DNA of 64,000 bases from Betaproteobacteria bacterium TMED82 (GTDB lineage: Bacteria; Pseudomonadota; Gammaproteobacteria; Burkholderiales; Burkholderiaceae_A). Below are positions 1 through 64,000 of the stretch, piece after piece; positions within the stretch are counted from its first letter, which is position 1; each line of letters begins with the position of its first letter. The notes below the pieces were generated by a model, which was given only the letters and a program-made list of their open reading frames with translations, was not told the origin of the DNA and ran no database searches. The stretch is taken from the NCBI GenBank assembly GCA_002170395.1, contig NHEJ01000007.1:215441-279440 (forward strand), given 5' to 3'. The position numbers and the translations under genes are program-made.

Positions 1-206
1 TGCCTGTTTTAGCTCGTGCTGCTGTTGCAGCAGGAATTTCTGGTATTTTTATGGAGACTCACCCAAATCCCGATAAGGCTCTATCTGATGGACCTAATGC
101 GGTTCCTTTGAAAATGATGGATTCGCTTGTAAGTCAACTTTGTGAGTTGGATCGCTCAATTAAAAAGATTGGTTTTATAGAAGGTGATAGGTTTTCTGAA
201 TCTTAA
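1..206 (+). CDS. kdsA: 3-deoxy-8-phosphooctulonate (KDO8P) synthase, C-terminal fragment; the 5' end lies outside the window
   Basis: Frame 3 is open from the window edge to TAA at 204-206. The translation [36 protein letters not shown]... matches the conserved KdsA C-terminus. It sits in kdsA-eno-ftsB synteny. Confidence 0.85.
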
Positions 207-229
207 GATAAATTTTTTGAGGTGTATAA

Positions 230-1513
230 ATGAGTGCGATAGTTGACGTTTTAGCCAGAGAGATTCTAGACAGTAGAGGTAACCCTACAGTGGAGTGTGA
301 CATAGTTTTGGAGACAGGCGTTGTTGCTAGGGCCTCGGTACCAAGCGGAGCTTCTACTGGTTCTGCTGAGGCTGTTGAATTGAGAGATGGGGGAAACCGA
401 TTTTTTGGTAAAGGTGTTCAAAATGCTGTTAGTAATATCAAAAATGAAATTTTTGAGACCATAGTGGGTTTTGATGTAAGGGATCAGTTAGAGATTGACA
501 AGAAGCTTGTTGAATTGGATGGAACAGCTAAAAAATCTCGTCTTGGAGCTAATTCTGTTCTAGCAGTTTCACTTGCAGTTGCGAAAGCCGGGGCAGCTGA
601 TGCTCGAATGCCACTTTATAGATATTTAGGTGGTATTTCGGCGAAAAACTTACCTGTCCCGATGATGAATATAATCAACGGGGGTGCACATGCAAATAAT
701 AACTTGGATATTCAAGAGTTTATGATTGTGCCAGCTGGTTTTGAAACATTCAGTGAGTCATTACGCTGCGGTTGTGAGATATTCCAATCACTACGAGAGA
801 TTCTAAAACATAAAAATTTGTCTTGTGCGGTTGGGGACGAGGGTGGTTTTGCTCCAGCTGTGGCGAGTCATTTTGAAGCATTAGATTTGATTCTTGAGGC
901 TATAGAGAAGGCGGGCTATAAGCCAAAAAGTCAGGTTGCTCTTGCCTTGGATTGTGCCAGTTCAGAATTTTACATTGATGGAAAGTATGAGTTGAAGGCA
1001 GAGAAAAACAACTTGAGCCCCGACGAGTTTGTAAGTTTCTTGTCGTCTTTATGTAAAAAGTATCCTATTATTTCTGTTGAAGACGGGGCATCTGAAGACG
1101 ATTGGATTACTTGGGAAAAATTAACGGCTAGTTTAGGATCTAAAATTCAACTGGTGGGAGATGATCTTTTTGTGACAGATACGCAATTGCTAAAAAGGGG
1201 TATTGATCAGAAAATTGCTAATTCAATTTTAATTAAGGTTAATCAGATAGGAACACTGTCGGAATCCTTTGCAGCAGTAGCACTAGCCAAAGCAAATGGT
1301 TTTACGTCCGTTGTTTCTCATAGATCGGGTGAAACGGAGGACACCTCTATAGCTGATATAGCCGTAGGCGTTGATGCTTGTCAAATAAAAACTGGATCAT
1401 TATCAAGAACGGACAGAGTTTCAAAATACAACCAGCTTTTGAGGATAGAGGAAGATTTAGGTCCATGTGCTCATTTTCCAGGCTTCGACGCCTTTAAAAA
1501 CCGGGGATTTTAG
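230..1513 (+). CDS. eno: Enolase (phosphopyruvate hydratase)
   Basis: 427-aa ORF. The N-terminus [11 protein letters not shown] and the motifs SHRSGETED and IKxNQIGT are diagnostic for enolase. Confidence 0.98.
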
Positions 1514-1514
1514 T

Positions 1515-1799
1515 TTGGTCAGTTGGTTTCGTGGGAATTTTTTTATAGCAGTACTTCTATTAGTATTGATATCTTGTCAATATCTACTATGGTTTGGCGA
1601 GGGAGGTTGGAGGCAGGTCTGGACAAAGGAGCAAAATTTGGCAAAGCTATCAGTAGATTTGGAGCAAGATAGAATATACTTAGAACGAATAAAAATAGAG
1701 ACGACAGACTTGAATGAGGGATATAAATTTGTCGAGGAGAGGGCTAGATTTGAACTTGGAATGAAAAAGTCAGGCGAACAATTCTTGATGTTTCGTTGA
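1515..1799 (+). CDS. ftsB: Cell division protein FtsB
   Basis: One TM helix followed by a coiled coil. LWFGEGGW and EERARFELGM match the FtsB motifs (E. coli LWFGKNG..EERARNELSM). The position after eno is conserved. The track start at 1467 overlaps eno, so TTG at 1515, just after the eno stop, is preferred. The start is uncertain. Confidence 0.8.
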   Translation: MVSWFRGNFFIAVLLLVLISCQYLLWFGEGGWRQVWTKEQNLAKLSVDLEQDRIYLERIKIETTDLNEGYKFVEERARFELGMKKSGEQFLMFR

Positions 1800-1825
1800 A
1801 ATAACTTACCGTCATTAAAGTTAAG

Positions 1826-2704
1826 TTAATATTGTGAAAAAAACACCCTGTTAATCTTGAATTCCTTACCACAGAACTCACACTTAGCCTCGATAAAGCC
1901 CTTCTCCCTGAGTAGATTACTTATCTCTTCCTTGTCTAATAACTTTAGGCAGTCGACAAATTTTTTTTTACTGCAGGAGCACCTAAAAATCGGCTCATTA
2001 GTTTTTAATCGCTCTGGAAATTCATCTTTTAATTGTTCAGTTATTGCCTGTTCCAAATCTAAATCCAAAGTATATTTAGCCATTAGTAGTTCTAATTTCT
2101 TCTTTATTATTGACCATTCCTTAGATTGTTTGTTTGCAAAATCTGGTAGTAACTGAAGTAACATTCCTATTGACTTTGCTGAACCACTTTTTAAAATCAT
2201 GTAAGATTTAAGTTGCTCCGATTTTGTTAAATAATTTTCTAGTATCTCTGACAAGGAGTTTCCATCAAGGGAAACAATTCCTTGATAAGGTTTGAGATTA
2301 GAAATATTTTGATTCAATACGACACTAAAAAAACCTTTATTTCCCCTATTTAACAACTCCTTAAAAGAGAATCCTTGATAGTTATCAATTTCCGAACTTT
2401 TAACAGTACTCCTGAAAGATGCATCGAATCTACATTCGGATACCGCCAAATTAATTAACCCACTGCCATGTATTTGCAGTGTTACAGAACCAGAGTGTTT
2501 AATTGATGAACTAAGCAAAACACTCGCCGAGGTAAGCTGACCTAAGATCTCAGTTGCCTGTTCTGGAGTATTAGAATGTCTTTTCAAAATATCTCCCCAG
2601 CCCTTAGTGAGGCTAACTATAGATAGTTTCGAGGTTCTTTTTTGGAACAGATACGTATTTATATAGTCGGTATTAAATTTAGAAATTTTTTCTAAGTTTT
2701 GCAT
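1826..2704 (-). CDS. hslO: Hsp33 redox-regulated chaperone
   Basis: 292 aa. The C-terminal zinc/redox switch CSCS...CEFCG (CxC...CxxC) and the overall length are typical of Hsp33. Confidence 0.9.
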   Translation of the reverse strand: MQNLEKISKFNTDYINTYLFQKRTSKLSIVSLTKGWGDILKRHSNTPEQATEILGQLTSASVLLSSSIKHSGSVTLQIHGSGLINLAVSECRFDASFRSTVKSSEIDNYQGFSFKELLNRGNKGFFSVVLNQNISNLKPYQGIVSLDGNSLSEILENYLTKSEQLKSYMILKSGSAKSIGMLLQLLPDFANKQSKEWSIIKKKLELLMAKYTLDLDLEQAITEQLKDEFPERLKTNEPIFRCSCSKKKFVDCLKLLDKEEISNLLREKGFIEAKCEFCGKEFKINRVFFSQY

Positions 2705-2823
2705 AAAAGTAATGAGTAAAAATTTCAGGTTCCAGTTTATGGTAAAGTTGTAGTTTTATAGTTTAAGAATAAGTTGTTAATTTTTTAAAATGTTTTCCTT
2801 GAAGATTGGAGATTTTGTAATTA

Positions 2824-3684
2824 ATGGGTATTTGTCATGATCTTAACGTTGATTTGCACACTCACTCATCAGCTTCAGACGGTGTTTTATCTCCAGAGAA
2901 TTTAGTCAAAAGAGCTGCTAATAATAAAGTTGATATTTTAGCTTTGACCGATCATGATAGTGTAGCTGGAATTTCTGAAGCTTTGGAAGTTTCCAGATCT
3001 ACTGACCTTCATTTTATACCCGGAGTTGAAATTTCAGTTTCCTGGGGCGGAGCTTGTATTCATTTAGTAGGTCTGGACGTGGACCATGAGAACACTGAAT
3101 TTCTGGGTGCTTTGTTAGGTATTCAGACGGGTAGACTGGAGCGGGCCAAGAGGATTGACGAGTCTCTCCAAAAAGAAGGTCTTCCCTCTTTATTGACTGC
3201 TGCATTAGATTTTTCTAAAAATTCTGGTCAAGTTGGAAGAACTCACTTTGCCAGAGCCTTAACAGAGAGAGGTTTTTGTGATTCTATCCAGGAAGTGTTT
3301 AGTAACTACCTGGTCAAAGGTAAGCCAGGTTATGTCGAACATTTGTGGCCAAGTTTGAAAGATGCTATGCATTGGATATCTCAAGCTGGAGGGACTGCCG
3401 TCATTGCCCATCCTGCCAGGTACAAAACATTAGGCGGTCATTTGTCTTATTTGTTAGAAGAGTTTTTATCGCTTGGGGGATCTGCAATTGAAGTTGCAAC
3501 AGGGAGTCACTCTTCAGTTGACATCAGAAGATTTCAAAGCATAGCGAACGAGTTTGGTTTTGATGCCTCAAGAGGTAGCGATTTTCATTGTCCTAATGAA
3601 AGTCGTTGTGATGTGGGACAGGCGCCTAATTTGCCAGATGGTACCATGCCTATATGGAATAAATGGGTTGGAGAGCTAATATAA
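2824..3684 (+). CDS. PHP-domain phosphoesterase (TrpH/YciV family)
   Basis: The N-terminal DLHTHSSASDG PHP metal motif, ALTDHDS and the length match the TrpH/YciV family. Confidence 0.85.
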   Translation: MGICHDLNVDLHTHSSASDGVLSPENLVKRAANNKVDILALTDHDSVAGISEALEVSRSTDLHFIPGVEISVSWGGACIHLVGLDVDHENTEFLGALLGIQTGRLERAKRIDESLQKEGLPSLLTAALDFSKNSGQVGRTHFARALTERGFCDSIQEVFSNYLVKGKPGYVEHLWPSLKDAMHWISQAGGTAVIAHPARYKTLGGHLSYLLEEFLSLGGSAIEVATGSHSSVDIRRFQSIANEFGFDASRGSDFHCPNESRCDVGQAPNLPDGTMPIWNKWVGELI

Positions 3685-3685
3685 A

Positions 3686-4888
3686 ATGTATTCGGAAAGA
3701 GTATTGTCTGGAATGAGGCCAACTGGTCCCCTTCATCTTGGTCACTATCATGGTGTTCTAAAAAATTGGCTAAGTTTACAATCTGAATTCGAGTGTCTGT
3801 TTTTCGTTGCAGATTGGCATGCTTTAACAACCCACTATGACAATCCAGAGATTGTTTCTAACAATGTTTGGGAAATGGTTATAGATTGGCTAGCAGCAGG
3901 TGTTGATCCGAGCCAAGCTACGTTGTTTGTTCAGTCTAGGGTCCCAGAGCATGCAGAATTACATTTATTGTTGTCTATGGCTACTCCATTGGGTTGGTTG
4001 GAAAGAGTACCAAGTTTCAAAGACCAACAAGAAAAGATTACCGACAAGGATCTCTCTACCTACGGGTTTCTTGGATATCCCCTTTTACAGTCTGCAGATA
4101 TTCTCATATACAGAGCTGACAAGGTTCCAGTTGGAGAGGATCAGGTACCACATGTAGAATTGACTAGAGAGATAGCAAGGCGATTTAATCATTTGTTTGG
4201 TAGAGAGGATAATTTTGAAAAAAAAGCAGAAGAGGCAAGTAAAAAACTTGGAGGTAAAAGAAGTAAGCTTATTTTACAATTGAGACAAAATTTTAACGAA
4301 AAAGGAGATACCTCTTCTTTAGAGAGAGCAAAAGCAATTCTCCAGGATTCTCAAAATTTAACAATGGATGATAGGGAATTACTTTTTGGTTTTCTTGAGG
4401 GTGCGAAACGGCTGATTCTGGTTGAACCGCAACCGCTGTTGACAAAAAATTCAAAACTTCCCGGGCTGGATGGTCAAAAAATGTCTAAAAGCTATGGTAA
4501 TGCGATTAAAATGAGAGAGGATGTCGACTCAGTAGTTTTAAAGCTCAAGAAAATGCCTACGGATCCAGCTAGAGTAAGGCGCAACGATCCTGGAAGCCCC
4601 GAAAGATGCCCAGTGTGGCCTTTACATAAAATATACTCGAATCCTTCATCACTATCTTGGGTGCGAGAGGGTTGTACCTCCGCCTCAATCGGTTGTTTGG
4701 AATGCAAAACTCCGCTGATAGATCTAGTCACTGATGAACAGAAGAAGTTTAAAGAGAACGCTAAACCGTATGAGGAAGACTTGGGAGTAGTCAAGAATAT
4801 AATTTCTGACGGGTGTGAGAGAGCTAGAGAGTTAGCTAAGCAAACTATGAGGGATGTAAGAGAATCAATGGGTCTAGATTACTCGTAA
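3686..4888 (+). CDS. trpS: Tryptophan--tRNA ligase, long form with a C-terminal four-Cys motif
   Basis: [15 protein letters not shown] (HIGH-type motif) and KMSKS are present. The 400-aa form carries C308-x21-C330-x6-C337-x2-C340. Confidence 0.95.
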
Positions 4889-4895
4889 ACTTGAT

Positions 4896-5804
4896 ATGAA
4901 CTTACCTAGAGGTAGCATCGTGGCACTAGTAACTCCAATGAAGAAGGACGGTTCATTGGACAAGAACGCCTTCAAAAGATTAATTGATTGGCATATAGAG
5001 AGTGGTACAAGCGCATTAGTTGTTGTAGGTACAACAGGAGAGTCCCCTTCAGTTGATTTCAACGAACATGTTTCACTCATAGAATTAGCGGTGTCACATT
5101 CGGCACGGCGAATTGCTATTATCGCAGGCACAGGAGCTAACTCTACCTCGGAAGCAATTTTATTAACTAAGGAAGCAAAAAAAATTGGAGTCGATGCCTC
5201 TCTACAAGTTGTTCCTTATTATAATAAGCCAACTCAATCTGGGCTATATAGGCATTTTTATGCGATAGCTGAGTCAGTCGACTTGCCAATAATTCTTTAT
5301 AATGTGCCAGGCCGCACCGTAGCTGATTTGTCTAACGACACAGTGTTAAAGTTATCCGAGATAAAAAATATTATTGGAATTAAAGATGCGACATCTGATA
5401 TTGGTAGGGCGCAGTGGTTACTAAGAGAGTTACCTGCCGACTTTTTAGTTTTTAGTGGAGATGACATAACTGCCATTGCGCTAATGATGCTTGGTGGTGC
5501 CGGAAATATTTCTGTAACTGCAAATGTGATTCCGAGAGTCATGGCCAACTTATGTCGAAATGCTATGGAAGGAGATGTAAAAAAAGCAATTGCAATGAAC
5601 AAAATTTTATTACCTCTGCACTCTTCTTTGTTTTTGGAAGCCAACCCAATTCCAGTTAAGTGGTTAATGTTTAAAATGGGATTAATTGAGGAGGCTATTA
5701 GGTTACCCTTAAGTCTTCCTGATGAAAAAACAAAAAGAAGATTAGTTGAAATGTTAGAGTTAATTGATCATGTGAATGAATTTTATTTTGAGAGGTCTTT
5801 TTAA
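4896..5804 (+). CDS. dapA: 4-hydroxy-tetrahydrodipicolinate synthase
   Basis: 302 aa. [15 protein letters not shown] and the IKDA active-site Lys region are present. It sits in dapA-bamC synteny. Confidence 0.95.
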
Positions 5805-6901
5805 TGAGTAGCTTTTTAAGGTTGGTTAAATTCAGTCTAATGCTTCAGTTTTTAGTGCTGTTTAGTGGGTGTGCGTTTTTTGGTGAAGAAAAGGCAAATA
5901 TTAGTAATAGAGGCGGTTCAAACTATTTGGAGGTACCGCCTGATTTAATTTCTCCTCGGAGAGATTTGAAATATGGAATACCAGATACCGGAGGAGCAAG
6001 GCTTTCTGATTATGGAGAAAGAACGGGGACTTTGGCTGAAGGTAAAATTAGTAGCGTTCTACCAGAAGTTCCAGGTATGAGAATTAAGAAGCTATCAAAT
6101 CAGAGAATTCTAATTGTCCAAAAGGAGCCTAAAAAAATATGGCCTTTACTCAAATCTTTCTGGGTTGACGCCGGATTTTCGATAGAAAGTGAGGTCCCAG
6201 AAACAGGGTTAATCGAGACTGAATGGTTAGAGGATAGGTCTAAACTACCAGATGATTTCATTCGTAGTACGCTTGGGAAAATATTCGATCAAGTTTATGA
6301 TACCGGTGAGCGAGATAAATTCCGGATGCGATTAGAGAGAATAGAAAAAGAATATTCTGAAATCTCGATTACACATAAAGGCTTAATAGAAATCGCCTCT
6401 AATGACAGGGCGGATCCGACAGTTGTTTGGACTAATAAAACACCAGATCACCAACTAGAGGAGATTTATTTGAGAAGGTTGATGAAGTATCTTGGAGCGT
6501 CCGAGGAAGAGTCCAATGCGCCAACTCAAACTGTCAGAAAAGATTTTGTTTTTTTAAAAACAGAAAAACAAATACAATTCATACAGATTGATGAAGATTT
6601 CCCTACTGCTTGGAGAATTTTATCGACTGCTATTGACAGAGTTGGGTTTGAGGTAGAGGACAGAGCTAGGTCTGACGGAAAAATTTACCTCAAGTATACT
6701 GATGGTGATAATAAAATCGAAAAAAGTTTTTTCTCTAGAATATTTTCCTCAGACGATAATGAGCAAATTGCTCGAACTTATGTCGTTACAATTGAATCGT
6801 CAGGAAAAAGTTCAATTGTCAAGGTAAAACCAGAGAATGAAAGTGGAAGCGACGCTACTTCTCAAAATATTATTTCCATAATTTTTGAACAGCTGGTTTG
6901 A
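5804..6901 (+). CDS. bamC: Outer-membrane protein assembly lipoprotein BamC (NlpB)
   Basis: Lipoprotein signal with the lipobox LFSGC. The start overlaps the dapA stop by 1 nt. The position downstream of dapA is conserved. Confidence 0.75.
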   Translation: MSSFLRLVKFSLMLQFLVLFSGCAFFGEEKANISNRGGSNYLEVPPDLISPRRDLKYGIPDTGGARLSDYGERTGTLAEGKISSVLPEVPGMRIKKLSNQRILIVQKEPKKIWPLLKSFWVDAGFSIESEVPETGLIETEWLEDRSKLPDDFIRSTLGKIFDQVYDTGERDKFRMRLERIEKEYSEISITHKGLIEIASNDRADPTVVWTNKTPDHQLEEIYLRRLMKYLGASEEESNAPTQTVRKDFVFLKTEKQIQFIQIDEDFPTAWRILSTAIDRVGFEVEDRARSDGKIYLKYTDGDNKIEKSFFSRIFSSDDNEQIARTYVVTIESSGKSSIVKVKPENESGSDATSQNIISIIFEQLV

Positions 6902-7674
6902 TGAGGTTTTGCTGTCTGGCTAGTGGAAGCGAGGGTAACGCCTCTCTTGTGGAATCGGGAGAAAGCCCTACTCGGTTGCTGATTGATTGTGGTGTTAGCC
7001 CTGGGCTTTTAAGGGAAAAGCTTCATGTCAAAGGTTTATCCATTGAGGATTTAGATGGGGTTTTAGTGACTCACGAGCACGGAGATCATATTCGGGGTAT
7101 TAAGGGATTACTAGGTGATAAGAGTTTATCAATACTTATGACTTATGGCTCGTACTCTGCAAGTTTTTGCAGAAAGGTAAAGAAATTTTCCCCTATTATC
7201 ATTTCCCCACATAAATCTTTTGAATTTAAAGAGCTTAAATTGATGCCGTTTCCCGTACCGCATGATGCCAGAGAACCTATAGCGCTTGTTTTAGATGATG
7301 GAAAATACAAACTTGGGGTTTTGACAGATGCTGGGACTATAACTAAGCATATGCAGGAAACCTTGAAGGGAATGGATGGACTTATTTTAGAGTTTAATTA
7401 TGATCGAGACCTTCTAATTCAATCGTCTTACCCGCAAGTCTTAAAGGATCGTATATCCTCAGGAGTAGGGCATCTTTCAAACGATAAAGCAGCACTACTT
7501 TTACGAAAGATTGTGCACAAAAAAATGCAAGTCATCGTTGCTGCACACTTAAGTCAGACGAATAACAGTATGGCCATCGTGAAGTCTTACGTTGATAATT
7601 CACTTGGAAACTTCAATCCAAAATTAATAATTGCTTCTCAGGGGGAAGGGACGGACTGGATAACTTTAGTGTAG
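6898..7674 (+). CDS. MBL-fold metallo-hydrolase
   Basis: The THEHGDH metal-binding motif is present and the length is 258 aa. It overlaps bamC by 4 nt. Confidence 0.8.
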   Translation: MMRFCCLASGSEGNASLVESGESPTRLLIDCGVSPGLLREKLHVKGLSIEDLDGVLVTHEHGDHIRGIKGLLGDKSLSILMTYGSYSASFCRKVKKFSPIIISPHKSFEFKELKLMPFPVPHDAREPIALVLDDGKYKLGVLTDAGTITKHMQETLKGMDGLILEFNYDRDLLIQSSYPQVLKDRISSGVGHLSNDKAALLLRKIVHKKMQVIVAAHLSQTNNSMAIVKSYVDNSLGNFNPKLIIASQGEGTDWITLV

Positions 7675-8457
7675 TCTATTTTTATTTTCTTGTTCAAGAT
7701 TTAAATTATTAAATATTGAAATTGTGGAAGCATAGTAAGATCCATGAGCGATCGACATTATAATAAGGGTTAGAGGAAATATACTAATAAAGATGGCCTG
7801 TTTTGTTTGGGTGATACTGGTGAAAAATGACACTAATAATGATGCAACCAGTAAAATTACGATCCAGAAAAATAGATAAACTAAGAAACTTTTCCAATTC
7901 AATAAAACTGCGAAAAATGAATAAAATAGGGCTTTAGTAGCCGGAAGGTTTCCCCAAACGACTAGTTGTGGAGCGAACCAAAAAGCCATAATAACTGGTA
8001 TATATGCAAAAACCCCAATAAAAATTGCGGGCTGTAAAGAGTTAGTTTCAATGTTCTTTGTGTTTTGACTGAGGACATCAGTTAAAGATCTACCGTCCAA
8101 TAGAATAACGATACCTAATAGAACAAAAAGGGCTATAAAGTATGCAATACCAAGAAATAAAAGTTGTAATTTCGCATTGCTTAAAAAGCCAGATATGAGT
8201 ATTTTTGGTCGCGGCAACTGGTCCGAATCAATAGCCTTAGCCAGAGCCACAAAGCCAAAAGCTAGGCCGGGAGATAAAATTAGAGAAACAAAGAAACCAA
8301 AAATTGGGATTAGTCCAAAGATGAACATCGCCGTCCAATAACTTAGCAAAGATAGAATCCAAACTAAAGGCTGTTTCTTAAATAAGAGGTAGCCCTCTCT
8401 TAACCACACCCCCCCTTCACTGGTTTCTACGATAATCGGTTGACTGTATTCTTTCAA
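7666..8457 (-). CDS. Polytopic inner-membrane protein of unknown function
   Basis: 263 aa with several long hydrophobic helices. It overlaps thrB by 4 nt, so the two are probably co-transcribed. I recognised no catalytic motif. Confidence 0.5.
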   Translation of the reverse strand: MKEYSQPIIVETSEGGVWLREGYLLFKKQPLVWILSLLSYWTAMFIFGLIPIFGFFVSLILSPGLAFGFVALAKAIDSDQLPRPKILISGFLSNAKLQLLFLGIAYFIALFVLLGIVILLDGRSLTDVLSQNTKNIETNSLQPAIFIGVFAYIPVIMAFWFAPQLVVWGNLPATKALFYSFFAVLLNWKSFLVYLFFWIVILLVASLLVSFFTSITQTKQAIFISIFPLTLIIMSIAHGSYYASTISIFNNLNLEQENKNRLH

Positions 8458-9473
8458 AGGATTTGTTCCATTTCATTCTGTCTATTAATTAAAATTCTCT
8501 CAAATTGTATCGGATTTTTAGGATTTAAAAGAGCAGCACTTCTTGGTTTAAACCAGTCAAATAACCTCGAAATCCAAAAGCGAAACGCTGCTCCACGAAG
8601 AACTACTGGCCAAGCCTCTCTTTCTGAATCAGTTAGCCTTCGAACTTCTTCATAGCCCGTTAAGAGAGCTTCATACTTATTAGGGTAGAATCTTCCATAA
8701 TTATTTTCTTTCTCATCGATAGCCCAGTCATTCATGCACACGGCTAAATCAAAAATTAAAGAATCAAAGCCTGCAAAATAAAAATCTATTATTCCTCTCA
8801 ATTCATCTTGAGATCGAATATAGTTACCCGTCTTTGGACTATGGTAATCTTTTAAAAGTGGTTTCTTTGCGAACAGAGCATTATCACGAAATAAATCAGC
8901 ATGAATAATTGCTTTAGGCAAAGAGCGACAGAGTTTTGAGTCATTGAAATCTATTTGGTGATTGAGTTCTTTTATCAATAGGTTATTTTGATCTGCACTA
9001 ACATAGGTAAGTAATTGTGGAATCGTTCTTTTCCACCATGATAAACCTCTTGTGTTTTTATTAGACTTAGTAAAATCCAGAGCATCTTCGTGGGCGATAG
9101 CTAAAGCTCTACCAATTTGGGAACAGTGAGATGACGTGGGATCATTCACTATTTTACCTTCAAGACGACTGACAATGGCGGCTGGTTTGGATTTACACGT
9201 TAGGATAATTTTCCCAGTTTTGCTTAAAATAGGCAGGGGGCAAGGCGTTCTTTTTTTTGCTAAATGCCGCATAAAATATAGGTAAAAAGATGCCTCAGTC
9301 TTTGACAACTTCTCAAATAAAGTCAGCACGTAGTCCCCTGTTGTGGTGTAAATGAAGTAATTTGTGTTTTCTATTCCTTCGCGAATACCTTCAAACTCAG
9401 ATAACCTACCTAAATCGTAATTATCTAGAAATTCTTCTAAGTTTGAAGTAGATACTTTTGAAAAAACAGCCAT
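8454..9473 (-). CDS. thrB: Homoserine kinase, APH/choline-kinase-fold (Pseudomonas-type ThrB)
   Basis: The N-terminus MAVFSKVS...LEEFLDNYDLGRL..EGIREGIENTNYF closely parallels Pseudomonas-type ThrB. The IHADLFRDN catalytic loop is present. Confidence 0.85.
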   Translation of the reverse strand: MAVFSKVSTSNLEEFLDNYDLGRLSEFEGIREGIENTNYFIYTTTGDYVLTLFEKLSKTEASFYLYFMRHLAKKRTPCPLPILSKTGKIILTCKSKPAAIVSRLEGKIVNDPTSSHCSQIGRALAIAHEDALDFTKSNKNTRGLSWWKRTIPQLLTYVSADQNNLLIKELNHQIDFNDSKLCRSLPKAIIHADLFRDNALFAKKPLLKDYHSPKTGNYIRSQDELRGIIDFYFAGFDSLIFDLAVCMNDWAIDEKENNYGRFYPNKYEALLTGYEEVRRLTDSEREAWPVVLRGAAFRFWISRLFDWFKPRSAALLNPKNPIQFERILINRQNEMEQIL

Positions 9474-9539
9474 AATTATATGTAAGCATTAGATTGATAG
9501 AGTCTACCTTTATGAGTTTAAATTCAAATTAGCCAGTTT

Positions 9540-12194
9540 ATGAAAAAAAATACAAAAAAGTTTTCATTGAGTTGCATTCGGGAGTCATTTACTGAATATT
9601 TCGTGGCAAACAATCATAGGGAGTTGCCTTCCAGTCCACTGGTACCTGTTAATGACAATTCGTTACTTTTTACGAACAGTGGTATGGTTCAGTTCAAAGA
9701 CTATTTTTTATCAAAAGCGAGACCTCCTTTTGAATCAGCAGTGACCGTCCAAAACTGTTTGAGAGCAGGAGGAAAGCACAACGACCTTGAAAATGTGGGA
9801 TATACAGCTCGGCACCATACTTTCTTTGAAATGTTGGGAAATTTTTCATTTGGGGCCTACTTTAAAGAAGAGTCAATTTTATATGCTTGGCAGCTATTGA
9901 CAGAAGTGTTTGATATTGAACCTGAAAAGCTATTGGTAACTGTTTATTTCGAGGATACAGAGTCTTATGATATTTGGCGAAAAAAAATAAATTTAGAGGC
10001 ACATAGAGTGATTCGCATTGGAGACCACAACGGAAATAGACATCAGAGTGATAATTTTTGGCAAATGGCGGATATTGGACCTTGTGGGCCTTGCACTGAA
10101 ATTTTTTTTGATCATGGCCCATCTGTTAAGGGAGGTCTTCCTGGTTCCTCTGATGGTGAGGGTGACCGATTTGTAGAAATCTGGAATCTAGTCTTTATGG
10201 AATATCAAAAACTTGCTAGTGGAGAATTAGGAAAGCTTCCGATTCCCTGCGTGGATACTGGGATGGGCTTGGAGAGAATTTCTGCTGTTCTACAAAATGT
10301 GACTAGTAATTATGAGATAGATGTTTTCAAGAGGTTGACGAGGAAAATTTCGAGTTTTATTGATCTAGATCAATCTCATGAGACATCATTAAGAGTGATT
10401 GCTGATCATATTAGAGCATCATGTTTTTTGATTTCAGAAAATATTGTACCGAGTAATGAGGGAAGGGGATATGTTCTAAGAAGAATTCTTCGCAGAGCAA
10501 GTCGACATGCATACAAGCTGGGAAAGAGAGATCCATTTCTACATAAATTTGTTTCGGATGTGGTTTCAGACTTTCAACAGCCAGATCAATTTGTTGAAAA
10601 CCTTAATTTGATATCGGAAACAATCTTAATGGAGGAAGAGAAGTTTTCTGAAACATTGGTCAAAGGCCTTAGAATCTTACAAGAGGAATTAGAAAAAAGC
10701 AAAACAAAGGTTTTGGACGGTAATATAGCTTTTTTACTTTATGACACTTACGGGTTTCCCGTTGAACTTACTGCGGATATTTGCAGGGAAAATGAAGTAA
10801 CTTTTAATTTGGAAAAATTCGATGAGGAAATGGCCAAGCAGAAAACAAGAGCTAAAGTTGCTAGTAAATTCGTATTAAACGAGGAGGTAGGCATTACTAA
10901 CCATTCTTCAGTCTTCACTGGTTATAACGATCAAAAAGTTTCTAGTGAAATCCTAGCACTTTTTAGCAAAGGTAAAGAGGTAAGAAGAGCTAAAGAGGGT
11001 GATCAGGTAAGCATAATTTTTGATAGAACATGTTTTTATGCAGAGTCTGGGGGTCAAGTTGGTGACACAGGAATTTTTAACTCCAGCGAAGCTACCTTTG
11101 AGGTTCTGTCTACAAATAAGGTTGGCAGAGCATTTGTTCATCACGGCATCTTACGGCAAGGGAAAATAAGTTTAAAACAACAGATGTATGGAGAGTTTGA
11201 TTTAAAAAACAGGGAGATGATAAAAAGAAATCACTCCGCCACCCATCTTCTACACTTTAGCTTAAGACAAGTACTAGGCTCCACTGTAACCCAAAAAGGT
11301 TCACAGGTGGACGCAAAGAAAACTCGATTTGATTTTGCTTACTCAAAGCCATTAACTGGAAAGCAAATTGAAGAAATCGAGAGGATAGTGAATAACGAAA
11401 TTCTCTCAAATGAAAAAACCGTTATGTCCGAGATGCCCTACGATGAAGCGATAGAATCCGGAGCTATAGGTTTGTTTGGAGAAAGATATGAAAGCAATGT
11501 CCGAGTAATGCAAATTGGATCCTCTAGAGAATTGTGCGGCGGAACTCATGTTGAGAGAACTGGAGATATTGGCTCTTTTAAAGTGTTGAGTGAGAGTGGG
11601 GTTGCTAGTGGAGTAAGAAGAATAGAAGCCATAACTGCGAACGCTGTAGTGTCTCATTTTAGAACTATTGAAAATATTTTGTCTAGATCTTGTGCTTTAT
11701 TAGGAGCCACTCCTATTAATTTAGTTGAAAGAATTGAGACAACATTAACAAGTTTAGATAAAAATGAGAAAACTCTAGCCCAAATGAATATGAAAAGCAT
11801 TAAAAGACAGATTAAGGAACTTATCGAAAAAGCAAAGAAAAACTGCGAAGACGAACCTTTTAAAATTATTGCTGATGAGATTAAGCATGTATCAGTAAAA
11901 GAGTTGAGAGAAGCCTCTGACGAAATAACTTCAGGTTGCTCTTCAAGTTTTACGGTTCTCGGTTGTGTTTTTAAGGAAAAGGTACATGTGGTTGTTCGTG
12001 TTACGAGTGATCTAATGGATAAATTATCAGCAGATTTTATAGCAAAGGAAATGGCTATAATGATTGGTGGTAAAGGCGGTGGTAAATCAAGTTTTGCCCA
12101 GGCTGGAGGGTCAATACCATCAAAATTAGAACCAGCTTTGATTAAAATTAAGAAATTTATTTTCTATAAGATTAGGAGCGTGAATGAAAATTAA
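9540..12194 (+). CDS. alaS: Alanine--tRNA ligase
   Basis: 884 aa. It has the class II core (FTNSGM, HHTFFEMLGN), the editing-domain HxxxH motif (NHSATHLL), CGGTH and a C-terminal DHHA1-like domain. Confidence 0.98.
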   Translation: MKKNTKKFSLSCIRESFTEYFVANNHRELPSSPLVPVNDNSLLFTNSGMVQFKDYFLSKARPPFESAVTVQNCLRAGGKHNDLENVGYTARHHTFFEMLGNFSFGAYFKEESILYAWQLLTEVFDIEPEKLLVTVYFEDTESYDIWRKKINLEAHRVIRIGDHNGNRHQSDNFWQMADIGPCGPCTEIFFDHGPSVKGGLPGSSDGEGDRFVEIWNLVFMEYQKLASGELGKLPIPCVDTGMGLERISAVLQNVTSNYEIDVFKRLTRKISSFIDLDQSHETSLRVIADHIRASCFLISENIVPSNEGRGYVLRRILRRASRHAYKLGKRDPFLHKFVSDVVSDFQQPDQFVENLNLISETILMEEEKFSETLVKGLRILQEELEKSKTKVLDGNIAFLLYDTYGFPVELTADICRENEVTFNLEKFDEEMAKQKTRAKVASKFVLNEEVGITNHSSVFTGYNDQKVSSEILALFSKGKEVRRAKEGDQVSIIFDRTCFYAESGGQVGDTGIFNSSEATFEVLSTNKVGRAFVHHGILRQGKISLKQQMYGEFDLKNREMIKRNHSATHLLHFSLRQVLGSTVTQKGSQVDAKKTRFDFAYSKPLTGKQIEEIERIVNNEILSNEKTVMSEMPYDEAIESGAIGLFGERYESNVRVMQIGSSRELCGGTHVERTGDIGSFKVLSESGVASGVRRIEAITANAVVSHFRTIENILSRSCALLGATPINLVERIETTLTSLDKNEKTLAQMNMKSIKRQIKELIEKAKKNCEDEPFKIIADEIKHVSVKELREASDEITSGCSSSFTVLGCVFKEKVHVVVRVTSDLMDKLSADFIAKEMAIMIGGKGGGKSSFAQAGGSIPSKLEPALIKIKKFIFYKIRSVNEN

Positions 12195-12426
12195 TGAATT
12201 AGTACCGGATGTAAAACTAGATTTAAGTGGCTTAAGTTGTCCTTTACCAGTCTTAAAAACAAAAAAAGCTCTGGCGTCAATGGAGTCAGGAATGAAAATT
12301 CAAGTAATTACTACGGACAGTGGATCTTACGACGATTTTGAATATTTTTGCACTCATGCTGGCCATACTTTGATAACCCGGGAAAAACAGAAGAAAATTT
12401 ATCTTTTTTTAATTCAATGCAAGTAG
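12184..12426 (+). CDS. TusA/SirA-family sulfurtransferase-like protein
   Basis: 80 aa with the signature LDLSGLSCPLPVLKTKKAL (CPxP active-site Cys). The start overlaps the alaS 3' end by 11 nt. Confidence 0.75.
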   Translation: MKINELVPDVKLDLSGLSCPLPVLKTKKALASMESGMKIQVITTDSGSYDDFEYFCTHAGHTLITREKQKKIYLFLIQCK

Positions 12427-12444
12427 TCTCTAGATATCCACACA

Positions 12445-13485
12445 TTATTTGTCAGCGGCTGTCAAAAACGCATCCGAAAAAAAACTTTCCTTTGGTAACT
12501 CTAGGAAATTTACAAAATCGTCAAATGCCGCTTTTATCATCAGCGGCGACCCGCAAGCGTATACCTCCATATTTTTCAAACTCTGGAAATCTTTAACTAC
12601 TGCCTGGTGAACAAATCCAGTCCTTCCCTTCCAATGTTCAGTATCTTGTTTTTCGCTTACAACTGGAATGTAAGTTAATTGAGGCATCAGCTTTTGCCAC
12701 TCAGTAGCAAGAGAATCTAAGTAAAGATCTGAAGGATCTCGTACCCCCCAATATAAAACCACATTTCTATATTTTGATCTGGCAATGCAACTTTCGACGA
12801 TAGCTTTGATCGGGGCAATTCCGGTTCCACTTGCCAGAAAAATTATATCCTTCTCACTATTCTCTCGTAAAAAAAAGGTTCCCAAAGGGCCTTCAAGCCT
12901 TAAGATATCTTTAACTTTCACTGCACTAACAGATTCTTTGTTAGCTTCGAATAAAGAATCCGTGAAGACTCCACCCGGAGTATGTTTTATATGTAGCTCT
13001 ATTAAATTATCTCTGTTGGGGATACTTGCCATCGAATAACTTCTTCTTTTTCCATCTTTCAGCAAAATATCTATGTATTGGCCGGGTAGAAATTCAAAGG
13101 TTTTATTGGAAGGCAGTTTTAATTTAACAACCGCAATATCATTAGAAACCTTCTCAATACTCTCGACCCTGCAAGGCAGTTTTTTCGGAGTGTTGGATTC
13201 TTTGGTGCTAATGAGGTTGGCTTCTATAGTGAGATCAGAAAGGGGTTTAGCAGAGCATAGAAGAATATTCTTCTTTTGGATCTCATTTTTACTAAGAGCT
13301 GTTCTTGAATGACTACCGTAATCTACCTTACCACTCACTAATGTGGCTTTACATGACCCACAGACTCCGTCCTTACAACCATAAGGAACTACAAACCCTT
13401 TCTCAAGCGCAGCTTCTAAAATAGTTTGGCTATCATTTTTAACATCGAAGGAAACGTTAGACGGCTTTAAATTTACTTGAAACAT
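12445..13485 (-). CDS. Ferredoxin-NAD(P) oxidoreductase fusion: plant-type 2Fe-2S domain plus FAD/NAD-binding domain
   Basis: The N-terminal CKDGVCGSC...C 2Fe-2S motif, the RRSYSMAS (RxYS) FAD motif and the GTGIAP NAD motif are all present. Confidence 0.8.
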   Translation of the reverse strand: MFQVNLKPSNVSFDVKNDSQTILEAALEKGFVVPYGCKDGVCGSCKATLVSGKVDYGSHSRTALSKNEIQKKNILLCSAKPLSDLTIEANLISTKESNTPKKLPCRVESIEKVSNDIAVVKLKLPSNKTFEFLPGQYIDILLKDGKRRSYSMASIPNRDNLIELHIKHTPGGVFTDSLFEANKESVSAVKVKDILRLEGPLGTFFLRENSEKDIIFLASGTGIAPIKAIVESCIARSKYRNVVLYWGVRDPSDLYLDSLATEWQKLMPQLTYIPVVSEKQDTEHWKGRTGFVHQAVVKDFQSLKNMEVYACGSPLMIKAAFDDFVNFLELPKESFFSDAFLTAADK

Positions 13486-13497
13486 TTTTATTCCAAT

Positions 13498-14664
13498 TTA
13501 AAAAAACTTGATTTTTTGAACGAAAAATAACAAAAAAAGGCAAATAAGAAGAACAGAAAGACTTGGTAATAATGCAATCAAAAGTGGCGACCAAGTATTT
13601 ATTAACCCCAAATGTGAAAATAGCCCGTTGAGCAAATGGAATCCCGTACCTATCAAGACTCCAACAAAAAGCTTCAATCCTATTGATCCGCTTCTAGTTT
13701 TTATATACGCTGCCGGCAATGCGATTAAAAGCATAGTTAGCATAACTAAAGGGTAAAAAACTCTCTTCCACAAAAGTATTTCGAAATTATCCACCTTCTG
13801 ATTTCCATCTTTTAAGTAATTAATAAAATTTTTCAAATTATAAAGTGACATTTTTTCAGGGTGAATCGTTAGAGCATCGATAGTTTCTACACTTAATTTT
13901 GTATGCAATGTAATCTGCGCAGGCTCGCTCACTAAAACATTCCCATCTTTTGATAATATGATTACTTTAGGGTTTATAAGTTTCCAATATCCTCTGAAGT
14001 TGTCAGGAGCATCAAAAAAATTATCATTTGCAGCAAAATAACCAGCAGATTCAGCACTGATCCTGCGAGTGAGAATATTATTCTGATTAAACTCGAAGAT
14101 CGTTATAAACTTAATCATTTTTTTAATATCAATGCTACTAAAGTTTACTATTCTTTCTGTATTTGGCAAAAACTCTTTATTTTCCGCAGTTGACTCTCCA
14201 ACTCTATCTCTCAGCCAATAACCCGATTTAAACTCAGAAACACTAGAAGATGATTGGTTTAAACTCTGATTTTTGCCTAAAAGTTTATTTGAGAGTGGCA
14301 TCAGCAATTCGGATAGAAATAGCGACACAACCAACAGTGGGATCCAGGCTATACAAATTATTTTGAATATTAGATAGGGAGTGAATCCTCCGACTCTCAT
14401 TGCTATGAATTCTGAAGTTGCGGCTATCGTTGCAAATGCCCATAAGCCACCAATTAAAGTGCCTATTGGTAACACCTCGTAGATAACGGTAGAAAGCTTC
14501 AGAGCTTGAATAAAAAAAATATTCCTGAGAGTAAATGTGTTATTTGAAATTGAATCAAGTTCATTAATAAAATTAAAAAAAGTTACTAGTAGGGTGAAGC
14601 CGGCAGTCATAATAAAAATCTTTTTTATTAATTCGCTAAAAATATAGAATTGTATAATTTTCAT
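13498..14664 (-). CDS. lptG: LPS export ABC permease LptG
   Basis: It has the YjgP/YjgQ permease topology (3 TM, a periplasmic beta-jellyroll region, then 3 TM). It overlaps lptF by 4 nt. The pair lies divergent from pepA, as in beta- and gammaproteobacteria. Confidence 0.85.
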   Translation of the reverse strand: MKIIQFYIFSELIKKIFIMTAGFTLLVTFFNFINELDSISNNTFTLRNIFFIQALKLSTVIYEVLPIGTLIGGLWAFATIAATSEFIAMRVGGFTPYLIFKIICIAWIPLLVVSLFLSELLMPLSNKLLGKNQSLNQSSSSVSEFKSGYWLRDRVGESTAENKEFLPNTERIVNFSSIDIKKMIKFITIFEFNQNNILTRRISAESAGYFAANDNFFDAPDNFRGYWKLINPKVIILSKDGNVLVSEPAQITLHTKLSVETIDALTIHPEKMSLYNLKNFINYLKDGNQKVDNFEILLWKRVFYPLVMLTMLLIALPAAYIKTRSGSIGLKLFVGVLIGTGFHLLNGLFSHLGLINTWSPLLIALLPSLSVLLICLFLLFFVQKIKFF

Positions 14665-15740
14665 GTTGGACCACCAAATTTTTTGTCTTCTTTAAATATT
14701 AAAAAAAAGGCTATTGTCAAGGTAAGTATAGGCAACAAGATTTGTCCTGAAAGCCAACTAATTGTCTCTTTGCTAATTAATGCTTGAATAATTCCAAGAA
14801 GATGATTTGCAAATATAAACACTAAAATAGCAGTTAGCACGTTTAATAACTGATTATTTTTATTAGACTTAAGTGCAAAAGGAATTGCCAAAAACGGAAC
14901 AGTAAGACAAAGAAGAATTGTGCCCAAACGGAAGGAAAGTTCGCCTAAATCAGAAGGGCTCTGCCGCTTAAAAAGCGTCCAGGAATTAGTGCTTTTTATT
15001 CTTGTACGGGCAGCTTGACTCTTTGGTGAGTTGTCTAACCGCATCGAGTAGCTTCCAAACTTAGTTACATCAATCCTTGGGTTGGCTTGCATAGAATGGA
15101 AGTCAATTTGAGATCCGTCTTTCAAATTTACCCAAGGTACATTATCTATGAACTCAAGACGTCCCTTGTTCCCAAGAACAATTGTTTCTTTACCATTTTC
15201 GTCTTTTGATCTAACAAAAACCAAGCCAAGGTTTAAAGAGTCACTTTTGGTTTGTTCAAAAAAAACAAGTTTTTCTCCGTTTGAAAATTCACTAAATTTT
15301 CCGGGGGAAAATTTGGCTAAGTGATGCTCTGCTCTCGATTGTTCTCTCAAAATATCAGCCTGGCTTCGGGCCCAAGGAGTTCCTAAAAGCGTTACCAACG
15401 CAGCAAAAATAGTTATCGGTAGCAAAAAGTAAGTTACTGTTGGTAGAAAATCCATAATTTTGAGACCGTTCGTCCTCCAGACCACCATTTCGTTATCGTT
15501 ATACATTCTTGAAAAACACATGAACACTGATAGGAAAGCTGTTAAGGCTGCAATCGTACCCAAGGAGCTAAAGGTTGAAAATAAAATTAAAGGTACTACT
15601 ATTTCTGGGCCAGTTTTACCGGAAGCTGCGTTTCCCAAGGTTCTTATAAGAGCCATGGTGACAACAACCGTTATAAGGCAAGAGAAAATTATGTTAGCCT
15701 GATATCGAAGTTCTTTAAGAACTGAATTTTTAAAAATCAC
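14661..15740 (-). CDS. lptF: LPS export ABC permease LptF
   Basis: It has the same fold pattern as lptG. The lptF-lptG / pepA-holC-valS arrangement is conserved. Confidence 0.85.
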   Translation of the reverse strand: MIFKNSVLKELRYQANIIFSCLITVVVTMALIRTLGNAASGKTGPEIVVPLILFSTFSSLGTIAALTAFLSVFMCFSRMYNDNEMVVWRTNGLKIMDFLPTVTYFLLPITIFAALVTLLGTPWARSQADILREQSRAEHHLAKFSPGKFSEFSNGEKLVFFEQTKSDSLNLGLVFVRSKDENGKETIVLGNKGRLEFIDNVPWVNLKDGSQIDFHSMQANPRIDVTKFGSYSMRLDNSPKSQAARTRIKSTNSWTLFKRQSPSDLGELSFRLGTILLCLTVPFLAIPFALKSNKNNQLLNVLTAILVFIFANHLLGIIQALISKETISWLSGQILLPILTLTIAFFLIFKEDKKFGGPT

Positions 15741-15781
15741 TAGTTGTATAATAATATTTTCACTTATATAGGTATTTTGTC

Positions 15782-17407
15782 ATGTCGTTACCAACTCAAA
15801 CAATAAATTCAAGAAAAGAAGCGAGTGATCCTGGAGAAATTAGAGAAAAACTAGATTTTATCGTGAGTAATAAACCCGTTGATAGGGTGTCAGCCGACTG
15901 TATTTGGCTCGGAGTCTTTTCTACAAAGGCCGGCGTTGAATTGACTCCTCCTGCTATAAATGTGGATAAGATTTCCGGTGGTTGCATTACGAAAGTGCTA
16001 AAGTCGGGGGATTTTGACGGGGCTTTAGGGTCCACGCATTTACTTAGAAATATTCCTGGCATTCCTTGCATTCGAATTCTACTTATTGGTTGTGGTGAAA
16101 AAAAAGAATTTAATGGCAAAAAATATGTGGAGTGTATTAAAAACGCTACCAATGTTATGAAAGTCCTAAAAGGTGTTAAGAAAGTGGGGTCTTTCCTTAC
16201 CGAACTACCTCTGGTTGAGGAATCAGGAGCCTGGAAAATCCAAAAGCATGTTTTCACGGTTAGTGACAGTCTTTATAAATTCGAAAGATTTAAAACAAAA
16301 GGAAAATCGGAGGCTCAGGTAAGTAATGGGAAGACTAGCGCAAAAAGCAATCAGAAAAAGAAAATAAAAATTCAATCACTCAGAATGGTAGAAATGCTTT
16401 TACCAGGGGATATGAGACCTAACGATGCAAAAATTAGTATTCTGCAGTCGGAAGCTTTATCCAGCGGTGTTGGAATGACTCGTGACTTAGGAAATTTGCC
16501 TCCAAATATATGCACTCCAGAATATTTAGCGAACACGGGAAAAAAAATGTCGAAAGAGCTTGGGTTGAAGTGTGAAATTTTTGATAAAACTGCCATAGCT
16601 AAGTTAAAAATGAATTCGTTCTTGGCTGTAGCTGAGGGATCTGTAAAAAATCCTTATCTTATTGTGATGACATATTCTGGTGGCAAAGCCAAAGAGAAAC
16701 CAAGTGTTTTAGTGGGTAAAGGTATTACGTTTGATTCAGGAGGTATATCCATTAAGCCCTCTAATGCTATGGACGAGATGAAGTATGATATGTGCGGTGC
16801 AGCAACTGTATTTGGAGCAATGAGAGCTGTTGCTGAAGCAAAGCTAAAAAGAAATGTTGTGGGAGTGGTGGTGACTTGCGAAAACATGCCGAGTGGTACC
16901 GCTACTCGGCCGGGAGATATCGTTACTTCTATGTCTGGACAAACTGTTGAGATTCTCAACACCGATGCAGAGGGACGTCTGATTCTATGTGATGCTCTAA
17001 CTTTTGTGGAGAGATTTGACCCGAAGGAGGTTATTGACATTGCGACCTTAACTGGTGCTTGTGTAATTGCGCTCGGTAGCGTAAATACAGGGCTGTTTTC
17101 GTCAAATGATGACTTAGCGGGAAGATTATTGGATGCGGGAAAAGAGTCATTAGATCCAGTGTGGAGGCTACCTTTAGAAGAAGAGTATCAGGATTTAATA
17201 AAATCCCCATTCGCTGATATGGCTAATATTGGCGGACGAGAGGCTGGAAGTGTTACTGCAGCGTGTTTTCTTTGGAGGTTTGCCAAAGCCTACCCATGGG
17301 CGCATCTTGACATTGCAGGCACGGCTTGGAAATCGGGCTCGTCGAAAAATGCTACTGGTAGGCCTGTTCCTTTACTATTTAACTTACTGAAAGACTTTTC
17401 AGATTGA
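15782..17407 (+). CDS. pepA: Leucyl aminopeptidase (M17)
   Basis: NTDAEGRL, VGKGITFDSGG and MKYDMCGAA are M17 active-site motifs. The 541-aa length includes a Lys-rich linker insertion. Confidence 0.95.
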   Translation: MSLPTQTINSRKEASDPGEIREKLDFIVSNKPVDRVSADCIWLGVFSTKAGVELTPPAINVDKISGGCITKVLKSGDFDGALGSTHLLRNIPGIPCIRILLIGCGEKKEFNGKKYVECIKNATNVMKVLKGVKKVGSFLTELPLVEESGAWKIQKHVFTVSDSLYKFERFKTKGKSEAQVSNGKTSAKSNQKKKIKIQSLRMVEMLLPGDMRPNDAKISILQSEALSSGVGMTRDLGNLPPNICTPEYLANTGKKMSKELGLKCEIFDKTAIAKLKMNSFLAVAEGSVKNPYLIVMTYSGGKAKEKPSVLVGKGITFDSGGISIKPSNAMDEMKYDMCGAATVFGAMRAVAEAKLKRNVVGVVVTCENMPSGTATRPGDIVTSMSGQTVEILNTDAEGRLILCDALTFVERFDPKEVIDIATLTGACVIALGSVNTGLFSSNDDLAGRLLDAGKESLDPVWRLPLEEEYQDLIKSPFADMANIGGREAGSVTAACFLWRFAKAYPWAHLDIAGTAWKSGSSKNATGRPVPLLFNLLKDFSD

Positions 17408-17853
17408 CAAGAGTTGATTTTTATTTCAACGTGCAGTTCGACTTGCAATTTGCATGTAGGTTTTCCAGAAAAGTTTTTTACAACAGATCTGTGCAAATCG
17501 ATAACCCACTGCTCATAAAATGTATCGATAAACAACAACTAAAGAGTCTCGATCGCCTTTTAGATTGTTTTTGTCCACGAGATTTTCTTCCGCATTCTTT
17601 GGAGGACGATGGTTCAAAAAACTCTTCTCCAATAATAATTACAGAACGCGATTGTAATAATTACTATAAATATGAACCAAATATTTTCATGAATTTATGT
17701 TTCAGTATTGATCTTGGTTTTAGCAGCTTCAACAGAGTAATTGAAATTGTTACTCGTTCAGATGAAGCAAAAAAATTTGGAAGGTCAAAATATCAGTTTT
17801 ATCGCGAACGAGGATACGAAGTCATTAATCACGATGTCAGCAAACTATCATGA
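17404..17853 (+). CDS. holC: DNA polymerase III chi subunit
   Basis: 149 aa with a chi-like N-terminus (VDFYF...). It sits in the conserved pepA-holC-valS position and has 4-nt overlaps on both sides. Confidence 0.75.
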   Translation: MTRVDFYFNVQFDLQFACRFSRKVFYNRSVQIDNPLLIKCIDKQQLKSLDRLLDCFCPRDFLPHSLEDDGSKNSSPIIITERDCNNYYKYEPNIFMNLCFSIDLGFSSFNRVIEIVTRSDEAKKFGRSKYQFYRERGYEVINHDVSKLS

Positions 17854-20825
17854 ACATTAACAAAGACTTTAGTCCTACAGATATTGAAATGTACTGGTGT
17901 GAAAAATGGGAAAAACATAAGTTATATTCGTTAAGAAACCACGGTGATGCCTCGAAACACTCGTTTAGTATTCAGCTTCCGCCGCCGAATGTAACTGGAA
18001 CTCTACACATGGGCCATGCTTTCAACCAAACGATTATGGATACTCTTATTCGTTGGAATAGAATGAAACAGGCAAATACTCTATGGTTGCCGGGAACTGA
18101 TCATGCAGGAATTGCCACCCAGATGGTAGTTGAAAGACAATTAGCAAAAAATGGGGTTTCAAAAGAAAAGATTGGTAGGGAGAAATTTCTTGAAAAAGTT
18201 TGGGAATGGAAAAAAAGCTCAGGAGGTAAAATAACTCGGCAGATGAAGAGACTGGGGTCGAGTTGTGATTGGGATATTGCATATTTTACGATGGATTCCG
18301 TCCGGTCTGAGGTTGTAAAAAAAGTGTTTGTGAAGCTATATAATCAGGGACTAATTTATCGGGGAAAGAGGTTGGTAAATTGGGATACTTCATTGATGAC
18401 TGCTGTCTCTGATCTTGAGGTAACAACTGAGGACTCTAAAGGTTTTCTGTGGGAAATTAGATATCCTCTAAAAGAAGCTCAATTTGTAGAGAACGAATCT
18501 AAATATGTCGATTCACTTACCGTAGCAACTACGAGGCCTGAAACATTATTTGGTGATGTTGCAGTAGCTGTAAATCCCAGTGATGAGAGATACATGGCCT
18601 TAGTGGGAAAAATAGCTCTTCTACCGATAGTGGGTAGAGAGCTAAGAATCATTGCGGATGACTCTGTGGATCCAGCTTTTGGAACTGGTTGTGTAAAAAT
18701 TACCCCTGCGCATGACTTTAACGATTATGAGGTTGGTCAGAGACAAAATTTAGATAGTATAAATATATTTACTCTCGATGGAAGAGTGAATGGAAATGCT
18801 CCAAAAAAATATCAGGGACTCAATCGGTTTAAGGCTAGGGAATCGATTTTAGAGGATCTGAAAAAGTCAGGATTTCTTGAGTCGGAGAAACCTCATAACC
18901 TGGTGTTAAAAAAAGGCGACCGGTCTGGTTCCATCATTGAACCTTTATTAACTAACCAGTGGTTTGTAAATGTACATAAGCAACCACTTGATAAAAATTT
19001 GGAAAAATCAAGAACGTTGGCTGAACTGGGGTTATTTGCACTTGATTCAGGACAGATCAAATTTTTTCCTGAGAATTGGGAGTCAACATATAAAAATTGG
19101 CTTTTGGAAATTCAAGATTGGTGTATTTCTCGACAACTTTGGTGGGGACATCAAATTCCTGCTTGGTATCCTGTCGATGAAAATGGTAAGGCCATAAAAG
19201 GGAGTCAATTTTTTGTTGCCAATGATAAGTCTGAAGCAGAGAAAATGGCAAAAAAATCCGGCTTTGTTGGAGATTTAGTCCAGGAGGATGATGTTCTTGA
19301 TACTTGGTTCTCTTCTGCACTGATTCCTTTTTCAAGTATTGTTGATGAAAATAAGATTTGGGATGATTCTAAGGATGTGCCTAATATTAGAGCCGGCTTT
19401 AGTTCCTTCTTGCCCTCTAGTGTTTTGGTTACTGGTTTTGACATCATTTTTTTTTGGGTAGCTAGAATGGTAATGTTGACGAGCCATTTCTGCAACTCAG
19501 TTCCGTTTCGGCATATTTACATCCATGCTTTGGTTAGAGACAGTGATGGACAAAAAATGAGTAAGAGTAAAGGTAACACCCTAGACCCAATAGATATAAT
19601 TGACGGCATTGACTTGGAGTCGTTATTAAATAAGCGTTGTAGTGGTCTAATGAACCCTGATATGAGTTCTAAAATCGTCAGTAAGACTTCAAAGGAATAT
19701 CCAAAAGGAATTCAAGCTTTCGGTGCTGATGCACTGAGATTTACTTTTACTAGTTTAGCTAGTCCAGGAAGAAACATTAATTTTGATTTATCGCGCTGTG
19801 AGGGATACAAGAATTTTTGTAATAAATTATGGAATGCTTCAAGATTTGTTCTGATGCATTGTTTTGAAAAAGATAATGGTATTACTAAGTGCGCAGGTGA
19901 TTGTGGCCCTGATGGGGAGCTTTTTTTTTCAATAGCAGATAGATGGATATTATCAAGACAGCATCAACTTTCTGAACGACTTGATTTTCTTTTAGGAAGT
20001 TATAGGTTTGATTTAGCTTCTAAGGAAATATATGAGTTTATATGGAATGAATATTGCGATTGGTATTTAGAAATGAGCAAAGTTCAACTATTCAGCCAGC
20101 GCGATAATATAAAAAGAGCCACCAGGAGAACAATGCTAAAAGTATTAGAATTTGTTCTAAGAGCCTCTCATCCTTTTATTCCCTTCATTACGGAAGAGTT
20201 ATGGCAGAAAATTGCTCCTTTGGCTGGTATCAAAATGAACTTGAGTTCGAATTCAGTTCACTCCATCATGCTTTCAAAGTACCCTATTGGTGATGCTAAA
20301 AAGGTAGATTTAGTTGCAGTAGAGCAAGTAAATTTTTTAAAAAAATTGGTTTCAAGCATCAGAACGTTGAGATCGGAGATGGGCTTATCTCCAAGTGAAA
20401 GGCCATCTGTAATTTTGATACCATCTGTTGACCAAAGTTTAAATGATATATGCAAAATAGATTTTTCGAGACAGGAATACCTCAGCGATTTATTTTTCGA
20501 GACATTGAAAAATTTAGCTAAATTACAGAAAGTAGAAGTTCTAAATAATACGCCTGAAGAAATACTCACTTGCCCAACTCATTTTGTAGAAAAGGTTAAA
20601 GTGGTACTGCTAGTTAACATTGATAAAGAGAAAGAGAAAAGTAGATTACTGAAGAAAATAACGGAGGCAAAGGAAGAAATCTTTAAATGTAAAGCCAAAT
20701 TAAAGAAAGAAGATTTTTTGAAAAAAGCCCCCGAGGTTGTCGTTCAAAGAGAAAAAGATCGGCTTCAAAAATTTTCTGATCATTTAAAGAGTATTGAAAG
20801 TCAATACAAAAATTTAGGAGCTTAA
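17850..20825 (+). CDS. valS: Valine--tRNA ligase
   Basis: 991 aa. PPPNVTGTLHMGHA (HIGH), KMSKSKGN, the CP1 editing domain and a C-terminal coiled coil are present. Confidence 0.98.
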   Translation: MNINKDFSPTDIEMYWCEKWEKHKLYSLRNHGDASKHSFSIQLPPPNVTGTLHMGHAFNQTIMDTLIRWNRMKQANTLWLPGTDHAGIATQMVVERQLAKNGVSKEKIGREKFLEKVWEWKKSSGGKITRQMKRLGSSCDWDIAYFTMDSVRSEVVKKVFVKLYNQGLIYRGKRLVNWDTSLMTAVSDLEVTTEDSKGFLWEIRYPLKEAQFVENESKYVDSLTVATTRPETLFGDVAVAVNPSDERYMALVGKIALLPIVGRELRIIADDSVDPAFGTGCVKITPAHDFNDYEVGQRQNLDSINIFTLDGRVNGNAPKKYQGLNRFKARESILEDLKKSGFLESEKPHNLVLKKGDRSGSIIEPLLTNQWFVNVHKQPLDKNLEKSRTLAELGLFALDSGQIKFFPENWESTYKNWLLEIQDWCISRQLWWGHQIPAWYPVDENGKAIKGSQFFVANDKSEAEKMAKKSGFVGDLVQEDDVLDTWFSSALIPFSSIVDENKIWDDSKDVPNIRAGFSSFLPSSVLVTGFDIIFFWVARMVMLTSHFCNSVPFRHIYIHALVRDSDGQKMSKSKGNTLDPIDIIDGIDLESLLNKRCSGLMNPDMSSKIVSKTSKEYPKGIQAFGADALRFTFTSLASPGRNINFDLSRCEGYKNFCNKLWNASRFVLMHCFEKDNGITKCAGDCGPDGELFFSIADRWILSRQHQLSERLDFLLGSYRFDLASKEIYEFIWNEYCDWYLEMSKVQLFSQRDNIKRATRRTMLKVLEFVLRASHPFIPFITEELWQKIAPLAGIKMNLSSNSVHSIMLSKYPIGDAKKVDLVAVEQVNFLKKLVSSIRTLRSEMGLSPSERPSVILIPSVDQSLNDICKIDFSRQEYLSDLFFETLKNLAKLQKVEVLNNTPEEILTCPTHFVEKVKVVLLVNIDKEKEKSRLLKKITEAKEEIFKCKAKLKKEDFLKKAPEVVVQREKDRLQKFSDHLKSIESQYKNLGA

Positions 20826-23800
20826 AAATTTCTTCAGATACTTTCCAGTATGAGATTTTTTTGAACTTATATTTTTTGGTGTATTTTGATTGATGACATG
20901 GCCCCCGTTTGAACCTCCCTCTGGTCCTAAATCTATAATCCAGTCGGCCGCAGCCCAAAACTCTAAATTATGTTCTATAACAATTACGGTATTCCCGGTA
21001 CTAACTAATTTTTTTATAGTGATCAGAAGATTTTCCACATCTGCCATATGTAATCCAATAGTTGGTTCATCTAGAATAAATAAAGTTTTCGTATGATTAT
21101 TATCTTTTTTAAGCTCCGATATCAGTTTTATCCTCTGTGATTCACCCCCCGAGAGAGTTGCACTCGTTTGGCCGAGAGTCAAGTAGCCTAAACCTAATTC
21201 AGTCAAGAGTTCAATGGGTCGCTTGATTAAAGAATGATTTTTAAAAAAAATTCTGGCTTCAGCGAAACTCATATTTAGAACATCTGAAATGCTTTTTCCA
21301 TTCCATACAATATTACGGGTTTGATAGTCGAACCTCAATCCATTACAAGCATCACATTTTATGGAAACATTTGGTAGAAAGTTCATTTGAATTTTTTCAA
21401 TTCCGTAACCTTTACAAATCTTACATCTTCCTTCACCAGAATTAAACGAAAAGTGACCGCTAGTCCAACCTTTTTCTTTAGCTTCATTTGTTTCAGAAAA
21501 AAGTTTTCTAATGCTATCCCAAATACCGATATATGTAGCAGGAGTTGATCTGGGAGTTTTTCCTATAGGGCTTTGATCTACTTCCAAAACTCTATCAAAT
21601 TTGTCCCACCCAATCACTTCCTTACAACCAATGAATAAGGTGCTTGAGGAACTATTTTTCTTTGTTTTCCTTATATGTATTTTCTGTATAAAATTCTTAT
21701 ATAGTATATCTCTTATAAGAGTGGACTTCCCACTTCCTGAAACACCTGTAACTACAGTTAAGGCTTTGGTAGGAATTTTTACATTGACTGACTTCAGGTT
21801 ATTCAAATTTGCTTTTATGATCTCTATAAAATTATCCTCGGAAAAGTAAAACTCTTCTGAGTTTAGCTTCTGTTTGTTTGGCTTATTAAGATAAATTCCA
21901 GTTATGGATTCTTTTGATTGTTTTAGGGAAGATAATTTTCCTTGAAAAACAATTTCCCCTCCAAATTTTCCTGCTGCTGGACCGATATCAATTAAATGAT
22001 CTGCAGCTGTAATTGCCGACTCATCATGTTCAACCATCACGATAGTGTTGCCTTTATCCTTTAGCTTTTTCAGAACATCAAGAAGTAAAAAGTTGTCTTT
22101 TGGATGCAGTCCTATGGTAGGTTCATCTAAAACATAACAAACTCCCCTAAGATTTGAGCCCAATTGAGATGCGAGACGTATTCTCTGTGCTTCTCCTCCT
22201 GATAATGATGGAGCTGATCTATTTAAGCTTAAATAACCCAAACCAACATTAATTAAAAATGTGATGCGACTCATAAGTTCCTCTATTAAATCCTTGGCTA
22301 TGGGATAGTGTTTGGGAGAAATTTCATTAAGGTAATTATTGAGCCATAAAGCCAGAGCGTCGACAGGTAAATTTGCTAATTGAGTAATCGTTGACTCCTT
22401 GAGATACACTGAATTCGCAATTTCATTAAGTCTGTTACCGTTGCATAAAATACATTCGGTGTTGGCTGCGTCAAAACTATTATTACTCAGACTCTGTTGT
22501 TTGGTGTATTCCTCAAAATCTAAAATGTCAGGCTCTGAATTAATTTCTCTTAATCCATCTGGAGACAAGCCGGTGCCTAAACACCCTTTGCACCAGCCAA
22601 CTTTGGAGTTATAAGAAAAATTTCTCGGTTCTAATTCTTTAAACCCAACGCCGCAACTGGGACATGATCGATAAACCGAAAAAAGTGCAGTTTTGTGTTG
22701 ACTCTTAGAGGATCGCACTTGTTTCTTGTTTGCCAACTCAATTAAAATATGGCCTTTACCTAAATTAATTGCCTCGTTTATCTTCTGGCTTAGTTGCTCT
22801 TTATTCTTACTGATGTGGAGTTCGTCAATCAGTAATTCGATGCAGTGTTCTTTATATCGATCCAAATTTGGAAATTTGTTAACTTCATAGAGAATATCAT
22901 TCACTTTGAGGTATTTGAATTTTCTGGAAGATGCCCATTTTGCCAATTCTTTGTAGGTACCCTTTCGTCTAATTACTAGCGGGACAAAAATTTGTATTTT
23001 TTTTCCATGAAATTTTCTAAAAATTTCGTCTATGATTATTTCTTTTTGTTTAGGTTCAACTGAAATATTACATTTCGGGCACTTTTGATTACCAAGTTTT
23101 AAGAAAAGTAGCCGTAGAAAGTGGTGTATTTCAGTAAGTGTACCAACAGTACTTTTAATTCCACCTCTACTCACTCTTTGCTCAATTGCAACAGTGGGAG
23201 GTATACCACTAATAAGATCTACGTCAGGTTTTGCGGCAGGCTGTAAAAACTGCCTAGCATAAGCATTAAGTGATTCAAGATACCTCCTTTGTCCTTCAGA
23301 AAAAATTATGTCAAAGGCTAAGCTTGATTTACCGCTACCAGAAACTCCGGTAATGACGGTAAGCTCATTCTGTGGTATTCGAGCAGAAATGTTCTTTAAA
23401 TTATTTTCGCGAGCATTTATGATCTCGATACTTACATCAGCATTAGTAGCTATATTGGTGGACATTTTGTTTTGATAGTTATCAGAGGAAAAAGGTTTTA
23501 GATTTTTTAGAGCTAGACCGGTATGAGTTTCTGTTTTGGCTATTTGTTTAGGTGATCCTGCCGCTACAACGCTACCTCCATTTTTTCCGGCCTCCGGACC
23601 AAGCTCAATTATCCAATCGGACTGTTGAATAAACTCTACAGAGTGTTCCACCACGATAATCGTATGTCCTTGTTCTTGAAGAGAACGTAATGCTGAAATT
23701 AAAATCTGAATGTCTGCGAGATGCAGCCCTGTGGTTGGTTCATCAAAAATGAATAAAGATTTATAATTTAACTTATTGGTTTTATAACGTTGCTTACGTT

Positions 23801-26276
23801 TACTTAGAAATCCTGCGATTTTCAACCTCTGAAGTTCACCACCGGATAATGTATTAATCGGTTGGCCAAGTTTAATATAGGCCAATCCAACAGAAACCAT
23901 AATTTCTAATTTATGCCTAATCAATTCCTCAGATAAGAAAAATTGTAAGGCTTGATTAACAGTTAATGCCAAGACATCAGAGATTGATAGATTTTTGTAA
24001 TGGATCTTAAGAATTTCAGGTTTATATCTAGTTCCTTTGCATGATTCACACTCTATGAAGATATCAGATAAGAATTGCATTTCTATCTTCTCGTAGCCGC
24101 TTCCTTGACAGGTGGGACATCTGCCATTCCCAGAATTAAAACTATAGTGAGAGGAAGAATAACCTTTCCTTTTCGACTCTTGACTCTGTGCAAAAATTTT
24201 TCTGATAACATCAAATGCACCAATGTAGAGAACTGGATTAGATCTTGACGTTTTTCCTGGGGGTGTTTGATCAATCAAAATAACTTCAGAGAAATTTTTT
24301 GCCCCATAAATTTGTTTTACAACGTTACTAGAGTTATCTGTACCACTTAATTCATCATTCACACATGCAAAGATAGTCTCAGCGAGAGTAGACTTACCGC
24401 TTCCCGATACACCGGTAAAACATGTTATATGATTCAATGGAACTTCAAGTTTGACGTTCTGCAGATTGTTTTTAGAAATTCCTTCAAATTTTAACCAATC
24501 TTTTTTGACTAAATTAGTTTTGTTTTCACTTAAATTTCTTCTGTAGTCTTTTGATAGATACTTCCCTGATATCGTGTCAGATTTTAGAAGGGACTGGAAA
24601 TTTCCCTTAAAACAAATTTTACCTCCTAACTCTCCTGGCCCTGGTCCTATTTCAAAAATCTGATCAGCGATAGATATTACTTTGGGGTCGTGTTCGACAA
24701 TTAGTACAGTGTTACCTGATGACTTTAGTTTTTCTATAATTTTTAAAAGGTTACTTATATCTCTAGAGTGTAATCCAATAGATGGCTCGTCAAGGATAAA
24801 CAGAGTATTGGTTAGGGAGGATCCCAAGGCTGTTGTTAAGTTTATTCTTTGAATTTCCCCTCCCGACAGAGTTTTAGATTGTCTGTCTAGTGTTAAGTAC
24901 CCTAACCCGACCTCTTTACAATATGTAAGTCTTGTATTGATTTCCTTGGTAATTACGTCAATAGCATTTTGTTTTCCGAAACTTATATCCTTAAAGTAAT
25001 CTATGCTCTCCAAGCGTTGTATTTCTTGCAATGCGTCATCTACTGATAAACAGAGCCATTCATCTATGCTTTTTCCAGATATTTTCCAATCTAGTGCTTC
25101 TTCCTTTAATCTACTTCCGTCGCATCTTGGACATATATCATAAGACCTATACCTTGAGAGGAATACCCGAATATGCATTTTGTAGGCTTTTTTTTCTAAT
25201 TTTGAAAAAAAACGATTTACTCCATACCATTCCTTAGACCATTTGCCACTCCAGTCCTCATCTCCCTCAAAGACCCAATTTTGATCAATTTTTGTAAGTT
25301 TATTCCAAGCAAGGTCAAGTTGAACACCTCTTCTTTTTGAATGTCTGATTAAGTCGTCGTGACAACTAAGGTAAGCAGACGATTGAAATGGTTTTATAGC
25401 CCCTTCCTCTAAACTTAGGTTTCCATTGGGAATAACCAAACTTCTACTTAATCCAATTACTCTTCCAAAACCCTTACATAATTCACATGCTCCAATAGGG
25501 GAATTAAATGAAAAAAGAGCAGGACGAGGTTCTTTGAATTCTATTTTGCAATTTGAACAGGTGAAATTGGTAGAAAATTTTTTTATGATTTTCTTTTCTT
25601 CAACATTCGCTATTTCAAAATAGCCCTTACCGGCTTTATTAGCATTTCTGACAGCCTCTATGATTCTATCAATTGGTATTTGTTTACTAACCTTGAACCT
25701 ATCCGTTATTACTTGGATTTGATCAGCACCTAACTTAAAAAATTTTGTATAGCCTTGCATAGAGAGCCAATCTTCTATTTCAGAAGTCGCAAGGGTGTGA
25801 GTTTGAAGGGTAAAAGTTATTCCTATTTTCTCTCCCTCCATTTGTTTTATCAATTTTGCAACTTTATTTAAATCGTCTCTCTTCACTGAGTTGCCACATT
25901 TATAGCAGATTAGTTCGGAGACTCTTGAGAATAGTAATTTGAAATAGTCAGAAAGCTCTGTCATTGTACCTACTGTCGACCTTGCTGTTTTGACAGGGTT
26001 TGTCTGCTCAATAGCCACGGTCGGCAAGATACCCTCGATACTCTCTACATTTGGTTTGTTTAGTCGATCTAAAAACTGCCTTGCGTATGACGAAAATGTT
26101 TCAATATATCTTCTTTGTCCCTCTGCATTTATGACATCAAAAACCAAACTGCTCTTACCGGAGCCAGATAAACCTGTGACCACTGAAATTTTATTTAAGG
26201 GGATTTCTATGGAAATATTTTTAAGGTTATTTTGTTGAGCATTCTTTACCTTTATATAAGCTGACTTTTTTTTCAT
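20814..26276 (-). CDS. Tandemly duplicated UvrA-like ABC ATPase (two complete UvrA units in one 1820-aa chain)
   Basis: Four Walker A motifs (GLSGSGKSS, GVSGSGKST, GVSGSGKSS, GVSGSGKST), four signatures (LSGGE[IQ/LQ/AQ/SQ]R) and four Walker B/D-loops (DEP[ST]xGLH) are present. UvrA zinc-module CxxC pairs occur in both halves. The second unit starts near aa 938 (nt 23465). There is no stop or frameshift between the units. Confidence 0.9.
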   Translation of the reverse strand: MKKKSAYIKVKNAQQNNLKNISIEIPLNKISVVTGLSGSGKSSLVFDVINAEGQRRYIETFSSYARQFLDRLNKPNVESIEGILPTVAIEQTNPVKTARSTVGTMTELSDYFKLLFSRVSELICYKCGNSVKRDDLNKVAKLIKQMEGEKIGITFTLQTHTLATSEIEDWLSMQGYTKFFKLGADQIQVITDRFKVSKQIPIDRIIEAVRNANKAGKGYFEIANVEEKKIIKKFSTNFTCSNCKIEFKEPRPALFSFNSPIGACELCKGFGRVIGLSRSLVIPNGNLSLEEGAIKPFQSSAYLSCHDDLIRHSKRRGVQLDLAWNKLTKIDQNWVFEGDEDWSGKWSKEWYGVNRFFSKLEKKAYKMHIRVFLSRYRSYDICPRCDGSRLKEEALDWKISGKSIDEWLCLSVDDALQEIQRLESIDYFKDISFGKQNAIDVITKEINTRLTYCKEVGLGYLTLDRQSKTLSGGEIQRINLTTALGSSLTNTLFILDEPSIGLHSRDISNLLKIIEKLKSSGNTVLIVEHDPKVISIADQIFEIGPGPGELGGKICFKGNFQSLLKSDTISGKYLSKDYRRNLSENKTNLVKKDWLKFEGISKNNLQNVKLEVPLNHITCFTGVSGSGKSTLAETIFACVNDELSGTDNSSNVVKQIYGAKNFSEVILIDQTPPGKTSRSNPVLYIGAFDVIRKIFAQSQESKRKGYSSSHYSFNSGNGRCPTCQGSGYEKIEMQFLSDIFIECESCKGTRYKPEILKIHYKNLSISDVLALTVNQALQFFLSEELIRHKLEIMVSVGLAYIKLGQPINTLSGGELQRLKIAGFLSKRKQRYKTNKLNYKSLFIFDEPTTGLHLADIQILISALRSLQEQGHTIIVVEHSVEFIQQSDWIIELGPEAGKNGGSVVAAGSPKQIAKTETHTGLALKNLKPFSSDNYQNKMSTNIATNADVSIEIINARENNLKNISARIPQNELTVITGVSGSGKSSLAFDIIFSEGQRRYLESLNAYARQFLQPAAKPDVDLISGIPPTVAIEQRVSRGGIKSTVGTLTEIHHFLRLLFLKLGNQKCPKCNISVEPKQKEIIIDEIFRKFHGKKIQIFVPLVIRRKGTYKELAKWASSRKFKYLKVNDILYEVNKFPNLDRYKEHCIELLIDELHISKNKEQLSQKINEAINLGKGHILIELANKKQVRSSKSQHKTALFSVYRSCPSCGVGFKELEPRNFSYNSKVGWCKGCLGTGLSPDGLREINSEPDILDFEEYTKQQSLSNNSFDAANTECILCNGNRLNEIANSVYLKESTITQLANLPVDALALWLNNYLNEISPKHYPIAKDLIEELMSRITFLINVGLGYLSLNRSAPSLSGGEAQRIRLASQLGSNLRGVCYVLDEPTIGLHPKDNFLLLDVLKKLKDKGNTIVMVEHDESAITAADHLIDIGPAAGKFGGEIVFQGKLSSLKQSKESITGIYLNKPNKQKLNSEEFYFSEDNFIEIIKANLNNLKSVNVKIPTKALTVVTGVSGSGKSTLIRDILYKNFIQKIHIRKTKKNSSSSTLFIGCKEVIGWDKFDRVLEVDQSPIGKTPRSTPATYIGIWDSIRKLFSETNEAKEKGWTSGHFSFNSGEGRCKICKGYGIEKIQMNFLPNVSIKCDACNGLRFDYQTRNIVWNGKSISDVLNMSFAEARIFFKNHSLIKRPIELLTELGLGYLTLGQTSATLSGGESQRIKLISELKKDNNHTKTLFILDEPTIGLHMADVENLLITIKKLVSTGNTVIVIEHNLEFWAAADWIIDLGPEGGSNGGHVINQNTPKNISSKKSHTGKYLKKFLSS

Positions 26277-27257
26277 TTAATCTAAATTAATAACAAGTTT
26301 CCCACAGTGTATAGATGATTCCATTAACTCGTGCGCTTCGTTGATTTGTTTGAAAGAAAACTCTTTAAATATATAAGGTTTTATTCTCCCTCTTTCTATT
26401 TCCGGCCAAATATATTTTTTGAGTAGCTGTATGATCCTATGTTTGTCGGAAAAACTTCTCGCACGAATCGTTGACCCAGTTATGGTCAATCTTTTTAGCA
26501 AAAGAGGAATAAAGTTAACCTCATTTCTGAATCCTTTAATGAAAGCAATTTGAACTAATGTTCCTCCAATTGTTAGACACTTTAAATTTAAATTGGTGTA
26601 GTCTCCGCCAACCATATCAAGAATAACGTCTACCCCATGACCGTATGTTTGATCCATAATAAAATCATGGAAATTTATTTCTGGGTACAAAATTGCTTTA
26701 TCCGCTCCAATTTTTTTACAAAATTCAGCTTTTTTCTTATTACGGACTGTAGTGTAAACAAAACTTCCTTTCCATTTTGCTAATTGTATTGCAGCCATCC
26801 CAACTCCGCTGCTTCCGCCATGAATTAAAACAGATGAACCTGTTTTTAGTTTACCAAGTTCGATTAAATTTGCCCATGCGGTAACAAATACCTCAGGTAA
26901 ACAGGCTGCCTGAGGAAAAGTTAAATTAACGGGCATTTTTATACAGTGAGCGGCTGGAACTACAACTTTTTCCGCATAACCACCGCCAGGAGCTAATCCA
27001 CAAACTTTATCTCCGACATTTAAAAAATGAACATTTTCACCAATTTCTTCTATTACTCCGCTCACCTCTAAACCTAGAATGGGCGAACTCCCTGGGGGTC
27101 GAGCATACTTACCTTTTTTTTGCAAAATATCAGGGCGATTTATGCCGATCGACTTTACCCTGATTAAAACATCTTCAAGTGCAACTATGGGTGAATGAAC
27201 ATCTATTATTTCTAATTTATTAGTTTTTTTATTAGGTGTCTCTAGAACTGCTTTCAT
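26277..27257 (-). CDS. qor: NADPH:quinone oxidoreductase (MDR/zeta-crystallin family)
   Basis: 326 aa. It has the GINRPD, PGLEVSG-type and GGSSGVG nucleotide-binding patterns of the Qor family. Its TAA stop abuts the ATG of the UvrA-like gene. Confidence 0.85.
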   Translation of the reverse strand: MKAVLETPNKKTNKLEIIDVHSPIVALEDVLIRVKSIGINRPDILQKKGKYARPPGSSPILGLEVSGVIEEIGENVHFLNVGDKVCGLAPGGGYAEKVVVPAAHCIKMPVNLTFPQAACLPEVFVTAWANLIELGKLKTGSSVLIHGGSSGVGMAAIQLAKWKGSFVYTTVRNKKKAEFCKKIGADKAILYPEINFHDFIMDQTYGHGVDVILDMVGGDYTNLNLKCLTIGGTLVQIAFIKGFRNEVNFIPLLLKRLTITGSTIRARSFSDKHRIIQLLKKYIWPEIERGRIKPYIFKEFSFKQINEAHELMESSIHCGKLVINLD

Positions 27258-27266
27258 GTTGAAAAA

Positions 27267-28946
27267 CTACACTTTTTTCCACTTATCTTTCAACGATACA
27301 ATTCTTCCAAAACATAAAGATTCCCCAAACTCTTTCTGGGATAATCTTTTAAAATACCCGTGACGCTCAAATTGAAATTGATCTTTCATACATGCATTTG
27401 ACAATTCAGGTTCGGCCAAAGAATCAACCTTTCTCAAAGACTTTTCGTTAAAAAATGCGTTCTCTTTCTCGATACTTTCTCTCGAACTCTCTTCTAAAAG
27501 CAACCTATCAAACAATAAAAGTTTTAGGGGTATAGCATCTTTTTCGCTGAGCCAATGGATATTTCCTTTAACTTTAAACCTATCAGCTCCTGCTGATCCA
27601 CTTTTTGATTCTTTAAATATTTTAGCCTTCACTAATATGACATTACCATCATCATCTAATTCATATCCTGTACATTCGATTACAAAAGCGTATCTTAATC
27701 TTACCCTTTTCCCTGGACTAAGCCTGAAGAATCCTTTAGGTGGATTTAGACAGAAGTCGTCTCTATCAATTACAAGCTCTTTCCGGAATAAAATTTCCCG
27801 GTATTTATTTTCACCCCTCTTTGGGTAATTCGGTGCAAAGCACTTTTCCACAAAAATCGAATCGACGTTCTCAATTATAAGCTTCAATGGCCAAATGACT
27901 GCAATTCTTCTTTGTGTATTATCATTAAGGTGTTCTCTCATGCAATCTTCTAAAACTGAGAAATCTATCTTTGAATCAGCTTTTGTAACCCCAATAATAT
28001 TGCAAAAATTTCGTATACCTTTCGGAGGATAGCCTCTCTTTTTTGCTCCAGCAAGCGTAGGCATTCTCGGATCATCCCACCCTGTGACTAATCTAGAATT
28101 AACAAGCTCTCCAAGTCTTCTTTTTGATAGAATCACATTACTCAAACTTAACCTCGAAAATTCATATTGTTTTGGCAATAGTTGATTAGAAAAAAACCCA
28201 CACTCTTTTGTCTTTTCAAGTACCCAATTATACGCCGGCCTGTGGTCTTCAAACTCTAAAGTACATATTGAATGGCTTATTTTTTCAATAGCATCAGATA
28301 AAGGATGAGCGAAATCGTACAGTGGATATATGCACCAGTTATTTCCTTGTCTGTGATGCTCAACGTGTCTTATTCTGTAAATTACTGGGTCCCTCATGTT
28401 GATGTTAGCTGAGGCCATATCTATTTTGGCTCTTAATACTAATTCTCCGTTAGCAAAACGTCCATTTCTCATCAACTCAAATAATTCCAAATTTTCGTGG
28501 TTATCCCTATTCCTAAAGGGGGAATCTTTTCCCGGTGTAGTTAGGGTTCCTCTATTTAAGCGAATTTCCTCGGAGTTTTGTGAATCAACATAAGCAAAAC
28601 CACTCTTTATTAGTCCAACAGCAAACTTATAAAATTGTTCAAAATAGTCACTAGCAAAGTAAAGATGTTCGCCCCAATCAAAACCTAACCATTTTACAGA
28701 TTCTTTAATCTCAGCTACATACTCATCAGTTTCTTTTTCAGGATTGGTATCGTCCAACCTTAGGTGACACCTGCCGCCATATTTTTCGGCTAATCCAAAG
28801 TTTAAACAAATGGATTTAGCATGACCAAAGTGAAGAAATCCGTTTGGTTCCGGCGGAAATCTAGTAGTAATTTCGTCTACAAATCCGCTGGATACATCTT
28901 TTTCAATAATTTGCTCGATAAAATTTAGGGGCTTTTTATTGATCAG
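27267..28946 (-). CDS. glnS: Glutamine--tRNA ligase. The track ORF is truncated. The true N-terminus extends upstream and has no canonical start codon.
   Basis: The upstream in-frame translation (V)LINKKPLNFIEQIIEKDVSSGFVDEITTRFPPEPNGFLHFGHAKSICLNFGLAEKYGGRCHLRLDDTNP contains the HIGH motif and parallels the E. coli GlnRS N-terminus. The track start at 28757 is an internal TTG Leu. Only CTG at 28946 or ATC at 28943 follow the in-frame TGA at 28950-28952. Confidence 0.9.
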   Translation of the reverse strand: MINKKPLNFIEQIIEKDVSSGFVDEITTRFPPEPNGFLHFGHAKSICLNFGLAEKYGGRCHLRLDDTNPEKETDEYVAEIKESVKWLGFDWGEHLYFASDYFEQFYKFAVGLIKSGFAYVDSQNSEEIRLNRGTLTTPGKDSPFRNRDNHENLELFELMRNGRFANGELVLRAKIDMASANINMRDPVIYRIRHVEHHRQGNNWCIYPLYDFAHPLSDAIEKISHSICTLEFEDHRPAYNWVLEKTKECGFFSNQLLPKQYEFSRLSLSNVILSKRRLGELVNSRLVTGWDDPRMPTLAGAKKRGYPPKGIRNFCNIIGVTKADSKIDFSVLEDCMREHLNDNTQRRIAVIWPLKLIIENVDSIFVEKCFAPNYPKRGENKYREILFRKELVIDRDDFCLNPPKGFFRLSPGKRVRLRYAFVIECTGYELDDDGNVILVKAKIFKESKSGSAGADRFKVKGNIHWLSEKDAIPLKLLLFDRLLLEESSRESIEKENAFFNEKSLRKVDSLAEPELSNACMKDQFQFERHGYFKRLSQKEFGESLCFGRIVSLKDKWKKV

Positions 28947-29004
28947 AACTCACTCCAAATAAATAAAAGATACACTTGTAATGTAACAAATCTTAAGAGT
29001 TAAT

Positions 29005-31770
29005 ATGAGCGAATTTAAAGATAACGAGGTCGCAAAAGCAAATCATCTAGTATTGGTTGACACTTCTAGTTTTTTATATCGAGCTTTTCATGCCTTGCCT
29101 GATCTACGTAGCGATGTGGGTTTCCCAACGGGAGCTATAACTGGAATTGTAACTATGTTGAAAAAAGTAAGTTACCAAGCACCGGCAGACTTTTGCGTTT
29201 GTGTTTTTGACCCTGTAGGCAAAACATTTCGGGACGAAATTTTTTCTTCTTACAAAGCTAATCGAAGCAGTATGCCCAGTGATTTAGCGGTTCAAATACC
29301 AGTTATTTTCAATTTGATCCAAGCCTTGGGTTGGCCTATCATACAGAAGGATGGTTATGAGGCAGATGATGTTATCGGTAGTCTTGTAAGAAGTGCTGAA
29401 AGTGTTTCACTAGTCTCTACAATAATTTCTGGAGACAAAGATCTCGCGCAGTTGGTAAATTCTAAAACGAGGATGATTGACACCATGAGCAGAGGAAGCT
29501 CGGGTATTACAATAGTCGACGAAGCTGCTGTTATAAAAAAATATGGCGTACAACCCTCTGAAATGGTGGACTTTTTAACTCTGGTAGGCGATCCAGTAGA
29601 CAATATTCCAGGGGTTCCAAAAGTTGGACCAAAAACGGCGAGTCGTTTAATTTCTACATTTGGTTCTCTGACAAATATAATTGAAAACATAGATAAAATC
29701 CCCGGGGTGATTGGAGAGAATTTGCGGACTTCAAAGGACTGGTTGCCCATAGGTAAATCTCTCGTCTCTATCAAAACTGATTTAGATTTAGAAGTCTCTT
29801 CAAAAAAATGTTTCGATAAATTCAAAAAGCAAGAATTAAATTTGGATGTGTTACTTAAGCTTAAGGAAAAATATTCACTAAATAACGTTTTAAATAGCAT
29901 ATTTCAAGACTCAAAAAATGTTGCTGAAGAGTCAAAAACTAAATTTTCTTCCCCACCGATTGTGCCACTTATAGAGGCAAAGTATAAAACTATATGCACG
30001 GCAAAGGATTTTGAGTGGTTGTTGGTTAAAATAATGAATTCCGATGCAACCGCTTTCGATACAGAGACTACCTCATTAAATGTTAGACACGCAGAGCTTG
30101 TCGGATTGTCTTTCTCATGGGCAAGGGGAGAGGCTGCATATATTCCCTTGGGGCATAAAAATTCATCATTAAAGCAACTGAACCTTGAAAATGTTTTAAA
30201 AGGACTGACTAGTTGGTTTGAATTGAGCAGTGTGAAAATCGCGCATAATTTAAAATATGACCGCCACGTATTGGCAAATTACGGGGTTTCGCTAAAGGGT
30301 TCTCTTCACGATACGCTTTTGCAATCCTATATTCTCGAAGCTCATTTACGTCGCGATTTAGGGTCATTGGCTTCAAGACATTTAAATAGAGTGGGTACGT
30401 CATATGAGCAACTGGTGGGGAAGGGATCGAAGCAAATCTGTTTTAGCCAAGTGCCAATTGATTTGGCTGCAAATTATAGTTGCGAGGATTCCGACTTTAC
30501 CTTGCATTTGCACGAAAACTTGTTAGAAAAACTCACCCAGAAAAATTTATTGAAAGTTTATTCTGAGTTAGAAATTCCTTGTCTTTCCGTTTTATATGCT
30601 ATGGAGCGCCATGGCATTTGCGTGGACAAAAAGCTTTTAACATTACAAACTAAAGAGCTATCAAAAAAGATTTTAGAATTGGAAAAAGCTGCCCACGCTT
30701 TAGTTGGAGAAGACTTCAATTTGGGCTCTCCAAAACAGCTTCGAGCCATACTCTTTGAAAAATTTGGTTACAACTCTATAAAGAAAACTGCCAGTGGGGT
30801 ACCTTCTACGGACGAATCGGTACTTGAGAAGCTTGCTGAAGATTATCCATTACCGAAACTTCTTTTGGATTGGCGAACTTTTTCTAAACTAAAGACAACT
30901 TATACAGAAAAATTACCAAAGATGATTGATATTGATAGCGGTAGAGTTTATACAACTTTTTCGCAGGCTGTAGTAGTGACGGGAAGGCTTGCATCTAGCG
31001 ATCCGAATTTACAAAACATCCCAATTAAAACAGCTGAGGGTAGGAGAATACGTGCTGCGTTTAAAGCACCGACTTCAAGAAAAATTGTAGCAGTTGACTA
31101 TTCACAAATAGAGTTGAGGATAATGGCTCATCTTTCTGAAGATGTTGCATTAATTAGGGCATTTAAAAGTGGGAAAGATGTTCACAGTCAAACTGCTGCC
31201 GAAATTTTTGGTATAAAAACTGATGCCGTAAGCTATGATCAAAGAAGGACGGCGAAAGTAATTAACTTTGGATTAATTTATGGAATGAGTGCATTTGGAC
31301 TTGCAAAAAGTTTGAATATATCTAGGGGGGCTGCCGAGGGTTACATTGATAGATATTTTTCTAGATATCCTGATGTGGCAAAATTTATGTCAGATACGAA
31401 GGAGAAAGCAAAAAAGGATAGGTTTGTTGAAACAGTATTCGGCAGAAGGCTTTGGTTACCGGAGATTAATTCCCCAAATGGTCCGAGAAGAAAAGCAGCT
31501 GAGAGAGCTGCTATAAACGCTCCTATGCAAGGTACTGCAGCGGATTTGATAAAAATAGCGATGATTGAGGCGGATAAGTTGATTTCCAGTGAAAACTGGA
31601 GTGTTGACATGGTTCTCCAGGTTCATGATGAGCTAGTTTTTGAGGTTTCGGAAGCTGAGGTAGATGTTTTTTGTAGCAAGATAAGGAATCTTATGTGCTC
31701 GGTTACGCAGCTACGCGTTCCGTTGGAAGTGGATATTGGCGTAGGTAAAAATTGGGACGAGGCACATTAA
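29005..31770 (+). CDS. polA: DNA polymerase I
   Basis: 921 aa. It has a 5' nuclease domain, the 3'-5' exonuclease motif (FDTETTSL) and the polymerase motifs DYSQIELR, RRxAKxxNFGxxYG and QVHDE. Confidence 0.98.
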   Translation: MSEFKDNEVAKANHLVLVDTSSFLYRAFHALPDLRSDVGFPTGAITGIVTMLKKVSYQAPADFCVCVFDPVGKTFRDEIFSSYKANRSSMPSDLAVQIPVIFNLIQALGWPIIQKDGYEADDVIGSLVRSAESVSLVSTIISGDKDLAQLVNSKTRMIDTMSRGSSGITIVDEAAVIKKYGVQPSEMVDFLTLVGDPVDNIPGVPKVGPKTASRLISTFGSLTNIIENIDKIPGVIGENLRTSKDWLPIGKSLVSIKTDLDLEVSSKKCFDKFKKQELNLDVLLKLKEKYSLNNVLNSIFQDSKNVAEESKTKFSSPPIVPLIEAKYKTICTAKDFEWLLVKIMNSDATAFDTETTSLNVRHAELVGLSFSWARGEAAYIPLGHKNSSLKQLNLENVLKGLTSWFELSSVKIAHNLKYDRHVLANYGVSLKGSLHDTLLQSYILEAHLRRDLGSLASRHLNRVGTSYEQLVGKGSKQICFSQVPIDLAANYSCEDSDFTLHLHENLLEKLTQKNLLKVYSELEIPCLSVLYAMERHGICVDKKLLTLQTKELSKKILELEKAAHALVGEDFNLGSPKQLRAILFEKFGYNSIKKTASGVPSTDESVLEKLAEDYPLPKLLLDWRTFSKLKTTYTEKLPKMIDIDSGRVYTTFSQAVVVTGRLASSDPNLQNIPIKTAEGRRIRAAFKAPTSRKIVAVDYSQIELRIMAHLSEDVALIRAFKSGKDVHSQTAAEIFGIKTDAVSYDQRRTAKVINFGLIYGMSAFGLAKSLNISRGAAEGYIDRYFSRYPDVAKFMSDTKEKAKKDRFVETVFGRRLWLPEINSPNGPRRKAAERAAINAPMQGTAADLIKIAMIEADKLISSENWSVDMVLQVHDELVFEVSEAEVDVFCSKIRNLMCSVTQLRVPLEVDIGVGKNWDEAH

Positions 31771-31783
31771 ATTACGAAAATTT

Positions 31784-31855
31784 TGCCGTTGGAGGGAATT
31801 GAACCCCCGACCTCTCGCTTACGAAGCGACTGCTCTACCCCTGAGCTACAACGGC
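31784..31855 (-). tRNA. tRNA-Thr (anticodon CGU)
   Basis: The reverse complement reads GCCGUUGUAGCUCAGGGGUAGAGCAGUCGCUUCGUAAGCGAGAGGUCGGGGGUUCAAUUCCCUCCAACGGCA. It folds as a cloverleaf with a 7-bp acceptor stem, a GCUC/GAGC D stem, the anticodon loop UUCGUAA and the T loop UUCAAUU. It resembles E. coli tRNA-Thr(CGU). CCA is not encoded. Confidence 0.9.
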
Positions 31856-31867
31856 ACGATACTCGGT

Positions 31868-32806
31868 TTATGCCAAGCTTTTAGGCAATGGAAATCTTAC
31901 CTGTTCTTGAGCACCAGGTAAGCGTCTAACAGATGATGCACCAAGCTGTTTAACGGCGAACAGTAATTCTTGGACTAAAGATTCGGGAGCGGAAGCGCCT
32001 GCAGTAATACCAACTGTAGAGTGATCTTTTAACCAAGAGGCTTTAAGATCTTTGGCGCCATCGATTAAATAAGCTTCTGCTCCATACCTTTCAGCAACCT
32101 CGCGAAGTCGATTGCTGTTTGAGCTGGTAGGGCTTCCCACCACCAGAACTAAGTCAACTTCTGACGCAAGGAGCTTTACTGCGTCCTGTCTATTCTGAGT
32201 TGCATAGCAAATATCACTAACTTTCGGTCCCTTTATGTTGGGAAACCTTTCAGTCAAGGTCTTAATTATTTCTGCAGTGTCGTCCGTTGAGAGAGTAGTC
32301 TGGGTCACGTATGCCAAATGCTTCGGATTATTTACACATACTTTTAACGCCTGCTCAGAGTTCTCTACCAAGTAGATACCAGCATTCAGTTGCCCCATCG
32401 TTCCTTCAACTTCTGGATGTCCCAAATGGCCTATCATAATGATTTCATAGCCATCTCTTGCAAGTTTTTTTACCTCATAATGTACTTTAGTAACTAAGGG
32501 GCAGGTCGCATCGAAAATATCTAAAGAACGTTCTTCTGCTTCATTTTTTACCATTATCGAAACACCATGCGCACTCATTATTACTTTGGCGCCTTTAGGC
32601 ACATCTTTTATTTCATCAACGAATATTGCTCCCTTCTTCTTGAGGTCTGCAACCACATGATTGTTATGCACAATTTCATGTCTTACATAAACTGGTGAGC
32701 CAAATCGCTTCAGGGCTCGTTCGACTATTTCAATTGCACGTTCGACACCTGCGCAAAAGCCCCTTGGCTCGGCTAAGATTACTTCAACTTTTTTTTGTAG
32801 GGACAT
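31868..32806 (-). CDS. ispH: 4-hydroxy-3-methylbut-2-enyl diphosphate reductase
   Basis: 312 aa. [12 protein letters not shown], VHNxxVV and the three cluster Cys positions are typical of IspH/LytB. Confidence 0.95.
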
Positions 32807-32981
32807 TTTTTGCTAGCCATAATCGTATGTAAAAAGTTTATGTTGAAAATATACTAGGATTGTACTGCTAAAAGTGGTGTCCAGGCATGCTGAAATGAAC
32901 TTTTGTTATATTTCAGAGCCTAACAGTTGTCTTGAGCTTAAAGGTCTACTATAATTCAAGGCTTATTCAGGAAAGATATTT

Positions 32982-33212
32982 ATGTCAAAAGTTTGTCAGT
33001 TGACTGGGAAAAAACCAATGGTCGGAAACCGTGTTTCCCACGCTAATAATAAAAATAAGCGGAGATTTCTCCCAGGGCTTCAGTATAAAAGGTTTTGGGT
33101 TGAAAGTGAAAACCGTTGGGTAAGGTTTCGATTGTCAAATGCAGCTTTGCGTACTATTGATAAAAAAGGCATAGAAGCTGTTTTGTCTGAATTGAGAAGA
33201 AATAAGGGGTAA
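32982..33212 (+). CDS. rpmB: 50S ribosomal protein L28
   Basis: [34 protein letters not shown] is the canonical L28 N-terminus. Confidence 0.95.
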
Positions 33213-33221
33213 ATATTTAAA

Positions 33222-33392
33222 ATGGCTTCCAAAGGTGCTCGAGAAAAGATTAAGTTGGTGTCCTCTGCTGACACCGGGCATTACTACACCACCTCTAAGA
33301 ATAAGAGATCCATTGGTGGTAAGCTGGAAATCAAAAAGTTTGATCCAAAAATTAGAAAGCATGTGATGTACAAAGAGGCCAAGATCAAGTAG
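33222..33392 (+). CDS. rpmG: 50S ribosomal protein L33 (absent from the ORF track because it is 56 aa)
   Basis: Hand translation gives [56 protein letters not shown], nearly collinear with E. coli L33. The stop is TAG at 33390-33392. It lies 9 nt after rpmB. Confidence 0.95.
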
Positions 33393-33426
33393 TTTTTTTA
33401 ATTTAGTTGATGTGGAGGTTAACTAT

Positions 33427-33732
33427 ATGAACGAAAGTAGAAGAAGTGCCATGGTGAAGACCATTACAGTTTGCGGGTTTGGAATTGGTCTTTGTCAAAG
33501 TAAAGTAGCGTTGACTGATGGGCACGTTTTGTCTGAGTCAGACCCTCAGGCTAAAGCGCTAAATTACATCGCAAACAGCGGAAGTGTAACTCATGCAAAA
33601 TATAAAGCAGGGTCTAACTGCTCAAACTGCGCATTGTTTCAAGGCGCTGGAGGAGACATTGGTAATTGTCCGCTTTTCGGTGGAAAGAAGGTTGCGGCAA
33701 ATGGCTGGTGCACTGCCTGGGCTCCCAAATAA
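33427..33732 (+). CDS. High-potential iron-sulfur protein (HiPIP) with a twin-arginine signal
   Basis: An SRRSAM Tat motif is followed by a hydrophobic region. The C-terminal CSNCALF...GNCPLF...GWCTAW pattern is the HiPIP four-Cys pattern. ATG at 33427 is preferred because GGAGG lies 8 nt upstream. The track start at 33412 is a GTG inside that RBS. Confidence 0.85.
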   Translation: MNESRRSAMVKTITVCGFGIGLCQSKVALTDGHVLSESDPQAKALNYIANSGSVTHAKYKAGSNCSNCALFQGAGGDIGNCPLFGGKKVAANGWCTAWAPK

Positions 33733-33803
33733 ATTTTTCAAAAAATTTATACTAAGTTTCCCGACTGTGACATCGTTGAGATTCTAGCTAGGGCGCTTCG
33801 GAC

Positions 33804-34811
33804 TTGATAAATCCGAAGGTTTGTGTTGTGGGTTCAGGCGCCGTGGGTTCGGTTGTAGCTGCTCGTTTATCTAGCGTTTCAAGCAATGTGCACCTTGTAT
33901 CTCGCAAAGGTGGTGGTGAACACTTGATCAAAAATGGTCTCACCTTAGTTAGTAGCAGAGGTGACTATTATGCAGAAAATTTATCTATTGTTGATGATAC
34001 TGGGGGCCTTGGGCCTCAGGACATTGTTATATTAGCTGTAAAAGCGCACCAAGTGCTCGACACAGTCGAATCTCTCTTCCCATTAATCGGATCTTCGACT
34101 TCGCTGGTGACAATGCAAAATGGTATTCCTTTTTGGTATTTCTACGGGTTAAGAAAAAAATTTGGGTTTGAGTATTTAGAATCGGTTGATCCCGCAGGCA
34201 AAATATATGTAAAGATTAGCCACCTCAATATAATCGGGGCGGTACTATACTTAGCTGCTGAGATGGAAAGTCCTTGTAAGGTGCGGTTACTGGAGGATAG
34301 CTTGTTACCACTTGGTGAAATTCGAGGTAATTTTAAAACAACGCGTGTAGTGAATATTTGCGATCTCTTCAAAAATTCAGGATTCAATTGTCAGATTTCT
34401 CAAAACATTAGAGATGAGGTTTGGCTAAAACTGTGGGGTAATTGTACTTTTAATCCTGTGTCTGTGTTAACTTCTCAGACTTTGGCGGAAATTTGTAATT
34501 CTACTGAGGGTAACTTGCTCATAAATGTTCTTATGAATGAAGTGAAAAAAGTTGGAGAACAGTATGGAGCTAAATTCAAGATTACTGTGGCGCAAAAAAT
34601 AGAGGCAGCAAAAAAAGTTGGACATCATAACACCTCCACGTTACAGGACATCAGGAATAAAAAGAAGACCGAAATTGATGCTCTGTTAGGTAGCATTATT
34701 GAGCTTGCTAGTATTGCCGACGTACCGGTCAGTAATTTGCGGACTATTTATACCTGTTGTAGATTACTTGAAGAAAAAGTTCTCAAACTTAACAAATCTG
34801 AGAATGTATGA
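33804..34811 (+). CDS. panE: 2-dehydropantoate 2-reductase (ApbA/PanE family)
   Basis: It has the N-terminal Rossmann motif VCVVGSGAVGS and the Lys/Glu catalytic region (WLKLWGNCTFNP; STLQDI). The start codon is TTG. Confidence 0.8.
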   Translation: MINPKVCVVGSGAVGSVVAARLSSVSSNVHLVSRKGGGEHLIKNGLTLVSSRGDYYAENLSIVDDTGGLGPQDIVILAVKAHQVLDTVESLFPLIGSSTSLVTMQNGIPFWYFYGLRKKFGFEYLESVDPAGKIYVKISHLNIIGAVLYLAAEMESPCKVRLLEDSLLPLGEIRGNFKTTRVVNICDLFKNSGFNCQISQNIRDEVWLKLWGNCTFNPVSVLTSQTLAEICNSTEGNLLINVLMNEVKKVGEQYGAKFKITVAQKIEAAKKVGHHNTSTLQDIRNKKKTEIDALLGSIIELASIADVPVSNLRTIYTCCRLLEEKVLKLNKSENV

Positions 34812-34826
34812 CGCTTATCATCGTGG

Positions 34827-35813
34827 TTATTTTTTATGTTTTATTGAAGAGATAGCAGCAGCAGCTACTAGCACTAGTCCTATGGTGCCAGTAATAATTT
34901 CTGGTATATGTAATTGTACGCTGGCAATCATAATTATTGCTAACGCACCGATGGCATAGTGAGCGCCGTGCTCAAGAAAAATTAGTTCATTGAGAGTTTT
35001 CTTTTTAACCAAGTATATAGTTATCGATCTGACTGCCATTGCCCCTGCACCTAGCCCCAACATTATGATCACTATATCTTTAGTAATTGCAAAAGCGCCT
35101 ACTACGGCATCAATGGAAAATGACGCATCTAAAACTTCCAGATAGATAAAACCGCCGATACTTCCTTTTTTAATTGCTTCTGCAGCGTCGAGTCCTTTCT
35201 TTTCCAGCGCTTGACTTAATACGCTAATTGCTAAGTAGGTTAATAGTCCCACAATACCAAAATTTAAAATACTAGTTCTCTCTTCAGAGTCGAGGTTAGA
35301 AGTTACCAATGTAAGAAGTGTTAATGTTATCAGCACCGGAAAACCCTGGAATTTCCCCAACTGCTCCATTGGGCGTTCGATGAATGGTATCCATAAAACT
35401 TCTTTTTTTGAAGTCATGAAAAAGTTTAAAAAAATCAAAAGGAGAAAAATTCCCCCAAACGCTGAAATTTGTGCATGATGTTCCATCAATATTACGGAAT
35501 ATTCAGTTGGTTTTTGGATTGCTAAATTCCACGTTTCTACTAAACTTAAGTTAGTAGTAAAACCCACAATTACCAAGGGGAAAAGTAAGCGCATTCCGAA
35601 AACAGCAACCAGAATTCCCAGAGTTAAAAAAAGCATTTGCCAAAATTTATCCCAATGTTTCAAAACGGAAGCATTAACAACAGCATTATCAAAGGACAAA
35701 GAAATCTCTAGTATTAACAGAATGAGAAATACCCAAAGAGCTTGAAACATGCCTGCTCGTCCATCCAATTGTAAACCCCACCAAGCCGAAATAAATGCAC
35801 ACAAGATGCACAC
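34827..35813 (-). CDS. DUF475/TerC-related integral membrane protein
   Basis: It is polytopic and has two repeats of the SxDN-like motif (LSFDNAVVNA; ASFSIDAVVGAFA) characteristic of the TerC/DUF475 superfamily. Confidence 0.6.
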   Translation of the reverse strand: MCILCAFISAWWGLQLDGRAGMFQALWVFLILLILEISLSFDNAVVNASVLKHWDKFWQMLFLTLGILVAVFGMRLLFPLVIVGFTTNLSLVETWNLAIQKPTEYSVILMEHHAQISAFGGIFLLLIFLNFFMTSKKEVLWIPFIERPMEQLGKFQGFPVLITLTLLTLVTSNLDSEERTSILNFGIVGLLTYLAISVLSQALEKKGLDAAEAIKKGSIGGFIYLEVLDASFSIDAVVGAFAITKDIVIIMLGLGAGAMAVRSITIYLVKKKTLNELIFLEHGAHYAIGALAIIMIASVQLHIPEIITGTIGLVLVAAAAISSIKHKK

Positions 35814-35854
35814 AAATAATGTTCCAGAAAAATATTCAAGTATGGTTCTAATAA

Positions 35855-37234
35855 TCAGCTCCCATTGGACTGTAAAACTCTAGTGGGTTTACGTAAAAGC
35901 ACCAACTCTTCAGCACTTGTAGGGTGAACTGCTATAGTGTTATCCAAATCACTTTTTCTCATACCCATTTTGAATGGGATCGCCAGTGTCTGTATAATTT
36001 CAGGAGAATCATCTCCAATCATATGGGCTCCAACTATTTTATTATCGATTCCTTGAGCGATTATCTTAATGTAAATTTTCTTCTTTTTTGACGAAAAACT
36101 GTATTTCATTGGATTAAATTCTGATTCGAAGATTTTTATATTCTGATTTTCGAATTTTTTTTGTGCCTCAACTTCAGTCAATCCGAGGGAGCCGATAGGA
36201 GGATTTGAAAAAACTGCTGAGGCAACTGATTGATGTTCAACCTTCAATTTACCATTATTGAATTCGTTTTCGGCCAAGGCTCTTCCTTCGGCGATTGCTA
36301 CTGGAGTTAAATTGAGTCTATTCGTAACATCACCAATTGCAAAGATGTTGGGTATTGAGGTCTCGTTAAAGTCATTTACTAAAATTTCTCCAATTTTACC
36401 TCTCGCAATATTCAAACTTTTCTCAATCTCAGGAACATTTGGACTTCTCCCAAGCGCATTAAGAATCTTGTCAAATTGTTTTCTATGACCGTCAACGGTC
36501 ACTGTCAATTTTTTGCAGGATTTTTCAATTTTTTGGATATTACTGTTTGGATACATAGAAATCCCTAAAGACTCCATGTGACCAAAAAGTCTTTTGCGAA
36601 TATCTTTGTCAAAACCCTTAAGCGGTAGGTCTGATCGAAAAAACAAGGAGACATTTATGCCAAAATTACTAAGTATTGAAGCAAATTCTACGGCAATGTA
36701 ACCGGACCCTAAGACGGCTAATTCCTCCGGCAAATGATCCAATTCTAAAATATCATTCGAAGTAGAAGCTAAATTAAGCCCACTGATTGAATCTTTAACT
36801 GGTTTTCCCCCAGTGGCAATTACTATACGTTCGGTTGATAAGATTTCATTTTCAGTTTTTACTTTAGAACTATCATCAATGAAACCAAAACCCCTAAAAA
36901 GCCGAACGTTACTACTTAATAAAAGCTTTTCATAAATATCTTCAAGTCTTTTTATCTCCTCAGTTTTCTTTTTTTGCCACAGACTTGTATTAAAATGAAG
37001 GTCTCGGACGTTTATACCTTCCCAACAGAAAGTATTAATATTATGGATAGAGTCAATGCCTGTTGAAGCATACATCATAAGTTTTTTTGGTATGCAACCC
37101 CTTATGACGCAAGTGCCTCCTAATCTATCTCCTTCTATTAGTGCTACCTTAGCACCGTATTCAGAGGCTCTCCTGGCACAAGCAATGCCGCCAGATCCGC
37201 CACCAATTACCACTAAATCAAAATTTAATTTCAT
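35855..37234 (-). CDS. gor: Glutathione-disulfide reductase
   Basis: VIGGGSGGIA (FAD), the redox-active GGTCVIRGCIPKK motif and the C-terminal HPTSAEELV motif parallel E. coli Gor. Confidence 0.85.
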   Translation of the reverse strand: MKLNFDLVVIGGGSGGIACARRASEYGAKVALIEGDRLGGTCVIRGCIPKKLMMYASTGIDSIHNINTFCWEGINVRDLHFNTSLWQKKKTEEIKRLEDIYEKLLLSSNVRLFRGFGFIDDSSKVKTENEILSTERIVIATGGKPVKDSISGLNLASTSNDILELDHLPEELAVLGSGYIAVEFASILSNFGINVSLFFRSDLPLKGFDKDIRKRLFGHMESLGISMYPNSNIQKIEKSCKKLTVTVDGHRKQFDKILNALGRSPNVPEIEKSLNIARGKIGEILVNDFNETSIPNIFAIGDVTNRLNLTPVAIAEGRALAENEFNNGKLKVEHQSVASAVFSNPPIGSLGLTEVEAQKKFENQNIKIFESEFNPMKYSFSSKKKKIYIKIIAQGIDNKIVGAHMIGDDSPEIIQTLAIPFKMGMRKSDLDNTIAVHPTSAEELVLLRKPTRVLQSNGS

Positions 37235-37270
37235 TTTTATGCTTTCAAGAAGACTCAGATATATTTATAG

Positions 37271-38200
37271 ATGAATATTATAGACTCCTTTAAATATCTA
37301 GTTGCACTTGAGCAACATAAGCATTTTAGTCGGGCCGCTCAGGCATGTCATATCACCCAGCCAGCTCTTTCGAATGCTATTAAAGCCCTTGAGGAGGAGA
37401 TGAACATCAAAATTGTTAACAGGGGGAGGAATTATGAGGGGTTGACTCTTGAGGGAAATAGAGTTCTTGCAGCTGCCTATCAGGTACTTCATGAAATGAA
37501 TGCTTTAAAACAAGAGATTAAAGGGAGAAAGCATGAACCTAGGGGTGAGTTAGTAATTGGTTCAATTCCTAGTGCATTACCAATTGCAGCAAACTTTTCT
37601 GTTCTACTACAGGATAGTTTTCAAGGTTTGCGACCCGTCTTGAGATCAATGGCCTCGCACGAAATTGAGCTTGGTTTGGAAAAACTATCTATAGATTTAG
37701 CTTTTGGTTATATTGAAAGGCCTCAATTAGATGCCTATGAACCGAGAATTTTACACCAGTATCATGAAGAGTATTTTCTAATTACAAAGAGTGAGCTGTC
37801 TGAAGAAAAATTAGTCGACTCTTTATCTTGGCAAGAGGCTTCAGCATTACCACTTTGTCTTTTAACACCAGAGATGCACAATAGAGTATTAGTAGAGAAC
37901 TGTTTTAAAAAGGCCAATGTTAGCGTAACGCCAGCCATGGAAACGGATTCTATCTTTACTCTTCTTTTATGTATTCAAGCAGCAGGTCAGTTAGCTACAA
38001 TACTGTCAGGGCCTATGGCCAATGTCGCTGTTATAGGGAAAGAATTTTCGATTAGAAGATTGACTGATCCGCTAGAAAAAATTCCTGTCGGCATACTTAT
38101 GCCGTCGGGAAGGCAACTAACTATTATCCAAGAAACTGCTCATAAGGTAGCGAGCTCAAAGAGGTGGCATAGAATACTGAAGAGTATTTCAGTACCATAG
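37271..38200 (+). CDS. LysR-family transcriptional regulator
   Basis: It has an N-terminal wHTH (FSRAAQACHITQPALSNAIKALEEEM) plus a LysR substrate-binding domain. It is divergent from gor and lies upstream of the fdh operon. Confidence 0.9.
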   Translation: MNIIDSFKYLVALEQHKHFSRAAQACHITQPALSNAIKALEEEMNIKIVNRGRNYEGLTLEGNRVLAAAYQVLHEMNALKQEIKGRKHEPRGELVIGSIPSALPIAANFSVLLQDSFQGLRPVLRSMASHEIELGLEKLSIDLAFGYIERPQLDAYEPRILHQYHEEYFLITKSELSEEKLVDSLSWQEASALPLCLLTPEMHNRVLVENCFKKANVSVTPAMETDSIFTLLLCIQAAGQLATILSGPMANVAVIGKEFSIRRLTDPLEKIPVGILMPSGRQLTIIQETAHKVASSKRWHRILKSISVP

Positions 38201-38240
38201 GGTTAATTCCTATATTCAGTCATTGCAGCGCAACATTTCT

Positions 38241-38258
38241 AATTTGAATTAGACAGAA
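38241..38258. repeat. Direct repeat copy 1 (AATTTGAATTAGACAGAA), embedded in the palindrome TCTAATTTGAATTAGA (38238-38253)
   Basis: Read directly. 17 of 18 positions are identical to the copy at 38332-38349, 91 bp downstream, in the lysR-fdh intergenic region. Confidence 0.6.
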
Positions 38259-38331
38259 AAAAAATAGACACATACAGTTTAATCTTATAGTTTCTCTTTT
38301 TTATTGAAATTAACCACTCTTTCTCTTCAAA

Positions 38332-38349
38332 AATTTGAATTAGATAGAA
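38332..38349. repeat. Direct repeat copy 2 (AATTTGAATTAGATAGAA)
   Basis: Read directly. It is the partner of the copy at 38241-38258. Confidence 0.6.
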
Positions 38350-38367
38350 CTCAATGAGATACTTATT

Positions 38368-38386
38368 GTCAATAAATATTATTGAC
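38368..38386. promoter_or_regulatory. Perfect 19-bp palindrome GTCAATAAATATTATTGAC (8-bp arms, 3-nt spacer) just upstream of the fdh RBS; candidate operator
   Basis: Read directly. It lies 5 nt upstream of GGAG (38392-38395) and 15 nt upstream of the fdh ATG at 38402. A TTA-N7-TAA LysR-like half-site overlaps it. The function is inferred only. Confidence 0.35.
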
Positions 38387-38401
38387 TTACCGGAGTGTTA
38401 G

Positions 38402-40222
38402 ATGAGTGAACCTGTTGGTACCGCAGAAACGGTTTCCATTCGCATTGCTGATATAAAAAGACCGAGGAAAAGATCAAAAAAGGATCAGGCAAAAGCCAAG
38501 GGGCTTCAGGCGGATAAATTTTCCATTGAAGATATTAAGTCGTTGCGGGGGATAGTGTTGGACCGAAGAGATCTTTTAATTGAAAATCTCCATCTGATCC
38601 AAGATAAATATCTTGGTTTGAAGGAAAAACATTTAGTCGCGCTAGCTAAACTTATGAATTTGCCAATGGCAGAAGTTTATGAGGTTGCCTCTTTCTATCA
38701 TCACTTTGACCTTCTCAAGGATCACCAGCAGCCTGCGCAAGTTACCGTACGTGTTTGTGATAGTGTTTCGTGTGAATTAGCAGGTGCTGACGACCTATAT
38801 GAAAAATTAAATAGTCATACACAGAAAAATGTAAGAATTGTGAGGGTTCCGTGCGTAGGTAGGTGCGAGCAAGCACCCGTGGCAGTGGTTTATCAGAACC
38901 CTATTCCATTTGCTAAGTACGAAAATGTTGCTAGTTACATCGAAAAACAAAAAATCGTACATGAACCAGCGAAGAGTGGAAACGAAAATTATCAGGGCTT
39001 GTATTTTAACCCTGTAGATTTTGTTGAAAAGAGCTTGCCGAGCTTTGGAAATGATGGATCAGTTTCTCCGCGGTATGTTGGCTTCGAAGAATATATTGCA
39101 AATAATGGTTACCAGCTCGCCAAATCCTTTTTCTGCGGCAAAGCTGATTTTGATCACGCCATCGAGACTATGAAAAATTCGGGTTTAAGGGGTCTGGGGG
39201 GTGCAGGGTTTCCTGTTGGCAAGAAATGGAGTATTGTCCGAGATCAACCGGGGCGACGGCTGATGGCTGTCAATATTGATGAGGGTGAGCCTGGTACATT
39301 TAAAGACAGAACATATTTGGAGCGGGATCCGCATAGGTTTCTCGAGGGTATGCTTATTGCTGCTAAAATCGTCGGAATTGAATCCTGTTACATATATTTA
39401 CGTGACGAATATCATGGTTGCAGAGCACTATTAGAAAAGGAGATAGTGAAGATGCAACAGGGGTTAGACTTCCAAATTCCTAAAATTGAATTAAGGCGAG
39501 GTGCGGGGGCTTACATTTGTGGTGAGGAATCTGCAATGATTGAGAGTATTGAAGGAAAAAGGGGTGAACCGCGAATGAGACCACCTTACATTGCTCAAGT
39601 TGGCCTTTTCGGTTTACCAACGTTAGAGCACAATTTCGAATCTCTTTATTGGGTTAAAGATATTTTAGAGAGAGGAGCTGAATGGTTTGCCTCTTTTGGA
39701 AGACATGGCAGAACAGGACTTCGAAGTTTTAGTGTCAGTGGAAGAGTAAAGTCCCCAGGCGTAAAGCTTGCTCCTGCAGGAATTACTGTTCAAGAGTTGA
39801 TCGACGAGTATTGTGATGGAATGATGGAAGGTCATGAATTTTACGGGTATTTACCGGGCGGTGCGTCAGGGGGAATACTCCCTGCAAACCTCAACAATAT
39901 TCCCTTGGATTTCGATACGTTGCAAGCTCACGGTTGCTTCATTGGTTCCGCTGCGGTAATGGTCTTTAGTGACAAAGATAAGGCAAGTAAATTAGCTCTA
40001 AATGTTATGAGATTTTTTGAACATGAAAGTTGTGGACAGTGCACGCCTTGTAGAGTTGGTACGGCAAAAGCCCACAAATTGATGAAAGAAATTTCTTGGA
40101 ATGCTGATGCGTTAAATGATCTTAAAACCGTCATGACTGATTCGTCTATCTGCGGGTTGGGTCAGGCTGCCTCTAACCCTATAAACTGTGTGCAAAGGTA
40201 CTTTAAAGACGAGATTAAATAA
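38402..40222 (+). CDS. NAD-dependent formate dehydrogenase beta subunit (NuoE-like 2Fe-2S domain fused to a NuoF-like FMN/NAD/4Fe-4S domain)
   Basis: It has the N-terminal NuoE pattern (CDSVSC...CVGRC), GLRGLGGAGFPVGKKW (NuoF FMN/NAD site) and ESCGQCTPCR (4Fe-4S). The fused architecture is the same as described for Methylobacterium extorquens Fdh1B. Confidence 0.85.
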   Translation: MSEPVGTAETVSIRIADIKRPRKRSKKDQAKAKGLQADKFSIEDIKSLRGIVLDRRDLLIENLHLIQDKYLGLKEKHLVALAKLMNLPMAEVYEVASFYHHFDLLKDHQQPAQVTVRVCDSVSCELAGADDLYEKLNSHTQKNVRIVRVPCVGRCEQAPVAVVYQNPIPFAKYENVASYIEKQKIVHEPAKSGNENYQGLYFNPVDFVEKSLPSFGNDGSVSPRYVGFEEYIANNGYQLAKSFFCGKADFDHAIETMKNSGLRGLGGAGFPVGKKWSIVRDQPGRRLMAVNIDEGEPGTFKDRTYLERDPHRFLEGMLIAAKIVGIESCYIYLRDEYHGCRALLEKEIVKMQQGLDFQIPKIELRRGAGAYICGEESAMIESIEGKRGEPRMRPPYIAQVGLFGLPTLEHNFESLYWVKDILERGAEWFASFGRHGRTGLRSFSVSGRVKSPGVKLAPAGITVQELIDEYCDGMMEGHEFYGYLPGGASGGILPANLNNIPLDFDTLQAHGCFIGSAAVMVFSDKDKASKLALNVMRFFEHESCGQCTPCRVGTAKAHKLMKEISWNADALNDLKTVMTDSSICGLGQAASNPINCVQRYFKDEIK

Positions 40223-43038
40223 TGAACGCACCAGAAAATTTCTTAAAATTAGTTGAAAAAAAGCCCATCAAGCTTACCTTAGATGGCGAGGTTGTAGTTG
40301 CGTACGAAGGGGAATCGATTTTAGAAGTTGCTGAGAGAGAGGGGAAGATAATTCCAAGATTGTGTTTCACCCCAGGTTACAGGGCTGATGGTAATTGTAG
40401 AGCCTGTGTCGTCGAAATAGAAGGTGAAAGGGTTCTAGCTCCTAGTTGTTGCCGGTCCGTCAAGGATGGAATGGTAGTAAGCTCGGAAAGTGATAGATCT
40501 AGGAAAAATCAAAAATTAATTTTGGAAATGCTTTTAGCTGATATGCCGGATGAAGGGTTTAAGTGGAATGATGTCGATGGGGAATCAGTTCATGGAGAGC
40601 TGTCCTTTTGGTCAGAAAAGCTTGGTGTAAAAGTTCGGGAAAAATTTAAGGAGACAAAAAGGTCTTCGGTACCCGAGGATTCCTCCCATCCTGCAATGTT
40701 GGTGAACCTTTCAGCATGTATACAGTGTGATCGATGTGTACGCGCTTGTCGTGAAGAGCAAGTAAATGATGTGATTGGAGTTCATGGAAGAGGCGCTGCC
40801 ACAAAAATCATATTTGACGTGGACTCGACCATGGGAGCGAGCACTTGCGTTGCGTGCGGTGAATGTGTTCAGGCTTGTCCAACTGGGGCTTTAATGCCGA
40901 AATCATTAGTCGGAGATCAAACAGTGGACAAAACTGTTGATTCTGTTTGTCCTTTTTGCGGGGTTGGTTGTTTGCTTAAGTATAAGGTTAAAAATGAAAA
41001 TATAGTCGCTGTTGAAGGCAGAGATGGTCCTGCCAACAAAAGCAGACTTTGCGTAAAAGGACGATTCGGGTTTGACTATGCTCACCACCCAAGTCGCTTG
41101 ACAAAACCTCTGATTCGTAGAAAAGGAGTTGAAAAAAATACCGGGCAATGTTCTAGCACTAGTTCTTGGGAGGATGTGTTTCGGGAAGCTAGTTGGGAAG
41201 AGGCACTCGAAGTGGCATATGGTGGGTTAAACGGATTGCGCAATAAATACGGGTTCGGTGCTCTAGCAGGATTTGGCTCTGCGAAGGGCAGCAACGAAGA
41301 AGCCTATCTTTTTCAAAAACTCGTGCGGACAGCCTTCTATAATAATAATGTTGACCACTGTACCAGGTTGTGTCACGCGTCCAGCGTTGCGGCCTTGTTG
41401 GAAGGAGTGGGGTCTGGAGCGGTTAGTAACCAAGTTGGTGATGTTCAAAATTCAGAAGTTATTCTCATTATCGGATCCAATCCGACAGAAAACCACCCCG
41501 TTGCTGCTACTTGGATGAAGAATGCTGCAAAAAGCGGAACAAAAATTATATTGGCAGATCCTAGGTTAACGACCATTTCTCATTACGCTTGGCGGTCTTT
41601 AGCCTTCAAACCAGGAAGCGATATTGCCTTAATAAATGGGTTGATCAATGTGATTATCAATGAAGGTCTCGTGGCTGACGAGTTTGTTCACGAAAGAGTT
41701 AATAATTTTGACGAGTTAGCTGAAAAAGTTAAGTCTTACACCCCAGAATCAATCTACAACTCCACTGGAATATCTCCGGAATTGGTTAGAGAGGTAGCAA
41801 TTGAATTTGCGAGGTCTAAAGCTTCTATGATTTTGTGGGGTATGGGGGTCAGTCAGCATGTGCATGGTACTGATAATGCAAGAAGTTTAATCGCCCTGGC
41901 CAGCATTACTGGACAAATCGGAAGGCCAGGAACGGGGCTACATCCTCTACGTGGTCAGAATAATGTTCAAGGCGCAAGTGATGCGGGTCTGATTCCTATG
42001 ATGCTCCCAAACTACCAAAAAATATCTGATAAAGTCTCCCGAACTTGGTTTGAAAATTTTTGGGGCTCCGAACTTAATCCTTCACCCGGATTGACGGTAA
42101 CAGAAATAATGGATAAAGTTTTCGCTGATGACAGTGACCCTCTCAAAGTCTATGGAATGTATATTATGGGTGAAAATCCGGCTATGAGTGATCCCAACTT
42201 AAATCATGCTAGAAACGCATTGGCCAATCTTCAGCATCTTGTAGTACAGGACATATTTATGACTGAAACAGCTTGGCTAGCTGACGTTATACTGCCTGCT
42301 TCCGCTTGGCCGGAAAAGACTGGGACTGTTACTAATACTGACCGGATGGTGCAGCTCGGCAGAAAAGCAATCGACCCTCCTGGACAAGCACGACAGGATC
42401 TTTGGATTATTCAGCAAATCGCTTCTGGAATGGGTTTGTCGTGGAGTTACAAAGGTAGTGACAGTGGAGTTTCAGAAGTCTATGATGAGATGAGGCACGC
42501 AATGAAAGGGTCTATTTGGGGAATTACTTGGGAACGGCTTTGTGATGAATCAAGCGTAACTTATCCATGTGCAGATGAGTCTGATCCCGGACAGCCTGTG
42601 GTTTTCATCGATTCTGTGCCAACCTCTGACGGCAAAATTAACTTGGTTCCCGCAGAGGCTGGCAGTCCTGATGAGAAGCCTGATGAAGATTATCCTTTTG
42701 CTCTTATTACCGGTAGGCAACTAGAGCACTGGCATACTGGGAGTATGACAAGGAGAGCCTCTGTGTTAGATGCGATTGAGCCTGCACCCTCCGTTTCTAT
42801 GCATGGTTGGGATATTGAGAAGTTGGGTTTAACAGCTGGTGACAGGGTTAAGATCGCTTCGAGGAGAGGCAAACTTGAAGTTTTGCTTAGGAGGGACGAT
42901 CGTACTCCGAGAGGAAATGTTTTTATGGCTTTTGCTTACAGAGAGGCAGCGGCTAACATGTTGACAAACGCCGCTATAGATCCAATTGCGAAAATTCCGG
43001 AATTTAAATATTGTGCAGTTTCGGTTAACCCAGTCTAG
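40222..43038 (+). CDS. Formate dehydrogenase alpha subunit (Mo/W-bis-MGD, Cys-type)
   Basis: It has an N-terminal 2Fe-2S domain, two 4Fe-4S ferredoxin motifs (CIQCDRCVRAC; CVACGECVQACP), the CPFCGVGC cluster, the HCTRLCHASS active-site Cys (not a TGA Sec codon) and a C-terminal MGD-binding domain. The start overlaps the beta-subunit stop (TAATG). Confidence 0.9.
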   Translation: MNAPENFLKLVEKKPIKLTLDGEVVVAYEGESILEVAEREGKIIPRLCFTPGYRADGNCRACVVEIEGERVLAPSCCRSVKDGMVVSSESDRSRKNQKLILEMLLADMPDEGFKWNDVDGESVHGELSFWSEKLGVKVREKFKETKRSSVPEDSSHPAMLVNLSACIQCDRCVRACREEQVNDVIGVHGRGAATKIIFDVDSTMGASTCVACGECVQACPTGALMPKSLVGDQTVDKTVDSVCPFCGVGCLLKYKVKNENIVAVEGRDGPANKSRLCVKGRFGFDYAHHPSRLTKPLIRRKGVEKNTGQCSSTSSWEDVFREASWEEALEVAYGGLNGLRNKYGFGALAGFGSAKGSNEEAYLFQKLVRTAFYNNNVDHCTRLCHASSVAALLEGVGSGAVSNQVGDVQNSEVILIIGSNPTENHPVAATWMKNAAKSGTKIILADPRLTTISHYAWRSLAFKPGSDIALINGLINVIINEGLVADEFVHERVNNFDELAEKVKSYTPESIYNSTGISPELVREVAIEFARSKASMILWGMGVSQHVHGTDNARSLIALASITGQIGRPGTGLHPLRGQNNVQGASDAGLIPMMLPNYQKISDKVSRTWFENFWGSELNPSPGLTVTEIMDKVFADDSDPLKVYGMYIMGENPAMSDPNLNHARNALANLQHLVVQDIFMTETAWLADVILPASAWPEKTGTVTNTDRMVQLGRKAIDPPGQARQDLWIIQQIASGMGLSWSYKGSDSGVSEVYDEMRHAMKGSIWGITWERLCDESSVTYPCADESDPGQPVVFIDSVPTSDGKINLVPAEAGSPDEKPDEDYPFALITGRQLEHWHTGSMTRRASVLDAIEPAPSVSMHGWDIEKLGLTAGDRVKIASRRGKLEVLLRRDDRTPRGNVFMAFAYREAAANMLTNAAIDPIAKIPEFKYCAVSVNPV

Positions 43039-43039
43039 T

Positions 43040-43681
43040 TCAAGGGTTTATAAGGCCACTCTTCATTGCGATTAACGTTATCTCAGCCTGATTGGTCGCT
43101 TTTAGCTTTTGCTTTATGTTGTATAAGTGAGTTCCTACTGTTCGCGGCGATAAATGCAACGTTTTAGCGATTTCATTGACGGTATTGCCATTTGCTAAGG
43201 CCATAAAAACATCAAACTCTCTACCAGATAGAACTTCAACGGGCGAGGAATCTCCGCCTAATTGTTGCACCGCCATTTTTTGTGCGATAGCTGCTTCAAC
43301 ATACATACCCCCAGAAAAAACTTGACGGATCGCTTTTATCAGCTCGTCAGCAGCTCCTCTTTTAGACAAATAGCCGGTTGCACCCGCCTTTAAAGATCGT
43401 TTGGGGTGAATGGCGTCCTCATGAGCAGATAAAATTAAAATTTTTGGAGGATTCGGTTTAGTATTCACCCTAGAAATCGTTTCCAGTCCTCCAATCCCTG
43501 GCATTGAAAGGTCCATAACCAATACATCTACTTGCTTTTTTCCTATTTCTTTAAGGACTTCTTCACCGCTCTCAGCTTCTCCGGTAACCTCCATGTCGGA
43601 AGTATCTTGCAGTAATAAACGAAAACCCATTCTCACTACTGCATGATCGTCTGCAAGCAGAACTCTAATTTTTTTTTCCAT
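43040..43681 (-). CDS. NarL/FixJ-family response regulator
   Basis: A receiver domain (LLADDH..., DVLVMDLSMPG) is followed by a LuxR-type HTH (LSGREFDVFMALANGNTVNEIA). Confidence 0.9.
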   Translation of the reverse strand: MEKKIRVLLADDHAVVRMGFRLLLQDTSDMEVTGEAESGEEVLKEIGKKQVDVLVMDLSMPGIGGLETISRVNTKPNPPKILILSAHEDAIHPKRSLKAGATGYLSKRGAADELIKAIRQVFSGGMYVEAAIAQKMAVQQLGGDSSPVEVLSGREFDVFMALANGNTVNEIAKTLHLSPRTVGTHLYNIKQKLKATNQAEITLIAMKSGLINP

Positions 43682-43703
43682 ATCTTTTTCTTAAACCTTT
43701 AAA

Positions 43704-45428
43704 TTATAAAGAGGGGATAGAAGCGACTATCTTAGTGCCACGGTTTCTATTAGTTTCAATTACTAAAGTTCCTCCAAGGTTTTGTATCCTCTCACGTATT
43801 CCTTTTAAACCAAAACGGTCTGGGATATTAAGTCTGTTGTTAGATATGCCAATTCCATCATCAGATATAGTTAGGATAGTTATAGGTTTTAGAAAGGGTA
43901 CTAACGTTTCTTTTGTTAAGTTGATGTCAATACTTACATTTTTAGCTTTCGAATGTTTTATGGCGTTATTAAGGCATTCTTGAGCAACTCTAAAAAGAGA
44001 GATTTCTGACTCTTTATTTAAGTTAATTTTTTTTGCCGAAAAGGTGAAGTTTATTTCCTCATGAATTTTTTGCAGTTCATCGATTGTTTCTTTTAGGGTT
44101 TCGATCAACCCAAATCTCTCTAAAGTTATGGGTCTTAACCTCCTAATGATATTATGTACAGCGTCGTATATCTGACCAGCAGCAGAAACAATTGCCGTAC
44201 TGCTTGAGTAAACTTTTTTATCTCCATCTTTGCTCCTATTTGCAATCGAAGTAGCGATAGTTTTTATGGCAGTTACATACTGCCCTAACTCGTCGTGTAA
44301 TTCCATTGCTAGAGCTTTTCTTTCCTCCTCAAGTCTTTTTTGCACAACCGTTGTCAATTCTCGATTCTTTTCTAATTCAAGTTTTGTTTTTTCAGCAGCT
44401 CTTTTTTCGGAAAGATCTCTAATAACAAAAAGAGTACCAAGAATACTATTTGTCTCAGGTTCAACTATTGGGGTGACTTTTTCGGACACTTCTATTTTCC
44501 TGCCAGATCTCGTTTTTCTTAAAGTTTCGAACGCATCCCGATGTTCAAGATTTAAAATATTTTCGAGGTTCGTATCAATTTCATGAATTAAATTATTGGG
44601 AGAAATTAACCGAATATTTTGATTTCTGAACCCCTCGCCCTGGTATTCAAACAATTTCTCAGCTGCCGGGTTCCAAAAATTTATCATACCATCAGTGTTT
44701 GTTAAAAACAGAGCATCTGATGATTGATTGATGGAGAGCGCGAGTCGATTATTTTCTTTAATACCTAATTCGAGAGCCGTAGCCATTTGATTGAACCTCT
44801 TTGTCACTGCATGAAATTCGGCTATAGGATAGTTTGGAAGCCGAGTTTGTAAATTGCCTTTTGTCATTAATTCCAAACCTTCGACTAAGCTTTTTATGGG
44901 TGAAAAAGCTCTACTTATTATCCAGAAACTCCAAAGATTCAGAATGAAAAAAAATGCTATTGCTAAAATAACTAGGTCAATAACTTCATCCCACGCGTCA
45001 AGTATAGCCCTAGACGGATCTGGTAATATCTGAAGAGATAACCCTTTAGCAGGTATTGTAAATGGGGCTATTTTAGGAGTGACAAAATTTGAAAACCACT
45101 CTGGAGCATATCTACCTGCTTTATATTTGCTAGGGGGAGAAACATACAATATATCTCCAATGCCATTTCTGAGAATAATTTCATGTGCTCTTACTCTCCC
45201 AAGATTTTTTAGAAATAACACCAAGTCTGTCTCTCGATTTTTACCAAGGGCAGATATTTGAGTGTTAGAAAGAAAAATTGATAGGAGTTTAACTGTAACC
45301 TTCGTGCCGGCAGCCATCTCTTCTCTGATTTGTTTTCTGATATCTTGTATTTGTAAGATAGCAGTGGATCCAATGAAAATTATCATCAAAATTGATACTA
45401 GTAAGTTAATTCTTAATCGAAGACTCAT
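43704..45428 (-). CDS. Sensor histidine kinase (2 TM, HAMP, PAS, HisKA_3, HATPase_c)
   Basis: It has an N-terminal TM helix, a second TM helix before a HAMP-like segment, a PAS-like region (FWNPAAEKLF), the H-box MELHDELGQ (NarX/UhpB type) and G-boxes near the C-terminus. Confidence 0.9.
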   Translation of the reverse strand: MSLRLRINLLVSILMIIFIGSTAILQIQDIRKQIREEMAAGTKVTVKLLSIFLSNTQISALGKNRETDLVLFLKNLGRVRAHEIILRNGIGDILYVSPPSKYKAGRYAPEWFSNFVTPKIAPFTIPAKGLSLQILPDPSRAILDAWDEVIDLVILAIAFFFILNLWSFWIISRAFSPIKSLVEGLELMTKGNLQTRLPNYPIAEFHAVTKRFNQMATALELGIKENNRLALSINQSSDALFLTNTDGMINFWNPAAEKLFEYQGEGFRNQNIRLISPNNLIHEIDTNLENILNLEHRDAFETLRKTRSGRKIEVSEKVTPIVEPETNSILGTLFVIRDLSEKRAAEKTKLELEKNRELTTVVQKRLEEERKALAMELHDELGQYVTAIKTIATSIANRSKDGDKKVYSSSTAIVSAAGQIYDAVHNIIRRLRPITLERFGLIETLKETIDELQKIHEEINFTFSAKKINLNKESEISLFRVAQECLNNAIKHSKAKNVSIDINLTKETLVPFLKPITILTISDDGIGISNNRLNIPDRFGLKGIRERIQNLGGTLVIETNRNRGTKIVASIPSL

Positions 45429-46344
45429 GTTTAAATTCTTTGGAAAATTGTTTTAGAGTCTGAATTAAAGACTTCTTTATTCGTTTGTCATAAGCACTAT
45501 GGCCAGCATTTTCTATTCTTCTTATTTGCGCCCAAGGCATATATTCGACAAGTTTTTCCGCCGTTTTGGGTGGGCAGATAGGATCCTGCTGACCTTGCAC
45601 TATAACAGTAGGTATATTTTTTAGTAAAAAAACCTTGTCCAATATTTCATTTTTCTTAAGGAAACATTCATTTCTTAAAAAGTGTAAATGAACTCTCATT
45701 CTATCAACCAATTTTTCCTCCATTTTTTTTGTAGGTTTGTATGGACTTGAAGAGCTTTCTTTTTTTTCAGTGAGCATCATTGCCGCACTCTCGAATTCCT
45801 GCCATTTTTTTGCCGCCAGAATTTGAAGTTTTTTGTCAGCGGAAAAAATAGCGTTACAGTAGCTCCCTAAAATATCATTTTTTCCTAAAGAAATACTGCA
45901 AAGATTTTTCCATTCCTTGGGTAATCTGTCTTGTAGACCATAAATAAAGCTATCTATTTCCTCCTTTGAACCTAAAAAAATTCCTCTCAAAACTAAAGCT
46001 AAAACTTTATTTGGGTTTTCGATAGCATATTTTAGTGCTACGGTCGAACCCCATGATCCTCCAAATAGCAACCATTTTTTTATGCGAAATTTTTTTCTCA
46101 GCATTTCCATATCGCTTATGGTACTAAGTAAATCATTATGCTCAATGGTTCCTCTAGGTTTGCTAGCACCGCAGCCGCGTTGGTCAAAATAAATAGTGCG
46201 CCAAATCTCAGCATCAAAAAAAATTTTACTACTCTCTGTACATTCACTGCCAGGTCCTCCATGAATAAATATTGAGGGTATGCCTCCAATCGGACCGGTT
46301 GTATCATAAGCAATTAGTTGATTTTGCGAAGTTTTGATATACAT
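45406..46344 (-). CDS. pip: Prolyl aminopeptidase (proline iminopeptidase, alpha/beta hydrolase)
   Basis: FIHGGPG, the nucleophile elbow GGSWGS and the C-terminal AGHSA motif are present. The 3' end overlaps the kinase start by 23 nt. Confidence 0.9.
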   Translation of the reverse strand: MYIKTSQNQLIAYDTTGPIGGIPSIFIHGGPGSECTESSKIFFDAEIWRTIYFDQRGCGASKPRGTIEHNDLLSTISDMEMLRKKFRIKKWLLFGGSWGSTVALKYAIENPNKVLALVLRGIFLGSKEEIDSFIYGLQDRLPKEWKNLCSISLGKNDILGSYCNAIFSADKKLQILAAKKWQEFESAAMMLTEKKESSSSPYKPTKKMEEKLVDRMRVHLHFLRNECFLKKNEILDKVFLLKNIPTVIVQGQQDPICPPKTAEKLVEYMPWAQIRRIENAGHSAYDKRIKKSLIQTLKQFSKEFKHESSIKN

Positions 46345-46551
46345 ATTTGCGAGCTTTCTGTAGGAATCTTTTTTCTATTAGGGTATTCCATTAAAAAAAT
46401 TAATTGCATCTAATTCATGATAATCACTAATAATTTATCGTTACATGATTGATTAATAATACATAAAAATTTGAGATCATACGTACAGCAAGTTTAGGAT
46501 TTTAAACTTGTTATTCTTATATTCATTAACTTTTACAAAAGGAGAAAAACT

Positions 46552-46623
46552 ATGTGGACCAAGCCTACAGCTACCGATCTTCGTTTCGGTTTTGAAATTA
46601 CCATGTATGTTGCTGCTAAGTAA
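46552..46623 (+). CDS. pqqA: PQQ precursor peptide PqqA (23 aa; not in the ORF track)
   Basis: Hand translation gives MWTKPTATDLRFGFEITMYVAAK, with the conserved W-x-K-P and the cross-linking E-x-x-x-Y (EITMY). AAAGGAG lies 8 nt upstream. It sits directly upstream of pqqB. Confidence 0.9.
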   Translation: MWTKPTATDLRFGFEITMYVAAK

Positions 46624-46644
46624 TATTTGGTAAAAGACAGGTGC

Positions 46645-46680
46645 GCCCGCACTCCACAGAGTGTGGGCGAATCTTTTGGA
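46645..46680 (+). terminator. Stem-loop plus U-run between pqqA and pqqB (attenuator or partial terminator)
   Basis: GCCCGCACUC-CACA-GAGUGUGGGC forms a 10-bp stem with one G-U pair (46645-46668), followed by GAAUCUUUU. Its position is the classic pqqA/pqqB stoichiometry-control site. Confidence 0.6.
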
Positions 46681-46687
46681 GAATTAA

Positions 46688-47608
46688 TTGATTATTAGAG
46701 TTCTAGGATCCGCGGCTGGTGGAGGATTCCCCCAGTGGAACTGTAACTGCCTAAATTGCGATAGCGTTAGAAAAAGTGAGCCCGGGTTTACTCCCAGAAC
46801 TCAATCCTCTATAGCTGTGAGCAGTGACGGTGTAAGCTGGATATTGTTTAATGCTTCCCCTGATATTCTGACTCAATTAAAGCAAGCGGGTGGTAGATTG
46901 CAGCCTGGCAGAAATGTAAGGGATTCTGGCATTGTTGCAGTTGTATTAATGGACGCTCAAATAGACCACACTACCGGATTGTTTATGTTAAGAGAGTCTT
47001 CTCGTCCTCTCGAGATCTATGCTACTTCTCAGGTCAGAGAGGATCTCTCAACTGGCAACCCAATTTTTAAAGTCTTAGATTTTTATTGCTCCGTTAATTG
47101 GCATGAGATTTCTACCGAGAAGGCGGAGGTGTTAGTTGTTCCAAAAGTTAACGGCCTGGAGATGGAGCTTATACCCCTAAAGAGCGAAGCACCTCCGTAT
47201 TCGCCAAATCGAGGGAATTCTCAAACAGGAGATAACGTAGGTGTATTCCTGAAGGATGTTAAATCAAACAAATCCGTTTTTTATGCTCCTGGGTTATGTG
47301 AGATTGAAAGTCACCTTGTATCTCCCATGAAAAAAGCTGATGTCTTGCTGGTAGATGGGACTTTTTGGACTGACTCAGAAATGATAGATAACGGGCTATC
47401 AAAAAAAATGGCTCGGGAAATGGGACACAAACCTCAATCCGGCCCAGATGGTATGATTGAAGCGTTAAGCGAGTTTGCCGATGCACGGAAAATCTTAATT
47501 CACATAAATAACTCTAACCCCATATTAAATGAAAATTCAAAAGAAAGGCTAGAGTTGAACAAGTTAAATATCGAGGTAGCCTACGATGGGCTAGAAATAC
47601 TATTATGA
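46688..47608 (+). CDS. pqqB: PQQ biosynthesis protein PqqB (MBL fold)
   Basis: [22 protein letters not shown] is the hallmark PqqB N-terminus. The start codon is TTG, preceded by GGAG. Confidence 0.95.
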
Positions 47609-48372
47609 TTAAAACTAAAGAAAATTTACTCCACTTAGCTACGGTATCAGGCGAGGAAAAACCTTTTCCAAAGGCTGAGTTTGAAAGGATGTTGCAGGAA
47701 AAAGGTTCCAGTTATCATATCTACCACCCATTTCACGTTATGATGGCTGAGGGTAAATTGTCGAAGAAGCAGTTGCAGGGTTGGGTGGCTAACAGGTTTT
47801 ATTACCAAATAAGCATACCAATTAAAGATGCTGCCATACTTTCTAATTGTCCTATACCCGAGATTCGGAGAGAATGGATTCAAAGAATTCTTGATCATGA
47901 CGGATTTGATGGTGATGCTGGAGGTATTGATGCATGGCTAGGCCTTGGTGAGGCAGTTGGCTTGAAAAGAGATGTTGTTGCTAGTCTAGAGCTAGTTGCT
48001 CCTGCAGCTCGATTTGCAGTGGATGCTTACGTTAATTTTGCAAAAAACGCGACTTGGCAGGAGGCAATAGCTTCAAGCCTGACAGAATTATTTGCCCCAC
48101 ACATCCATCAGCAACGTCTGGATACCTGGCCTGAAAAATACCCCTGGGTAGATCCAGAGGGAATGAAATATTTCAAGTATCGGCTCGGTCAGGCGCGAAG
48201 GGATGTCAAGCACGGATTGGAAGTTACCAAGGATTTTTTCAGTAATTCTAGAGCTCTGCAGGATAGGGCCTTGGAAATTTTGCAATTTAAATTAGATGTT
48301 TTATGGTCTTTAGCTGATGCTATCATGTTGCAACAATGTGAAATTTCCGTATTAGGTTCCAAACAAGGTTAA
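47605..48372 (+). CDS. pqqC: Pyrroloquinoline-quinone synthase PqqC
   Basis: [32 protein letters not shown] is the canonical PqqC sequence. It overlaps pqqB by 4 nt. Confidence 0.95.
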
Positions 48373-48374
48373 CT

Positions 48375-48656
48375 ATGTTTAGCGATTCAACCGTCTTTAA
48401 GTTATCCAAATTATTTAGGCTTCAGTGGGAACCCGCTCAAGAGTCGCATGTTTTGCTTTACCCCGAAGGAATGGTTAAGTTAAACGGAAGCGCCGGAGAA
48501 ATATTGAGTCGTTTGGACGGAGTTAAGCCCATATCTGAAGTGGTGAATGAAATCGAAAAAAAATTTAACGCTGCAGATATTCGAAAGGATGTTTTTTCTT
48601 TTGTGGAAATCGCTTTGAAACAAGGTTGGATTTGTGAGGATGAGGAAGGGCGTTAA
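48375..48656 (+). CDS. pqqD: PqqA-binding chaperone PqqD
   Basis: 93 aa. RLQWEPAQESHVLLYPEGMVKLNGSAGEIL is the typical PqqD (RRE) sequence. Confidence 0.9.
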   Translation: MFSDSTVFKLSKLFRLQWEPAQESHVLLYPEGMVKLNGSAGEILSRLDGVKPISEVVNEIEKKFNAADIRKDVFSFVEIALKQGWICEDEEGR

Positions 48657-48657
48657 G

Positions 48658-49881
48658 ATGGCTGATACTAATATTGAGCCCCCACTCTGGTTACTCGCAG
48701 AGATTACTTATCGGTGTCCCTTGCACTGCGTTTTTTGTTATAACCCGGTTGACTACGCTAAGCAGCATAAGGAGCTCAGTACGAAAGAATGGATTGATGT
48801 TCTAAGACAGGGAAGAAGAATGGGTGCTGCTCAATTAGGTCTATCGGGTGGGGAGCCTCTGCTGAGAAATGATCTGGAAGAAATCGTTGAAGAAGGAAGA
48901 AAGCTTGGTTACTACATAAACCTGATTACTTCAGGTATTGGATTAACAGAGAAAAGAATCAAGAGACTAAAAGATGCAGGGTTGGATCACATTCAACTTT
49001 CTTTTCAAGACAGTACAAAAGAAATGAATGATTTTTTGTCTAGCACTAAAACATTCGATTTAAAGAAAAAAGTTGCCGAATTGATTAAGAAATATGATTA
49101 TCCGATGGTGTTGAATTGTGTTTTACACAAGCTAAATATTGACCATATAGGGGAAATTCTTACTATGGCTGAGTCAATGGGAGCTGACTATGTTGAATTA
49201 GCTAATACACAATTCTATTCTTGGGCGAAGTTAAATAGGGACCAACTGCTGCCTTCGAAGGAACAACTTGAACGTGCAGAAAAAACTATGAAAAAGTTTA
49301 GGGATCGTTTAGGAAATAGGATGAAGCTGTTTTTTATAATGCCAGATTATTACAGCAATAGACCAAAAAAGTGTATGAATGGTTGGGGCAATATTTTTGT
49401 TACTATTCAATCAGACGGTACGGTATTACCTTGTCACGTGGCCAGCATGCTTCCCGGTATGGAGTTTCCCAGCATTAGAGAAAAGCCTTTGGATTGGATT
49501 TGGTATAAATCTCCAGGTTTTAATAAATTTAGGGGAAAAAGTTGGATGAAGGAGCCTTGTAAAAGCTGCCCGGAGCAAAATGAGGATTTGGGAGGGTGTC
49601 GTTGCCAAGCATATATGCTTACAGGTGACCCTGCCAATGCTGACCCCGTTTGTGATAAAAGCGAGCATCACGCAAAGGTTATTGAGGCGGTGGAGGATGC
49701 TTCAAAGCCCATCAATAATGAAAAGAAAATTATATTCAGAACAGACAGTGACTCAAGAAAACTAATGAATCAAAAAATAAATGGAGGCCTTGATTTAGAA
49801 AAAAATCGGTTATTCGAGGATAGTTCTAGTCCAAGTGATGAAAAAAGCAGAGTGGGGTCGTCGTCAGTTGAAATCCCATGA
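48658..49881 (+). CDS. pqqE: Radical-SAM/SPASM enzyme PqqE, with a C-terminal tail of about 35 aa
   Basis: It has the CPLHCVFCYN radical-SAM motif and SPASM Cys clusters (CxxCP...CRCQA...C). ATG at 48658 is preferred because GAGGAAGGG lies 7 nt upstream and the codon sits 1 nt after the pqqD stop. The track start is a GTG at 48634. Confidence 0.95.
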   Translation: MADTNIEPPLWLLAEITYRCPLHCVFCYNPVDYAKQHKELSTKEWIDVLRQGRRMGAAQLGLSGGEPLLRNDLEEIVEEGRKLGYYINLITSGIGLTEKRIKRLKDAGLDHIQLSFQDSTKEMNDFLSSTKTFDLKKKVAELIKKYDYPMVLNCVLHKLNIDHIGEILTMAESMGADYVELANTQFYSWAKLNRDQLLPSKEQLERAEKTMKKFRDRLGNRMKLFFIMPDYYSNRPKKCMNGWGNIFVTIQSDGTVLPCHVASMLPGMEFPSIREKPLDWIWYKSPGFNKFRGKSWMKEPCKSCPEQNEDLGGCRCQAYMLTGDPANADPVCDKSEHHAKVIEAVEDASKPINNEKKIIFRTDSDSRKLMNQKINGGLDLEKNRLFEDSSSPSDEKSRVGSSSVEIP

Positions 49882-50809
49882 AAGCACTCATTCTGAAACT
49901 CTTGCTATAGAAGTTACCAAACTTACAAAGACATTTGAAAATAAAAATGCCGTTTCGAATTTAACCTTTAAAGTTAAATCTGGAGGCTTCTTCGGTCTTT
50001 TGGGTCCCAATGGTGCGGGTAAGACCAGTAGTATAAATATGATGTCTTCCATGTTGCGTCCCAGTAGCGGAGAAGTTAAGTTATTCGGTATGAATGTAAA
50101 CAGCAAACCTTTAGAGATAAGAAAAATAATCGGTTTAGTTTTTCAAGATTCTTCCTTAGATAGGCAGTTGTCAGTTTGGGAAAATTTGAGGTTTGCGGGT
50201 ATGCTCCATAACTTACCGATGTGTCAAATAACAGATAATGCCGAAAAACTTCTTAATTTATTTAATCTTAATGATAAAAAAAATAAACCTGTACGGACAC
50301 TCTCTGGTGGACAGAGAAGAGCTCTGGATGTCGCCCGCGGTGTTATTCATAGCCCAAAAATTTTATTTTTGGATGAACCAACTATAGGTCTAGATTTACC
50401 CACGCGCTTGCGCTTGTGGGAATTCATTCATGAACTGAGGGTGCTTAGTGGAATGACAGTACTATTGACTACTCATTATTTGGAGGAGGCTTCAGGTTGT
50501 ACTGCAGTTGCTTTCCTGAAAGAAGGTAAATTAGTATTAGAGGGAGCACCTAATGAATTGACAAGCAGTTTATGTTCAAATGTTTTAGAAATTGAATCGC
50601 CCAAAATGAATAAGATTTTTGGGGAATTAACTGCGCAATTTGGTATTGGCAAGCAAAAATTTCGCACTGCGTACATAAATTTAAAGAAACATGAGGGCTT
50701 TAACCTCTCATCGAAACTTGACCAAATAAAGGAAAAGTTTGGGAGTGATTTGACAAAAGTTATCGTAAGACCTCCAAATTTAAATGATGTGTTTTTGTGG
50801 ATTAATTAA
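49835..50809 (+). CDS. ABC transporter ATP-binding protein (ABC-2/DrrA-type exporter subunit)
   Basis: Walker A GPNGAGKTS, Q-loop, signature LSGGQRR and Walker B ILFLDEPT are present. The only possible starts (GTG 49835, ATG 49838, TTG 49868) all lie inside the pqqE 3' end. Confidence 0.9.
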   Translation: MMKKAEWGRRQLKSHESTHSETLAIEVTKLTKTFENKNAVSNLTFKVKSGGFFGLLGPNGAGKTSSINMMSSMLRPSSGEVKLFGMNVNSKPLEIRKIIGLVFQDSSLDRQLSVWENLRFAGMLHNLPMCQITDNAEKLLNLFNLNDKKNKPVRTLSGGQRRALDVARGVIHSPKILFLDEPTIGLDLPTRLRLWEFIHELRVLSGMTVLLTTHYLEEASGCTAVAFLKEGKLVLEGAPNELTSSLCSNVLEIESPKMNKIFGELTAQFGIGKQKFRTAYINLKKHEGFNLSSKLDQIKEKFGSDLTKVIVRPPNLNDVFLWIN

Positions 50810-51603
50810 TGGTTTATAGAGCTATTTATGCTGTTGTTGAAAGAGACATAGTCAAATTATTTAGGCAAAAAGGAAGGGTGTTATCAGCCCTAGTTCGTCC
50901 GCTCATATGGCTTTTTGTCATTGGAGCTGGTTTCGAATCTCTTCTCGTCGGAAATGATCAAAACTACGTACAATTCCTTGTCCCCGGTGTTGTGGGAATG
51001 GCTATTTTATTCGGAGCCTTGCTTGGAGCTCTATCAACCGTGTATGAGAAAGAGTCTGGAGTGATGAGGCTACTTGTGATTGCACCGATAAAAAGGAGAT
51101 GGGTTGTTTTTGCAAAGATGGCGGCTGCGACTGTATCATCTTTTTTCCAGGTAGTATTGCTTAGCATAATTTTATTTATGATTGGCAAACTGAGCTTAGG
51201 CATAAATTGGCCTCTCTTTTTTTTAGCAGTAATACTTTTATCGATTACTTGCTCCGGAATCGGAATGTTGGTAGCAGTTTTTTCTGAGACCTTAGATAAT
51301 TTTGCTGCAATTATGAATTTTGTTATTTTCCCGATATTTTTTCTCTCGGGGTCACTTTACCCTGTCGATAATCTCCCAGGCCTTTTAGGAATAATAGCTG
51401 AAATTAATCCTTATACTTATGGCGTAGATTTATTAAAGCATGCCATCTTGGTTCCCTTAGGAGGGAAGGCGGATATTAATATTTTTACGAATATTGCAGT
51501 GTTAGTAATTTTTTCTATTTTTTCTTTCATCGTGTGTAGTTGGAGATTTTCCAATGAGGAAATTGCTTTTAAGTGGTTTCCGCAGAAAATAAAAAGGTCA
51601 TAG
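50809..51603 (+). CDS. ABC-2 type transporter permease
   Basis: 264 aa with about six hydrophobic helices. The start shares 1 nt with the ATPase stop (TAATG). Confidence 0.8.
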   Translation: MVYRAIYAVVERDIVKLFRQKGRVLSALVRPLIWLFVIGAGFESLLVGNDQNYVQFLVPGVVGMAILFGALLGALSTVYEKESGVMRLLVIAPIKRRWVVFAKMAAATVSSFFQVVLLSIILFMIGKLSLGINWPLFFLAVILLSITCSGIGMLVAVFSETLDNFAAIMNFVIFPIFFLSGSLYPVDNLPGLLGIIAEINPYTYGVDLLKHAILVPLGGKADINIFTNIAVLVIFSIFSFIVCSWRFSNEEIAFKWFPQKIKRS

Positions 51604-51605
51604 CA

Positions 51606-52235
51606 CTAAAAGTTTCCTCTTGTTAAAGTAGCAAAATAAGAGTAACCCCCAAGTTTACTTTTTACCTTAGATTTGCATTCTTTATTGAATTCGAAAATAT
51701 TAAGTACTTCATGGTCTGGGTATACTTGAAAAAAGTTTAAAAATCCAAAAAAAGGCTCCTTAACTATTGATGGCCAATATTTAAATGATCCAAAATCTAA
51801 AATATAAATAGAACCACCCGGAGGAAGTTGGTTAAAAATATTTGTAAGGGCTTCTTTTGGTTTTGGAATCATTGATAAGGAATATGGAAAAATAAATTTA
51901 TCTATCTGCTCTTCAAAAATATAATTCTCAGCCATACCATGATAGAGTTTTATTTTCTTTTCGAGATTATTTTTCTTCAATTTAGAAGATGCTTTTTCAA
52001 GCATTAATGTTGAGGCATCAAGTCCAATTAATTGTACATTTTGTGTTCGCTGGGAAAGTCTCACAAGATTTCGAGCTGTACCGCAACCTATTTCGCATAT
52101 AGTTTCTCCTAAGCGAGGATTCAGATCTTCAAGAAGAGAATTCCTCCCGAATAAAAAAAGAGGTCGGGTTATATCGTACACGTGTCTTGTGAATTTATAA
52201 TTTTCATTCATCTTATCTTGATGTTTTTTGCTCAT
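51606..52235 (-). CDS. Class I SAM-dependent methyltransferase, BtaB-like (DGTS N-methyltransferase candidate)
   Basis: 209 aa. The N-terminal HVYDITRPLFLFGR and the SAM motif ICEIGCGTARNL match my recollection of Rhodobacter BtaB. It sits immediately downstream of a BtaA-like gene. Confidence 0.7.
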   Translation of the reverse strand: MSKKHQDKMNENYKFTRHVYDITRPLFLFGRNSLLEDLNPRLGETICEIGCGTARNLVRLSQRTQNVQLIGLDASTLMLEKASSKLKKNNLEKKIKLYHGMAENYIFEEQIDKFIFPYSLSMIPKPKEALTNIFNQLPPGGSIYILDFGSFKYWPSIVKEPFFGFLNFFQVYPDHEVLNIFEFNKECKSKVKSKLGGYSYFATLTRGNF

Positions 52236-52263
52236 AATTAATCAATTTTGATAAAGAAAATTT

Positions 52264-53481
52264 TTAAATTTTTTTTAAAAGATGAAATCCTCCATAAATG
52301 GCTGATCTATCTTTTTGATAAAGAGAGTAAGATTCTTCCCAGTCATAACTCCATGCATTAAGTAACTCAGCAGGTAATCTGCTTTGCAAAATATTCTTCT
52401 TTCCAGCTGTGCGAAAAATAACTCTAGCATTTGGTTTGGACGTTCGATTTATTTGAATCCATAAGGCTGTCAGTTGCTCGTTAGACATCCAGTCTTGAGC
52501 ATCCAGTAAAACATAAGCATCTAAACTATCTCGCGATCTCTCAGATAAAAATTCTGTCAAATTTTTTTGTTGAATATTCAGCTTGTGAATTTGCTCCTTC
52601 AGTTTTTTAAAATTTTTTTCCATTAAATAGCGCGGAATCGCTTTGCGGCCTTGCGTATCGTACCGACGACCAAAAGCCTGCCATGCGAAGTAGTTTTCAG
52701 ATATATCAAAGTTACAAGCTAGTCTACTTAATCTCTCTTCTAAAACCTCAGAAATATTTTTATGTTCACCTTTTAGTTCGTGATATTGTGCAGTAGGTAT
52801 ACCTAAAGCAAAAAGTGCAATCGGAGTTTTTGTTAAAATTCGCAAAAGAGGGTGCTTCATCAATCTTCCCAGAGATCTGTTATAACAAATGCGCTGCTCG
52901 TCAAGCGATTTGGTATGCAGCAGCTTTTGTGGCTGCATACCAAATAATCGACATAAAATATGACTGAATCCTATGAAGTTACCAAGAGCACCATATCTAT
53001 AAAAGTTGCGACTGAAAGCTGAAATACGCTTATTGAAGGGAGCTCTTGCCTGCCAATACTTTTTACTTTCAGCATCTAAGTTGGGAAGAAGGTATTTATC
53101 AAAATTAAGGATATTTTTATTAGTGTTGGCTTTTCCAAAAAACTCAAAAAAATCCTCATAATTCTCAAAATTCTCAATGGCGCAAATCTTAAGTTTATTT
53201 AGAGCTAGATGTGCCCTACTTAAATCTAAACCATGTATCTGGTCAGGTGATTCAGTTAGCATATTCAAAAGGTTACAACCGCCGGAGGCAATTGCTAAAA
53301 TTTCATCAGTCTTTCTGAGGTTTAAAGCCTCTAAATCAACTTCAGGATCTTCCCAAATTTGAGGGTATATCATAACGTGATCGAACATACCGGAAAATAT
53401 TCTATCTAGAATTTGTCTGCCTCTACCTGCCTTTTCTACTCCACCCGTTACAGCATGATGAGTAATTTGATTATTTTTCAT
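52264..53481 (-). CDS. DUF3419/BtaA-like S-adenosylmethionine:diacylglycerol 3-amino-3-carboxypropyl transferase candidate
   Basis: YPQIWEDPEVDLEALNL...ILAIASGGCNLLNML is the DUF3419 (BtaA) signature as I recall it. ATG at 53481 (MKNNQ...) is preferred over the TTG track start at 53556. Confidence 0.75.
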   Translation of the reverse strand: MKNNQITHHAVTGGVEKAGRGRQILDRIFSGMFDHVMIYPQIWEDPEVDLEALNLRKTDEILAIASGGCNLLNMLTESPDQIHGLDLSRAHLALNKLKICAIENFENYEDFFEFFGKANTNKNILNFDKYLLPNLDAESKKYWQARAPFNKRISAFSRNFYRYGALGNFIGFSHILCRLFGMQPQKLLHTKSLDEQRICYNRSLGRLMKHPLLRILTKTPIALFALGIPTAQYHELKGEHKNISEVLEERLSRLACNFDISENYFAWQAFGRRYDTQGRKAIPRYLMEKNFKKLKEQIHKLNIQQKNLTEFLSERSRDSLDAYVLLDAQDWMSNEQLTALWIQINRTSKPNARVIFRTAGKKNILQSRLPAELLNAWSYDWEESYSLYQKDRSAIYGGFHLLKKI

Positions 53482-53727
53482 AACTACAAGTTTACCTTTA
53501 AAAAGACAACAAATAATACTTTTGTACCATGAGGATATATTAATGCGGTGGGTCAAAAAAGCTAAATAGTCAAAATAGATTATTTATACAGTAGCCTTTG
53601 TTTTCTTTTAAGAAAATAAAAGAATAGGTTTTACACCCTTAATAGCCTACTGAGTTCTAAGGAAAATTCATCACTTTTTCCCAATTACTGAGACCGAATA
53701 TTTTTTCACGAAACTAATTTTCATTTA

Positions 53728-54684
53728 CTAGTTTTTATAAGTTCCAAAGTAAAGCCATTCTTGTCCAATTTCTGCATCACTATTCGGAAAAATAATAAAT
53801 CCATCTTCAGGAGCAAGAATTTGCGAACCGTTTTTTCTTTTAGCTACTGGCTTTCCTTTTGAGACTCTATCGAAATTTTGCCAGTCGAATAAAAAAAAAT
53901 CATTAGCGTCGAGTTTGTCAACTACTCGAATAAGTTTTATCACACGTGGGTTGTAAATTTTTAACGTATTACTGGGATTTGTTATTAAGCTCAAATGAGC
54001 TAGCAGATTAATAACAGCATTGGTTGCAACTTTAACGGAGTTAGGGTCGGAGTGCTGTCCACACTCTAAAGTAACTGCAGCAATACCGCTTTTTCGAGCA
54101 AATTCTGTGGTTCCGTCCCCGTAATTTTCATCATAATTTAAATGAAATGGCTCTTTTATTTTATCTCTTTCCCTTCGGTTTTTTACTCCAGTTAAATATG
54201 TCGAAGACCAGTCAGAGATAACGGTAGTGACCCCTAGCCAGGAAGCAATTTTTGCCTCCGACACTTTACATAAATTGTTTACTGGTAAAGTCATGTCGCT
54301 ATTACCTATAAGCGCAAACGGTTCCTGACCTTTTTTAAATGAGTGCAAATCTAGCAGAATTTGATGATCTTTTATCAGTGGGCAAAGAATGTTATTCAAA
54401 GAATCTTCGAAACTTTCAATGGCAATTTTAGGATAGAAGCACCGATTTAAATTTCGGTCTCCATTCCTGGTGTTTCGATTAGCTGCTAGGGCATTACAAA
54501 CGGGAACCAACGTTAGTTTACCTGTTTTTAATTTAATTTTGCCAGATCGCAAGGAATTTATAATTTTAAGTATTGCTTCAGTGCCGCAAGGTTCATTTCC
54601 ATGAACTCTACCTACAATTAGAATAGCTAGACCCGGCTCTAAACCAAAAAAAGTGTATGATTCCAAATGTGAAGGGTTTATCAT
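53728..54684 (-). CDS. Succinylglutamate desuccinylase/aspartoacylase-family zinc hydrolase
   Basis: VGRVHGNEPCG (HxxE zinc site), the DLH motif and the 318-aa length are typical of the AstE/AspA family. Confidence 0.75.
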   Translation of the reverse strand: MINPSHLESYTFFGLEPGLAILIVGRVHGNEPCGTEAILKIINSLRSGKIKLKTGKLTLVPVCNALAANRNTRNGDRNLNRCFYPKIAIESFEDSLNNILCPLIKDHQILLDLHSFKKGQEPFALIGNSDMTLPVNNLCKVSEAKIASWLGVTTVISDWSSTYLTGVKNRRERDKIKEPFHLNYDENYGDGTTEFARKSGIAAVTLECGQHSDPNSVKVATNAVINLLAHLSLITNPSNTLKIYNPRVIKLIRVVDKLDANDFFLFDWQNFDRVSKGKPVAKRKNGSQILAPEDGFIIFPNSDAEIGQEWLYFGTYKN

Positions 54685-54770
54685 TATAATCTTTTCGAAA
54701 GTAATAAATTCACTGTAATTTGAGATAAATGCATAAGCTGTAGTTTAATTCTACGGCATGGAGGAGTTTT

Positions 54771-55931
54771 ATGGATATTCATGAGTACCAAGCGAAGGAA
54801 CTTTTAGCAAGATTTGGAGTGACTGTGCCGCAGGGAAGAGTTGCTTACACTGCTGAGCAAGCAGCTTTTGCAGCCAGTGAGCTTGGGGGTTGGCACTGGG
54901 CTGTGAAGGCTCAAATCCATTCCGGTGCGCGAGGTAAGGCTGGAGGAGTGAAGCTTTGTAAAACATACAATGAGGTTCAAGAGATTGCCGGGGAGTTGTT
55001 AGGTAAAAGTTTGGTAACCGTGCAAACGGGGCCGGAAGGAAAGCTATGCGAGAGGGTTTACGTAGAAGTTGCTGAGCCTTTTATTAATGAGCTCTACTTG
55101 GGGTTCGTACTTGATCGTAAAGCTGAAAGAATTAGGGTCATTGCTTCAATGGAAGGAGGAATGGAGATCGAGGAACTAGCTGAAAAATCTCCGGAGAAAA
55201 TTCTGCAAGTTATCGTTGAACCAGCTGTTGGGTTACAGCAATTTCAGGCTAGAGAACTAGCCTTTGGTCTTGGCTTAAATATTAAACAAGTTCAAAGGGC
55301 AGTGAGTATTATAATGGGATCTTATAGAGCTTTCAGGGATAAAGATGCTGAAATGCTAGAGATTAACCCAATGGTGGTAACTCAGGACGATAGGGTGATA
55401 GCCTTGGATGCGAAGATGTCTTTTGATGAAAATGCGTTGTTTCGTCTGCCTGACATTTCAGAAATGAGAGATTTAGCTCAAGAGGATCCTCGGGAAGCTG
55501 AGGCAAGTCAACATCATCTTAATTATGTCGGTTTAGACGGAAATATAGGTTGTATAGTAAACGGTGCTGGCTTAGCAATGGCCACTATGGATACTATTAA
55601 ATACGCAGGGGGTAATCCTGCTAATTTCCTTGACGTTGGTGGTGGGGCCTCACCGGAGCGTGTAGCTACCGCCTTTAAACTTGTATTATCGGACAGCAAT
55701 GTATCAGTGATTTTAGTAAATATTTTTGCAGGTATAAATCGTTGTGACTGGGTCGCGCAAGGGGTTGTGGAAGCAGCTAAAGGTTTGAAAGTTCCTTTGG
55801 TAGTTAGATTAGCTGGCACAAATGTGGAAGCAGGTCAAAAAATAATAGATGGTTCTGGGTTACCAATTATTAAAGCGGATACGCTTCTTGATGCTTGTAA
55901 CAAGGCGGTTGAGGCTGTTGCTATTAATTAA
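54771..55931 (+). CDS. mtkA: Malate--CoA ligase (malate thiokinase) beta subunit
   Basis: [17 protein letters not shown]...[21 protein letters not shown]...[12 protein letters not shown]...[15 protein letters not shown] is nearly collinear with my recollection of M. extorquens MtkA rather than generic SucC. It is followed by mtkB and mcl. Confidence 0.85.
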
Positions 55932-55950
55932 ATTTAAGGGTGAAGAGGTT

Positions 55951-56835
55951 ATGAGTATTCTTATTGATGAAACAACTCCGATAATAGTGCAGGGATACAC
56001 CGGGGACAAGGCCACTTTTCACGCGGATGAAATGATTAAGTATGGTTCTAATGTGGTTGGAGGCGTTACTCCTGGAAAGGGAGGTATTACCCATTTGGGG
56101 AGACCTGTCTTTAACACTGTCAAGGAAGCTGTTTCTAATACTGGAGCAAATGCAAGTTTAGCCTTTGTACCCCCATCTTATGCGGCTGATGCTCTTATGG
56201 AGGCTGCTGATGCGGGATTACGACTAGTTTGTATTATAACAGACGGAATTCCTTCTCAGGATATGATGAGAGTAAAAAGATTTTTGATGAGATTTCCTCG
56301 CGAGAAAAGAACTACTGTTGTGGGCCCTAACTGTGCTGGTATTATTTCGCCGGGTAAGTCTATGCTTGGAATTATGCCAGGACATATATATCAAAAAGGA
56401 GTGGTTGGGATTGTTTCGAGATCAGGTACTCTTGGCTATGAAGCGGCCGACCAAGTTAAAAATTTAGGGCTAGGAGTTTCAACCTCTGTTGGAATTGGCG
56501 GCGATCCAATTAATGGTTCCTCTTTTTTAGATCACATGCAAAGATTTAATGAAGACGATGAAACAGAGGCAGTAATAATGATAGGGGAAATTGGTGGTCC
56601 GCAGGAAGCAGAGGCTGCTGCTTGGATTAACGAAAATATGACTAAGCCCGTTGTTGGTTATGTAGCGGGTTTAACTGCGCCAAAAGGCAGGAGAATGGGA
56701 CATGCGGGGGCAATTATTTCAAAAGCGGGAGACTCAGCGTCTGAAAAATCTGAAATAATGAAAACATTGGGGATTAGTGTTGCGCCCAGTGCTAACGACC
56801 TTGGAATCACCGTAAAAACGGCACTAGCATCGTAA
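55951..56835 (+). CDS. mtkB: Malate--CoA ligase alpha subunit
   Basis: MSILIDETTPIIVQGYTGDKATFH...GPNCAGIISPGKSMLGIMPGHIY...MGHAGAII (phospho-His) matches MtkB. ATG at 55951 lies after the mtkA stop and has a GAAGAGG RBS. The track start at 55849 is an upstream artefact. Confidence 0.85.
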   Translation: MSILIDETTPIIVQGYTGDKATFHADEMIKYGSNVVGGVTPGKGGITHLGRPVFNTVKEAVSNTGANASLAFVPPSYAADALMEAADAGLRLVCIITDGIPSQDMMRVKRFLMRFPREKRTTVVGPNCAGIISPGKSMLGIMPGHIYQKGVVGIVSRSGTLGYEAADQVKNLGLGVSTSVGIGGDPINGSSFLDHMQRFNEDDETEAVIMIGEIGGPQEAEAAAWINENMTKPVVGYVAGLTAPKGRRMGHAGAIISKAGDSASEKSEIMKTLGISVAPSANDLGITVKTALAS

Positions 56836-56860
56836 GCTGGTAAATTATTGGAGATTGAAT

Positions 56861-57829
56861 ATGAGTTTTTTTTCTGTTGAACAGGCTAGACCTAGACTTC
56901 ATAGATCTGAGTTAGCTGTACCAGGCTCTAGGCCTGAAATGTTTGAGAAAGCTGCTAAATCTGGCGCCGACGTTGTTTTTTTGGATTGTGAGGATGCGGT
57001 CGCCCCGGACGAGAAAGAATTAGCAAGGAAGAATATCATTGAAGGGTTAAATAAAGTTGATTGGGGTGACAAAACTTTAATGGTTCGAATAAACGGCTTA
57101 GATACTCATTACATGTACAGAGACGTTGTCGATATTGTGGAAAATTGCAAAAGACTTGACATGTTACTGATTCCAAAAGTTGGAACTCCACAAGACGTAT
57201 ATGCTGTTGATATGTTGGTCAGCCAAATTGAGACTGCTACCGGACGTTTGAATAAAATAGGATTTGAATTATTGATTGAGACTGCATTAGGCATGTCGAA
57301 TGTTGACGCTATTGCCCAGTCCTCTCCAAGACTAGAAGCTATGAGTTTTGGGGTTGCGGACTATGCTGCGTCTACTAGGGCACGAACAACCATAATTGGG
57401 GGAGTTAGTGAGGATAGCGTAGTTCTTTCTGATATGGTGAACGGAAAGAATAGACAGGAGTTTTGGACAGACCCTTGGCATGCAGCTCAAACGAAAATGA
57501 TGGTTGCTTGCAGGGCTTACGGGCTGAGACCGATCGATGGACCGTTTGGTGATTTTAGTGATAAAGAGGGATATTTGTCCGCTGCCAAAAGATGTGCGGT
57601 TTTGGGGTATGAGGGCAAGTGGGCAATACATCCTTCTCAAATTGAGTTAGCTAACCAAGTTTATACTCCAACCGCCGAGGAGGTTAATAAAGCAGAAAGA
57701 ATCCTAGATGCTATGGCAAAGGCTGCTAAAGAGGGTAAAGGCGCTGTATCTTTGGATGGTCGACTAATTGATATTGCTTCAATAAGAATGGCGGAATCGT
57801 TAATCGCTAAATCTAAACTGTGTGTTTAA
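56861..57829 (+). CDS. mcl: Malyl-CoA lyase (HpcH/CitE-like)
   Basis: RPRLHRSELAVPGS...DAVAPDEKE..ARKNII...INGLDTHYMYRDVVDIVE...EAMSFGVADYAAS...LRPIDGPFGDFSD...GKWAIHPSQI is nearly collinear with M. extorquens MclA as I recall it. ATG at 56861 is preferred because GGAG lies 7 nt upstream. Confidence 0.9.
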   Translation: MSFFSVEQARPRLHRSELAVPGSRPEMFEKAAKSGADVVFLDCEDAVAPDEKELARKNIIEGLNKVDWGDKTLMVRINGLDTHYMYRDVVDIVENCKRLDMLLIPKVGTPQDVYAVDMLVSQIETATGRLNKIGFELLIETALGMSNVDAIAQSSPRLEAMSFGVADYAASTRARTTIIGGVSEDSVVLSDMVNGKNRQEFWTDPWHAAQTKMMVACRAYGLRPIDGPFGDFSDKEGYLSAAKRCAVLGYEGKWAIHPSQIELANQVYTPTAEEVNKAERILDAMAKAAKEGKGAVSLDGRLIDIASIRMAESLIAKSKLCV

Positions 57830-58086
57830 GAACTTGTTAAATTTTTATGACGGTTGATTGGTTTGGAAACTCTGTATAGCGATCTAAAACCATGCAACAC
57901 TGCAAAAAACAATGTCGCGGACCCAGCTCCGAATCCACTGCCGAGGAGAAAAATTATTAGCTGGCTCAAAGTCTTGCCTCTATAAATTTTTTAACAACAT
58001 TTTAGTATAGTAGAACTATGAGATTTTTGCAACAACTTCTTTAAGTTTTCGGAAAACTAAACTTTTTAAAAAAGGAAAAAGGTAGT

Positions 58087-58608
58087 TTGGCTAAAACTAA
58101 CTTCATAAGGAATTCCTCTGCTCATGAGAACAACTACATCAGTGAAAAAGGCTTGGTACGGTTGAGGAATGAGTTATTGAATCTTGTAGATAAGGAGAGG
58201 CCGAAGATTGTAGATATTGTATCTTGGGCTGCTTCCAACGGCGACCGTTCAGAAAATGGGGATTATATTTACGGGAAAAAAAAACTCAGAGAAATTGATA
58301 AGAAGATCTTTAAGTTGACAAAAAGCATAAAAACCGCCAAACCTGTGAAAATTGGAACAGCCGTTGATGTGGAAAAAGTATTTTTTGGAGCGTCAGTTAG
58401 TTTTAAAAGGAATCAAAAAAGTCATATTGAAACCGTTACCATTTTAGGTATCGACGAAGTTGACCTGGCAAAAGGTCACGTGAGCTGGATTAGCCCCATT
58501 GCAAAATCCCTTTTAGGTTCCAGGAGAGGGGATATGGTAACTCTAACCACTAAGGACGGTGAGGATAGGCTGAAAATTATCGCTATTGACTACAATCTTA
58601 AAGATTAA
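58087..58608 (+). CDS. greB: Transcription elongation factor GreB
   Basis: NYISEKGLVRLRNEL...NGDRSENGDYIYGKKKLREID is the Gre-factor coiled-coil motif with the acidic tip. The start codon is TTG. Confidence 0.85.
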   Translation: MAKTNFIRNSSAHENNYISEKGLVRLRNELLNLVDKERPKIVDIVSWAASNGDRSENGDYIYGKKKLREIDKKIFKLTKSIKTAKPVKIGTAVDVEKVFFGASVSFKRNQKSHIETVTILGIDEVDLAKGHVSWISPIAKSLLGSRRGDMVTLTTKDGEDRLKIIAIDYNLKD

Positions 58609-59150
58609 TTTTTCCACTTTATAGAACAACCAATTGAAGGAAACTGTTCCTTTGGACAAGAATCGCCAAGGCCTATTTTCGTCATAGCGGTGAGTAGTTC
58701 ATGCTGTGATGGGTTCGAGGGATTCAAAAATCGGCCGCGATATTTTAAAATGCTGTCTTTGTCAAAACCAAAAAAATCTGGTGTACAAACAGCTCCAAAT
58801 GACCTCGCTGTCGTTTGAGACTCATCATATAAATAAGGAAAAGAAAAGTTTTTTTGCTTTGCTAGCTTTTGCATGTTTTCGTAGGAATCTTCTGGATATG
58901 ACAATGCATCGTTAGAACTAATTGCTATGCAGGGGATATGTTGAACTTGTAATAGTCGGATGTCTTCGACGAGCCGGTCTAAAATGGACTTAACATAGGG
59001 GCAGTGATTACATATAAACATAACAAGAAATCCCTTAACATCGTTACTTTGGAGAAAATTAGTTAATTTGAAGTTAGTACCAGTAACATCTAGTAAGTCG
59101 AAGTCTGGGCAGTGAAAATTTTCTTTCTTTATTGGGCTCTCAGTTGGCAT
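58605..59150 (-). CDS. Thioredoxin-fold (redoxin/AhpC-TSA-like) protein
   Basis: 181 aa. FICNHCPYV is a CxxC-type motif on a thioredoxin-like scaffold. It overlaps greB convergently by 4 nt. Confidence 0.7.
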   Translation of the reverse strand: MPTESPIKKENFHCPDFDLLDVTGTNFKLTNFLQSNDVKGFLVMFICNHCPYVKSILDRLVEDIRLLQVQHIPCIAISSNDALSYPEDSYENMQKLAKQKNFSFPYLYDESQTTARSFGAVCTPDFFGFDKDSILKYRGRFLNPSNPSQHELLTAMTKIGLGDSCPKEQFPSIGCSIKWKN

Positions 59151-59193
59151 ATTTTCTATTTTGCAAGTTAAATTTTTTTAGAAGTTATATACT

Positions 59194-59222
59194 AGTGGTT
59201 TCCCGAATATAGGGCAACCACT
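59194..59222. promoter_or_regulatory. Imperfect 29-bp palindrome AGTGGTTTCCCGAATATAGGGCAACCACT in the xoxF upstream region; candidate operator
   Basis: Read directly. It has outer arms AGTGGTT/AACCACT and inner arms CCC/GGG around GAATATA. It ends 93 nt upstream of the xoxF ATG at 59316. The function is inferred only. Confidence 0.3.
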
Positions 59223-59315
59223 GATGTTTGAGAGAGCTTTTTATAATATCTTGTAATTAAGCCGAATTATGTTCGGTGAAAGATGTTTCTTTTAACAATT
59301 ATCGTGGGAGAACTC

Positions 59316-61127
59316 ATGAACTTTAAGTTAAACGCACTTTGTGCCGCTGTAGCGGTCACTGTAGCTGCTCCAGCAGTTGTGCATGCCAACAGTTCGCTTG
59401 GCAAGTTAATGAAGAATCCAGCTAACTGGGCTGCGCCTAGTGGCGATTTCTTCAATCAGCGTCACACAAAGCTTAAGCAGATTACAAAGTCTAACGTGAA
59501 CAAGCTTCAAATGGCTTGGTCTTTCTCAACCGGTGTTCTACGTGGTCACGAAGGTGGTCCTCTTGTTATCGGTGACACTTTGTATGTTCACTCGGCCTTT
59601 CCTAATAAGGTTTTTGCAATAAACCTTGCCGACCAGACCATTAAGTGGAAGTACGAGCCTAAGCAGGATCCTTCAGTGATTCCTGTTATGTGTTGTGATA
59701 CTGTAAACCGCGGTTTAGCATACGCTGAGGGAAAAATTTTCCTACAGCAGGCTGATACAACTTTAGTGGCATTGAATGCTAAAAATGGAAAATTAATCTG
59801 GTCTACAAAGAACGGTGATCCAAAGCTTGGTCAGACCAATACTAACGCGCCACACATTTTCAAGGATAAGGTAATTACCGGTATTTCTGGTGGTGAGTTT
59901 GGTGTTCAAGGTTTCGTTGCTGCTTATGATATTAACAGTGGCAAGAAAGTTTGGAAAGCTTATTCAGTTGGTCCTGATAGCGATCTTAAGTTTGATCCAA
60001 AGAAAACAATGGCTTGGAACAACGGTAAGATGCGTCCTGTTGGAAAAGATTCTTCTTTGAAGACATGGCAAGGTGATCAGTGGAAAATTGGTGGTGGAAC
60101 AACATGGGGCTGGTACTCATATGATCCTAAACTAAATTTGATGTACTACGGTTCTGGTAATCCTTCAACATGGAATCCTAAGCAGCGTCCAGGTGATAAC
60201 AAGTGGTCGATGACCATATTTGCTCGTGATGTAGATACAGGCGTTGCGGCTTGGGCTTATCAAATGACTCCACATGATGAGTGGGACTATGATGGAATAA
60301 ATGAAGTTCCATTATTTGATGGTAAGGATAAGAACGGCAAAAAGCGTGGAATGTTAGCGCACTTCGATCGTAACGGCTTTGGTTATACCTTAGATCGTAA
60401 GACCGGTGAGTTGCTAGTTGCTGAGAAGTTTGATCCTGCAGTTAACTGGGCTACCCACGTTGATATGAAGTCCGGACGTCCACAGGTTTTAGCTAAGTAT
60501 TCTACCCATATTCAAGGTGAAGACGTTAATACAAAGGGTATTTGTCCAGCTGCGCTCGGATCTAAAGACCAGCAGCCTGTATCGTTTGATCCAGCTACCG
60601 GATATTTCCTAGTTCCTACAAACCACGTTTGTATGGACTATGAGCCCTTCCGTGTTGAGTACACAGCCGGTCAGCCTTATGTTGGTGCTACCTTGTCTAT
60701 GTTCCCAGCTCCAAATAGTCACGGTGGAATGGGTAACGTAATAGCTTGGAATCCTGTTCAAGGAAAAATCGAATGGTCTATTCCTGAGAAGTTCTCAGTA
60801 TGGGCTGGTACTATGACAACTGCTACAGGTGTTGGTTTTTACGCCACACTAGATGCGCGTTTAAAGGCTGTTGACATTAAGTCAGGTAAAGTTCTTTGGA
60901 CTTCACCTAAGCTTCCTTCCGGTTCAATCGGAAATGTCCACAGTTGGGAGCATCGTGGTAAGCAGTATATTGGTATCTTAACTGGTATTGGTGGTTGGGC
61001 TGGAATTGGTCTTGCTGCTGGTCTTGAGAAAGATACAGATGGTCTAGGTGCTGTTGGTGGATATAGAGAGCTAAGCAAGTACACCGATCTTGGTGGTACT
61101 ATGATGGTTTTCGCTCTACCTAACTAA
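59316..61127 (+). CDS. xoxF: Lanthanide-type PQQ-dependent methanol/ethanol dehydrogenase XoxF
   Basis: It has a signal peptide (…AAPAVVHA), the vicinal disulfide MCCD, eight-bladed propeller W motifs and WDYDG (nt 60282-60296). The Asp two residues after the catalytic Asp (DYD, nt 60285-60293) distinguishes XoxF from MxaF (DYA). ATG at 59316 is preferred over the track start at 59283. Confidence 0.92.
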
Positions 61128-61150
61128 ATATTTAGATTTAGAAGTCTTCG

Positions 61151-61182
61151 ACGTCCCGGCTCAAAACCGGGACGTTTTTTTT
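61151..61182 (+). terminator. Rho-independent terminator of xoxF
   Basis: ACGUCCCGG-CUCAAAA-CCGGGACGU forms a perfect 9-bp stem, followed by U7, 24 nt after the xoxF stop. Confidence 0.85.
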
Positions 61183-61777
61183 ATCTTTTTCCATCTGATT
61201 TCGATAACCAAGCAAGTAAAGAGTTTCTCATAACTTCTTCTACACTTATTGGTATGGGCTTAACGCTCTCTTTTGGTACGAAAAGAGTGTATCCTCCCAC
61301 CATATAACTCATCGGAAGATAAACAGCTATTTGATCGCTTTTTGATTTAAATTCTTGAGGTAAATCTTGTAAGTTAGCCCTCGTAACTAAACCAACCATT
61401 CTGATGTCTGTTTCCGGAATAGTTAAGATTACTGCTTGTTTAGTGTCCTCATTGTTTTGATCAGAAAAGTAATCTGCAAAACTTTTTATAGAACTGTATA
61501 TGCTTTTAACTACCGGAATATTAGTAAATGGCAATTCTATAAGTCCGAAAATCCTTAAAATAAAGGGTTGCGATATGAATGCTCCTAGAATAATAATAAA
61601 AAATACAGTCAACAGGAGGCCTGTTCCAGGAAAATATACTGATCCTAAAAATGGTTCAATGATTGATTTAACTAAAGTTTCAGATGAAGTAAGAATGAAG
61701 TAGAGTAAGTAGACGGTAAGACCGAGGGGAAGTATGGTAATTACTCCTCTAAAAAAAAACAAAGTAAGTTTTTTCAT
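61181..61777 (-). CDS. DUF502-family membrane protein
   Basis: 198 aa with two TM helices. ILPLGLTVYL and PGTGLLLTVFFIIILG...IPVVKSIY match the DUF502 pattern. Confidence 0.7.
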   Translation of the reverse strand: MKKLTLFFFRGVITILPLGLTVYLLYFILTSSETLVKSIIEPFLGSVYFPGTGLLLTVFFIIILGAFISQPFILRIFGLIELPFTNIPVVKSIYSSIKSFADYFSDQNNEDTKQAVILTIPETDIRMVGLVTRANLQDLPQEFKSKSDQIAVYLPMSYMVGGYTLFVPKESVKPIPISVEEVMRNSLLAWLSKSDGKR

Positions 61778-61841
61778 AATAATCGCTGTAAATGGTTTTT
61801 GAGTGGTTTGAGATTTTTAGGCGTAAGCACAAAGTTAGCAA

Positions 61842-61861
61842 AAGCTTGCTTTTTCAAGCTT
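61842..61861 (-). terminator. Possible terminator hairpin after the kinase gene
   Basis: On the minus strand, AAGCUUG-AAAAAG-CAAGCUU forms a 7-bp stem, followed by a moderately U-rich tail (UUGCUAACUUUG). This is a weak call. Confidence 0.4.
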
Positions 61862-61885
61862 ACCAAGAGTTTAGATCATATTAAG

Positions 61886-63403
61886 CTACATTTTCTTTAG
61901 AACATCAAGAACATTTTTATTTTTAAGGTTTTTCAAGGAAGATCTTTTAGGGAGTTGAGGTGTCGCGCGGAAATTTTTTTGGTTTACTTCCTCTTTTTGA
62001 TTCTTTCTGTAAAGCGCCTCGGACTTGTCTATCACTTTCACTTGATTTAAGTTTTTAACTATAACTGACACTTCATGTAGCCCACTTTTAAAAGAGGGAT
62101 GGGTTAAAAGTTGTTGTGGTTGAACAGTTTCAGTAATGGTGATCCATTTGCCTGCCCATTTTTCACAAGGCAAGAGACTTGAAAGCTTCGACCCTTCAAT
62201 AACATCCGGAAGAAATTTAACTCTAAAGACCTCTCCAGCAGATATAGACGAAAAATTCAAATAAATGTAGGGAGCCAATCTAATACTATTTCCAAATTGT
62301 TTTTTTCCAACAGAAACAGTTATTATCTGACCAATTATCTCAATTCTCTTGCCAATAAAATTCAAAATTGCAGTCCTATCATTACCGTCAACGACAGGAT
62401 ATTCTCCGTCATACGGTATATCCTTATTTTTGGTTATAATGACGGAGCTCTGCTTTATTTTTTTTGGCTGGAAATCGTACTTTAGTTCTTGAAAGTGTTT
62501 TTTGTAAAAAAGATCTGGGTCGGGTATTTTCTCAAATCCTCTTAAACATACTTCTGCAAATTGATTTATGGAGGGAGATAGCTTCGCATTCAGCGAAATT
62601 TTATGAAAAGTTTCAGATCCTAGTGGATCCTTAAGGTCGCCAGATCGGAATATTATTCCTTCTTCATCACTGTAAGTTTCTTCCCAAAGATTAGAGTTTT
62701 CAATCAGTGCGGAAATAGCTACTTCTAGTTGAATGAACGAAAACCAATCAAGATTCTTGGAGAAATACTTTTCCGACCTGCCCGGATGTTGAAAATTTTT
62801 ATGACCAACCTCGAAACTATCCGAATGATCTAAATCATTTACATACATGCCGTCATAGTCAATTAGTTTAATATCCTTGCCCTTATTTAATATAATTAAA
62901 TTACCAGGCTGAATATCTCCATGAGCACATTGAGACCTTTGTAAAAAGTTTTTCAACCACTGAAGACTATTCTTGAGATTAATTAATGACTTAACATTAC
63001 GGAATTCTCTATTGATAAATTCTCCTAGTGTTTCTCCCTCCGCCCATTCCATTTTTAAAACAGGAAACCAGGTATGGTCAACTAATATCCCCTCCTCTAG
63101 ATATTCAAAACGAATGAATGTTTTCGCATGATCTTTTGAAATTGAGGTATCTGTAGTTTTAGCAATCTCAGAATATCTAGATTTTATGTTTTTGGGCATT
63201 TTAAGGAAACATCTCACTCCGAACATTTTTTCGGCTGAATAATATTTAAATATCGAGGCAAAGTTACCGGTTCTAACTTTAGGAACTTGTAAAGCATTTT
63301 TCTCAACCGTACATCTTTGCAACTCAAAGTCTTTAAAAATTTTTTTTGGGTCTTCATTTATTACCCTTAAATATACTTCTAAATTAGGTAGCAGCATCGA
63401 CAT
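61886..63403 (-). CDS. Atypical Ser/Thr protein-kinase-like protein with an unassigned C-terminal domain
   Basis: It has the catalytic loop AHGDIQPGNLII (HxD..N), the DFG-equivalent LIDYDGM, GHKNFQHP (activation/P+1-like) and the degenerate G-loop TGNFASIFK. The beta3 position reads GVRCF, with Arg where the VAIK Lys is expected. Residues about 320-505 have no motif I recognise. Confidence 0.75.
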   Translation of the reverse strand: MSMLLPNLEVYLRVINEDPKKIFKDFELQRCTVEKNALQVPKVRTGNFASIFKYYSAEKMFGVRCFLKMPKNIKSRYSEIAKTTDTSISKDHAKTFIRFEYLEEGILVDHTWFPVLKMEWAEGETLGEFINREFRNVKSLINLKNSLQWLKNFLQRSQCAHGDIQPGNLIILNKGKDIKLIDYDGMYVNDLDHSDSFEVGHKNFQHPGRSEKYFSKNLDWFSFIQLEVAISALIENSNLWEETYSDEEGIIFRSGDLKDPLGSETFHKISLNAKLSPSINQFAEVCLRGFEKIPDPDLFYKKHFQELKYDFQPKKIKQSSVIITKNKDIPYDGEYPVVDGNDRTAILNFIGKRIEIIGQIITVSVGKKQFGNSIRLAPYIYLNFSSISAGEVFRVKFLPDVIEGSKLSSLLPCEKWAGKWITITETVQPQQLLTHPSFKSGLHEVSVIVKNLNQVKVIDKSEALYRKNQKEEVNQKNFRATPQLPKRSSLKNLKNKNVLDVLKKM

Positions 63404-64000
63404 TTATCCAAGCTACTGTGGTATCGTCTTTTTTTAAAAAACCCTCTGATCTCTCCTTTATCACCCAATTATAAAACTCTATGTTACTCTTTTTTAAAAT
63501 GTTAATAGCGAGAGTAGTATAGCCATTATTACTAAGATTCAAAACCCTCTGTGCGATAGCATCTGTTAAAAGGAAAATTTCACCATTTAAAATTTTATTT
63601 TTTTTTATTTTCACATAAGACCATTGCTGATTTAGCTTTTCAAAGAAAAGAGTATCCTCTTTCATTTGGTTACAAAGTAATAGTGGCTTTTTCTTAAAAT
63701 CATAATTTATATCTATGAAAAATGAATTCAATAGAGAATTTTGATCCCTCCATATTACAACTGTATCTCCAATTGCTAAAATCTCAATAGTGGTTCCATG
63801 ATCGATTACCCCAATGAGAGTTGCATAGCTGCCTCTTTTAAAAGAAGCCTCTTGGGACCAACTTAAAGTTTTTACAGAGTAAAATTTCTCAAATTCTGTC
63901 CTAGCGATCTTAATTAAATTTTTAATTTCCTTTAATTTATAGAAGGTTCCTCTGTTAACACGGCGAGCATTTTTCGTAAACGTTTCGCAGAGAATCCAAG
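63384..64000 (-). CDS. PP2C-like protein phosphatase (PP2C_2-type), C-terminal about 205 aa; the 5' end lies outside the window
   Basis: The frame stays open upstream of the track start at 63731, which is an internal TTG, all the way to the window edge. The translation ...GSYATLIGVIDHGTTIEILAIGDTVVIW...IFLLTDAIAQ...KKDDTTVAWI shows the PP2C metal-binding GD, TD and DD(T)T motifs. The 3' end overlaps the kinase start by 20 nt. Confidence 0.65.
   Translation of the reverse strand, partial: WILCETFTKNARRVNRGTFYKLKEIKNLIKIARTEFEKFYSVKTLSWSQEASFKRGSYATLIGVIDHGTTIEILAIGDTVVIWRDQNSLLNSFFIDINYDFKKKPLLLCNQMKEDTLFFEKLNQQWSYVKIKKNKILNGEIFLLTDAIAQRVLNLSNNGYTTLAINILKKSNIEFYNWVIKERSEGFLKKDDTTVAWINVDAAT

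Follow-up and report, generated by a model that had tools for sequence, protein, structure and literature searches.

A single-chain tandem UvrA of an ancient family with complementary domain asymmetry, a candidate covalent pseudo-dimer for nucleotide excision repair

The stretch of DNA analyzed here (64 kb, referred to as the window) carries on its minus strand a gene for a UvrA protein consisting of two UvrA-like units in one chain, directly preceded by qor, which encodes a PIG3-family NAD(P)H quinone oxidoreductase (Table 1). The TAA stop codon of qor directly abuts the ATG of uvrA (TAAATG), so that both genes are probably co-transcribed; scans for promoters and terminators returned sites no more numerous than in shuffled sequence, and no LexA box was detected near the qor-uvrA operon. 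The neighboring genes are housekeeping genes (glnS, valS, polA, holC and pepA) and do not form an island, and the window is compact with 92% coding sequence, in agreement with the streamlined genome assumed in an earlier note on this DNA, which had been made from the sequence alone. Synteny of qor and uvrA was restricted to the loci L083-L088 and L015; as the pairing is thus lineage-specific, qor was dismissed as a conserved functional partner of the tandem uvrA and is considered as context only. Neither uvrB, uvrC nor a separate canonical uvrA was found within the 64-kb window or up to 10 kb from the gene in 80 related loci. A 938-aa ORF at 40222-43038, inspected as a candidate for a canonical uvrA, encodes the alpha subunit of formate dehydrogenase.

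Table 1 Features of the tandem uvrA locus and motifs of the encoded protein; positions refer to nucleotides of the window or, where marked aa, to residues of the tandem UvrA protein.
Feature	Position	Strand	Remarks
qor, PIG3-family NAD(P)H quinone oxidoreductase gene, upstream of uvrA	26277..27257	(-)	TIGR02824 400.8 bits
Tandem uvrA gene	20814..26276	(-)	ATG at 26276, TAA at 20814-20816; 1820 codons + TAA stop; 100% identical to NCBI protein
Unit 1 (aa 1-926)	23499..26276	(-)	NBD-I + NBD-II, three zinc modules, diverged UvrB-binding-type domain, intact insertion domain
Unit 1 UvrB-binding-type domain, diverged (aa 128-239)	25560..25895	(-)	PF17760 21.5 bits
Unit 1 insertion (DNA-binding) domain (aa 268-381)	25134..25475	(-)	PF17755 36.9 bits
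Inter-unit linker (aa 927-949)	23430..23498	(-)	Poorly conserved, predicted disordered
Unit 2 (aa 950-1820)	20817..23429	(-)	NBD-I + NBD-II, three zinc modules, canonical UvrB-binding domain, without insertion domain
Unit 2 UvrB-binding domain, canonical (aa 1070-1204)	22665..23069	(-)	PF17760 82.4 bits
Unit 2 insertion-domain remnant (aa 1233-1274)	22455..22580	(-)	42-residue loop, no Pfam match
Walker A GxSGSGKS	aa 35, 622, 977, 1511		Tandem UvrA protein
LSGGExQR signature	aa 470, 810, 1358, 1708		Tandem UvrA protein
DEPxxGLH	aa 496-503, 845-852, 1384-1391, 1736-1743		Tandem UvrA protein
Unit 1 CxxC pairs	aa 124/240, 264/382, 720/743
Unit 2 CxxC pairs	aa 1066/1205, 1229/1275, 1618/1641

The gene is real and encodes a single-chain, two-unit UvrA. 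Its ORF contains zero internal stops over 1820 codons, and the identical protein is listed at NCBI as 'excinuclease ABC subunit A [Betaproteobacteria bacterium TMED82]', originating from a MAG. The exact 1820-aa protein was found on 18 independently assembled contigs, and inspection of five places, all taken from different samples, revealed 0-1 nt differences from the window gene, the single difference being synonymous, which demonstrates that the junction between the units is no assembly artefact. Furthermore, 77 of 80 related GTDB loci contain the same uninterrupted tandem ORF; in two of the remaining loci the ORF is only truncated by the end of a contig, and L061 was left out of ORF extraction. 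The main observation of the earlier note, an uninterrupted ORF in which two UvrA-like units provide four intact ATPase sites, is thereby corroborated by the ORF and motif scans, and the stop or frameshift near nt 23465, which it had considered as splitting the gene into two, does not exist. An erroneous joining of two adjacent uvrA-like genes during sequencing or assembly is consequently already refuted as an explanation. The related idea that the gene yields two products by way of an internal start could draw solely on a Met codon at aa 938 within the linker; Met938 is however not conserved, the position being Ala, Val or Leu in most members of the family, and no Shine-Dalgarno-like sequence lies ahead of it, making this alternative hardly conceivable.

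Conservation, domain lengths and domain-probe matches were counted in 197 family members from several phyla. At all four ATPase sites, 193-197 of the 197 members have kept the Lys of Walker A, the Ser of the signature, the Glu of Walker B and the His of the H-loop; the Asp of Walker B is likewise conserved at three of the sites, and the fourth site has either Asp or Glu. Each unit carries six CxxC pairs, which lie at homologous positions and suffice for three zinc modules, and the Cys residues are retained in 189-197 of 197 members for all zinc modules and in 196-197 for modules 2 and 3. Moreover, both units contain the YARQF motif, the DNA-probing motif of C. thermocellum UvrA (PMC12796330), at positions which are invariant or at least 90% conserved across the family. 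When searched alone, unit 1 matched the solved full-length UvrA 3PIH (E 1.6e-215) and unit 2 matched 9GXK (E 2e-225), placing the resemblance of each half to a solved UvrA, judged by sequence, far beyond chance. TIGR00630 scored 905 and 986 bits for the units and 1879.2 for the whole protein (cut-off 729.8), and NF001503 scored 1925.6 bits for the whole protein (cut-off 1147), the single units staying below the cut-off with 927 and 1011 bits. AF2 was run on the separate units, and the models (unit 1, pLDDT 87, pTM 0.80; unit 2, pLDDT 85, pTM 0.80) were matched by Foldseek to 2R6F and 3UWX with TM 0.80-0.83 (unit 1) and to 3UWX_A with TM 0.80 (unit 2), in both cases with a higher TM to these class I structures than to class II structures. 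Each half, for which the earlier note had left the choice between class I and class II, therefore scores as class I UvrA by TIGR00630, PDB and Foldseek.

In a PADLOC search the protein matched mad3 (463 bits) and mad8 (204 bits), which would be expected for an anti-phage defence component, either of the MADS system or as another ABC-ATPase defence protein. However, canonical E. coli UvrA as a control gave the same matches (mad3 342 bits, mad8 124 bits), so that they reflect generic UvrA homology. In addition, other defence genes are absent, the flanks being glnS, qor, valS, polA, holC and pepA, and qor has no PADLOC match. On the basis of this control and the gene surroundings, membership in MADS is effectively refuted, and a defence function of any kind has a vanishingly small probability.

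The two units differ in their accessory domains. The PF17760 match of the UvrB-binding-type domain in unit 1 is partial and falls under the cut-off of 23.3 bits, whereas that of unit 2 spans profile positions 5-107 of 109. Nevertheless, both domains are homologous (hhalign probability 99.8%, 21% identity), and the unit 1 domain is predicted by AF2 with a confident fold (pLDDT >90) and its secondary-structure elements in the same order as in unit 2. Using the E. coli UvrB-binding domain as a probe, the score of unit 2 exceeded that of unit 1 in 196 of 197 members; E. coli UvrA itself deviates from a plain CxxC at its first zinc pair. The reverse is seen for the insertion domain, which in unit 1 comprises 114 residues flanked by the Cys pairs of zinc module 2 (AF2 pLDDT ~90) and measures 106-127 aa in all 197 members. 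PF17755 is absent from unit 2, where only the 42-residue low-confidence loop is left (pLDDT <50 at unit 2 residues 305-334, family median of the remnant 38 aa). The linker, with 23 residues in this protein and 19-74 aa in the family (median 27), has a mean pairwise identity of 0.21, and the adjoining C-terminus of unit 1 and N-terminus of unit 2 have pLDDT <50. Overall, this complementary asymmetry, with the insertion domain in unit 1 and the canonical UvrB-binding domain in unit 2, was found in 196 of 197 members. The two units are accordingly not both complete, as had been assumed at first, since unit 2 is without an insertion domain and the UvrB-binding domain of unit 1 remains below the Pfam threshold.

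The two-unit architecture is widespread and already routinely annotated as UvrA. More than 100 full-length homologues were found in Burkholderiales and Fibrobacterota, together with 238 further stretches in GTDB species genomes, the best 80 of the 238 belonging mostly to Verrucomicrobiota, and cultured carriers of the family include Brevifollis gellanilyticus, Pelagicoccus mobilis and Chitinispirillum alkaliphilum. Across public data, multi-unit UvrA proteins of all kinds form at least about 150 clusters when grouped at 50% identity. The earlier note had stated that no tandem UvrA is known to have been characterised, and indeed no experimental study turned up in the searchable literature; no relevant publication was retrieved on a 'class III UvrA' or on a UvrA described as tandem, duplicated or fused, the lone match to 'class III' concerning Cho proteins and not UvrA. 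Units 1 and 2 share 39% identity with each other, and trees of the units indicate one ancient fusion and no recent duplication, settling the choice between these two origins in favour of the former. The clade of unit 1 mirrors that of unit 2 in topology, from which it follows that both units co-evolved as one gene. With 44-46% identity to E. coli UvrA, both units stand apart from the canonical UvrA of proteobacteria, whereas units of other tandem proteins of the proteobacterial type reach 56%; this identifies the gene as a distinct old lineage. Its patchy occurrence across phyla, with ~50% identity to both Burkholderiales and Fibrobacterota homologues, fits a lineage that was probably spread by transfer.

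Regarding function, we propose with reasonable, though limited, confidence that this member of the ancient tandem family is a covalent asymmetric pseudo-dimer which senses DNA damage and loads UvrB in nucleotide excision repair. A covalent pseudo-dimer, as suggested early on, is the natural reading of one chain with two UvrA-like units, and we infer the intramolecular dimerisation, the loading of UvrB and the role in excision repair. Tethered by the short flexible linker, the two units would fold back on each other and form the head-to-head UvrA dimer within one polypeptide, giving a total of four ATPase sites, two zinc-hairpin DNA probes and two YARQF wedges. Asymmetry would be built into this dimer, as the DNA-clamping insertion domain would be contributed only by unit 1 and the canonical UvrB-binding domain only by unit 2. 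Such a protein may scan DNA, recognize distortions in an ATP-dependent manner and subsequently pass the site to UvrB, which would dock mainly on the UvrB-binding domain of unit 2 and the signature-II domain of unit 1; a single good UvrB dock per pseudo-dimer is structurally sensible. The canonical UvrB-binding domain in unit 2, a feature missing from the class II non-repair paralogues, favours a role in repair.

Alternatively, the protein might be an accessory UvrA paralogue acting beside a canonical uvrA and doing something other than general excision repair; possibilities are the tolerance of DNA-binding toxins or adducts, as for DrrC and Ecm16, or a link to transcription-coupled repair via the diverged domain of unit 1. 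This is consistent with a lineage distinct from proteobacterial canonical UvrA and with its patchy distribution and identity values, which suggest horizontal spread, as well as with the absence of an SOS box near the operon, the probable co-transcription with the quinone oxidoreductase in the lineage of the window, and domain loss and divergence in the two units. A distinct, old and probably transferred lineage is also the pattern of accessory paralogues and in this respect speaks against the repair reading, as does the lacking LexA box, and the loss of one insertion domain along with the diverged UvrB-binding domain could signal a changed function. However, the canonical UvrB-binding domain of unit 2 sets the protein apart from the class II paralogues known to act outside repair, strict conservation holds for the four ATPase sites as well as for both DNA probes, the pairing with the oxidoreductase is not family-wide, and the gene resides in housekeeping surroundings. 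Taken together, we consider an accessory role possible, albeit rather unlikely.

Within the preferred reading of a UvrB-loading pseudo-dimer, a more speculative extension, to which we assign a still lower probability, is that the family represents an obligate asymmetric damage sensor, in which exactly one UvrB is loaded in a defined orientation and the diverged domain of unit 1 has perhaps been re-purposed, e.g., for Mfd. In canonical systems, the UvrB-homology module of Mfd binds the same UvrA domain as UvrB.

UvrA is a symmetric homodimer, and since any mutation affects both protomers, the individual roles of the ATPase sites, the insertion domains and the UvrB docks are hard to dissect. The tandem protein would be a natural covalent pseudo-heterodimer, in which the 'choice' of a single insertion domain and a single canonical UvrB dock has already been made, and the presence of one of each in 196 of 197 relatives across phyla suggests that one insertion domain and one UvrB dock may suffice. 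In such a protein, any site could be altered on its own, including each of the four ATPase sites. If the asymmetric single-UvrB reading were true, the family would constitute a mechanistically distinct form of bacterial excision repair and additionally provide a natural single-chain tool. With both units on one chain, dimer formation would moreover no longer depend on protein concentration, and very small cells, in which protein copy numbers are low, may benefit from this. Considering that the family is widespread, routinely annotated and apparently unstudied, the tandem UvrA of the window is a correct but only modestly novel observation, the value lying in the family as a whole, including its cultured carriers, and not specifically in this gene.

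Compared with known systems, each unit shares its core, i.e., two ABC nucleotide-binding domains, three zinc modules, the YARQF wedge and the zinc-hairpin, with canonical class I UvrA (E. coli, G. stearothermophilus, T. maritima, C. thermocellum and M. tuberculosis; TIGR00630/NF001503), with 37-40% identity to solved structures and TM-scores of 0.80-0.83. In contrast to the canonical homodimer, in which two identical chains associate, the two units are non-identical and covalently joined by the 23-residue linker, and the pseudo-dimer would have one insertion domain and one canonical UvrB-binding domain instead of two of each. Class II UvrA proteins (D. radiodurans UvrA2, DrrC and Ecm16) likewise are ABC ATPases with the UvrA fold that are distinct from the product of the standard single-copy uvrA; they are single-unit homodimers that retain the insertion domain and are without the UvrB-binding domain, and their structures reach TM-scores of only 0.60-0.71 to the unit models. 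Both units here have a UvrB-binding-type fold, canonical in unit 2 (82 bits), and the comparison with DrrC, Ecm16 and UvrA2 drawn in the earlier note is therefore a poor fit.

A double-length model is provided by NCBIfam NF001885 (PRK00635), an 'excinuclease ABC subunit A' equivalog of 1809 positions, which we take to be the tandem UvrA of Chlamydiaceae (~1786 aa, the only uvrA in those genomes). It is likewise collinear with ~1800 residues, and residues 8-977 of the window protein align to model positions 6-968, across the junction, unit 2 alone aligning best to the first half of the model. With 1167.8 bits against a cut-off of 3054, the window protein is not a member, and none of five ~1790-aa representatives (0/5) reached the cut-off either. 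Other multi-unit UvrA proteins (e.g., P0123, P0125, P0137, P0171 and the ~1600-aa double class-II-like forms) also carry tandem units in one chain, some with a short unit first and some with two full units. In several of them, the N- and C-terminal units are mutual closest relatives beside E. coli-type UvrA, pointing to independent and more recent duplications, whereas the family of the window goes back to a separate, older fusion with a fixed complementary domain loss.

The motif scan of the window protein located Walker A motifs at aa 35, 622, 977 and 1511, LSGGExQR signatures at aa 470, 810, 1358 and 1708, four DEPxxGLH Walker B/D-loops and six CxxC pairs per half, arranged as three zinc modules in each unit, which bears out the earlier note's description of a single uninterrupted ORF with four intact ATPase modules and zinc-module cysteines in both units. 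At NCBI the identical protein (100%) is deposited as 'MAG: excinuclease ABC subunit A [Betaproteobacteria bacterium TMED82]', under taxid 1986669, which denotes an unclassified betaproteobacterium. Since the exact 1820-aa protein is present on 18 contigs, and the gene differs by 0-1 nucleotides from its copies at five examined places (each from a different ENA sample, with two on TARA Oceans scaffolds; the sole difference is synonymous), the frameshift or missed stop at the inter-unit junction that the note had considered is excluded by comparison of independent assemblies, leaving virtually no probability for the reading of the tandem gene as an ORF artefact.

Features of the tandem uvrA gene, its protein and its surroundings (nucleotide positions in the window; aa, residues of the window protein)
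Feature	Position	Strand	Remark
Tandem uvrA ORF	ATG at 26276, TAA at 20814-20816	minus	1820 codons, no internal stops
Unit 1	aa 1-937	minus	UvrA
Unit 2	aa 938-1820	minus	UvrA
qor stop/uvrA start junction	26274-26279	minus	TAAATG; stop of the PIG3-type quinone oxidoreductase gene abuts uvrA start
uvrA/valS 3' overlap	20814-20825	convergent	12 nt
lptG-lptF / pepA-holC-valS	12445-20825		order resembles that in E. coli
One-carbon metabolism cluster	38402-43038, 46688-51603, 59283-61127		NuoF-like subunit, formate dehydrogenase alpha (938 aa), pqqE and neighbouring genes, PQQ-dependent methanol/ethanol-family dehydrogenase
ORF of 430 aa	52264-53556	minus	no NCBIfam family with E below 1e-20
ORF of 505 aa	61886-63403	minus	no NCBIfam family with E below 1e-20

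Scanned in isolation, both halves pass the UvrA equivalog model TIGR00630 (cut-off 729.8 bits), with 905 bits for unit 1 and 986 bits for unit 2, and match solved class I UvrA structures end to end (unit 1 3PIH, E 1.6e-215; unit 2 9GXK, E 2e-225). AlphaFold2 models of the separate units, built from the family alignments, were confident (pLDDT 87.1 and 85.2 for unit 1 and unit 2, pTM 0.80 each), and in a structure search the top PDB matches of both were the class I UvrAs 2R6F and 3UWX (TM 0.80-0.83), with the class II structures 2VF7 and 7SH1 ranking below.

The two units are, however, not equivalent. Across the whole protein, Pfam detects the UvrB-binding domain PF17760 in unit 2 only and the insertion (DNA-binding) domain PF17755 in unit 1 only. 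When the segments were scanned alone, the UvrB-binding segment of unit 2 covered the entire profile with 82.4 bits, whereas its unit 1 counterpart aligned partially with 21.5 bits, below the cut-off of 23.3; the insertion domain of unit 1 scored 36.9 bits, while the 42-residue stretch at this position in unit 2 gave no Pfam match. The earlier note's claim of two complete units thus falls, with unit 2 lacking the insertion domain and the UvrB-binding domain of unit 1 being borderline; the note's observation as such is confirmed and its interpretation holds in part. Nevertheless, the unit 1 segment is in all probability genuinely homologous to the UvrB-binding domain: profile-profile comparison gives a probability of 99.8% (21% identity), the family profiles match E. 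coli UvrA residues 114-262 with 68 bits (unit 1) and 107 bits (unit 2), and AlphaFold2 folds the segment confidently. The insertion-domain remnant of unit 2 looks like a flexible loop in the model, because its pLDDT is below 50 over most of its length.

This complementary asymmetry is a family-wide trait. The alignment comprised 197 tandem proteins: the window protein, 77 taken from genomes of GTDB species and 119 found by the protein search. In 196 of them an E. coli UvrB-binding-domain probe scored higher in unit 2 than in unit 1 (medians 42.6 and 16.9 bits), and an E. coli insertion-domain probe scored higher in unit 1, likewise in 196 of 197. Insertion-domain segments are 106-127 aa long in unit 1, against a median of 38 aa in unit 2; the linker between the units spans 19-74 aa (median 27). 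At each of the four ATPase sites, 193-197 members retain the catalytic Lys, Ser, Glu and His. The Walker B Asp is conserved at three of the sites, with either Asp or Glu at the fourth, and 196-197 members keep the cysteines of zinc modules 2 and 3.

The protein search with the window protein returned 8000 matches with E below 1e-50, of which the top 120 all fall between 1770 and 1916 aa in length, share 47-55% identity and are named UvrA; they originate from Burkholderiaceae and Burkholderiales MAGs, Fibrobacter and Chitinispirillum. A GTDB scan (one genome per species) gave 238 confirmed stretches; the best 80 belong mostly to Verrucomicrobiota, including the cultured Brevifollis gellanilyticus and Pelagicoccus species, and also to Pseudomonadota, Desulfobacterales and Acidobacteriota. 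An uninterrupted tandem ORF was found in 77 of these 80, two being cut by contig ends and one, L061 (an uncultured Brevifollis sp. MAG), being left out because its longest plus-strand ORF (2538 aa) has no Walker A pattern match; UvrA-like matches at this locus cover 7474-13065.

Many other multi-unit UvrA proteins, of mixed architecture, are found in public data (P0123-P0270). In an exhaustive search of unit 2 against 1.84 billion representatives, nearly all of the best 150 matches were multi-unit proteins of up to 2343 aa, among which spacing analysis distinguished a full unit plus one without insertion domain, two full units (as long as 2343 aa), a full unit paired with a class-II-like one, a pair of class-II-like units (~1600 aa in total) and an inverted order in which the short unit leads (P0137, P0171). 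P0235, a 914-aa protein with a single unit, matches unit 2 from its first residues onward at 51% identity, a level otherwise seen between unit 2 orthologues; it may represent unit 2 as a separate or split gene, or else a truncated gene call.

A neighbour-joining tree built from the separated units puts every unit 1 of the family into one clade and every unit 2 into a second, the branching order inside the two being mirrored. Mean identity is 51.5% among unit 1 sequences, 52.9% among unit 2 sequences and 39.2% between the two sets; E. coli UvrA is 43.8% identical to unit 1 and 46.2% to unit 2. The separate, mirrored clades argue for one ancient fusion that later spread, which settles the earlier question of ancient fusion or recent duplication in favour of the former. 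Elsewhere, tandem duplication of UvrA has happened repeatedly, in some cases clearly independently and recently, because the N and C units of P0123, P0137 and P0171 are sisters adjoining E. coli UvrA in the tree.

The gene lies in housekeeping surroundings, in the order polA, glnS-qor-uvrA, valS-holC-pepA and lptF/lptG. This synteny is retained in one relative at only 55% identity and was not seen in the other 79 related loci, save for a qor match in L015, so the quinone oxidoreductase is not a family-wide partner of tandem uvrA. The small holC (DNA polymerase III chi), between pepA and valS, was seen only in gene calls of related contigs (L083), since it is smaller than the 150-aa filter of the window ORF list. 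Neither uvrB nor a second uvrA was found in the 64-kb window or in the 10-kb flanks of the gene at the 80 related loci, no LexA box lies near the operon, and promoter and terminator scans did not exceed shuffled controls. With 92% coding sequence, a median gap of ~20 nt and 19 of 44 gene junctions overlapping or at most 10 nt apart, the window fits the compact, streamlined genome supposed in the earlier note. The one-carbon metabolism cluster suggests a marine methylotrophic betaproteobacterium as the host.

UvrA without its insertion domain loses damage discrimination in E. coli, which makes it notable that exactly one such domain is kept here. Canonical UvrA dimerizes head-to-head with four nucleotide-binding domains (PMC5128194), clamps DNA with the two insertion domains of the dimer and probes the helix with a Y62/Q65/F66 wedge (PMC12796330). 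Because a YARQF wedge, whose positions are invariant or at least 90% conserved in the family, and the zinc-hairpin are retained in both units, we infer that the two halves of the 1820-aa chain pair within the molecule as a pseudo-dimer, the counterpart of the UvrA2 dimer. Its DNA clamp would be one-sided, supplied by the unit 1 insertion domain, and UvrB would load at a single canonical dock formed by the unit 2 domain and unit 1 signature-II, while the diverged UvrB-binding-type domain of unit 1 may bind a second UvrB or another partner. On balance, the protein is probably a damage sensor of nucleotide excision repair; that it is an accessory UvrA paralogue seems doubtful, though by no means negligible. 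A role as a defence-system component, prompted by a PADLOC match to MADS mad3 (463 bits), is extremely improbable: canonical E. coli UvrA reaches 342 bits with that model and 124 bits with mad8, hence any UvrA will match both, a false-positive trap when gene context is ignored.

The protein was already deposited and automatically annotated and the tandem architecture is common, so the novelty is modest; we found no description of, or experiment on, a tandem UvrA in the searchable full-text literature, and what is new here is the family-wide complementary asymmetry and the family's origin in one ancient fusion. Among known systems, the curated tandem model NF001885, which we take to represent the Chlamydiaceae tandem UvrA, the sole uvrA of those genomes, gives 1168 bits against a cut-off of 3054, making the window protein a non-member. 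Nor does it belong to class II UvrA, a class defined by the absence of the UvrB-binding domain. It is predicted to work like a class I UvrA, the name that NCBI rules assign, although, compared with a class I protomer, unit 2 is missing the defining insertion domain and unit 1 carries a borderline UvrB-binding domain.
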